A stretch of 36,034 nucleotides of DNA from Acidobacteriota bacterium (GTDB lineage: Bacteria; Acidobacteriota; UBA6911; RPQK01; JADFOI01), in the NCBI GenBank assembly GCA_036445815.1, contig JAZFRU010000057.1, positions 1 through 36,034 of the forward strand, written 5' to 3'. The notes below the pieces were generated by a model. That model did no database searches and was not told the origin of the DNA. It saw nothing but the letters and a program-made list of their open reading frames with translations. Positions 1 to 36,034 of the stretch are shown piece by piece. Made by a program: the position numbers and the translations under genes. Each line of letters starts with the position of its first letter. Positions within the stretch are counted from its first letter, which is position 1.

Positions 1-162
1 GATTCTCTACTGCAGCGGCGAATCCATCCGGCCTGGCTGTGTTACGCTCAGTCGGACTCCTCGCCGTACTTCTCAGTACGCCTGCGGTGCCCTCCCTTCG
101 CAAGCCTTGCCAGGCCAGTGCCTTCTCCGCTTCGTGACGAGAACCCATGTGTAGCCCGGGCT
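1..162. mobile_element. MITE-like non-coding element, left end cut off by the window edge
   Basis: Nested inverted repeats (GGCCTGGC 30-37 / GCCAGGCC 109-116; CGTACT-TCTC-AGTACG 65-80). Reverse complement of the right end (AGCCCGGGCTACACATGGGTTCT) resembles the orphan ends at 27262, 31870 and 33215, which also share CTCTACTGCANCGGC with 5-19. Confidence 0.55.
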
Positions 163-220
163 CATTCTCCTTTTTCTTCTGAATTACGGGTTCCGCTGTC
201 AGTATAGATTTTTAATGTGA

Positions 221-246
221 GAAGGGCGCAAGGCCGTGCGCTCTTC
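221..246. repeat. REP-like palindrome (GGGCGCA class)
   Basis: GAAGGGCGCA-AGGCCG-TGCGCTCTTC hairpin; near-identical to 33380-33399. Confidence 0.65.
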
Positions 247-265
247 GATTAGGTGGCAAGCACAG

Positions 266-358
266 TGTAGCGGCCGCTCTATGAGCGGCTTCCGGATTCG
301 GCGCCCTGAGGCGCCTCCCACATTCCGGCCCCACGTGAAACGTTAAACCTTAAACGTG
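266..358. repeat. 93-bp dispersed repeat: REPIN (two inverted GTAG/GTGG-type REPs) plus heptamer array
   Basis: Aligns without gaps to 19508-19600 with 7 mismatches (manual count). Contains GTAG-CG-GCCGCTC-TAT-GAGCGGC and, on the minus strand, GTGG-GA-GGCGCC-TCAG-GGCGCC. Confidence 0.85.
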
Positions 359-393
359 AATCCTGACCCGCTGGTCTTCGACCAGCGGTCAGG
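334..393 (-). terminator. Hairpin plus heptamer-array element downstream of the HEAT-repeat gene
   Basis: Hairpin CCTGACCCGCTGGTC-TTC-GACCAGCGGTCAGG (362-393) overlaps the stop codon; on the minus strand it is followed by TTCACGTTTAAGGTTTAACGTTTCACG (360-334). Terminator function is inferred. Confidence 0.55.
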
Positions 394-1210
394 GGTCAGC
401 TTCCTTCCCCACCCGGCTCTCGATCGCCTCATGGGTGAGGATTGCCTGATCTCTCACCTCTGGAACGAAACCGGGATCTTCCGCAATCGAACGAATGACT
501 TCGAGTTCCCCCGTGTCACCGACCAGGGCCAGGGCCCGAAGGGATTCCCAGACATGGCTGACATCCGGATAGAGTGTCAGCAGTTCCGTTCCCGCCTTGA
601 CCCCGGTGCCTGGCTCCAGGACCAGCGATTGGACAGAACTGGAGAGTGGAGAACGCACCTCGTGAAGATCACCCTGGCGGCTTACTCGAACCAGTGGATT
701 ACCCAGATGCACCTCTTCTCCCTCACTGACCAGATAATCAACCTCTCCGTCTACAGGCGCCCTCACGGAGTACGGCAATAACATGGCCCGTATTTCCTTC
801 AATCCCGATGGATCGCCAAAGCGGACCAGGGCCAGTGCGGCGTTGCGTCTTACCAGAAGCTCATCATCAGGAAGCATGCCAAGCAGGGCCTGGTGAAAGG
901 CATCGAAGGTGGGATCCTGTCCCATGACCCAGGCTGCAGTGACTCGAACCTGTGGAGTCGGGTGTTTCGAGTGTCGAATCACCTCCTCATACCACTGGGT
1001 GGCAGATGATTCACGTCGATCCATGAGTCCGGCTATCTGAGTGAGTGCATGCTGGACGCGGCGCGACTTCTCCTGGTCTTGCAGGTACTCGGTCAGTTCA
1101 GTGTCGGTGAGCAACCGCCCGAACCAGGTTCCATGCCAGGCGAAATAGGGAATGATCACACAGGCAAGCACTGCCGCGACAGCCCCCAGAAAGTAAAGAG
1201 TTCTTTTCAT
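389..1210 (-). CDS. Membrane-anchored HEAT-repeat protein with an inserted biotinyl/lipoyl-like barrel
   Basis: N-terminal hydrophobic helix; HEAT/PBS-type repeats (VRVTAAWVMG, VRRNAALAL, SLRALALVG); VRAPVDGEV...VSEGEEV...VRSP...G..V..G..L pattern of biotinyl/lipoyl domains. Confidence 0.8.
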   Translation of the reverse strand: MKRTLYFLGAVAAVLACVIIPYFAWHGTWFGRLLTDTELTEYLQDQEKSRRVQHALTQIAGLMDRRESSATQWYEEVIRHSKHPTPQVRVTAAWVMGQDPTFDAFHQALLGMLPDDELLVRRNAALALVRFGDPSGLKEIRAMLLPYSVRAPVDGEVDYLVSEGEEVHLGNPLVRVSRQGDLHEVRSPLSSSVQSLVLEPGTGVKAGTELLTLYPDVSHVWESLRALALVGDTGELEVIRSIAEDPGFVPEVRDQAILTHEAIESRVGKEADP

Positions 1211-1266
1211 CAGAATCGATCGGACACTATTACCTGCGGGAGGACCGCATCAAAGGAGGGAGGGAA

Positions 1267-1292
1267 AGTGGCCGCCCCGCTGGGCGGCCACT
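1267..1292. repeat. REP-like palindrome (TGGCCGC class)
   Basis: AGTGGCCGCCC-CGCT-GGGCGGCCACT, 11-bp stem; related to 267-289 and 33311-33333. Confidence 0.6.
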
Positions 1293-1293
1293 A

Positions 1294-1345
1294 TGTGAAA
1301 CGTTAAACCTGAAACGTGAAACGTGTCCGCTTCAGGAGCGGACAC
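1294..1345 (-). terminator. Hairpin plus heptamer-array element downstream of the cupredoxin lipoprotein gene
   Basis: 9-bp stem GTGTCCGCT/AGCGGACAC (1323-1345) 3 nt after the stop, then GTTTCACGTTTCAGGTTTAACGTTTCACA on the minus strand. Confidence 0.55.
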
Positions 1346-1348
1346 CGA

Positions 1349-2128
1349 TCATCCGGAATAGCCGAAGTCCACTTCCTGGCTCGAGTCGGGAGCAACCGTG
1401 ATCTGCTGCTCCTGAGCTCCGTACTTCTCGTGCCACACCTCGATCGTATAGTCGCCCGGAGGCAGGTCATTCAACGCGAAGGAGCCATCATCACCGGTCA
1501 CGGCAAAATAGGGATGCGGCACGACGGCAATGTAGGCCTTCATCCAGGGATGAATATTGCATTTGACCGGTATTGCAACCTCCGTCCGCGGAAAAGACCT
1601 CGTCATTTCCTGGCCGGAACTCTGTGAAATATTCCACTCCCGGTTATTGTCCGGTAAGGGATGGATGTTATGGGTGGCCGAATCGCTGTTCTGCATCTGG
1701 ATGTCCTGGCCGACCTGAACCCCCAATACGTGGGGAATGTAAAGGCAGCCATCCTGATTCAGCACGGCTGGCTCGGAAGGAGCCTGGAAGCTGTAGGGTT
1801 CCATGCCTCCCTTGATCCACACCAGGGCGTTCTTGAGGGTTCCATTGTCGTTGACGATGACATCAGAGGAATAGACAGGTTCTCCATGCTTGTCGTCGCA
1901 TGTGGGCTCTGCCCCCATACGAATGCGCGCCATTCTCGGGGCCTCCCCATCAAAGCTCACCTTGCCGGTCACGGAACCCGCCTGGGAAAGGTCAGGGGCA
2001 ACACCTGCCGAAGCTTCCGCGGCAGGTGCCTCCTCGCCTGTGGCCTCAGAGGCGGATTCTCCTCCTCCACCGCAAGCGGCAGTCACGCCTACCAAGAATA
2101 AAGCCATGTACAGTTTAGTTTTCACCAT
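1349..2128 (-). CDS. Lipoprotein with carboxypeptidase-regulatory-like beta-sandwich and cupredoxin-like domain
   Basis: Lipobox VTAAC followed by a Gly/Ala/Glu-rich linker; HNIH...CNIHPWM copper-ligand pattern; C-terminal GSFALNDLPPGDYTIEVWHE. Confidence 0.85.
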   Translation of the reverse strand: MVKTKLYMALFLVGVTAACGGGGESASEATGEEAPAAEASAGVAPDLSQAGSVTGKVSFDGEAPRMARIRMGAEPTCDDKHGEPVYSSDVIVNDNGTLKNALVWIKGGMEPYSFQAPSEPAVLNQDGCLYIPHVLGVQVGQDIQMQNSDSATHNIHPLPDNNREWNISQSSGQEMTRSFPRTEVAIPVKCNIHPWMKAYIAVVPHPYFAVTGDDGSFALNDLPPGDYTIEVWHEKYGAQEQQITVAPDSSQEVDFGYSG

Positions 2129-2188
2129 CTTTCTTCCTTTCTTGTCTGGTTAGATTATTTCTATAAGTACCAGGACTTGATACTTGAA

Positions 2189-5100
2189 TTATCTGCCCGT
2201 GAGTCGACGCTGCTCCGCGGCCGTGTACTGGAACATATATCGTACCATGAGTTCGGCATGGTCCTCGTCGTAGCCTCTCAAGCTGGGGACATCGGCCATT
2301 CCAAACACCCAACGGGCACCCTCCTGGCGAAAAAGGCCCGAGGGCATGTTGGTTCCGGGTCGAATAATCTCAGGATGGACAATCCATCTCTCGGTCCAAT
2401 CCGATTTCAGCCGGTCCGGGACCAGTAAGAAATTGGGAGCGGTGGCGTTCACATCGACGACCGGATCTCCCACCGCGTGGCACTTCAAACAGGGTGCTGC
2501 CGTATGGGTGAAAAGCTCTCTCGCCATGGCCAGTTCTCGTGAAGACAAAGGTTCCAGCACCGGTGCAGTATAGGGAAGGGGCTGTTCGGAGAAGGCCCCA
2601 AAGAAACGTACCAGCTGTTGAATCTCACGATCAGAAAAATCGAAAGTAGGCATGCGTGTCTCAATATAAGGACGAACCCCGTTACGATTGACGTCATCGT
2701 GACTCAAAGAGGGATTTCTCAGAAACTCCGCGAGCCAGTTCGGATCAACCCGGGCACCCTCACCGACCAGACTGGGAGGCAACTGTCCCCTCAAGTCAGG
2801 ATCCTGATAAAGAGGCAGGTCCTCCAGCACGGTGCTCTGGCCTGGACTGAACTCGTGACAGGCAACACAATTGTATTTCGTTACCAGCCACCAGCCTTTT
2901 TGAATGTCCTGTCGCTCGTCATCTGGTTGGTAGTGAAACTCGGGAGGGATCACGGACTCGACACTGCCCATCAAGAAGGTGGTCAGTTGTTGAATCTCCT
3001 CCTGGCTCAGATTGAAATTGGGCATTCGGAGTCGTTCCAGGGGTGCTTTGATCTTGTCCTGATCCCAGACGGCCGGATCTGCCAGTTTACGCTCGAAAAA
3101 GCCCTTCTGGTCATACCAGCCGCCCAGTTTGGCTTCATGGGTCAGCAGGGCAAAGTCGAGGCGTTCAATCGGCTTGCTGCCCTCTTTGGTGAGATCCGTG
3201 CCGATCTTTCCCTCATTTTCAAATCCACTGATTTCGTGACAACCCGCGCAGCCGAAATGCCGAACCAGGGCTTGCCCCTCCTCGGCCAGGGCCGGATCAT
3301 CCAGGTACTCCGCTTCAGGATATACGGCATCTTCATGGGTCTGCGTCATCAAATAGCTGGCGATATCCCTGGCTTCATCCCAGCCGAGGCGCAGATTAGG
3401 CATGATGGTGGGCTGCTGAACATGAAGGAGATGATCTCCCAGCGGGCATTGACGGTGCTGGAGATCGAACTCAAAAGGAAGTCCCTGGCTGGCATAATCT
3501 TCCGGAGTCATCTCTCTTTCATGGATCGGACAGTAGGGCAGAGTGCGTTCCTTGGGGTCGTGAATCCAACGCACCAGATAGTCGTAGTTGGCTTTTTCCC
3601 CCACCCGGCTCAGATTGGCGGCAAAGGTACCTCCGGTGTTCTGATCGCCCTCGCCAATGGAATGACAGGCCATACAGCCGCGTGTTTCAAAAAGGGTCTC
3701 ACCCTGGGCCGCATCTCCCGAGGGCTGCTGGGTCAGATTGCCTTCAATGCCAGATTGCCAGACATATGCTGAGAGGGCACGGACCTGCTGTTCGTCCAGG
3801 CGAAATTGCGGCATCTTGCTGTTGGGTCGAAAGTCGTGGGGATTGCTGATCCATGCCGGGATCCACTCCTTTTTAAGCTTCGTCCTCACTTCTTTGAGGT
3901 TGGGGCCTGTCTTTTTGACCTCAAGCACCAGGTCCGCTTCACGAACCTTCAGTCCGTTCAGTCGAGTATCGATATCGGCAATGTTTAGAGTGAGTACATC
4001 GGCCAGGGCGTAAAGTCGATCGGCCTCTTCATTGGTTTCGGCCTGATCCCCGGTATCGATGGCGCGCCGCATTTCCAGCTCGACCTCGTTTCTTGACAGC
4101 AACAGATCTGAAATGGATTTTTGAGCGTTCCTCAGAAGTCGAGGTTCCGACTCGAAACCTTCACGGGGATGACATCCCTGGCAGCCACGCTGATAAAAAA
4201 GCTGTTTTCCGGCATCCAAAGTGGGGGCTATTCCCAGACGCCGGTCTGCTTCGTGGCATTGCAGGCAGCCAGACTCGAAGTTCTCCTTCGCGTACATCGG
4301 CCACAACCAGTGTTTGTATCTGCCGTGACCCTCCTCGATTCCTACCGTGGCCACGCCATTACCATTGTGACAGGAAGAGCAGCCAAAGATCTCCGGATCA
4401 TGGATGTCCAACAGGAGACGATTGGAATGACTCGCAAAAAGAGGCTCTCCCCCCATGGCTTCCGGTGTCAAGACAACGGGCTCACGTACTCCGGCGTGGC
4501 AGGATTCACAACGGTCCACCCTCCCCATCTCGACGTTGTGAATCTGCTTGATCTCAACTCGGAAATTATCGAGTCGGGTCAACAGTCCATCCACCTGTGC
4601 TTCCGTGACACTGGTCAACCGGGCACCCGCATAGTTATTCAATTCCTGGCGAAGTTCGGTGGGTCTTCGGAGCAGTTCGACGGTGCGTCCCTGGAGCTCC
4701 CCTTGCAGAGCCTTCAGAGAATTGAACTCCTCTTCCAGTTCCCCATAAAGGTAACTCTTCTCCACCAGGGTCCCATCAGGCTCGGGAACTTCAACGAGAT
4801 AGGGGCCCGCCCGCAATTCGTCCAAGTCTTCCTGCAGACCGGACTTGCTGGAATCACCGGCCGTTTCAAGCAGATAGACGGCGGCCTGAAGGCGGCTGCG
4901 CGCCGTGGTAAAGGGCTTGCTGATGGCGGCCAGCCGGGGCCTCAGGAGGCTTTCTTCCTGCTCCACCTCAGACAACTGCTCCTCAACTGCGGCCTCAGCT
5001 TCCTGGAGGGCCTGTTGCAGTTCCAGGTACCCCTCGGAACCATAGATCTCAGCCTCTTCCTGGGCACGCAGTGGCTTCATCTCGGTGAGTGCCCCCCGGT

Positions 5101-5302
5101 AGACTTCAATAAAGTCCCTCTGGTATCCATCCCAGGGGCGCAACCCCAGGACTTCGTCGTACAGAGCCCATACCAGCGTCAGGATCAGAAGCACCGAAAA
5201 GATAGCAATGGGAGCAGCCAGAGAGGACGTGGCAATGGGATCCTCTTTGGGAACCAGTGGGTCTTCAGGCTGAGACGGGAGCGGCTTGTTTGAGTCACTC
5301 AT
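2189..5302 (-). CDS. Membrane-anchored octaheme cytochrome c (cytochrome c subunit of the Rieske/cyt b complex)
   Basis: Eight CxxCH motifs (CESCH, CSSCH, CLQCH, CQGCH, CMACH, CAGCH, CVACH, CLKCH) and one N-terminal TM helix. Start moved to ATG 5302, which forms an ATGA overlap with the upstream stop. Confidence 0.9.
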   Translation of the reverse strand: MSDSNKPLPSQPEDPLVPKEDPIATSSLAAPIAIFSVLLILTLVWALYDEVLGLRPWDGYQRDFIEVYRGALTEMKPLRAQEEAEIYGSEGYLELQQALQEAEAAVEEQLSEVEQEESLLRPRLAAISKPFTTARSRLQAAVYLLETAGDSSKSGLQEDLDELRAGPYLVEVPEPDGTLVEKSYLYGELEEEFNSLKALQGELQGRTVELLRRPTELRQELNNYAGARLTSVTEAQVDGLLTRLDNFRVEIKQIHNVEMGRVDRCESCHAGVREPVVLTPEAMGGEPLFASHSNRLLLDIHDPEIFGCSSCHNGNGVATVGIEEGHGRYKHWLWPMYAKENFESGCLQCHEADRRLGIAPTLDAGKQLFYQRGCQGCHPREGFESEPRLLRNAQKSISDLLLSRNEVELEMRRAIDTGDQAETNEEADRLYALADVLTLNIADIDTRLNGLKVREADLVLEVKKTGPNLKEVRTKLKKEWIPAWISNPHDFRPNSKMPQFRLDEQQVRALSAYVWQSGIEGNLTQQPSGDAAQGETLFETRGCMACHSIGEGDQNTGGTFAANLSRVGEKANYDYLVRWIHDPKERTLPYCPIHEREMTPEDYASQGLPFEFDLQHRQCPLGDHLLHVQQPTIMPNLRLGWDEARDIASYLMTQTHEDAVYPEAEYLDDPALAEEGQALVRHFGCAGCHEISGFENEGKIGTDLTKEGSKPIERLDFALLTHEAKLGGWYDQKGFFERKLADPAVWDQDKIKAPLERLRMPNFNLSQEEIQQLTTFLMGSVESVIPPEFHYQPDDERQDIQKGWWLVTKYNCVACHEFSPGQSTVLEDLPLYQDPDLRGQLPPSLVGEGARVDPNWLAEFLRNPSLSHDDVNRNGVRPYIETRMPTFDFSDREIQQLVRFFGAFSEQPLPYTAPVLEPLSSRELAMARELFTHTAAPCLKCHAVGDPVVDVNATAPNFLLVPDRLKSDWTERWIVHPEIIRPGTNMPSGLFRQEGARWVFGMADVPSLRGYDEDHAELMVRYMFQYTAAEQRRLTGR

Positions 5303-6240
5303 ATGTTGAACCAGGGAGTTACCATGACGTACTTGACCCGGAACAGCAATCGGAGAAAGATCTTCACCGGAAGCCCCCACATGATGACCAGGAAAGTCTG
5401 CATGGTGAGGTATTGCACCAGGGTCATACGCTCATATATTTTTCGGTTGAATTCATTCCATGTAATTAGTTTGTGGGTCAGCCAGCCAAAAACGGCGAAG
5501 TAAAGTCCGACGGCGGCCGCACCGACCAGACCGACCCAGGGCTGACCTGCCGTGATCCCCAAAATTTCATGAAGATCCCGGTTGGTTTCAAAAACCAGCC
5601 GGTGGTGATCCCAGGTCTCACCCGGCCAGAACCACATCCATCCCGGCCCGCGGATAAACGTGCCGATGAACACCATGACCAGCCATAAGACCAGAAAACC
5701 AAACCCGAAGGTCAAAATCGCGAACTTACGCTGACGGAATGTGTAATAACCGTTCCCCAGTGGATTGAGGTCGATGTAGGGAATGACCATCAATCCGACC
5801 ACGATCAGGGAGGGCATCAAAACCCCGGCAATCCAGGGATCGAAATAGACCAGCATCTCCTGCAGGCCCAGAAAGTACCAGGGCGCCTTGGAGGGGTTCA
5901 TGGTCAAATTTGGATTGGCCGGCTCTTCCAGGGGGGCGTTGAGCGTAATCGACCAAACCATGAGAATCACCGTGACCACGATGGCCGCAAAGAACTCCAC
6001 CTTCAGCAGGTGAGGCCACACATAGACCTTTTGCTCCCATTCCTCCCGGTAGGGTTCGGTCTTCCGGTGGTGGGTCTTGGCCAGGACCTTATCCTTTTCT
6101 AACCGGTCGATCAGGCGATCATTGGCCAGGGCCTGCCTGAATCCGTACCAGGTAAAGAAAGGGACCAGAAACAGAAGCGCCACGATCGGAACATTGTCGG
6201 GTTTAGAAGCAATTTCCCAGAGCTGAGCCCAATCAAACAT
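5299..6240 (-). CDS. Cytochrome b C-terminal subunit (subunit IV/PetD-like) with N- and C-terminal extensions
   Basis: WPHLLKVEF, APLEEPANP and KAPWYFLGLQE (PEWY-equivalent position); several TM helices; GGAGG RBS upstream. Confidence 0.85.
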   Translation of the reverse strand: MFDWAQLWEIASKPDNVPIVALLFLVPFFTWYGFRQALANDRLIDRLEKDKVLAKTHHRKTEPYREEWEQKVYVWPHLLKVEFFAAIVVTVILMVWSITLNAPLEEPANPNLTMNPSKAPWYFLGLQEMLVYFDPWIAGVLMPSLIVVGLMVIPYIDLNPLGNGYYTFRQRKFAILTFGFGFLVLWLVMVFIGTFIRGPGWMWFWPGETWDHHRLVFETNRDLHEILGITAGQPWVGLVGAAAVGLYFAVFGWLTHKLITWNEFNRKIYERMTLVQYLTMQTFLVIMWGLPVKIFLRLLFRVKYVMVTPWFNI

Positions 6241-6330
6241 CTACTGAGTAACCTCCTCCCTCATCCATCGGGTTGAGGGACCTAAAACGAGTGAATGGAC
6301 CATGAACTTCATACCGGTAAAACCAGAACC

Positions 6331-7257
6331 TCATTTACGAGGAAACTTCATTTCCCTTTCCAACACCACGGGGGCAGGACCGGAGATACTCCCATCTTTA
6401 CGCACGCGCCAGAAATGGACTGCAAGAAAGATCGAAATCAACAGGGGAAGCGCGATGCAATGCCAGATGTAGGCACGCAACAGGGCGTTCGCGTCCACGA
6501 TGGATCCTCCCAACAGTGCAAAGCGTACGTCGTTGAAGGCCGTCATGCCCAACTGGGGTCCGAATGGACCTTCATGTCCCAACAGCGGCGTCGCCCGGGC
6601 CATGTTGGTGCCCACGGTGACGGCCCAGAATCCCAACTGGTCGTCAGGCAGCAGATAACCCGTGAAAGACAGGAGCAACGTCAACACCAGGCAAATCACG
6701 CCCACCGCCCAGTTGAATTCTCGAGGGGGCTTATAGGAGCCGGTCAGGAAGACCCGCAGCATGTGAAGCCAAACGGTGATGACCATCAGGTGGGCGCCCC
6801 ACCGATGCATGTTCCGCATCAAGCCTCCAAAGGGAACATCGTTATGCAGATACATGATGTCCAGGTAGGCCTGTCCCTTGGTGGGATGGAAGTAAAACAT
6901 CAACAAGACACCGGTAAGCGTCAAGACGATGAACAGATACAGAGTAATGCCACCCATCCCCCAGGTGAAACTGAACCGGACCGCATCCCGATTGACCTTG
7001 GCCGGGTGAACATGAAGAAAGACGTTGGTCAAGACGGCCAGAGCTTTGTTGCGGGGGGAATCGTCCAGTTTGTGGCGAAACACAGACTTCCACAGCTGGG
7101 TCGAACGGTATTCCTTGGCGGCCTTGAGATCCGCCTGCCCTTTGGCTTGAACCGATTGCAGCCCCTCTTTCAGACGATCAATCAGAGAGGGAGGTTGCGG
7201 TGAACGTGCTTCTTCCGAAGGGGCTTCCGGTACGGTGGGTTTCTCGTCGTTTGCCAT
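6331..7257 (-). CDS. Cytochrome b N-terminal subunit (b6/PetB-like)
   Basis: [65 protein letters not shown] heme b ligand helices. Confidence 0.93.
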
Positions 7258-7295
7258 GATCTGGTTAGTCGCGGAGGAGTCTCGGAAATTTCAGG

Positions 7296-7856
7296 TTAAA
7301 CGGTTATGAAAGAACCATCCTCTCCAAACTTACAGGGGGCTCCGGGTGGGCATTGATAGAGCGTGCTGGTGTCGACCACGATCTGCCCTTCAGCATCGAG
7401 TTCCACCTTGGCTCGATCCAGGGGCCGCGGCGCCGGCCCCTCAAAGTTGTAGCCTTCAGTGTCGTATCCGCTTCCGTGACAGGGGCATTTGAACTTGTTT
7501 TCGCTTTCGACCCAGTCGGGCGTGCAACCCAGATGGGTGCACTTGGCGAAAATAACAAAAATCCCCTGGGTCGTACGCACCACCCAGACCCGATGTTCCT
7601 GCTGGAACCGGGTGTCCACACCAAATCCAAAATCTGCAGGGAACCCGATGCGGAAGGTCGTTTTGGGCTCAAACAGGATCCGAGGGAAGAAAAACCGCAC
7701 GATCATCAGAGTATTGGCGCCAAGGAATCCCCAGATGGAGGCCCAGGAGATGAGCCTGAAGAAGTTGCGTCTCTGGATGAGTTTCTTTTCTTCCAGGGCT
7801 TGCGAATCCTCAGAAACAGCCGCTTCGGTGGTGGTCTCAGTGTTATTTTCTGCCAT
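7296..7856 (-). CDS. Rieske [2Fe-2S] subunit of a quinol:cytochrome c oxidoreductase
   Basis: CTHLGC and CPCHGS boxes, GPAPRPL, twin-arginine RRNFF followed by a TM helix. Confidence 0.95.
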   Translation of the reverse strand: MAENNTETTTEAAVSEDSQALEEKKLIQRRNFFRLISWASIWGFLGANTLMIVRFFFPRILFEPKTTFRIGFPADFGFGVDTRFQQEHRVWVVRTTQGIFVIFAKCTHLGCTPDWVESENKFKCPCHGSGYDTEGYNFEGPAPRPLDRAKVELDAEGQIVVDTSTLYQCPPGAPCKFGEDGSFITV

Positions 7857-7966
7857 AGTCGTCGCTGAGCAAATTACTTCTTAACCTACAATCCAAATGG
7901 GGAAGTGAGGGCAGTCCTCAACTGCAGACGCACTCACCACTAGGTATCCCCTCAGACGAGTACAAC

Positions 7967-7994
7967 ATGATAGCGAGTCTGGGGAATCTGTCAA
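7967..7994 (-). promoter_or_regulatory. Putative sigma70 promoter for the Rieske/cyt b module
   Basis: Minus strand TTGACA (7994-7989), 16-nt spacer, TATCAT (7972-7967), in the 153-bp gap upstream of the Rieske gene. Confidence 0.55.
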
Positions 7995-8009
7995 GCGCCT
8001 TTTCTCTGG

Positions 8010-8291
8010 TCAATTCTGATCGTGTCGAAAGGCAACAATCACGATCGAGGACATGAGTATCAGCGGGGGAAACAGAAGCACTAGAATGCCTAAATTGATG
8101 GCATCGAGGGTACTTTCCGCCTGACCAATCAAAGCCGTCTTGCACAGCGGACAGGACTGCGCCAAAGCCGGAGAGGAGAGCAGAAGAACAATAGAGCAAA
8201 AGAGCCAGGGAACGAGCGAGTGCCGGATCCACCATGATCGTCCAGCCGGAAGCAAATCGACGAAGAAGGTCTTCTTTCGTTTCATGATCAT
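8010..8291 (-). CDS. Small CxxC membrane protein of the oxidase cluster
   Basis: Signal-like segment ending PALA-Q, then SCPLC, then one TM helix (INLGILVLLFPP); same strand as the cluster. Exact start uncertain (8291 or 8285). Confidence 0.7.
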   Translation of the reverse strand: MIMKRKKTFFVDLLPAGRSWWIRHSLVPWLFCSIVLLLSSPALAQSCPLCKTALIGQAESTLDAINLGILVLLFPPLILMSSIVIVAFRHDQN

Positions 8292-8313
8292 CTGGTCCGA
8301 TTACACTTTTGAG

Positions 8314-8610
8314 TTATTGACGAAATTCCAGAAGCCTCAGGCCATCGGGAAAAACAATGAACATCATGGCAATGCAGAAGGCCACCGCAGGAATAATGGT
8401 AAGAACCAGGCTGCTCCTCTCGTAGCGCAGATGCATGAAATAGGCGACGATCAACCCTGTCTTCCCGAAGGAGAGCAGCAACAGCAGACCCAGCATCAGG
8501 GTCACCGACAGGGACTGGTAGGCCAGCAGGACCTCGACCACCGTCAGGATTAACAAGGCCGACCAAACCATCATGATCAGTTTATTATTGTTGTCATGGT
8601 CTGAACTCAT
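8314..8610 (-). CDS. Cytochrome c oxidase subunit IV family protein
   Basis: Three TM helices with LTVVEV and K.GLIVAYFMHLRYE motifs; directly follows the subunit III genes. Confidence 0.88.
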   Translation of the reverse strand: MSSDHDNNNKLIMMVWSALLILTVVEVLLAYQSLSVTLMLGLLLLLSFGKTGLIVAYFMHLRYERSSLVLTIIPAVAFCIAMMFIVFPDGLRLLEFRQ

Positions 8611-8646
8611 CTTCTACCCTCTTTCTCTCTGTTGTTCTGTTGCAGC

Positions 8647-9270
8647 CTACATCTGGTTTGACAGCAGGTACACCATGGGAAAAATGAACATCCACACCAG
8701 ATCAACGAAATGCCAGTACAGCCCACTGACCTCCACGTCATCCGCGTTATATTTACCCTTCCCAAGGCCGTAGGCCACGATGGCCAGGTACACCACACCG
8801 CCGGTCACGTGGGTCATGTGCAAGCCGGTCAGCGTAAAGAAGGAGGCCCCAAAAAGAGGGACGCCCCAGGGGTTGCCAAAGGGGGTGACCCCTTCGTGGA
8901 TCAATTCCAACCACTCATTGATGTGGAGAATCATGAAAAGCAATCCGCCGGTTATGGTAGCCATAATCCAGATGACGGCTCGCCTCATTTCCTGCCGCTT
9001 GGCTGCTGCCACAGCCAGCACCATGGTCAGGGAACTGGAGAGCAGGCAAAAAGTCATCACGGTGGCCATGAAGATATTGAATCCGCCAAAGGGTCGGGGC
9101 CATTCCACGTTGGACAGACGCAGATAACTGTAGGCGATCAAGAAAGCGGTAAAGGTCAGTGTGTCGGACATGAGGAACAGCCACATGCCCAGCTTATTGG
9201 AACTGACCGCATAAGGAGATCCTCCTCCGCCCCAGGCGGAGACTCTGGTGTCGCTCACAACTTCAGCCAT
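8647..9270 (-). CDS. ctaE: Heme-copper oxidase subunit III (second copy, CoxP-like)
   Basis: KLGMWLFLMSD, TFCLLSSSLTM, FFTLTGLHMTHV, GLYWHFVDLVW. Confidence 0.9.
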   Translation of the reverse strand: MAEVVSDTRVSAWGGGGSPYAVSSNKLGMWLFLMSDTLTFTAFLIAYSYLRLSNVEWPRPFGGFNIFMATVMTFCLLSSSLTMVLAVAAAKRQEMRRAVIWIMATITGGLLFMILHINEWLELIHEGVTPFGNPWGVPLFGASFFTLTGLHMTHVTGGVVYLAIVAYGLGKGKYNADDVEVSGLYWHFVDLVWMFIFPMVYLLSNQM

Positions 9271-9273
9271 TCA

Positions 9274-9924
9274 TTACCTCCAAAACAAAAGCAGCCCAAA
9301 GAGATAAACCCACAATCCGTCCATAAAATGCCAGTAGAGTGAGGTCACACCCAGGATGGTGGCGATGGAAGTGTTTGAGGTTTTCCATCGAATCTTCCAG
9401 GAGATGTACAAAAGCGCCACCACACCCCCCAGGAGATGGATGCCGTGGGTCGCCGTTAAAACGTAAAAGAAGGAACTACTGGGATTCGTACCCACGTACA
9501 CACCCTCGTTGATCAGCTGCAGCCAGGCCAGGATCTGCCCGGCCAGGAATGCCGCCCCCAGGGCCGTTGTCGCCCACCACCAGTTCTGGAAGTGGCCGGT
9601 GCTCCCGTAACCTCGCCGCGCCTTTTCCAGGGTAAAGCTGCTGACCAGCAAAACAAGTGTGTTGGCCCATAAAATACCGGGAAGAGTCGTTGCCTGCCAG
9701 TCATCGGAGATACCACTGCGAACCACCAGGGCGCTGGTGAAGGCGGCAAACACCATCAGTATGGCACCCAGCCCTAACATCATCCCGGTATAGTAGCGAT
9801 GTTCCGGGACAGGGCGTCCTTCACTCCGACCATCGTGACCGGAGCCACCTGGATCAAAGTTCTCCCGGTTGCCTCCCGGCGGCACAGGTCTTTTATCGGG
9901 CATCGGCGGTGCAATCGTCGCCAT
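9274..9924 (-). CDS. ctaE: Heme-copper oxidase subunit III (first copy, CoxO-like)
   Basis: NTLVLLVSS, FLAGQ, FFYVLTATHGIH, YWHFMDGLW. Confidence 0.9.
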   Translation of the reverse strand: MATIAPPMPDKRPVPPGGNRENFDPGGSGHDGRSEGRPVPEHRYYTGMMLGLGAILMVFAAFTSALVVRSGISDDWQATTLPGILWANTLVLLVSSFTLEKARRGYGSTGHFQNWWWATTALGAAFLAGQILAWLQLINEGVYVGTNPSSSFFYVLTATHGIHLLGGVVALLYISWKIRWKTSNTSIATILGVTSLYWHFMDGLWVYLFGLLLFWR

Positions 9925-9927
9925 GGT

Positions 9928-11703
9928 CTAACCCTCTGTCTTCTCCGGCGCCGTCTGCATGGTGAAGTCCTCGGACTCACCCGGCACACTGTATTCATAG
10001 GCCCCGCGATACACGACAGGCAATTTGCCGGCGAAGTTATCATGGGGTGGAGGTGAGGGAATTCCCCATTCCAAAGTGGTGCAATCCCAGGGATTCATCT
10101 CCGCCTTTTTCCCCCGGAAGAGACTCCAGAAGAGATTGGCGAGAAAAAGGGCCTGAGCCGCAATGGTGATGAAGGCCGCCACCGTGATGAACTGATGAAG
10201 CGGCATCAACGGCTCCAGGAAATCAAACCCGGTCAATTCGGGATAGCGACGCGGCTGACCCTCCATGCCCAGAAAATGCATCGGCATGAAAATGGCATAC
10301 ACACCCACAAAGGTAATCCAGAAGTGCACTTTCCCCCAGAACTCGTTTAAATGCCGGCCGAACATCTTGGGAAACCAGAAATAGGACCCGCCGAACATCC
10401 CGAAAATGGCGGCCACGCCCATGATCAAGTGAAAGTGCCCCACCACGAAGTAGGTGTCGTGTAAAAAGATGTCGGTGGAGGGTTGATTCAAAAACAGGCC
10501 CCCCAGCCCACCGGTGACGAACAGGGAAACAAATCCAAGTGCGTACAGCATGGCGGTCGTGAGGCGAATGCTGCCCCCCATGATGGTCCCCAGCCAGTTA
10601 AAGGTCTTGATGGCGGACGGGACGGCAATGGCCGTGGTAATCGTGGCGAACAAAATGGCCGTGTAGGGACTCATTCCACTCATGAACATGTGATGCCCCC
10701 ACACCATGAACCCGAGAATGCCGATGGCAAACATGGCGTAGACCATGGCTTTGTAGCCAAAAATCGGCTTGCGGGCAAAGGTGGAGAGGATCTGAGAGGC
10801 CACCCCCATGCCGGGAAGAATGGCGATGTAGACCTCGGGATGTCCGAAGAACCAGAAGAGGTGTTGCCAAAGCAGTGGCGAGCCTCCCTTGTGGTCGATC
10901 AGCTGATCGCTGACCACCAGCCCTCCAGGGATGAAGAAACTGGACCCCGCCATCCGATCCATCAGTAAAAGAACTCCCGCGGACAATAAAACCCCGAAGG
11001 CCAGTAACCCCAATATGGCCGTCACAAACCAGGACCAGACCGTCAGGGGCATCCTCATCAAGGTCATCCCCTTGGTTCGTAAGTCAATGGTGGTGGCGAT
11101 AAAATTCAGGGCCCCCAGCAGAGCGGCGATACAGAAGATGGCGATGCTGATGATCCAGAGATTCTGCCCCATTCCCAGGCCAGGTCCTGCGATCTCACCC
11201 AGGGCGCTCAGCGGCGGATAGGCCGTCCATCCCGAAATCGGGGGTCCGCCCGTGACAAAAAAGGCCGCCATCAGAACCATCAGAGCCAGTAAAGTGAGCC
11301 AGAAGGAGAGCATGTTCAGGATCGGAAAGGCCATGTCGTCCGCGCCGATCTGGATGGGAAGGAAATAGTTTCCAAAACCGCCCTGAGGCGCGGTGGTCAG
11401 GACGAAAAAGACCATGATGGTTCCGTGCATGGTCAAAAAAGAAAGATAGAATTCCGGGGTCATGACCCCGCCCGGAGCACCCACCGGGAAGAAGGTTTCT
11501 AAAAGCGGAAGCTCCGTCCCCGGCCAGACCAGGTTGAAACGTATGAAGATCGAAAGGACCATCCCCACGATCACGGAGAAAAGGGCCAGGAAGTAGTACT
11601 GAATACCGATGACCTTGTGATCGGTACTGAAAACGTACTTTCGAATGAAGCTGGTGGGAGCCTCATGATGGACGGCATGGGTTGCTGGGGCGGCTTCTGC
11701 CAT
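9928..11703 (-). CDS. ctaD: Cytochrome c oxidase subunit I, A1 type
   Basis: TDHKVIG, HGTIM, DMAFP, WFFGHPEVY, VWGHHM, AVPSAIK, HDTYFVVGHFH, PRRY. Confidence 0.97.
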   Translation of the reverse strand: MAEAAPATHAVHHEAPTSFIRKYVFSTDHKVIGIQYYFLALFSVIVGMVLSIFIRFNLVWPGTELPLLETFFPVGAPGGVMTPEFYLSFLTMHGTIMVFFVLTTAPQGGFGNYFLPIQIGADDMAFPILNMLSFWLTLLALMVLMAAFFVTGGPPISGWTAYPPLSALGEIAGPGLGMGQNLWIISIAIFCIAALLGALNFIATTIDLRTKGMTLMRMPLTVWSWFVTAILGLLAFGVLLSAGVLLLMDRMAGSSFFIPGGLVVSDQLIDHKGGSPLLWQHLFWFFGHPEVYIAILPGMGVASQILSTFARKPIFGYKAMVYAMFAIGILGFMVWGHHMFMSGMSPYTAILFATITTAIAVPSAIKTFNWLGTIMGGSIRLTTAMLYALGFVSLFVTGGLGGLFLNQPSTDIFLHDTYFVVGHFHLIMGVAAIFGMFGGSYFWFPKMFGRHLNEFWGKVHFWITFVGVYAIFMPMHFLGMEGQPRRYPELTGFDFLEPLMPLHQFITVAAFITIAAQALFLANLFWSLFRGKKAEMNPWDCTTLEWGIPSPPPHDNFAGKLPVVYRGAYEYSVPGESEDFTMQTAPEKTEG

Positions 11704-11722
11704 AGTTAATCTCTCCTACCTT

Positions 11723-12508
11723 TTAGAATTCCGACTGTTCCCTGAGCCATTCAGCGTAGTCTTCTTCCGAGAACACATCGATGAAACTTCTCATCCGGTG
11801 ATGGCCCAGGCCGCACAACTCGGCACAGGCAATCTCGTACTTGCCGAGTTTCGTTGCCGTGAACCTGAGGGGAATGACCATTCCGGGCAAGGTGTCCTGC
11901 TTCACCCGCAGCTCTCTCACGGAAAACGAGTGGGTGACATCCTTGGAGCGGAGCAACAACTCAATGGGGCGATTCACCGGAACCGCCATGGTGGGAATAA
12001 CGATGTCGTCCTCACCCGCAGGATCGTCCGGATCCAGTCCCAGAGGGTTCCCTCCGGAATCATCGATCAGTTCCGGCACGGTTGCTCCGAACTGACCGTC
12101 AGGGCCCGGGTAGCGAATGTTCCACGCAAACTGCTGTCCCGTCACTTCAATTTGAAGGGCACCCTCGGGGGCAGCTTGGATGTACATGTCGATCCAGACC
12201 TGGAATCCCAGCAGCACCATGGCATAAAAAAGCACGGTGGTGGCAGTGGTCCAGATGATTTCCATCTTGTCGTTCCCATGGCTGTAGGTGGCCTTGTGAC
12301 CGGGCCGCTCACGGTAACGGACGATGAAATACCCCAGCGCGACCTGGGCGAGAACAAAGATGAAGCCCGTGACGACCAGCGTGACCACGAACTGGATATC
12401 CAGCTGGGCCCCATGAGCTGAGGCCGACTCAGGAAACCACCAGACACGTCCCGCAAACAGAATGACGCTGATCAGGGTGATGATCCATATGGTAATGGCC
12501 AGTAGCAT
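11723..12508 (-). CDS. ctaC: Cytochrome c oxidase subunit II (CuA), no fused cytochrome c domain
   Basis: DVTHSF and CAELCGLGHHRM CuA ligands; EIIWT; no CxxCH motif. Confidence 0.95.
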   Translation of the reverse strand: MLLAITIWIITLISVILFAGRVWWFPESASAHGAQLDIQFVVTLVVTGFIFVLAQVALGYFIVRYRERPGHKATYSHGNDKMEIIWTTATTVLFYAMVLLGFQVWIDMYIQAAPEGALQIEVTGQQFAWNIRYPGPDGQFGATVPELIDDSGGNPLGLDPDDPAGEDDIVIPTMAVPVNRPIELLLRSKDVTHSFSVRELRVKQDTLPGMVIPLRFTATKLGKYEIACAELCGLGHHRMRSFIDVFSEEDYAEWLREQSEF

Positions 12509-12577
12509 CCACTTATCCTTTCGAGATCAAGATGTGGTAATCAAAATTATGGTTAACCCCCCGGAAAACCGATCGCT

Positions 12578-12606
12578 ATTCTACCCATCCAATCAAAGAT
12601 TTTCAA
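12578..12606 (-). promoter_or_regulatory. Putative sigma70 promoter of the oxidase operon
   Basis: Minus strand TTGAAA (12606-12601), 17-nt spacer, TAGAAT (12583-12578), ~70 nt upstream of the subunit II start. Confidence 0.55.
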
Positions 12607-12657
12607 CCGAACAATTCAAGGTTTTTTCTTTGAAGGCGAGAAAGTCGCCCAAAAGGC

Positions 12658-12828
12658 TTAGAATTCGAGCAACTGCCCGCATTGCCGACAACGAGTTCGC
12701 CGCCTGGCGTTGAGGGTCCCGCATTGTGTGCAGCGATGATACATGCGAGTCGCGAACAATTGTGTGATGTAGGCGCTTGAACCCAGAATGGCGATGACCA
12801 GGAGGATCCCCAGGACGGTCTGGACCAT
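12658..12828 (-). CDS. 56-aa membrane-anchored zinc-finger protein (absent from the ORF track)
   Basis: Manual translation MVQTVLGILLVIAILGSSAYITQLFATRMYHRCTQCGTLNARRRTRCRQCGQLLEF*; AAAGGA RBS 8 nt upstream; TM helix plus C-x2-C-x3-N-x6-C-x2-C. Confidence 0.8.
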   Translation of the reverse strand: MVQTVLGILLVIAILGSSAYITQLFATRMYHRCTQCGTLNARRRTRCRQCGQLLEF

Positions 12829-12862
12829 GAATGAAATCCTTTCAGTTCAGCGGACTGTCATT

Positions 12863-13858
12863 TCAAGGATTTTCGGACCCAGCTTCAACCGCTTCTTTCG
12901 ATTCTGTGGTGAGATGATCGATTTCCAGTCGCCCAAAACAACCTTCGGCTTGCGCCATGATCCAGTCGGCAATGATGGGATGGGGCAGCAGGGCGCGTCC
13001 GTCACTCACATACTCCAGCCCTTCCAGAACTTCAGAATAGGGACCGAAGCCGAAAACTCGGAAAGGAACCACCAGGACCTTGTTCCCCTGTCGCCCCTCT
13101 TCCTGAACAAATGACCTGATTTGCGCCTCGGCCTCAGCACGCTTGTCGCCCCAATCCTCGCGAAGTGTCTCCACACGGACCTGGCGGAAGGGGCCAGTCT
13201 CACGAACCTGGGTGGCCAGCTCATCCACCCGGGAAACCCACTGGGAATCGATGTCGTTGTCGCCCTCTCCATGGGCCAGAATGAGAACCGACTCCTTCTC
13301 GGGTTCTGTGCTCAAGACGGCCACGCGTTCCACAATGATTCGCCCGATGGCGGCAGAGTCGTAAAGACCTTCCCGGTTCAGTAGTAGGATGGCAACTCTT
13401 TGGATCGGGGAGGGAGCCTGGTTGCCGGGAATCATCTCGATGTGATGACTCATGCTCAGATCTCCTCCACCGTGGTGGTGCAAGTACTGAACAGGAGGCT
13501 CAGAACGCAGACCCAGTAGATACTCGGTCTGCTCCCTGAAGGACTGGGAAGAGACGAAAAGGCCGACCGCCGCAATGTGGGTCACCCCTTCGGCTTCTAA
13601 TTCCTGAACGGCCTTTTGCAAGGGGCCGGGCTGCGCCATCCCAAAGGCGATGCGAACCGGCGAAATCGAACGGAGAGGGGCTATAGATTCCACGACAGCG
13701 GCATTCCACTCGGGCGAACCGCCATGGGCCATCACCAGGATTCCTGTTTTCACTCCAGCTTCGGCCGGCTGGGTGCCGGTGACGGGAAGAATCGAAACAA
13801 GGGAAACAGATAGCAGTACGATTAGGGGTCTCACGAGCATTCCTTCCATGGCTTTCAT
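12863..13858 (-). CDS. CbiX/SirB-like (class II) chelatase-fold protein with signal peptide
   Basis: Two repeats with LVMAHGG and LILAHGEG motifs, His-rich linker HHHGGGDLSMSHH, N-terminal hydrophobic segment ending AEA. Start probably 13858 (alternatives 13849, 13840). Confidence 0.75.
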   Translation of the reverse strand: MKAMEGMLVRPLIVLLSVSLVSILPVTGTQPAEAGVKTGILVMAHGGSPEWNAAVVESIAPLRSISPVRIAFGMAQPGPLQKAVQELEAEGVTHIAAVGLFVSSQSFREQTEYLLGLRSEPPVQYLHHHGGGDLSMSHHIEMIPGNQAPSPIQRVAILLLNREGLYDSAAIGRIIVERVAVLSTEPEKESVLILAHGEGDNDIDSQWVSRVDELATQVRETGPFRQVRVETLREDWGDKRAEAEAQIRSFVQEEGRQGNKVLVVPFRVFGFGPYSEVLEGLEYVSDGRALLPHPIIADWIMAQAEGCFGRLEIDHLTTESKEAVEAGSENP

Positions 13859-14043
13859 GTGTTGGTCCCCATCAAAGGGGCATTCTCCACGGCCAGGCCA
13901 CAAACTCCAAAGACTTCAGGCTTGGAGAAACGACCGTCCGATACACCATCCAAAAAGATATCATACTCAATCCTAACGCCCCCTCCAGGGAGATGAATAC
14001 CGACCTGTAAAATCTTACCCCGTAACGTGAGATACTGAGGCCG

Positions 14044-15171
14044 ATGAGACTTGCACCTTACGCAATGCGTGATGAATTGACCGAAGGAAGACGCTACCCG
14101 GAAGAGTCTCATCCCTATCGATCTGAGTACCAACGGGATCGCGACCGCATTGTTCACACCAAGGCCTTCCGAAGACTGGAGAACAAGACTCAAGTTTTTG
14201 ACCCGAACTATTCCGACCATTTTCGGAACCGACTGACTCATACCATCGAAGTGAGCCAGATTACCCGTACCATCAGCCCGGCGCTGGAACTGAACACGGA
14301 TCTGTGCGAGGTTCTGGCCTTGAGTCATGACATCGGCCATCCTCCTTTTAGCCACGAAGGCGAACGAGTCCTGGACCAGTTGATGAAGGAGCATGGCTCG
14401 GGCTTCGAACACAACCTTCATGCACTGCGCATTGTGGAGGATTTCGAAGAAAAGTACGCTGCCTTTCGAGGACTCAATCTGACCTTTGAAGTCCGCGAAG
14501 GCATCATCAAGCACAGTCGGAACTACACACCGGAAGACAAATCCTATGTTGACATACAGGAGTACCGCCTTGACGATTACCCTCCGCTGGAGGCTCAGTT
14601 GATCGACCTGGCAGATGAGATTGCCTACAACACCGCCGACCTGGATGATGGGTACGACTCCGGATTTCTGACTCTGGGACAAATGGTAGAGCAGGTCGAA
14701 CTGTTCCGAACGACCTATGGACGGATTGAAAAGAGGCACTCCGGCACGCTCGAAAAGCTCAAGGTCAGTGAAACCGTGAGAGAATTGATCAATATTCTGG
14801 TGACGAGCCTGGTGACTGAAAGTCGAGCTGTTCTGAAAGCCGGAGGAATCGACTCGGTCGAGAAAGTCCGCCGTGCCAAGACACGACTGCTGGGTTTTGA
14901 TGAGAAAATCGCCAAACAGAATCGCGAACTGAAGGAGTTTCTGCACCGCAATCTCTATGATCATTCAATCATGAGGGAACCGCGCAAGAAGGCTCAAAGC
15001 CAGATCGAGAACCTATTTCATTATTATCTGGATAATCCCCAGAGGCTTCCCGAGAGTCACTCCTCTCGTATCTCCATTCTGGGACTTGAGCGCATCGTCT
15101 GTGACTATATCGCCGGCATGACCGACAAATACGCCCAGGCCAGGCATGCGGAGATTTCCGGGAGGACATAA
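14044..15171 (+). CDS. dgt: Deoxyguanosinetriphosphate triphosphohydrolase-like protein
   Basis: YQRDRDRIVH..AFRRL..KTQVF, RNRLTHTIEV, HDIGHPPFSH, ADEIAY, DYIAGMTD. Confidence 0.93.
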   Translation: MRLAPYAMRDELTEGRRYPEESHPYRSEYQRDRDRIVHTKAFRRLENKTQVFDPNYSDHFRNRLTHTIEVSQITRTISPALELNTDLCEVLALSHDIGHPPFSHEGERVLDQLMKEHGSGFEHNLHALRIVEDFEEKYAAFRGLNLTFEVREGIIKHSRNYTPEDKSYVDIQEYRLDDYPPLEAQLIDLADEIAYNTADLDDGYDSGFLTLGQMVEQVELFRTTYGRIEKRHSGTLEKLKVSETVRELINILVTSLVTESRAVLKAGGIDSVEKVRRAKTRLLGFDEKIAKQNRELKEFLHRNLYDHSIMREPRKKAQSQIENLFHYYLDNPQRLPESHSSRISILGLERIVCDYIAGMTDKYAQARHAEISGRT

Positions 15172-15220
15172 CTAGCTGAAATCAAAGCGGGTTAACCTGA
15201 ACCTGAAGGGCGTATCTACC

Positions 15221-15250
15221 TTGACACCTGAAAGAAATATGAGGTAGAGT
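15221..15250 (+). promoter_or_regulatory. Putative sigma70 promoter of the yceD-rpmF-fab operon
   Basis: TTGACA (15221-15226), 18-nt spacer, TAGAGT (15245-15250). Confidence 0.5.
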
Positions 15251-15294
15251 TTGTCTTCTTTTTTGAATCAAACACCCTCACAAGGTGGTGGATA

Positions 15295-15840
15295 GTGTTG
15301 GTCGATATCAATGAGCTCAGAGGCCGGGACGAGCCTCTCGTGAAGGTACAGGATTTCGCCGAAGGTGAGCTCGATGTGGCCAATGACGTCAGTGCATTGA
15401 AACGACCCGTTCACTCGGAGCTCCGAATCTCCCTTTCAGGAGAGCGGCTCCGGGTCGAAGGTGCTTTGACAGCTGACCTGGAACTGACCTGCGCTCGCTG
15501 TCTGCAGCCTATTGAGAAGTCGGTTGAAAAGAATTTTAAACTGGACTACCGGCCCGATCCGACGCTGGAAGAGGGAGAGGATGTCAGTTTGAGTTACACC
15601 GACCTGAATGTCGGGTTCTACCGTGACCAGCAGTTAGATGTGAGTGCTTTGATCTCCGAGCAGGTGGTTCTGGAAATCCCCATGAATCCCGTCTGCCAGG
15701 AGGATTGCAAGGGTTTGTGCGACCAGTGCGGCACCAATCTAAATGAGGGGAAATGCAGTTGTGAGACCCATCAGATGGATCCCCGGTTGGCGATTCTGGC
15801 GGAATTCAAGAAGAAGAAAGCAAAGAATCCTGAGCGATAA
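15295..15840 (+). CDS. yceD: DUF177/YceD family protein
   Basis: CARCL, C.EDCKGLC..CG.NLN...C.C and DPRLA motifs; canonical position upstream of rpmF. Confidence 0.92.
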   Translation: MLVDINELRGRDEPLVKVQDFAEGELDVANDVSALKRPVHSELRISLSGERLRVEGALTADLELTCARCLQPIEKSVEKNFKLDYRPDPTLEEGEDVSLSYTDLNVGFYRDQQLDVSALISEQVVLEIPMNPVCQEDCKGLCDQCGTNLNEGKCSCETHQMDPRLAILAEFKKKKAKNPER

Positions 15841-15876
15841 GATAAAAGAAGTAAAAGAAGAAGTAGAGGAATAGAA

Positions 15877-16059
15877 ATGCCCAATCCAAAGAGAAGACAC
15901 TCCAAGTCAAGAACGAGAAAACGGCGGTCGCACGATTTCTTGACCGCTCCGAGTCTGTCCATCTGTAGTAATTGTGGATCGTCGGTGCTCCCCCATCGAG
16001 TTTGTGCAAACTGTGGGCACTACAAAGGTCGACAGGTGATCGAGGTGGAGGACGTCTGA
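15877..16059 (+). CDS. rpmF: 50S ribosomal protein bL32 (zinc-binding form)
   Basis: MPNPKRRHSKSR, CSNC...PHRVCANCG.YKGR. Confidence 0.97.
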   Translation: MPNPKRRHSKSRTRKRRSHDFLTAPSLSICSNCGSSVLPHRVCANCGHYKGRQVIEVEDV

Positions 16060-16060
16060 C

Positions 16061-16201
16061 TTCGTGCTCTTGTGCATTTGTACTTTCGTGCCATCGTCAC
16101 TTCCTGACTTAGGTTGAAGTACATCTTGTGCCGACCCCACCGAGGCACGACCAACGAAATCCCACTTCACCCCAAGAAAGCACGATTGCACGAGGTCACG
16201 A
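16061..16201. repeat. Inverted octamer arrays in the rpmF-fabD spacer
   Basis: TTCGTGCT CTTGTGCA TTTGTACT TTCGTGCC (16061-16092) versus AAGCACGA TTGCACGA GGTCACGA (16178-16201). Confidence 0.55.
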
Positions 16202-16203
16202 AC

Positions 16204-17097
16204 ATGCAGGCATTTGTCTTTCCCGGGCAAGGTTCCCAATACCCTGGCATGGGCAAGGATCTGGCTGACAGGTTCGAGGAGGCTCGCCAGGTCTTTGAGG
16301 AGGCGGATGAGGCCCTGGAGTTCCCCTTGAGTCAGCTTTGTTTCGAGGGTCCCGAAGAAGAGCTGCGACTCACCGAAAAGACCCAACCTGCCCTCCTGAC
16401 GGTTTCCATAGCACTCTTTCGAGTTCTTGAGAATCGGAATGAACTTCCCGATTTTGTGGCAGGGCATAGCGTGGGAGAATATGCCGCGCTGGTCGCTGCT
16501 GGGAGCCTCGATTTTCAGGATGCCGTACGCCTGGTACGTCAGCGAGGTCGATTCATGCAGGAAGCGGTACCGGTCGGGGACGGCGCAATGGCGGCTGTGC
16601 TGGGTCTGAACCTGTCGGATGTCAGGGACATCTGCCGGGAAGCAGCCTTGAGCGATGTCGTCTCTCCGGCCAACATGAACTCAGCAGATCAAATCGTTAT
16701 CTCGGGACACCGCCAGGCCGTGGAACGAGCCATCAAACTGGCTAAAACTCGCGGGGCCCGCAAGGTTCTCACCTTGCCGGTAAGCGCTCCCTTCCATTGT
16801 GAACTGATGAAGCCGGCCGAAGAACGTCTTTCCAAGGTGATCGAAGAGATTTCTTTCCAGGATCTCCGGGTTCCCTTGATCAACAATATTGAGGCCAGGC
16901 AAGTGAACGATGCGAGTGAGGCCCGCGAGGGTTTGATTCGACAGGTGTCCTCGCCGGTATTGTGGTCTGAAAGCATCGAACGACTGATTGAGCTGGGAGT
17001 TTCAAATTTTGTTGAAGTCGGGCCGGGCAAGGTCTTGCGAGGTTTGATTCGGAGGATTGCCCCCTCAGTCACGGTATCCTGCCCGTATCACGCGTAA
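16204..17097 (+). CDS. fabD: Malonyl-CoA:ACP transacylase
   Basis: FVFPGQGSQ, TQPALL, GHSVGE, VSAPFH, EVGPGKVL; start set at ATG 16204. Confidence 0.96.
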   Translation: MQAFVFPGQGSQYPGMGKDLADRFEEARQVFEEADEALEFPLSQLCFEGPEEELRLTEKTQPALLTVSIALFRVLENRNELPDFVAGHSVGEYAALVAAGSLDFQDAVRLVRQRGRFMQEAVPVGDGAMAAVLGLNLSDVRDICREAALSDVVSPANMNSADQIVISGHRQAVERAIKLAKTRGARKVLTLPVSAPFHCELMKPAEERLSKVIEEISFQDLRVPLINNIEARQVNDASEAREGLIRQVSSPVLWSESIERLIELGVSNFVEVGPGKVLRGLIRRIAPSVTVSCPYHA

Positions 17098-17136
17098 TCC
17101 GGGAGGGCTTTGGAGACAGAGAACAGGTGGAAGACT

Positions 17137-17880
17137 ATGCATAAGTTTGACGATCAAGTAGCGCTGGTAACGGGGGCTTCCCGAGGTATCGGACGACAGG
17201 TCGCCCTGGATTTGTCCGCTCATGGAGCGGCTGTCATTCTGGCGAGCAGGTCCCTGGATGATAGCGAGGCGGTGGCTGAATTGATCCGTGAGCAAGGCGG
17301 AAAGGCCTTGGCGGTACAGATGGATGTGGGACAACCGGATCAGGTTGAAAGCGCTCTGGCTCGTATCGAGGAACAGTTTGATCGGGTGGATATCCTGGTT
17401 AACAATGCCGGAATCACACGCGATAATCTGCTGCTTCGAATGAAGGAAGAGGAATGGCGGCAGGTGCTCAATATCAATCTTGATGGTGTCTTCTATGTCA
17501 CCCGGAAAGTGGCGGTAGGAATGCTTCGCCAACGATACGGACGGGTGATAAATATCACCTCGGTGGTGGGACAGATGGGAAATCCCGGACAGGTCAACTA
17601 TGCGGCCAGCAAGGCCGGAATTATCGGATTGACCAAAGCCCTGGCCCGAGAAGTGGCATCTCGTAACATTACCGTCAATGCGATTGCACCAGGATTCATC
17701 GAGACCGCCATGACCGTCAATCTGAAGGAGCAGGTCAAGGTTCAGTTAAAGGACGCCGTTCCGCTCAAAAGGCTTGGAACCGTTGAAGATGTGGCCTATG
17801 GAGTGCTTTGCCTGGCCTCAAAAGAGGCTGGATATATAACAGGTCATGTGCTAAACATTAACGGCGGAATGTATATGTAA
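17137..17880 (+). CDS. fabG: 3-oxoacyl-ACP reductase
   Basis: [31 protein letters not shown]; start set at ATG 17137. Confidence 0.96.
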
Positions 17881-17905
17881 TCAGGGTAATGTGAATGGAG
17901 GGAAA

Positions 17906-18142
17906 ATGGCATCAGTAGAGGAAAAGGTGAAGGCGATCATCGCCGATCAGCTCGGAGTTGCCGAGGCTGATGTGAAGCCAGACGCTCATTTTGTAGATGA
18001 TCTCGGAGCTGACTCACTGGATACGGTTGAACTGGTAATGAAATTCGAAGATGACTTTAGCATGGAGATTCCAGACGAGGACGCTGAAAAGATTCAGACG
18101 GTTAAAAACGCCATCGACTACATCCAGGCTCATCAGGAATAA
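17906..18142 (+). CDS. acpP: Acyl carrier protein
   Basis: [12 protein letters not shown] phosphopantetheine site; GGAGG RBS before ATG 17906. Confidence 0.97.
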
Positions 18143-18157
18143 CCCCTGAGGTCAAAC

Positions 18158-19399
18158 TTGAATAGAAGGGTTGTAGTTACGGGCGTGGGGCTGGTTTCAG
18201 CTCTGGGCCTGGATACCGAAAGTACCTGGAAAGGACTGCTGGAGGGGCGCAGCGGGGTGGGCCCCATCACCCATTTCGAGGCGGAGAGCTTTTCCTCCCG
18301 ATTCGCTGCTGAGGTCAAAGGCTTTGACCCGTTGAGCTACGTCGACAAGAAGAGTTCCCGCAAGATGGATCTCTTCATCCTTTATGCAATTGCGGCAAGT
18401 GATCTGGCCCTGGCGAGTTCCGGTTTGGAGATCGACGATTCCAATAGGACTCGGGTCGGCGTCTACATTGGTTCTGGAATCGGAGGTTTCGGCACCATCG
18501 AATCGGAGCATACCAATTTCCTGAATAAAGGAGCCCGCAAGATCTCGCCCTTCTTCATTCCCGCCAGTATTGGCAACCTGGCCACAGGGCAGGTCTCGAT
18601 TCGCATTGGTGCAGCGGGTCCGAACTCTGCTACCTGTACGGCCTGTTCGGCCGGTTCCCATGCCATCGGTGATTCCTTCAAAATCATTGAAAGAGGAGCG
18701 GCCGATGTCATGATTGCGGGGGGGACCGAGGCGGCCATCACCCCCATGGGGGTTGGCGGTTTTGCTGCCCTGAGGGCTCTGTCGACCCGCAATGACTCAC
18801 CGGAAACGGCGAGCCGCCCCTTTGACAGAGACCGTGACGGCTTTGTCATCGGTGAGGGTTCCGGACTTGTGGTCCTGGAGGAACTGGAGCATGCCCGCCG
18901 CCGGGGAGCTCCGATCTACGCCGAAATCGTGGGTTACGGCATGAGCGGAGACGCTCACCATATGACGGCCCCTCCCGAGGATGGTTCAGGGGCAGTGCGT
19001 GTCATGCAGGCCACCCTGGATGATGCGGAGATAGCCCCAACCGAAGTCGACTACGTCAATGCCCATGGAACCAGTACCCCGCCCAATGACCGCATTGAAA
19101 CAAGAGCTCTCAAAACCGTCTTTGGTGAGCATGCCTACAGACTGGCGATCAGCTCCACCAAATCCATGACCGGACACCTTCTCGGTGCGGCCGGAGGCCT
19201 GGAGGCTGGAATCACAGCCCTTGCCATCAAGAACCAAACGATTCCTCCCACCACCAACCTGGAAAATGCCGATCCGGATTGCGATCTGGATTACGTACCC
19301 CACACACCTCGGGAAATGAAGATCAACTACGCGCTGTCCAATTCATTCGGCTTTGGCGGCACTAATGCGGCCATACTGCTCAAAAAATTCGAGGGTTGA
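18158..19399 (+). CDS. fabF: Beta-ketoacyl-ACP synthase II
   Basis: RRVVVTG, TACSAG (catalytic Cys), NAHGTST, KSMTGHLLGAAG, NSFGFGG; TTG start. Confidence 0.96.
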   Translation: MNRRVVVTGVGLVSALGLDTESTWKGLLEGRSGVGPITHFEAESFSSRFAAEVKGFDPLSYVDKKSSRKMDLFILYAIAASDLALASSGLEIDDSNRTRVGVYIGSGIGGFGTIESEHTNFLNKGARKISPFFIPASIGNLATGQVSIRIGAAGPNSATCTACSAGSHAIGDSFKIIERGAADVMIAGGTEAAITPMGVGGFAALRALSTRNDSPETASRPFDRDRDGFVIGEGSGLVVLEELEHARRRGAPIYAEIVGYGMSGDAHHMTAPPEDGSGAVRVMQATLDDAEIAPTEVDYVNAHGTSTPPNDRIETRALKTVFGEHAYRLAISSTKSMTGHLLGAAGGLEAGITALAIKNQTIPPTTNLENADPDCDLDYVPHTPREMKINYALSNSFGFGGTNAAILLKKFEG

Positions 19400-19451
19400 G
19401 CGGCTTCGCAGAGCGAAGCCGCGTTTAACGTTTCAGGTTTAACGTTTCACG
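19400..19451 (+). terminator. Hairpin plus heptamer-array element immediately after the fabF stop
   Basis: Perfect 10-bp stem GCGGCTTCGC-AGA-GCGAAGCCGC (19400-19422) then GTTTAA CGTTTCA GGTTTAA CGTTTCA CG. Confidence 0.6.
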
Positions 19452-19507
19452 GGAGGAGCGGTCTCGCTCCACTCGGCCGGGCGCCTTCCGACCCGTTGGC
19501 GGGGTTT

Positions 19508-19644
19508 TGTAGCGGCCGCTCTAGGAGCGGCTTCCGGATTCGGCGCCCTGAGGCGCCTCCAACATTCCGGATCCACGTTAAACGTGAAACCTGAAACGTG
19601 CCCCTAACCGAGCGCTGGTCTTCGACCAGCGCTCGGTTAGGGGC
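19508..19644. repeat. Second copy of the 93-bp REPIN/heptamer repeat followed by a perfect 21-bp-stem hairpin
   Basis: 19508-19600 matches 266-358; GCCCCTAACCGAGCGCTGGTC-TTC-GACCAGCGCTCGGTTAGGGGC at 19600-19644. Confidence 0.85.
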
Positions 19645-19669
19645 TCCGTGTCTTTGTGGTACACGTATG

Positions 19670-19678
19670 TGCTATAAT
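19670..19678 (+). promoter_or_regulatory. Extended -10 promoter element for the 7TM-HD/ybeY operon
   Basis: TG-C-TATAAT, ~110 nt upstream of ATG 19788. Confidence 0.5.
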
Positions 19679-19787
19679 GCTTTTTTTCACTAAACTCATG
19701 AGTCCATCCTTGCTCTTGAAGCTTTCTCTCTCCTGCTAATGAATCCCTGAATTGTGCCTTGTAGGCACTCTTGTTCATCAGAGCTCT

Positions 19788-22154
19788 ATGGCTGATAAAT
19801 CCACACAACAATCAAGTCAACGCAGCCGGTTGGCCAAGATGTTCCTGGGCACCGACCGGAACCGTGGGCATTTCATTGCTCAGCTGAGCTTGCTGGAGTT
19901 CCTGGCCGGTCTGGGCATATCTGTGACGGTCACTCTTCTACTGCTTGAGTTCGACTTCCAAAGTATCCCCCAGTACCGGATTGGAGACATTGCCGACCGG
20001 ACCATCGAAGCTCCCTACGACTTTACTGTGGCGGATCAGGAGGCCACCTTCGAAAGAGAAGAAGAGATAAGAAGGACAGTGCCGGCGGTCTTTGATCTGG
20101 ATCTCAAACTGAACAACCGGATTACCGCCGAGTTCCGAGGGGCCTTCGCAGAAGCAAGGCGGACGATCGCTGAAGAGAGGTTAAATCCAAGATTTTCTGG
20201 ACCCCTTTCCGATGAATCCCAGCAGAGAATTGCCCCGCTCCTTCGAGACCGATTACCTCGCTTCACCCAGGGCGACATCCTGGACATCTGCTTGAGGCAT
20301 TCCTTTTCTTCCGTTTTGGAGAATCAGATGGTGGCACTCGTGCAGGAAGGCATGAAATCTCCCGGAGTGATTTTGAACCGCGATACGCTACTGCCCTACC
20401 AGGAACAAGGCCTGATCCTTCGCAACACTGTTTCCAAAGAAGATGAACTGATTCAGGACTGGACCGCCTTGAGAGATCTGGAACAGGCACGCGATCTGTT
20501 GAGACAGAACGAGTATCAACTTACCGCGGTCGCAGGGGAAGAAAAAAAGGAGATCATCACCTTTTTGGAGAGCTGGATCGTCCCCAATGTCTATTACAAC
20601 GCCAGCGCCAGCGGCGATATGGAGCAGCTCTACATGCAGCAGGTCAATCCGGTCTTGATCCAGATCAAGAAAGGGCGAACTCTGGTACGGGCCGGAGACG
20701 AGATCGAGGTCACGGAAAAAGCCATTCTGGACCAACTGACCAGGCTGCTTCAACCTCGAAGTCTGTCAGGCAAGTTCATCGGCATTTTTCTTATTGTGTC
20801 CTTTTTCTTGTTCGCGGTCTGGCAGTACTTTCTTGCCAACAAGAAAGATTTCAGGGAAATTCGAAGTCACTATCTCCTGCTCTCCCTGGTGTTGTGTTCC
20901 ACTTTGCTGCTCACGAGAATCTGTATCTTCCTGGCAGCGGCCATTGCCGGCAGCCTGCGCCAGGAAGGTCTTCAGGATCCTCTGCAGTTCTATTTTCTCG
21001 CTCCCGTGGCACTGGGGGCGATCTTGACGATCCTCCTGGTTGACATTCAGGCCTCGGTTCTTTTTGCTCTTGTTTTTTCCGTCTTTGTAGGACTTCTCAC
21101 CGGAGAGATGGGTTTCTTTGTGTACTCCCTGACCGGAAGTTTGGCGGCCATCTATTTGGTGGGAACCTATCGTGACCGGGCGGCCATCATCAGGGGAGGC
21201 TTCGTTATTGGATTGGTCAACGTCCTGACGGTGCTGGCCCTACAACTTTACGGTTTGGAATCGAGTTTTCAGTGGACACCCTTCCTGGTAGGAGCCTCTG
21301 GCGGAATTGTGAGCGGACTTTTCGCCGCCATGTTGGCTTCGTTGTGTCTCCCCATCCTCGAATATCTCTTCAGCATCACGACCGATATCAAGCTGCTCGA
21401 ATTATCCAACTTGAACAACGCAGTTTTACGACGCCTGGCAGTAGAGGCTCCAGGAACGTACCACCACAGCATCATCGTGGGAACGCTGGCAGAGGCCGCC
21501 GCCGAGGCCATCGAGGCCAATACTCTGCTGGTTCGAGTGGGGGCCTACTACCACGACATCGGCAAGCTGAAGAACCCCGAGTACTATGTCGAAAATCAGC
21601 TTTACATGTCGAACAAACATGAAAACCTGTCGCCCAGCATGTCCAGTCTCATCCTGGCCAGTCATGTCAAGGATGGTCTGGCCCTTGCCGATGAGATCCG
21701 CCTGGTACCTCCGGTGCGTGACTTGATACCCCAGCACCATGGGACGAGATTGATGAAGTTCTTTTATCAGAAAGCAAAGGATGCCTCGGATGGGAAAGAA
21801 CGGCAGGTGAACGAAGATGACTTCCGATATCCCGGACCCAAACCCCAGAACAAGGAAGCAGCCATCCTGATGCTGGCCGATCAAGTGGAGGCCGCGGCCC
21901 GCACCCTCCAGGATCCAGGGCCGAGCCAGATTCGCAGCATGAACCGCCGTTTGATCCAGGCCACCATCCAGGACCGACAATTCGACGAATGCAACATCAC
22001 GATGCAGGACCTGGACAAGATCCTTCGCGCATTCGAACGAGTGATTACAGGAATGCACCATCACCGCATCGAGTACCCGGGCTTTGACTTCAACCGAGAA
22101 CTGGAAGAAGAGCAGTTTGAGCAGACACAGACCGATGGTCAACGTATTCAATAG
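19788..22154 (+). CDS. 7TM-HD (HDIG) membrane phosphohydrolase, PgpH-like
   Basis: TM helix, large extracytoplasmic domain, 7TM region, APGTYHHS, YYHDIGK, PQHHGT, FRYPGPKP, MLADQVEAA. Confidence 0.92.
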   Translation: MADKSTQQSSQRSRLAKMFLGTDRNRGHFIAQLSLLEFLAGLGISVTVTLLLLEFDFQSIPQYRIGDIADRTIEAPYDFTVADQEATFEREEEIRRTVPAVFDLDLKLNNRITAEFRGAFAEARRTIAEERLNPRFSGPLSDESQQRIAPLLRDRLPRFTQGDILDICLRHSFSSVLENQMVALVQEGMKSPGVILNRDTLLPYQEQGLILRNTVSKEDELIQDWTALRDLEQARDLLRQNEYQLTAVAGEEKKEIITFLESWIVPNVYYNASASGDMEQLYMQQVNPVLIQIKKGRTLVRAGDEIEVTEKAILDQLTRLLQPRSLSGKFIGIFLIVSFFLFAVWQYFLANKKDFREIRSHYLLLSLVLCSTLLLTRICIFLAAAIAGSLRQEGLQDPLQFYFLAPVALGAILTILLVDIQASVLFALVFSVFVGLLTGEMGFFVYSLTGSLAAIYLVGTYRDRAAIIRGGFVIGLVNVLTVLALQLYGLESSFQWTPFLVGASGGIVSGLFAAMLASLCLPILEYLFSITTDIKLLELSNLNNAVLRRLAVEAPGTYHHSIIVGTLAEAAAEAIEANTLLVRVGAYYHDIGKLKNPEYYVENQLYMSNKHENLSPSMSSLILASHVKDGLALADEIRLVPPVRDLIPQHHGTRLMKFFYQKAKDASDGKERQVNEDDFRYPGPKPQNKEAAILMLADQVEAAARTLQDPGPSQIRSMNRRLIQATIQDRQFDECNITMQDLDKILRAFERVITGMHHHRIEYPGFDFNRELEEEQFEQTQTDGQRIQ

Positions 22155-22545
22155 ACAGCGAAAGCTTCCCGTGGAAACTGATTCACTCGAAGGATTCCTT
22201 CATGAGTTGTCCAGTCAAATGGTCCTGCAGGCCGGGTTTACCGTAGTACTGATCAGTGACTCGGCCATGAGGAACTACAACCGCAAATTTCGGGATCAAA
22301 ATCGGACCACCGATGTTCTTGCCTTCCCCGATGGTGAAGAAGCCGGACCAGAGGAGTCCTACCTGGGGGATATCCTCGTATGTGTGGAAGCTGCCGACCG
22401 GCAAAAGAAGACGACTCTGCTGGAAGAACTCAAATCACTGTCCCTCCATGGACTGCTACACCTTCTGGGCTACGACCACCACACCGATGAGGGAAGAATG
22501 CAGACACTGGAACGTCAATTAAGGAGAGAGTTTCAACTTCATTAG
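22135..22545 (+). CDS. ybeY: rRNA maturation endoribonuclease YbeY
   Basis: TDVLAFP, LGDILVC, HGLLHLLGYDH; start set at ATG 22135. Confidence 0.93.
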   Translation: MVNVFNRQRKLPVETDSLEGFLHELSSQMVLQAGFTVVLISDSAMRNYNRKFRDQNRTTDVLAFPDGEEAGPEESYLGDILVCVEAADRQKKTTLLEELKSLSLHGLLHLLGYDHHTDEGRMQTLERQLRREFQLH

Positions 22546-22546
22546 A

Positions 22547-23800
22547 GTGGAAGTACTGACGTTTCTTTGCTTAGTCACGGTGCTCTTTGTCCTCTCAGTG
22601 CTGGAGAGTGCCATCTCCCGCATCTCCCGATTGACTCTGAAAGTGCTGGCTGAACGGGCACACACCACCCAAGATCATCTCCTTCAAGATATCGCAGACG
22701 ACCGAGTCCAGTTCTTGCTGCCCATTCAGTTTGGATGCCAGGTTCTGGTCGTGAGTTCAGCAGTGGTCATCAGCGCACTTCTGTTTGATTCCAATGCACC
22801 CTATGCTGCATGGTTGGCTTTCGTCGTTGTTGTGGCCGTCGTCATTCTTTTTCGACAGCTGTTCCCCGCATTGATCGTTCAGTCCGACCCTGAACGGGTG
22901 CTGTTAGGCCTCCTTCCCGTTCTGAGCCCCTTTTATCGTTTTTTACGCTGGATCAGCTCGCCTCTCACGAAACTCCTCAGATTTTCCAGGGCCTCACAGC
23001 TGAAAAACCAGTTGAACGGGGATATCGATGAGGAACCCAGTGAGGAAGAGATACAAGCCTATCTGGGGGTAGGAGAAGAAGAAGGCATTATTGAAGAAGA
23101 TGAGAGCGAGTTGATTCAGTCGGCTCTTGAATTTGGCGATACACTGGTCCGGGAAATCATGACTTCCCGAACGGAAATTGTCGCAATCACAGAGGATGCG
23201 ACTCTTCGAGAATTGAAGGACGTGATGGTTTCCAGCAAGTTTTCCCGGATTCCGGTCTACCGGGAACGGATTGACCACATTGTCGGAGTCGTCTACGTTC
23301 GCAATCTACTCGGCCATCTCGATGAGGGCAATGGAGAGCAACCCATCACTCCTTTGATCAACAAACCCTGGTTTGTTCCTGAAACCAAGAAGGTGTCCGC
23401 ATTGCTCAAGGAAATGCAGGTCAACGCCGCCCATATGGCCGTTTTGATCGATGAATACACTTCCGTGTCAGGACTGGTGACCATCGAGGACGTACTCGAA
23501 GAAATCGTTGGGGATATTCGTGATGAGGATGAGCTGGAAAAAGTCGATCTAGCTTACGTGGGAGAAGGTAACTATATCGTCCACGGAGGTGCAGAGATTG
23601 AAGAGTTGGAGGAAACCCTTGGGATGGACCTGGGAGAAACGGATGTGACCACTGTATCCGGACTGATCGTTGATCACCTGGGCAAGGTTCCTTCTGCAGG
23701 TGAAACCCTCGTATTGAACGGCCTCTCTGTGGAGGTTCTCAGTTCGGATCGAAAGACGATTCAAACCATGCGCGTGAAGAAAAGAGCCGAAGAACAGTAG
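22547..23800 (+). CDS. Hemolysin/CNNM family protein (DUF21 - CBS pair - CorC/HlyC)
   Basis: N-terminal TM region, VREIMTSR, FSRIPVY, FVPETK, GLVTIEDVLEEIVGDI.DE. Confidence 0.92.
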   Translation: MEVLTFLCLVTVLFVLSVLESAISRISRLTLKVLAERAHTTQDHLLQDIADDRVQFLLPIQFGCQVLVVSSAVVISALLFDSNAPYAAWLAFVVVVAVVILFRQLFPALIVQSDPERVLLGLLPVLSPFYRFLRWISSPLTKLLRFSRASQLKNQLNGDIDEEPSEEEIQAYLGVGEEEGIIEEDESELIQSALEFGDTLVREIMTSRTEIVAITEDATLRELKDVMVSSKFSRIPVYRERIDHIVGVVYVRNLLGHLDEGNGEQPITPLINKPWFVPETKKVSALLKEMQVNAAHMAVLIDEYTSVSGLVTIEDVLEEIVGDIRDEDELEKVDLAYVGEGNYIVHGGAEIEELEETLGMDLGETDVTTVSGLIVDHLGKVPSAGETLVLNGLSVEVLSSDRKTIQTMRVKKRAEEQ

Positions 23801-23832
23801 ATCCAATGAGGAGTGTGTGAGGCAGCACGAGG

Positions 23833-24933
23833 GTGGAATCAATCAAAAACTCTGACCAGATACATGAGCGCTTTATGAAAAAAGCGATTGCTCTGGCGAG
23901 TCGAGGGATGGGCAGGGTTAGCCCCAATCCACTGGTCGGAGCGGTCGTGGTACGCAAGGGTGAGGTCGTGGGACACGGATACCACCGCTACCAGGCCCGG
24001 GATCATGCTGAAGTGATCGCGTTGGCTCGTGCCGGAAGCCGGGCAAGAAATGCACATCTCTACGTTAATTTAGAGCCCTGTGCCCACCATGGGAGAACCC
24101 CTCCCTGTGTGGACCGGATCGTCGAAGCCGGTATCAGCAAGGTGTTTGTGGCAATGCGCGATCCCCTTCGGCACACCCGTCAAAAGGGTATCCCCTTGCT
24201 TCGTAGGAACCGGATCGAGGTTGACCTGGGACTCTGCAGCGAGATAGCAAACCGCCAAAACGAAGTTTTTCTGCACTTTGCCAGGACCGGCCGGCCGTTC
24301 GTATTGCTGAAGTTGGCTTTGACTCTGGATGGCCGGATAGCCACCGGCAGTGGCGATTCGAGATGGATCACCCAGACCCTGGCACGAAAGCAGGTGCATC
24401 GACTGCGTTATGCTTACGATGCCATCCTGATCGGCATTGGAACCGTGCTGCATGACAATCCATCACTGGATGTGCGCTGGACACAGCGCAACCCGATCAC
24501 CAAGGTGATCTTGGACTCCAGACTTCGCACTCCTGGACAGGCCAAGCTGTTCACTTCGTCGGACCGCGTGATTATTTTCCACAGCCGGAAGGCCGCCAAG
24601 AAGCGTGTGGTCTCACTGGCGAAAAAAGCTGAGTTGATTCCGGTGTCGAAGAAAGCAAATGGGCTGGACTGGCAGGAGATCCTCGACCGGTTAGGCCAAT
24701 TGAAGGTGACCAGCCTGGTCGTTGAGGGGGGCGCCGGCATGGCGGCCTCGGCCTTGCAGGCCAAAACGGTTCAGAAGATCAATTTTTTCTACGGGCCCAA
24801 AATGATCGGCAGCAGCGGCCGAGCCGGTATTGGGGATCTGGGAATTGATCGGTTAAGAGATGCTTTGAAATGGAAGATTCACCGCCTACGGCACTTCCCT
24901 CCTGATTTTATGGTGGAAGCCTATCCGGGCTAG
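23833..24933 (+). CDS. ribD: Bifunctional riboflavin deaminase/reductase
   Basis: SPNPLVG, HAE, LEPCAHHGRTPPC, TLDGRIAT, VEGG. Confidence 0.95.
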   Translation: MESIKNSDQIHERFMKKAIALASRGMGRVSPNPLVGAVVVRKGEVVGHGYHRYQARDHAEVIALARAGSRARNAHLYVNLEPCAHHGRTPPCVDRIVEAGISKVFVAMRDPLRHTRQKGIPLLRRNRIEVDLGLCSEIANRQNEVFLHFARTGRPFVLLKLALTLDGRIATGSGDSRWITQTLARKQVHRLRYAYDAILIGIGTVLHDNPSLDVRWTQRNPITKVILDSRLRTPGQAKLFTSSDRVIIFHSRKAAKKRVVSLAKKAELIPVSKKANGLDWQEILDRLGQLKVTSLVVEGGAGMAASALQAKTVQKINFFYGPKMIGSSGRAGIGDLGIDRLRDALKWKIHRLRHFPPDFMVEAYPG

Positions 24934-24968
24934 AAGTTCAACGGGCGAGAGAATTCATCGCCCCAGAT

Positions 24969-25967
24969 TCAGCTCACGCCAGCCGTCAGGGGTTCCGTCC
25001 AGTTATCAAAAATCTGGCTACCGTGAAAGCGGCCCGTCTCGATAAAGATTCGATTGGTCATCTTGCCGGCGACGATGGATCCAGCCAGATAGATACCCTT
25101 CTTGTTGGATTCCAGAGTACGTGGGTCGTGTTTGGAAATACAGGTGTCCAGATCCAGTTCAATTCCAAGGTTCTCGAGAAAATCCACATCCGGATGGTAA
25201 CCGGTCATGGCCAGGACAAAGTCGTTCTCCAGGGTCTTGACGCCCTCGGGAGTAGAGACGACGATTTCGGTCTCTGTGATAGCTTTGACGGTACTCGAAA
25301 AGTAGGCCGTGATTTCTCCCCGTTTGATGCGATTATTGATATCCGGCAAAACCCAGTATTTCACCTTGGGACTCATGGCCTCACCACGGTGAATCAGGGT
25401 CACCTCGACCTTCCCATTTCGGTACAGGTCTAGTGCGGTCTCCGTAGCTGAGTTGGTTCCCCCAATCACGGCCACCTTCTTTTTAAAGTAGGGATGACAT
25501 TCGGAATAATAGTGGCTGACCTTGTCGAGATCTTCACCCGGAATGTCGAGCATGTTGGGGTTGTCATAATAGCCCGTGGCGATGATGACTCTTCTAGCGC
25601 GATATTCCTGAGGTCGATCCAGACGATCGATGCTCTTCACCCGAAAGTCATTCTCTTCACCTTCAACCGAGATCACGCGCTCCTGGTCCTTGATCGGAAG
25701 GTCGAAATAGTCCGCCACCCGGCGATAATACTTCAGAACCTCCAACCGTCTGGGCTTCTCCGAGGGACTGGTCAGGGGAATATCCCCAATCTCCAGGAGA
25801 TCCGCAGTCGTGAAAAAGGTCATGTTGGTGGGGAAATGATAGATCGAATTCACCAAATGGCCCTTTTCGATCAACCAGAAGCTTTGATTTCTCTTCTTGG
25901 CCTCAATGGCACAGGCGAGACCTGCCGGCCCGCCGCCCACGATGATCCAATCAAAAACTCCGCTCAT
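24969..25967 (-). CDS. ypdA: YpdA family putative bacillithiol disulfide reductase
   Basis: GGGPAG, VNSIYHFPTNMTFFTT..LLEIG, ATGYYD, KVSHYY, MTGYHPD, IFIETGRFHG; start ATG 25967 (or GTG 25973). Confidence 0.88.
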   Translation of the reverse strand: MSGVFDWIIVGGGPAGLACAIEAKKRNQSFWLIEKGHLVNSIYHFPTNMTFFTTADLLEIGDIPLTSPSEKPRRLEVLKYYRRVADYFDLPIKDQERVISVEGEENDFRVKSIDRLDRPQEYRARRVIIATGYYDNPNMLDIPGEDLDKVSHYYSECHPYFKKKVAVIGGTNSATETALDLYRNGKVEVTLIHRGEAMSPKVKYWVLPDINNRIKRGEITAYFSSTVKAITETEIVVSTPEGVKTLENDFVLAMTGYHPDVDFLENLGIELDLDTCISKHDPRTLESNKKGIYLAGSIVAGKMTNRIFIETGRFHGSQIFDNWTEPLTAGVS

Positions 25968-25996
25968 TGACACATTCTTTCACGCTTCACTAGAAT
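25967..25996 (+). promoter_or_regulatory. Near-consensus sigma70 promoter of tRNA-Val
   Basis: TTGACA (25967-25972), 18-nt spacer, TAGAAT (25991-25996), 9 nt before the tRNA. Confidence 0.7.
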
Positions 25997-26005
25997 GACT
26001 CCTCA

Positions 26006-26082
26006 GGGCGATTAGCTCAGCTGGTTAGAGTGCCGCCTTCACACGGCGGAGGTCACTGGTTCGAGTCCAGTATCGCCCACCA
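26006..26082 (+). tRNA. tRNA-Val (anticodon CAC)
   Basis: Acceptor stem GGGCGAT/ATCGCCC, D-arm AGCTCAGCTGGTTAGAGT, anticodon arm CCGCC-TTCACAC-GGCGG, T-loop GGTTCGAGTCC, encoded CCA. Confidence 0.97.
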
Positions 26083-26202
26083 TTTCCTGGTGATGGGCTC
26101 TTCACCCCTGTGCCACGAGAGCCTGCGCCAGACCGAGTCAGCATCTTAACAAATAGTCCTATTTTCGTTCCACGTGACAGGTCAATCAGCCGGTCAGTTG
26201 AT

Positions 26203-27192
26203 TCATACCCTCACGCCCTGTACCAACACCTTCATGGTATCGGAAATACCTCCAGGAATGAGAAGGTTTTTCAGGCCCAGCCGGTCTTCCACACGCTCTG
26301 GATTGAGGATTCCCCGGGATTCCTCCTCTTCGAGGTGATTTCCCAGTCCCCACCTGTGGAGAAAGCGACGCTGGGTCGTCAGAGGTTCACTGGTCCAACC
26401 AAGCCTCTCACTGGTCTGAGCCATCACCTCAAAATTGACGTGAGCAGTGATATCCTGGCGCCCCAGGTTGACATAAGGATCGGTCACCACCTGATGACGA
26501 TAATAACAAAGGAGCGTTCCCTGAGGACGGTCCATCGCTCGATACTCTTCCCAGTCATATCCGTAGTCCACCGTCAGTACATAAGCCGAATCGATTCGCC
26601 GGTCCAGGTCTTCCATCACGTCGATCATCCTCAGATTCACCTCGTATTCATGGTCGTCCTGCCAATCCCTGAATCCGGTCTTCATGTATTCCAGAATTCG
26701 AGGATCGGTGACCTCCCCCTCCAGTTCCGATAGCTCTTCATCAACCTTGACATATATCTCTCGAAGCCCCGATTCCCTGGCCCGGACACGATGAACGGGG
26801 AGGGCATCAAAGAACTCATTGGAAAACACAATCCCCTGTATGCCGTCAGGGATATCCTCTCCGACCTCCACCGGACAGTACTCCACTTTCTCGAAAATCT
26901 CGGGATGAATCTGCTGGAGTCGAATCAGGATGTCACGGCCCAGAAACCCCTCTCCCACGCCCAGTTCCACCAGATAAAAAGGTTCGGGGCAGACCAGGAG
27001 CTGGAAATAATGGGCCAATGCGTCGGCCAGACAATCGGCAAAGATTCGATGAGTATAGGGTGATGTGTAGTAATCTCCCCTGGCTCCGAAAATCGGCTTC
27101 TTGGTGGTGTAATAACCCTGCTCCGGGTCATAAAGACAAAAGTCCATGAATTGCTCGAAGGTTACCGGCTGATTTTTCCAGGGGAGAATCAC
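26203..27192 (-). CDS. MidA/NDUFAF7-family SAM-dependent methyltransferase
   Basis: FM..CLYDP..GYY, GDYYTSP, ELGVGEG, SNEFFDALPV, DYG, QDITAHVNF. Confidence 0.9.
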   Translation of the reverse strand: MILPWKNQPVTFEQFMDFCLYDPEQGYYTTKKPIFGARGDYYTSPYTHRIFADCLADALAHYFQLLVCPEPFYLVELGVGEGFLGRDILIRLQQIHPEIFEKVEYCPVEVGEDIPDGIQGIVFSNEFFDALPVHRVRARESGLREIYVKVDEELSELEGEVTDPRILEYMKTGFRDWQDDHEYEVNLRMIDVMEDLDRRIDSAYVLTVDYGYDWEEYRAMDRPQGTLLCYYRHQVVTDPYVNLGRQDITAHVNFEVMAQTSERLGWTSEPLTTQRRFLHRWGLGNHLEEEESRGILNPERVEDRLGLKNLLIPGGISDTMKVLVQGVRV

Positions 27193-27261
27193 TTCAGGTC
27201 ACCGACAAAGGCGGGCACTGGCCGCAGACAGAAATTTCACCACGACAATCGAAACCACAGG

Positions 27262-27296
27262 AGCCCGCATGACACATCGGTTCTGTACTGCATCGG
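27262..27296 (+). repeat. Orphan end of the MITE-like element
   Basis: AGCCCGCATGACACATCGGTTCTGTACTGCATCGG; related to 31870-31905, 33215-33249 and both ends of 1-162. Confidence 0.55.
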
Positions 27297-27324
27297 TGCC
27301 AACAGCGAGCCGCCAGTCAGGGGA

Positions 27325-27744
27325 TCAGCCGGTCAGTTCCAGTTCATTAAAAAAATAACTGATCTCGAAACTGGAAGACTCGGGGCTGTCGCTGCCGTGT
27401 GCGCCATTGCGCTCAATGTTTTCGCCAAACCGTGCTCGGATGGTTCCCTCCTCGGCTTCGGAGGGATTGGTCGCTCCCATGATCTCACGCCATTGGGTGA
27501 TGGCATTCTCACCTTGAAACACAAGAACCATGATGGGCCCTTCGCTCATGAACTCGGTGAGACTCGCGAAAAAACCCTTCTCGCGATGAACATGGTAAAA
27601 GCCCTGAACCTCCGCTTGGGTGAGATGCAGCAGCTTGGCCCCGATGATCGAAAGCTCTTTTGCTTCCGCCATGGCAATGATCTGTCCCGTAAACTTACTA
27701 TTAAAGGCATCCGGCTTGATAATGGCTAATGTTCGTTCCTGCAA
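27325..27744 (-). CDS. ndk: Nucleoside-diphosphate kinase
   Basis: ERTLAIIKPDA, FY.VH, MGATNP, GTIR, NGAHGSDS; TTG start. Confidence 0.97.
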   Translation of the reverse strand: MQERTLAIIKPDAFNSKFTGQIIAMAEAKELSIIGAKLLHLTQAEVQGFYHVHREKGFFASLTEFMSEGPIMVLVFQGENAITQWREIMGATNPSEAEEGTIRARFGENIERNGAHGSDSPESSSFEISYFFNELELTG

Positions 27745-27821
27745 TTTCTTAGTTCCTCATACTGCTTGTGGGGGTTGAAGCGAGGTACTGCACCTCGTTT
27801 TGTTCTGGAATGTTGCCGGAG

Positions 27822-28700
27822 TCAGGCTCCCTGTTGGAGGATTTCCGCCATTCCCGATCCGATCTCGGCAGGGCTTTCCACGACCCGGATCCCGCATTCC
27901 CTCATTTTTTTCATTTTCTCGCTGGCGGTGCCCTTCCCCTGGGAGATGATCGCCCCGGCATGCCCCATGCGGCGCCCCGGTGGTGCCGTCTGTCCGGCGA
28001 TAAATCCCACCACCGGCTTCTTGAAATGGGCCTTGATGTAATCCGCCGCTTCTTCTTCGGCCGAACCTCCGATTTCTCCAATCATCACCACGGCATCCGT
28101 TTCAGGGTCCTCGTTGAAGGCCTTCAGGGCATCGATAAAGCCGGTACCGATAATCGGATCCCCTCCGATTCCAATACAGGTGCTCTGACCGATATCTCTC
28201 GAACTTAACTGTCCCACCGCCTCATAGGTCAGAGTTCCACTTCTGGAAATACATCCCACACGACCTTCCTTGTGAATGGGGCCGGGCATGATCCCTATCT
28301 TGGATTTTCCGGGGGAGATGATGCCGGGACAATTGGGACCGATCAATCGACTTTCGGTTTCCTTCATGAACTGAGTGACCCGAAGCATGTCAAAGACAGG
28401 AATCCCTTCAGTGATACACACGACCAGCGGGACGCCGGCCTCCACTGCCTCCATGATGGCATCCGCAGCAAAGGGAGGAGGTACCAGAATCATGCTGCAG
28501 TCAGAACCCGTTGCCTTCACCGCTTCATTGACCGTATTGAAAACAGGAACTCCATCGTGGGAGGTGCCGCCTTTTCCGGGCGTGACCCCGGCTACAATCT
28601 GGGTACCATACTCTCGACACTTGGCGGCATGGAAGCTCCCCTCCCTGCCGGTTAAACCCTGAACCACAACTTTTGAGTTCTCATCGATCCAAATGGCCAA
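27822..28700 (-). CDS. sucD: Succinyl-CoA synthetase alpha subunit
   Basis: [38 protein letters not shown]. Confidence 0.97.
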
Positions 28701-28703
28701 ATC

Positions 28704-29879
28704 TTAATCCCTACCCTTCGACTGAGTCAGATCGCGAACCTTGCCTGCGGCATCTGCCATATCGGTTGCCACGGCGAAATCGAGACCAGAGTTGTTCAAA
28801 ATTTCCCGTCCTTGTTCCACGTTGGTCCCGGCCAGGCGAACCACCACAGGAACATCCACACCAATGTCCTGAGCGGCCTGAACGACACCTTCGGCCACCA
28901 CATCACAGCGCATGATGCCTCCGAAAATATTGATCAAAACGGCTTTCACGTTCTTATCCGACAGCAGGATTCTGAAGGCGTTCTTGACCTGCTCCACCGT
29001 GGCCCCGCCCCCCACGTCCAGGAAGTTGGCCGGACTCGATCCCGCCAGTTTGATGATATCCATCGTGGCCATCGCCAGTCCCGCCCCATTGACCATGCAA
29101 CCCACCTGCCCGTCCAGCTTGATGTAGTTGAGTTGATGGCGAGAGGCCTCAATCTCAAGCGGCTCTTCCTCGTCAAGATCTCTCATCTCCAGGATCTCAG
29201 GATGCCGATAAAGGGCACTGTCATCGAAGCTCATCTTGGCATCCAGGGCACAGAGTTCCCCTTCATCCGTCAACACCAGCGGGTTTATTTCAGCCAGTGA
29301 GGCATCCGATGATTCAAAAGCCTGGTACAACGCATTCATGAATTGAGTCGCATTGGCCACAGCCTTTCCCTCGAGGCCCAGGCCGAATGCGATTTTTCGA
29401 GCCTGGAAGGCCTGTAAACCCACTCCCGGATGCACCGCTTCCTTGAGAATCAGCTCCGGGCTCCTTTGAGCCACTTCCTCGATCTCAACCCCACCCTCTC
29501 GACTGGCCATGAATACCGGTCTTTCCTGACTTCGATCAATAACTATCCCCAGATAAAACTCCTTTTTAATATTCATGCCCTTTTCGACCAGAACACAGTT
29601 GACGACTCTCCCTTCAGGTCCGGTCTGGGGAGTAATGAGCTTGGAACCCAGGAGTTCGCCGGCCAGTGCCTCTGCATCCTCCGGAGACTTGGCCAACTTG
29701 ATTCCACCTCCTTTGCCTCGCCCCCCCGCGTGAATCTGTGCCTTGACCGCAACCACCTTGCCGCCCAGTTCCCGGGCAATTTCACCGGCTTCAGCGGCAC
29801 TCCTGGCAACCTTTCCCTGAGGGACCTTCACCCCGTACTGGGTCAACACCTGCTTGGCTTGATATTCATGAATTTTCAT
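28704..29879 (-). CDS. sucC: Succinyl-CoA synthetase beta subunit
   Basis: [51 protein letters not shown]. Confidence 0.97.
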
Positions 29880-29957
29880 GGCGAACTAATCAAACACTAT
29901 ATAATCTCGGTTTTCAAGGGGGGGACCTCCACTAACCGACATTCTGATGAGACAGCC

Positions 29958-31871
29958 ATGACCGCCTCTGGACCAAAAGAAACACCAGGACTGTGGCCCA
30001 GTCCGATTCAATCAGGCGACCTCTCAACCGCACTCCGCTTCTCCGATGTCCTGTGGGACAGCGACGGAGAGACACTGGTCTGGCGGGAAGAACGATCGGA
30101 TCACGGCGTTCTGGTGTGCCATTCAGCAGGAGATGCCTCTCCCCGTGATCTGACAACTGAATTGTCTGTTCGAGCACGCGTCGGATACGGCGGAGGAGAC
30201 TTCACGGTTGCACAGGGATGTGCCTACTTTGCCGCCGAGGGGCGCCTCTTTCGCCAGCCCCTCCTCGAGAGCCGTGCCGCCCCCATTACCCCTGCTGACG
30301 GAGGCCAGTGTACCTCGCCCACAGTTTCACCCGATGGGCAATATCTGCTCTATGTTCACTCCTATGAGGGAAGCGACGTGTTGGCAATGGTGGACACGGC
30401 AGGTCGGGATGATCCCAGAACCCTGGTCCAGGGGCACGACTTCTTCATGCAGCCCTGTTGGCACCCCAGGGGGACACAGATCGCCTGGGTTGCCTGGGAT
30501 CACCCCTCAATGCCCTGGGATTCTGCTGCCCTGTACCTGGGGGACGTGGACCTGACGCAACCTCGGCCCGAACTGGCTTCCCCAAGACTCCTGGCCGGCG
30601 CGCCCGGCGGCGACACGGCCGTCTTTCAGCCAGCCTTCTCCCCTGACGGTCGATATTTGAGTTACGCCTCAAACAACGATGACTGGTTTAACCTGCACTT
30701 GCTGGAACTGAAGAATGGTGAAGCACGGGTGCTGGTTGCAGAGGAAGCCGAACACGCCCTTCCTGCCTGGCTGCACAACATGAGAACCCAGGCCTGGAGG
30801 GCCGATGGAAAAGCCATCTATTTTCTGCGATGCAAGGATGGGTTTACCTCTCTGGCAAGATTCGACCTGTCGGACCAGGAGTCCCATGATGTTCAGGGAG
30901 ACGTCCAGCATTACACCGACCTGGCCCAGATCGCCTCCGCTCCCCAGGGAAACCTGGCACTGATCGCCTCCTCAACCACGACTCCGGCCCGGATCATTTC
31001 TGTCCCGGACCCCGGACCGGTGCGCATCCACCGGCACAGCAGTCAGGAAGACATCCAGGAATCCTATCTCAGCCGCCCTGAACCCTTGAGTTGGCAGGTT
31101 GACACCGACGGGTTAGTCAACCACTGTCACGGGCTATACTATCCCCCCGCCCATCCCGACTATCAATGCTCTGAACCACCTCCCACCATCATCAAGATCC
31201 ATGGCGGTCCCACCTCCCAGTACCGGGCCGGCTACTCTGCGGAGACTCAGTTTTTTACCAGCCGAGGTTATGCGGTTCTGGAACTCAATTACCGAGGAAG
31301 CTCGGGATACGGCACCTCGTACGCGGCCGCTTTGAAAGAAAACTGGGGAGTCTCGGACGTCGCAGATACCCACTCGGCAGTCGAATATCTCCTCACCCAG
31401 AGGCTGGCCAACGCTCGGCAGATCGTTGTGATGGGCGGCAGCGCAGGGGGCTATACCGTGTTGATGAGCCTGATCGCCTACCCCGGGGTCTTCCGAGCCG
31501 GCATCTGTCGCTACGCCGTCTCGAATCTGTTCAGCTTGACCGAAGATACCCATAAATTCGAGCAGCATTACCTGGATTCTCTGGTGGGAAAACTGCCCGA
31601 GCATCACGATAGATATCGTCAGCGGTCTCCCGTCTTCTCAGCCGAGAAAATCGAGGATCCTGTGGCCATCTTCCAGGGAGAAAAAGATCAGGTGGTGCCG
31701 CGCTCTCAGTCCGACGAAATCGTCGAGTCCCTGATCCGGCAGGAAGTCCCTCACCTGTACCAGATTTATCCGGGAGAGGGTCATGGATGGCGCAAGAGCG
31801 CGACCATTGAGGACTACTATGGGAAGGTCGAACGGTTCCTGCAACAATACGTGATCGAGCAGGCCCACTAG
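29958..31871 (+). CDS. S9 family (prolyl oligopeptidase/acylaminoacyl-peptidase-like) peptidase
   Basis: G.W.SPI N-terminus, beta-propeller repeats (SPDG), HGGPT, GGSAGG nucleophile, QGEKDQVV, EGHG; true start ATG 29958. Confidence 0.93.
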   Translation: MTASGPKETPGLWPSPIQSGDLSTALRFSDVLWDSDGETLVWREERSDHGVLVCHSAGDASPRDLTTELSVRARVGYGGGDFTVAQGCAYFAAEGRLFRQPLLESRAAPITPADGGQCTSPTVSPDGQYLLYVHSYEGSDVLAMVDTAGRDDPRTLVQGHDFFMQPCWHPRGTQIAWVAWDHPSMPWDSAALYLGDVDLTQPRPELASPRLLAGAPGGDTAVFQPAFSPDGRYLSYASNNDDWFNLHLLELKNGEARVLVAEEAEHALPAWLHNMRTQAWRADGKAIYFLRCKDGFTSLARFDLSDQESHDVQGDVQHYTDLAQIASAPQGNLALIASSTTTPARIISVPDPGPVRIHRHSSQEDIQESYLSRPEPLSWQVDTDGLVNHCHGLYYPPAHPDYQCSEPPPTIIKIHGGPTSQYRAGYSAETQFFTSRGYAVLELNYRGSSGYGTSYAAALKENWGVSDVADTHSAVEYLLTQRLANARQIVVMGGSAGGYTVLMSLIAYPGVFRAGICRYAVSNLFSLTEDTHKFEQHYLDSLVGKLPEHHDRYRQRSPVFSAEKIEDPVAIFQGEKDQVVPRSQSDEIVESLIRQEVPHLYQIYPGEGHGWRKSATIEDYYGKVERFLQQYVIEQAH

Positions 31872-31905
31872 CCCGCATTTCTCACACCCCCTCTACTGCA
31901 TCGGC
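31868..31905 (+). repeat. 38-bp direct repeat / orphan MITE-like end, copy 1
   Basis: CTAGCCCGCATTTCTCACACCCCCTCTACTGCATCGGC; differs from 33213-33249 by one indel and one substitution; includes the peptidase TAG stop. Confidence 0.8.
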
Positions 31906-31908
31906 TCT

Positions 31909-31957
31909 CGCCTTCATCTGAGCGAAGCGAAGCCGCCTTCATCTGAACGGAGTGAAG
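31909..31957. repeat. Tandem 24-bp imperfect palindromic repeat
   Basis: CGCCTTCATCTGAGCGAAGCGAAG (31909-31932) and CGCCTTCATCTGAACGGAGTGAAG (31934-31957), 3 mismatches. Confidence 0.7.
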
Positions 31958-32107
31958 AATGATCCACCCCGATTGTGTTGCTGCCATGAAAAGAGGATCT
32001 TCGCTCTGTCCTGGTGGTAGAACTTGAAATTCGGAATTCAGGATTTCTAATTTCGACCGGGAGTCAGGGATCAGAGAGTCCGGATCGTGCTAGAATTCCC
32101 TGTTAAA

Positions 32108-33199
32108 GTGAAGACGGATATTCTCATCGTTGGCGCGGGCTTTGCGGGAGCTTCCACCGCCTTTCATTTGAGCCAAGATCTATCCGACTCCATCCTGGTG
32201 ATCGAAAAAGAGGAGATACCCGGTTTTCATGCCTCTGGCCGCAATGCCTCACTGGTGCTCCAATCCACCTCAAATGTCCACATCCGCCCGCTGGTCGCAG
32301 CCAGCCGGAGAGCCTACCAGGAACACGCGGCTGAAGTAGGCTTCAAGCAGAATGGTTCGCTTTTGATCGGTCACAAGGCCTTGCTGGAGGCTACACGCCA
32401 GCCGGACCTGATTCCCTCGGAGTATCGTGACCCGAATGAGATCACCCGGCAGATCCCGATTTTGAAGGACCACGCTTTTGAGGCAGCCCTGTGGACTCCT
32501 TCGGATGGAACCATGGATATTTCCCAGCTTTTGCAGTTTTACATTCAGGGTTCTCGAGACCGGGGTGTTGAATTTCGTTTTGATTGCCCGCTCCTGGATG
32601 TCACCGGGACGGGCCCCTACCAGGTGAAGACCTCTCACGGCACCATTGAAGCCGGCTATCTCATTGATGCCGCCGGAGCCTGGATCTCCCAGGTGGCCGA
32701 TCTGGCTGATGCTTCCCACCTCGAACTCTCCCCCTTGAAAAGGCATCTCTTCGTGCTGGATGACACTCCCGAACTGGCGCCCGGGCAGCCCTTCGTCTGG
32801 AGTCTCTCGGAGAACTTCTACTTCAGACCTGAATCGGGAGGCCTTCTTTTCTGCATCTGCGACGAAGAAAAGAGCAGCAGCCTGGAACCCACCGTCAGTC
32901 CTGATATCTCCCAGTCCCTGGCCGAACGGGTATGGCTGCAGCTCCCGGCCCTTCGTGAGGCGACGCAGAGGGAGGTGTGGGCCTGCTTCCGGACCCGGGC
33001 TCCCGACGACTCCCTGGTTATCGGGTGGGATCCGAGACAGGATCATCTGTTCTGGGTGGGAGCCCTGGGCGGTCACGGCATGGGAGCCAGCTGGGAAATC
33101 GGCCGCCTGGCATCGCAGCGATTTATCGATCCGACCCGCACCAGGCCGCAGCTCTTTGATCCCGCTCGTTTCAAATCAACCGTTGCGGAAAGCCAGTAG
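32108..33199 (+). CDS. DAO-family FAD-dependent oxidoreductase (D-amino-acid/sarcosine oxidase-like)
   Basis: IVGAGFAG, HASGRNA, DAAGAW, YFRPE.GG, LGGHG; start probably GTG 32108 (track gives 32087), with TG-C-TAGAAT at 32088-32096 as a possible -10. Confidence 0.88.
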   Translation: MKTDILIVGAGFAGASTAFHLSQDLSDSILVIEKEEIPGFHASGRNASLVLQSTSNVHIRPLVAASRRAYQEHAAEVGFKQNGSLLIGHKALLEATRQPDLIPSEYRDPNEITRQIPILKDHAFEAALWTPSDGTMDISQLLQFYIQGSRDRGVEFRFDCPLLDVTGTGPYQVKTSHGTIEAGYLIDAAGAWISQVADLADASHLELSPLKRHLFVLDDTPELAPGQPFVWSLSENFYFRPESGGLLFCICDEEKSSSLEPTVSPDISQSLAERVWLQLPALREATQREVWACFRTRAPDDSLVIGWDPRQDHLFWVGALGGHGMGASWEIGRLASQRFIDPTRTRPQLFDPARFKSTVAESQ

Positions 33200-33212
33200 C
33201 AGAGTTCCGAAG

Positions 33213-33249
33213 CTAGCCGCATTTCTCACACCTCCTCTACTGCATCGGC
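33213..33249 (+). repeat. 37-bp direct repeat / orphan MITE-like end, copy 2
   Basis: CTAGCCGCATTTCTCACACCTCCTCTACTGCATCGGC. Confidence 0.8.
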
Positions 33250-33264
33250 ACTTCGGGCCTCGCG

Positions 33265-33504
33265 CGTTTCACGTTTAACGTTTCAGGTTTCACGAAAGAA
33301 GAAGAGGAGAGCCGCTCATAGAGCGGCCACTACACAATCACGCCACATCTGTGACACCCCTCCGGGGGTCAGGGGGCAGGGGCGCACGGCCGTGCGCCCT
33401 CTTCGCCTCAAAGTCCTTGCTGTGGGCGCACCGCGTGCGCCCCTACCTTCCCCTTCGTTAAACGTGAAACTTGAAACGTGAAACGCGCTGGTCTTCGATC
33501 AGCG
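33265..33504. repeat. Composite intergenic element: inverted heptamer arrays bracketing three REP palindromes, ending in a hairpin
   Basis: Array 33265-33294; REP 33311-33333 (minus strand GTAG-TG-GCCGCTCTATGAGCGGC); perfect palindrome 33380-33399; REP 33424-33446 (minus strand GTAG-GGGCGCACGCGGTGCGCCC); array 33456-33485; hairpin CGCTGGTC-TTC-GATCAGCG 33486-33504. Confidence 0.85.
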
Positions 33505-33509
33505 GCCGG

Positions 33510-34184
33510 TCAGGAGTCAGCCACCGCCCCCAAACATTCTGGGCACAACACGCACTCCCGACACAGCGGCACTTTTCGACAACTCCGCTTGGCATGTTCC
33601 ACGATCAGGGCGTGGAATCTCTTGTAAAGAGATATCTCCACGGGCAGCTGGGATTCGAAAAGATCTTTGATGTCGTCATAGCTGGCCCCGGAACCCAATA
33701 TTCCATAACGCTCAAAGATCCGCCGGGTGTAGGCGTCGATCACGAAGTGGGTTTGGTCGCAGGCATACAGCAGAATCGAGTCGGCCGTCTCGGGGCCAAC
33801 GCCTTTGATGGCCAGAAGTTGTGCCCGCTGGACCTGGCGGTAGAAATCCCCTGGGTAGTCGGAGATGAAGCGTGTGATGACTTTCAAACGCCGTGCCTTT
33901 TGTCTGAAAAACCCGGATGAACGAATCGCCTCTTCCAGCCGGGGCAAGGAGCAACCAAGAATAGTCTCCTCGTCCACCAGCCCCTCCTGAATCATTCGCT
34001 CCAGGGCCTTCTCAACATTATTCCAGTTGACATTCTGGGTCAGGATGGCGCCCACCACGACTTCCAGACCTGGAGGTTGGAAGTTTCGGCTCACCGGCCA
34101 ATCCCCACCGGGCCAACCAGCCGGAGACGGGTAGATTCGCTCAAGGGCCTGATAGATCTGGAGGAACCTCCGGTCTTGCCCCAT
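33510..34184 (-). CDS. Endonuclease III-related HhH-GPD DNA glycosylase
   Basis: VGAILTQN.NW.NVEKA, SGFFRQKA, IKGVGPETADSI, VIDAYT, C-terminal C-x5-C-x2-C-x5-C Fe-S motif. Confidence 0.9.
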   Translation of the reverse strand: MGQDRRFLQIYQALERIYPSPAGWPGGDWPVSRNFQPPGLEVVVGAILTQNVNWNNVEKALERMIQEGLVDEETILGCSLPRLEEAIRSSGFFRQKARRLKVITRFISDYPGDFYRQVQRAQLLAIKGVGPETADSILLYACDQTHFVIDAYTRRIFERYGILGSGASYDDIKDLFESQLPVEISLYKRFHALIVEHAKRSCRKVPLCRECVLCPECLGAVADS

Positions 34185-36020
34185 TCAACTGGATTTCTGT
34201 TTCCCCGCGGCTCCTCGGCGGCGGACGACCCTAAGTTTGGATTTCCGGGAACCTTCCGCCTGGGCTGCCTCCTGGTCGGAGGGATAGGCAATTCGATGGT
34301 GCGCCGTGCTTTTGAGGATGTGCGTCACCGTGCCTTCGATTTTCTTCAATTCCCCGATGGTCAGACCCGATTGGTCAAGCTCTCCCTGCTCTAACTTTCG
34401 GTTCACCAGGCGGCTGACCAGATTGCGGATCGTCTCGTCGTCACGATTCTGTACCACCCGGCAGGCCGCCTCGCAGGAATCCACGATCATCACAATGGCC
34501 GTTTCCCTGCTCTGAGGTTTCGGTCCGGGGTACTTGAAGACCTTTTCCGATTTGATCTCCGACTCCAGTTCCTTGGATTTGTGATAGAAATAGTCGATCG
34601 TTGAGGTGCCATGATGCTGAGGTATGAAATCTTCCACGGCACCGGGCAGGCCGATCTGCCGAGCCAGCTGAACCCCCATCGTCACATGAGAACGGAGCAC
34701 CGCAGCTGAAGCGATCAAACCCAGCGACTCATGCAGATTCTCTCCTGCCACCTGATTTTCAATAAAGTACTCCGGACTGAACATCTTGCCGATATCATGG
34801 TAATAGGATCCCACCCGCACCAGAAGACTGTTCGCACCAATTTCGTTGGCCACGCTTTCCGAGATGTTGGCAACCGCCATGCTGTGCTGGTAGGACCCCG
34901 GCGCCTTGAAGAACAGTTCCTTGAGTACCGGTGCATTCAAATCCAGCAACTCCATCAATCGAAAGGGGGAAGTGAAATCGAAAAGGCGTTCAAACACTGG
35001 AAGAAAAATCAGCGTGAGAAGAGCCGCGATGATGCCGTTGGTCAGGGCGGCCACCGCATTGGGAAGGGCGTCGGCGAAGCTTCCTCCGGTCAAGACCAAC
35101 TCGCAAAGAAACACGAAAGCCATCACCAGCCCCACCATGAGCGAAGCCGCCATCAACTCACTGCGTCTGCGTGCCTGCCGCACCCAGCTTCCACTGACCA
35201 GCCCCCCAGAGAGCAACACCAGAAAAAGCCCAAAATCGAATTGTGAGGCCAGCGAGACATAAATCAGAGTAATCAACATGATCAACGGAACGATACGCCG
35301 GTTAATGAGAACCGTGATCGTCAAACCCGCCCAGGGGACCGGGATCAGATAGGGCGAGAATACTTCATAGAAAAGGGCCACTTTGGCGCAGATCAGAACG
35401 ATCAGAATTGTCAAATAAATGAGTACCAGATTCTTATTCTTCTCGGTGCTGCGGGGATACAGAAAGTTCGTGTGGTAGAGCAAGATGAGCGTGAATATGG
35501 TCACAATGAGCAGCGTTCCCAGAACGCTTTCAGGACCCACGCTTTCTCGATATTTCAACGCTTCCCGAACCAACCTGCGATCCGAAACGGTGACCCGCTG
35601 TCCCTTGGGTACCAGCAATTCATGACGGGCAATAAGTCTCCCCTGAAACTCAAAAGCGGCCGGGGCACGATAGGCAATCCAGGATTCGCTCTGAACTGCC
35701 GGGGGAGAGTAGGGGGCAGTCAGGTTCTCAAAGAAAAGAATCAAGAAGACACAGGGAATCACCAAAGATGTGATAATCCAGGCCAGATATGGAATTCCAT
35801 ACAGGGCAAGACGCGCGGGAAGCAGTTCCTGATCCTTGAGCACCTTCTCGGAAACGTCACCTGCCTCCATATCCGGGATGGCGGTACCTTCCAATTTGCG
35901 GATCAAGCCCTTGGCCGAGTGCATCTGACGGGAATGCCGGAGACGGAGAACTCCCAGGATGACACCAAAAATCGCCACTCCGATGATGATGGCGACCGAG
36001 TACTGGTAAATCTCAGCCAT
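34185..36020 (-). CDS. Second 7TM-HD (HDIG) membrane phosphohydrolase
   Basis: APGSYQHS, YYHDIGK, PQHHGT, FKYPGPKP, MIVDSCEAA; multiple TM helices; AGGAG RBS before ATG 36020. Confidence 0.9.
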   Translation of the reverse strand: MAEIYQYSVAIIIGVAIFGVILGVLRLRHSRQMHSAKGLIRKLEGTAIPDMEAGDVSEKVLKDQELLPARLALYGIPYLAWIITSLVIPCVFLILFFENLTAPYSPPAVQSESWIAYRAPAAFEFQGRLIARHELLVPKGQRVTVSDRRLVREALKYRESVGPESVLGTLLIVTIFTLILLYHTNFLYPRSTEKNKNLVLIYLTILIVLICAKVALFYEVFSPYLIPVPWAGLTITVLINRRIVPLIMLITLIYVSLASQFDFGLFLVLLSGGLVSGSWVRQARRRSELMAASLMVGLVMAFVFLCELVLTGGSFADALPNAVAALTNGIIAALLTLIFLPVFERLFDFTSPFRLMELLDLNAPVLKELFFKAPGSYQHSMAVANISESVANEIGANSLLVRVGSYYHDIGKMFSPEYFIENQVAGENLHESLGLIASAAVLRSHVTMGVQLARQIGLPGAVEDFIPQHHGTSTIDYFYHKSKELESEIKSEKVFKYPGPKPQSRETAIVMIVDSCEAACRVVQNRDDETIRNLVSRLVNRKLEQGELDQSGLTIGELKKIEGTVTHILKSTAHHRIAYPSDQEAAQAEGSRKSKLRVVRRRGAAGKQKSS

Positions 36021-36034
36021 GGACTCCTATTTTA

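Follow-up and report, generated by a model that had tools for sequence, protein, structure and literature searches.

Does the gene cluster considered here encode a single respiratory branch from quinol to oxygen, in which an octahaem cytochrome c and a lipid-anchored copper protein stand in for a diffusible cytochrome c? The DNA comes from an uncultured acidobacterium (Acidobacteriota bacterium, GCA_036445815.1, contig JAZFRU010000057.1), and the whole stretch that was analysed, 36,034 nt in length, is referred to below as the window. The cluster occupies positions 389-12508 on the minus strand, to which all gene coordinates below refer. The original observation of 12 co-oriented genes, joining an oxidase to a Rieske/cytochrome b complex with an eight-haem c-subunit, is borne out by the coordinates of the 12 open reading frames, by Pfam and by a count of eight CxxCH motifs. 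There are two modules, an A1-type haem-copper oxidase operon and a b6-like Rieske/split cytochrome b set with the octahaem cytochrome c and a cupredoxin lipoprotein; a gene for a HEAT/barrel-sandwich protein comes after both. The gene set is genuine and occurs widely; its main parts are already in print, and the supercomplex idea is not new in outline.

The oxidase genes

CoxII (261 residues, 11723..12508; Pfam COX2 and COX2_TM) begins with two or three transmembrane-like segments, followed by a CuA domain with the motif C-x-E-x-C-x3-H-x2-M at residue 228; its NCBIfam CoxB score, 144.8 bits, falls slightly below the 147.7-bit cut-off. The protein contains the CuA motif and no CxxCH, which agrees with the expectation that subunit II lacks a fused cytochrome c. 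Possession of CuA implies that electrons arrive from a periplasmic donor and not from quinol. CoxI (591 residues, 9928..11703; Pfam COX1, E 3.9e-142) is the A-type catalytic subunit and has GHPEV in helix VI at residue 287, which we take to be the mark of an A1-type oxidase. Subunit III is divided between two half-size genes, the first CoxO-like (216 residues, 9274..9924; Pfam COX3, NCBIfam aa3 CtaE/CyoC-like) and the second CoxP-like (207 residues, 8647..9270; Pfam COX3, E 3.7e-16, and NCBIfam), a split that corresponds to the 'coxOP' operon type in the consulted sections of PMC6018796. Subunit IV (98 residues, 8314..8610; Pfam COX4_pro, E 1.6e-12) has three transmembrane-like segments by hydropathy. 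It is followed by a small membrane protein of 93 residues or fewer (8010..8291), with a signal/transmembrane helix, a periplasmic CxxC and a C-terminal transmembrane helix, which matches no Pfam or NCBIfam family. A homologous small reading frame comes after coxIV in 11 of 12 oxidase-bearing loci, and this is so even in L109, whose oxidase genes come after the bc module; from its position, we regard the CxxC gene as the final gene of the oxidase operon, travelling with the oxidase. The module as a whole is best explained as encoding a coxMNOP-like, A1-type, haem-A oxidase, and the genome carries a ctaA gene.

Matches to a sigma-70-like promoter are no more frequent across the region than in its shuffles. 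Two are worth recording as leads only, one upstream of coxII (12578..12606, minus strand, 10/12 positions) and one within the 153 nt that precede the Rieske gene (7967..7994, minus strand, 11/12 positions); the latter would fit two transcription units, with the proviso that such matches are not above chance.

The Rieske/cytochrome b genes and the octahaem cytochrome

The Rieske 2Fe-2S protein (186 residues, 7296..7856; Pfam Rieske) has a twin-arginine signal, CTHLGC as box I and CPCHGSGY as box II. The serine and tyrosine of box II are found in 68 of 72 relatives, and in the consulted parts of PMC3509893 this SY pair is linked to potentials of about +300 to +350 mV. Cytochrome b is split. The closest solved chains to its N-terminal half (bN, 308 residues, 6331..7257; Pfam Cytochrome_B, E 3.6e-39) are those of cytochrome b6 (E 1.6e-41), with which H151, H165, H266 and H281 align as haem-ligand histidines and in which the haem-ci cysteine aligns with a glycine of bN; the motif WGMGG occurs in 69 of 72 relatives. 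The C-terminal half resembles an enlarged subunit IV (bC, 313 residues, 5299..6240; Pfam Cytochrom_B_C), with about six transmembrane-like segments and the Qo motif APWY at residue 120 (75 of 78 relatives). Judged on these motifs and alignments, the second module is best explained as a b6-like Rieske/split cytochrome b complex of the 'APWY' kind, lacking the haem-ci cysteine.

The octahaem cytochrome c (1037 residues, 2189..5302) matches Pfam Cytochrom_C, Cytochrome_CBB3, Cytochrome_C7 and MtrC-like families. A start at 5380 was rejected, the ATG at 5302 overlapping the bC stop codon by ATGA. A single N-terminal transmembrane helix leads into a stretch of about 200 residues with no haem motif, which is taken to be helical, and then into exactly eight CxxCH motifs, all invariant in 12 aligned relatives: four closely spaced and four more across class-I-like domains. 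Five Met-Pro motifs lie downstream, and three of the haems are probably bis-His and five His/Met ligated. The SY box of the Rieske protein (PMC3509893, in the parts consulted) fits a high-potential chain, as do the Met-Pro motifs that follow five of the haem sites. A profile of the octahaem cytochrome found no match, and so no solved relative, in the PDB; a literature search likewise retrieved no biochemical or structural characterisation of an octahaem bc-oxidase cluster, in keeping with what had been anticipated.

The cupredoxin lipoprotein and the HEAT protein

The next gene (1349..2128) encodes a protein of 259 residues with a lipobox (Cys19) that is kept in relatives, some 30 residues of low-complexity linker, and a type-1 cupredoxin domain embedded in a CarboxypepD_reg-like beta-sandwich. 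CarboxypepD_reg is the Pfam match and Pfam gave none to cupredoxins; evidence for the predicted cupredoxin assignment comes instead from the alignment and the fold. C77, C128, H153, H156, C190, H193 and M196 are invariant, so that the type-1 ligand set of His, Cys, His and Met is complete, with C-x2-H-x2-M spacing. An AlphaFold2 model (mean pLDDT 87.4) gave Foldseek matches to amicyanin, plastocyanin, pseudoazurin and other cupredoxins, with TM-scores by target of about 0.6-0.7; sequence similarity to blue copper proteins, though weak, also brings the ligand motifs into register, and JGI annotates relatives as 'plastocyanin'. The protein is best explained, on this modelled fold, as an amicyanin-like type-1 copper protein, lipid-anchored on a flexible tether.

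The last gene (389..1210) encodes a membrane-anchored protein of 273 residues with HEAT repeats and a barrel-sandwich (biotin/lipoyl-like) domain. The HEAT/lipoyl-fold label given to it earlier agrees with Pfam (HEAT_2, 39.4 bits; Biotin_lipoyl, borderline at 21.9 bits against a 22.1-bit cut-off) and with Atlas clusters of identical architecture. An ABC-2 permease gene and DUF420 precede the HEAT gene in 5/5 genomes belonging to the window's order, and 36 of 46 HEAT-bearing loci have DUF420 no more than 1.5 kb away. The protein is probably periplasmic and, judging by its neighbours, probably an oxidase-biogenesis factor rather than a redox subunit, the HEAT gene forming with ABC-2/DUF420 a probable oxidase-biogenesis unit.

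Conservation of the gene order

Homologous clusters are common in other Acidobacteriota, as had been expected. A survey of gene neighbourhoods had been suggested as a test of whether all 12 genes co-occur; it reveals no such conserved unit, and the fixed core is of five genes only. Rieske-bN-bC lies upstream of the octahaem gene in all 64 related loci that extend at least 2.8 kb upstream, and the cupredoxin gene directly downstream in 77 of the 78 that extend at least 1.1 kb in that direction. Rieske-bN-bC-octahaem-cupredoxin is thus a near-invariant core, and its recurrence at these frequencies argues that the arrangement is more than chance. Of the three accessory genes once grouped together, only that for the cupredoxin belongs to the core, since the CxxC gene follows the oxidase and the HEAT gene follows ABC-2/DUF420. 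In 68 of 71 loci the cupredoxin gene is followed on its own strand, at a distance below 1.5 kb, by the haem-A/O synthase genes ctaA/ctaB; three loci depart from this, and in two of them (L012 and L051) the oxidase operon lies between.

In a sample of 401 genomes from the phylum, 41 have a full-length octahaem orthologue. A CoxIIIa homologue lies within about 7 kb of the octahaem gene in 27 of them and in two gene orders, upstream in all 18 that belong to the window's order and downstream in nine from other families; in 14 it is distant or on another contig. L109 exemplifies the second arrangement, with Rieske-bN-bC-octahaem-cupredoxin-ctaA-ctaB-coxII-I-IIIa-IIIb-IV-CxxC on one strand. That adjacency survives a change of gene order suggests functional coupling of the oxidase and the bc module. 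Among 50 related loci whose flanks both extend for 9 kb or more, only 8 contain CoxI. Cupredoxin lipoproteins occur in 208 of the 401 genomes and octahaem-family genes in 124; the former family, being the broader and including paralogues, is hence not specific to the octahaem complex. In six genomes (G041, G096, G132, G081, G278 and G369) a cupredoxin-lipoprotein homologue lies within 6 kb of a CoxIIIa homologue, the octahaem-family gene being on another contig, and this favours a single branch.

The proposed electron path and its alternatives

We consider it probable, with some reservation, that the two adjacent modules act one after the other in a single quinol-to-oxygen branch, which leaves the original reading of such a chain plausible. 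Quinol would be oxidised at the Qo site; the first electron would pass to the Rieske cluster, predicted from its sequence to be of high potential, then to the eight haems of the membrane-anchored cytochrome, and from there to CuA, via the tethered cupredoxin and/or directly, and on to haem a, a3/CuB and oxygen, with the second electron recycled through the two b haems. Both the direction of flow through the cluster and the part of the cupredoxin as carrier are what we infer. A stable physical association of the bc and oxidase complexes appears rather doubtful.

It was further claimed that no diffusible cytochrome c takes part. Within 389-12508 this stands, the reading frames and Pfam showing no soluble monohaem cytochrome; genome-wide it does not, at least five small monohaem cytochromes c (117-171 residues, signal-peptide or lipoprotein-like) being encoded on other contigs. 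The genome also contains a second A-type oxidase operon and a second Rieske/cytochrome b/multihaem set, so that other electron routes exist. The modules might therefore be independent neighbours, linked by those monohaem cytochromes as diffusible or separately anchored carriers, with the octahaem protein and cupredoxin feeding several acceptors; the second oxidase and Rieske complex, the promoter-like site between the oxidase and bc genes and the non-adjacent oxidase in 14 of 41 genomes all accord with this. We nonetheless think it unlikely, given the adjacency held in two gene orders (27/41), the ctaA/ctaB genes after the cupredoxin gene (68/71) and the fixed place of the latter beside the octahaem gene (77/78).

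That the cupredoxin is a copper-delivery or CuA-assembly factor, the octahaem protein reducing CuA directly, seems quite improbable: its gene does border the cofactor-biogenesis genes ctaA, ctaB, ABC-2 and DUF420 as well as redox genes, and paralogues adjoin oxidase operons with no bc module, but the type-1 ligands are complete and invariant, with C-x2-H-x2-M spacing, and the best fold matches are electron-transfer cupredoxins. To our knowledge, CuA chaperones use other motifs. The octahaem module is frequent in Terriglobales- and Bryobacterales-labelled lineages, whose cultured members are, as far as is known, organoheterotrophs, and this counts against a complex run in reverse or with divided flow. 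Such a scheme, in which a high-potential periplasmic donor would feed the cupredoxin and octahaem protein, and electrons would run downhill to the oxidase and be driven uphill by way of Rieske/cytochrome b into the quinone pool, on the model of the Acidithiobacillus ferrooxidans rus/pet system, is very improbable, there being no outer-membrane porin-cytochrome or substrate-oxidising enzyme in the cluster or the related loci examined, even if the APWY motif has been tied to reverse operation (Kao and Hunte, PMC4122944, as far as consulted), which counts against a forward branch, and blue copper protein, multihaem cytochrome, aa3 oxidase and ctaA/ctaB recall the rus operon (PMC10654088).

It should be noted that the non-adjacent oxidases (14/41), the scarcity of CoxI in related loci (8/50), the other routes in the genome and the breadth of the cupredoxin family weigh against the single-branch reading.

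Comparison with known systems

Actinobacteria have an obligate bcc-aa3 supercomplex with a dihaem QcrC and an unsplit cytochrome b and, as far as we know, neither a copper protein nor a soluble cytochrome c in the genome. Solved structures of it are among the matches of the bN structure search. Common to both systems are a complex III whose c-subunit carries several haems, an aa3 CoxII with no fused cytochrome c and the idea of a hard-wired path, whereas the acidobacterial cluster has eight haems, a split cytochrome b and small cytochromes c elsewhere in the genome.

The consulted parts of PMC4122944 and PMC3509893 describe two archaeal parallels, the SoxM supercomplex with sulfocyanin and the haloarchaeal halocyanin-Rieske/split cytochrome b cluster. 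In these, Rieske/cytochrome b is joined to a haem-copper oxidase by a type-1 copper protein, membrane-bound or clustered, and the haloarchaeal cluster shares the split cytochrome b with no haem-ci cysteine and the high-potential SY Rieske protein. A c-type cytochrome is missing from both archaeal systems, in contrast to the eight haems c between Rieske and copper proteins here; lineage and copper-protein architecture also differ, the acidobacterial protein being a lipoprotein with a beta-sandwich module.

Rieske/split-b/octahaem operons are described, in the sections of Luecker et al. 2013 (PMC3578206) consulted, for Nitrospina gracilis, 'Ca. Kuenenia stuttgartiensis' and 'Ca. Methylomirabilis oxyfera'. 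They share the gene order, from the Fe-S subunit through b6-like b and an enlarged subunit IV to an atypical octahaem protein replacing c1 or f (likened to ours by description), and the whole complex is there too biochemically uncharacterised. The cupredoxin lipoprotein and adjoining aa3-type oxidase set the acidobacterial cluster apart, and the NAD(P) oxidoreductase subunit that the consulted part of PMC12954380 gives for the Kuenenia complexes is absent from it. APWY and a split b are shared with the 'APWY clade' (Kao and Hunte 2014, PMC4122944) and groups A1/A2 (Baymann et al. 2012, PMC3509893), a likeness at the level of motifs, and the consulted portions of both report a complex of this sort from the acidobacterium 'Ca. 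Solibacter usitatus'. Most APWY sequences in PMC4122944 have WCMGG, with a possible haem-ci cysteine, in contrast to WGMGG here (69/72), and that paper leans to reverse operation where the acidobacterial gene context points to the oxidase.

From acidobacteria themselves come the complex III-IV 'superoperons' of Trojan et al. 2021 (PMC8407424) and Hausmann et al. 2018 (PMC6018796, bioRxiv 10.1101/197269), in which, in the parts consulted, an A1-type oxidase operon lies directly upstream of complex III genes and whose authors already suggested supercomplexes bypassing soluble carriers. The words 'plastocyanin' and 'cupredoxin' are absent from the supplementary files searched. The Trojan superoperon, ctaCDEF-petC-petA-petB(unsplit)-catG, contains another type of bc complex. 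The architecture of our core is matched in Hausmann Table S2d by MAG SbA1, with a Rieske protein of 212, a b6 of 319, a subunit IV of 316 and a cytochrome c of 1090 residues. The same study treats the coxOP oxidase with split subunit III as a type with no neighbouring complex III genes; unlike that class, a coxOP-type oxidase adjoins complex III in the window and in 26 other sampled genomes.

Gene content and conservation of the cluster

The respiratory genes studied here come from a draft genome (G000) of 3.03 Mb in 478 contigs, estimated to be 95.7% complete and 1.0% contaminated; its relatives carry the label Acidobacteriota. On the 36,034 bp contig, which the window covers entirely, 12 open reading frames with short gaps between them occupy 389-12508 on the minus strand; the remaining genes are of a housekeeping kind (fatty-acid synthesis, succinyl-CoA synthetase and others). 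Family assignments were made with Pfam and NCBIfam. Reading along the minus strand, the oxidase genes encode subunit II (261 residues; Pfam COX2 and its transmembrane domain), subunit I (COX1, E 3.9e-142), a subunit III divided between two half-size genes (CoxIIIa and CoxIIIb, each COX3) and subunit IV (COX4_pro), followed by a 93-residue protein at 8010-8291, without a Pfam or NCBIfam family, that we call the CxxC protein. After a gap of 153 nt come the genes for a Rieske protein (Pfam Rieske), the N-terminal half (bN; Cytochrome_B, E 3.6e-39) and the C-terminal half (bC; Cytochrom_B_C) of a split cytochrome b, a 1037-residue protein matching several cytochrome c families, a 259-residue protein for which CarboxypepD_reg was the sole Pfam or NCBIfam result, and a 273-residue protein with HEAT_2 and a borderline Biotin_lipoyl match. 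A scan for promoters and terminators gave 7 and 17 sites in the region versus 6.2 and 15.1 in shuffled sequence; as these counts do not stand above the shuffles, two promoter-like sites are leads only. Upstream of coxII by 354 nt, at 12863-13903 (minus strand), is a gene for a 346-residue protein with a signal peptide and a weak match to CbiX, a class II chelatase. A counterpart was absent from all 80 related loci and it is therefore excluded from the system. Elsewhere on the contig are two paralogous 7TM-receptor/HD-hydrolase (7TMR-HD) genes, at 19752-22154 (plus strand) and 34185-36020 (minus strand).

The 80 loci were fetched from species genomes by alignment of relatives of the 1037-residue octahaem cytochrome, and all the proteins of the window were compared with them. 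The genes for the Rieske protein, bN and bC lie upstream of the octahaem gene in 64/64 loci with 2.8 kb or more of sequence on that side, and the gene for the 259-residue cupredoxin lipoprotein lies directly downstream in 77 of the 78 that reach at least 1.1 kb downstream (the miss is L009). The oxidase is a far less regular neighbour: subunit I is found inside the locus in 10/80 cases, to which L002, with part of an oxidase where its contig ends, may be added, and in 8 of the 50 loci whose flanks both extend for 9 kb or more. The original prediction of a single 12-gene unit is thus not borne out; what is fixed is a core of five genes, Rieske-bN-bC-octahaem-cupredoxin.

The case for this bc-type complex serving a haem-A oxidase is nevertheless good. 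On the same strand and no more than 1.5 kb beyond the cupredoxin gene, ctaA or ctaB starts in 68/71 loci; the misses are L001, L012 and L051, and in the last two ctaA is separated from the cupredoxin gene by the oxidase operon. Further evidence comes from 401 genomes sampled from the phylum (the tallies take in the unpublished G024, and those of the cupredoxin family also G049 and G152). Matches to the octahaem family at E <= 1e-30 were obtained in 124 of these, 41 of which, by our reading of the search table, have a full-length orthologue. A CoxIIIa homologue lies within about 7 kb in 27 of the 41, upstream in all 18 that belong to the window's order and downstream in 9 from other families; it is distant or on another contig in the remaining 14. 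Locus L109 shows the second arrangement on one strand: Rieske-bN-bC-octahaem-cupredoxin-ctaA-ctaB-coxII-I-IIIa-IIIb-IV-CxxC. That the modules stay adjacent although their order is reversed speaks, along with the ctaA/ctaB link, for a connection between the two complexes. In Terriglobales-type loci, a ferrochelatase gene is found directly upstream of the Rieske gene (L063, 5969-7066, and about 35 others), so that there the bc module has haem synthesis genes on both sides.

The oxidase module and the accessory genes

Subunit I carries the motif GHPEV, which we take to be a marker of the A1 type. With a COX1 fold, the helix-VI glutamate motif and a CuA motif in subunit II, the enzyme has the features of an A1-type haem-copper oxidase (cytochrome c oxidase class). 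A caa3-type oxidase was considered and rejected: subunit II, at 261 residues, has no fused cytochrome c, and a motif scan found no CxxCH in it.

Three genes had been singled out as accessory to the whole cluster, and each proves to have its own partner. The cupredoxin gene belongs with the bc core, as described. The CxxC gene follows coxIV in 11/12 loci that include the oxidase, be it upstream or downstream of the bc module, and is therefore part of the oxidase operon; homologues just after coxIV were recorded in the window, L002, L004, L006, L008, L012, L016, L051 and L109. More generally, it is the final gene of oxidase operons with a split subunit III. The protein has an N-terminal signal or transmembrane helix, a periplasmic CxxC and a C-terminal transmembrane helix, and the family shows a conserved (G)C-x-x-C just after Ala-Gln, with Pro-Pro in the C-terminal helix. 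Its role may be that of a small subunit of the oxidase, or that of a factor in copper/thiol assembly. A cytochrome with a CxxCK-type site was also considered; the residue after CxxC is K, R, A or Y among relatives, so this is not a haem-c site.

The third gene encodes a HEAT/barrel-sandwich protein, its architecture being taken from Pfam and Atlas, and it goes with an ABC-2 permease and DUF420. These two genes directly precede the HEAT gene in 5/5 genomes of the window's order, where the HEAT gene is 12-62 kb from the cluster, and of the 90 loci examined 46 had a HEAT gene, in 36 cases with DUF420 no more than 1.5 kb away. The DUF420 protein presumably represents the CtaM family, required for aa3 oxidase function. 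The three genes form a fixed trio (L113-L117; L063, 17036-19591). In the window's order, the trio is 12-62 kb from ctaA-ctaB-ABC ATPase, the latter staying next to the bc module; Terriglobales-type loci have all of these genes in one contiguous run, and L063 reads cupredoxin-ctaA-ABC-ABC2-DUF420-HEAT. Neither ABC-2 nor DUF420 accompanies the HEAT gene in L001 or the window, where it adjoins the cupredoxin gene. The HEAT gene of the window ends 388 nt from the end of the contig, and DUF420 was not found in the genome at its 95.7% completeness.

Other respiratory genes of the genome

Contig C36 (L103, 1-3793) of the same genome bears a second A-type oxidase operon, cut off inside coxII by the end of the contig. 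It encodes a subunit I of 606 residues that is 54% identical to that of the window, a subunit III again divided between two half-size genes, and subunit IV. On contig C423 (L104, 541-3752, minus strand) are genes for a Rieske protein (159 residues), an unsplit cytochrome b (359 residues) and a multihaem cytochrome (531 residues), which gives the organism two distinct complex-III-like modules. One ctaA gene is present in the genome, and a bd oxidase was not found there.

It had also been observed that no soluble monohaem cytochrome is encoded here. This stands for the cluster and does not extend to the genome, where 11 class-I cytochrome c matches on other contigs are outright over the Pfam cut-off and a twelfth is so only with its neighbours in the frame. 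Among these are five open reading frames of 117-171 residues with signal peptides or lipoboxes. Such proteins are what would be needed if the bc-type complex and the oxidase were independent and exchanged electrons via soluble cytochromes c, and the 14 sampled genomes in which the oxidase is not adjacent fit that arrangement as well. Set beside the adjacency that survives reversal of the modules, and beside a tethered copper protein fixed to the bc core, independent complexes of this kind seem rather unlikely to us.

The cupredoxin lipoprotein

The identification of the 259-residue protein as a blue-copper lipoprotein was right, as its fold and ligands indicate. The lipobox cysteine is conserved in relatives and is followed by a low-complexity linker of about 30 residues; seven positions (C77, C128, H153, H156, C190, H193 and M196) do not vary among 36 sequences. 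Foldseek comparison of an AlphaFold2 model (mean pLDDT 87.4) with the PDB gave matches to several electron-transfer cupredoxins, namely amicyanin, plastocyanin, pseudoazurin, a Nitrosopumilus cupredoxin and the cupredoxin domain of a Thermus NirK, with TM-scores by target of about 0.6-0.7 and with 5fc9 among the top matches; weak sequence matches had the ligand motifs aligned. The modelled beta-sandwich, with H153, C190, H193 and M196 as predicted copper ligands, is that expected of a type-1 (blue) cupredoxin. Relatives are named ‘plastocyanin’ by JGI and ‘carboxypeptidase regulatory-like’ by NCBI.

The family is wider than that of the octahaem cytochrome, occurring in 208/401 genomes and often in several copies. 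In six sampled genomes whose octahaem-family gene is on a separate contig, a homologue is no more than 6 kb from one of CoxIIIa, so that the family is tied to the oxidase as well. This tie would also suit a copper chaperone; given the predicted type-1 ligand set and the fold matches to electron-transfer cupredoxins, we consider a chaperone improbable, and a carrier the better reading of the protein. The genome has a paralogue at C392:3585-4247 (minus strand), 32% identical and cut by the contig end, which adjoins a gene for an unrelated 252-residue lipoprotein rather than cytochrome genes.

The octahaem cytochrome

The octahaem gene starts at ATG 5302, in an ATGA overlap with the stop of the preceding gene. 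Its product has one N-terminal transmembrane helix, then about 200 residues without haem motifs, then eight CxxCH motifs, four clustered and four spread, all invariant in 12 relatives. There are also five Met-Pro motifs, which could be the source of methionine haem ligands. A family profile found no match among solved structures. Relatives occur in at least 584 species-level genomes of the contig collection. The other octahaem-family genomes of the 401-genome sample have a paralogue of about 970 residues that matches residues 460-990; it has eight CxxCH and follows Rieske-bN-bC in 3/3 fetched loci (L106-L108, from G069, G258 and G367). These three paralogues, from other acidobacterial families, are 29-37% identical to the window's protein over the C-terminal half, and a cupredoxin gene comes next in L106, though not in L107 or L108.

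The Rieske protein and split cytochrome b

The Rieske protein has a twin-arginine stretch ahead of its transmembrane helix, an export signal, and both cluster-binding boxes: CTHLGC at residue 106 and CPCHGSGY, with CPCHGS at residue 124. Box I is kept in 72/72 relatives and the Ser...Tyr pair of box II in 68/72. In the part of Baymann et al. (PMC3509893) consulted, that pair is associated with potentials of about +300 to +350 mV. The b6-like protein aligned best to solved cytochromes b6 (E 1.6e-41), and its predicted haem ligands, H151, H165, H266 and H281, fall in the alignment at the paired histidines of a cytochrome b6 (chain 2zt9_A). The position of the haem-ci cysteine of b6 is Gly here, with WGMGG in 69/72 relatives. 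The counterpart of subunit IV is an enlarged protein of about six transmembrane-like segments and has the Qo-site motif APWY at residue 120, kept in 75/78 relatives. Rieske boxes, four b-haem histidines and a variant Qo motif together place the complex in the Rieske/cytochrome b (bc1/b6f) superfamily. It is not a cytochrome b6f proper: the haem-ci cysteine (C-x-G-G) is missing and an octahaem subunit replaces cytochrome f. The nearest NCBIfam names for the two halves were Geobacter ExtP and ExtQ, both below the family cut-offs (261 versus 290 bits and 46 versus 150 bits), and no membership is therefore claimed. Reverse or bifurcating operation, put forward for complexes with APWY by Kao and Hunte (PMC4122944, in the portion consulted), would agree with the motif and, next to the gene links with a haem-A oxidase, is very improbable. 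An APWY cytochrome b is listed there for ‘Ca. Solibacter usitatus’ Ellin6076 too.

Proposed electron transfer

From the observed gene content, motifs, fold and synteny, we infer forward operation towards oxygen. Quinol would be oxidized at Qo, one electron passing to the Rieske centre, predicted to be of high potential, and the second being recycled via the b haems. The first would then travel along the eight haems of the octahaem cytochrome to the tethered type-1 copper protein and/or straight to CuA, and from CuA through haem a to a3/CuB and O2.

Whether the components also associate is a separate, testable hypothesis. One stable particle may be imagined, containing the octahaem complex, the tethered cupredoxin and the coxOP-type oxidase (the type with two half-size subunit III genes), in which the copper protein would bridge to CuA and the CxxC protein and enlarged subunit IV would provide docking; we hold such a particle to be doubtful.

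Acidobacteriota are among the most abundant bacteria of soils and sediments, and to our knowledge their respiratory chains are known almost solely from annotation. If the module is a dedicated feeder of the haem-A oxidase, it would be a main aerobic energy route of these organisms. The proposal, if true, also bears on the role of APWY-type complexes and on the use of a predicted high-potential Rieske centre in the phylum.

Comparison with known systems

The cluster is real and conserved. Each of its parts belongs to a known kind, and in outline the main idea has been published; the cluster has its value as a well-defined, testable target rather than as a surprise. Our search found no biochemical study of the cluster and no paper on the octahaem architecture in Acidobacteria. 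One supplementary instance was seen, in Table S2d of Hausmann et al. 2018 (PMC6018796, consulted in part), where an acidobacterial metagenome-assembled genome has Rieske, b6, subunit IV and cytochrome c proteins of 212, 319, 316 and 1090 residues; the same source classes the coxOP-type oxidase as without neighbouring complex III genes. The cupredoxin lipoprotein as fixed fifth gene, the ctaA/ctaB link, the coupling to a coxOP oxidase and the CxxC protein were not named in the literature searched, although bioRxiv supplements might do so.

For Nitrospina, Luecker et al. 2013 (PMC3578206, in the part consulted) report an operon of Rieske and split-b genes that includes an ‘atypical octaheme cytochrome c’, and they record an identical organization in Kuenenia and M. 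oxyfera; matched on that published description, the gene order Rieske, b6-like, subunit IV, octahaem is common to both. The Kuenenia complexes have been modelled with an enlarged subunit IV and large multihaem subunits with long helices (PMC12954380, likewise partial). Kuenenia-type complexes are NAD(P)-linked, whereas no NAD(P) oxidoreductase domain occurs in the 12 genes or their flanks here.

Within the material of Trojan et al. 2021 consulted (PMC8407424, Data Set S1), ‘bc1-A1 caa3 superoperons’ with another type of bc complex are reported and supercomplexes suggested. The oxidase is upstream of the complex III genes, as in the window, but the genes are ctaCDEF, petC, petA, an unsplit petB and catG, in contrast to Rieske, split b, octahaem and cupredoxin. 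The obligate III-IV supercomplex of actinobacteria differs in another way: those genomes have no diffusible cytochrome c, whereas the present one encodes class-I cytochromes c. If the proposal is true, the acidobacterial module would join complexes III and IV in a third way, the other two being soluble cytochrome c and the dihaem bridge of actinobacteria. Blue-copper links from Rieske/b modules to oxidases are known in archaea (PMC4122944 and PMC3509893, in the sections consulted), and a single particle, were it to exist, would parallel in bacteria the SoxM supercomplex of archaea, to which it would add an eight-haem wire; its Rieske centre would be of high potential.
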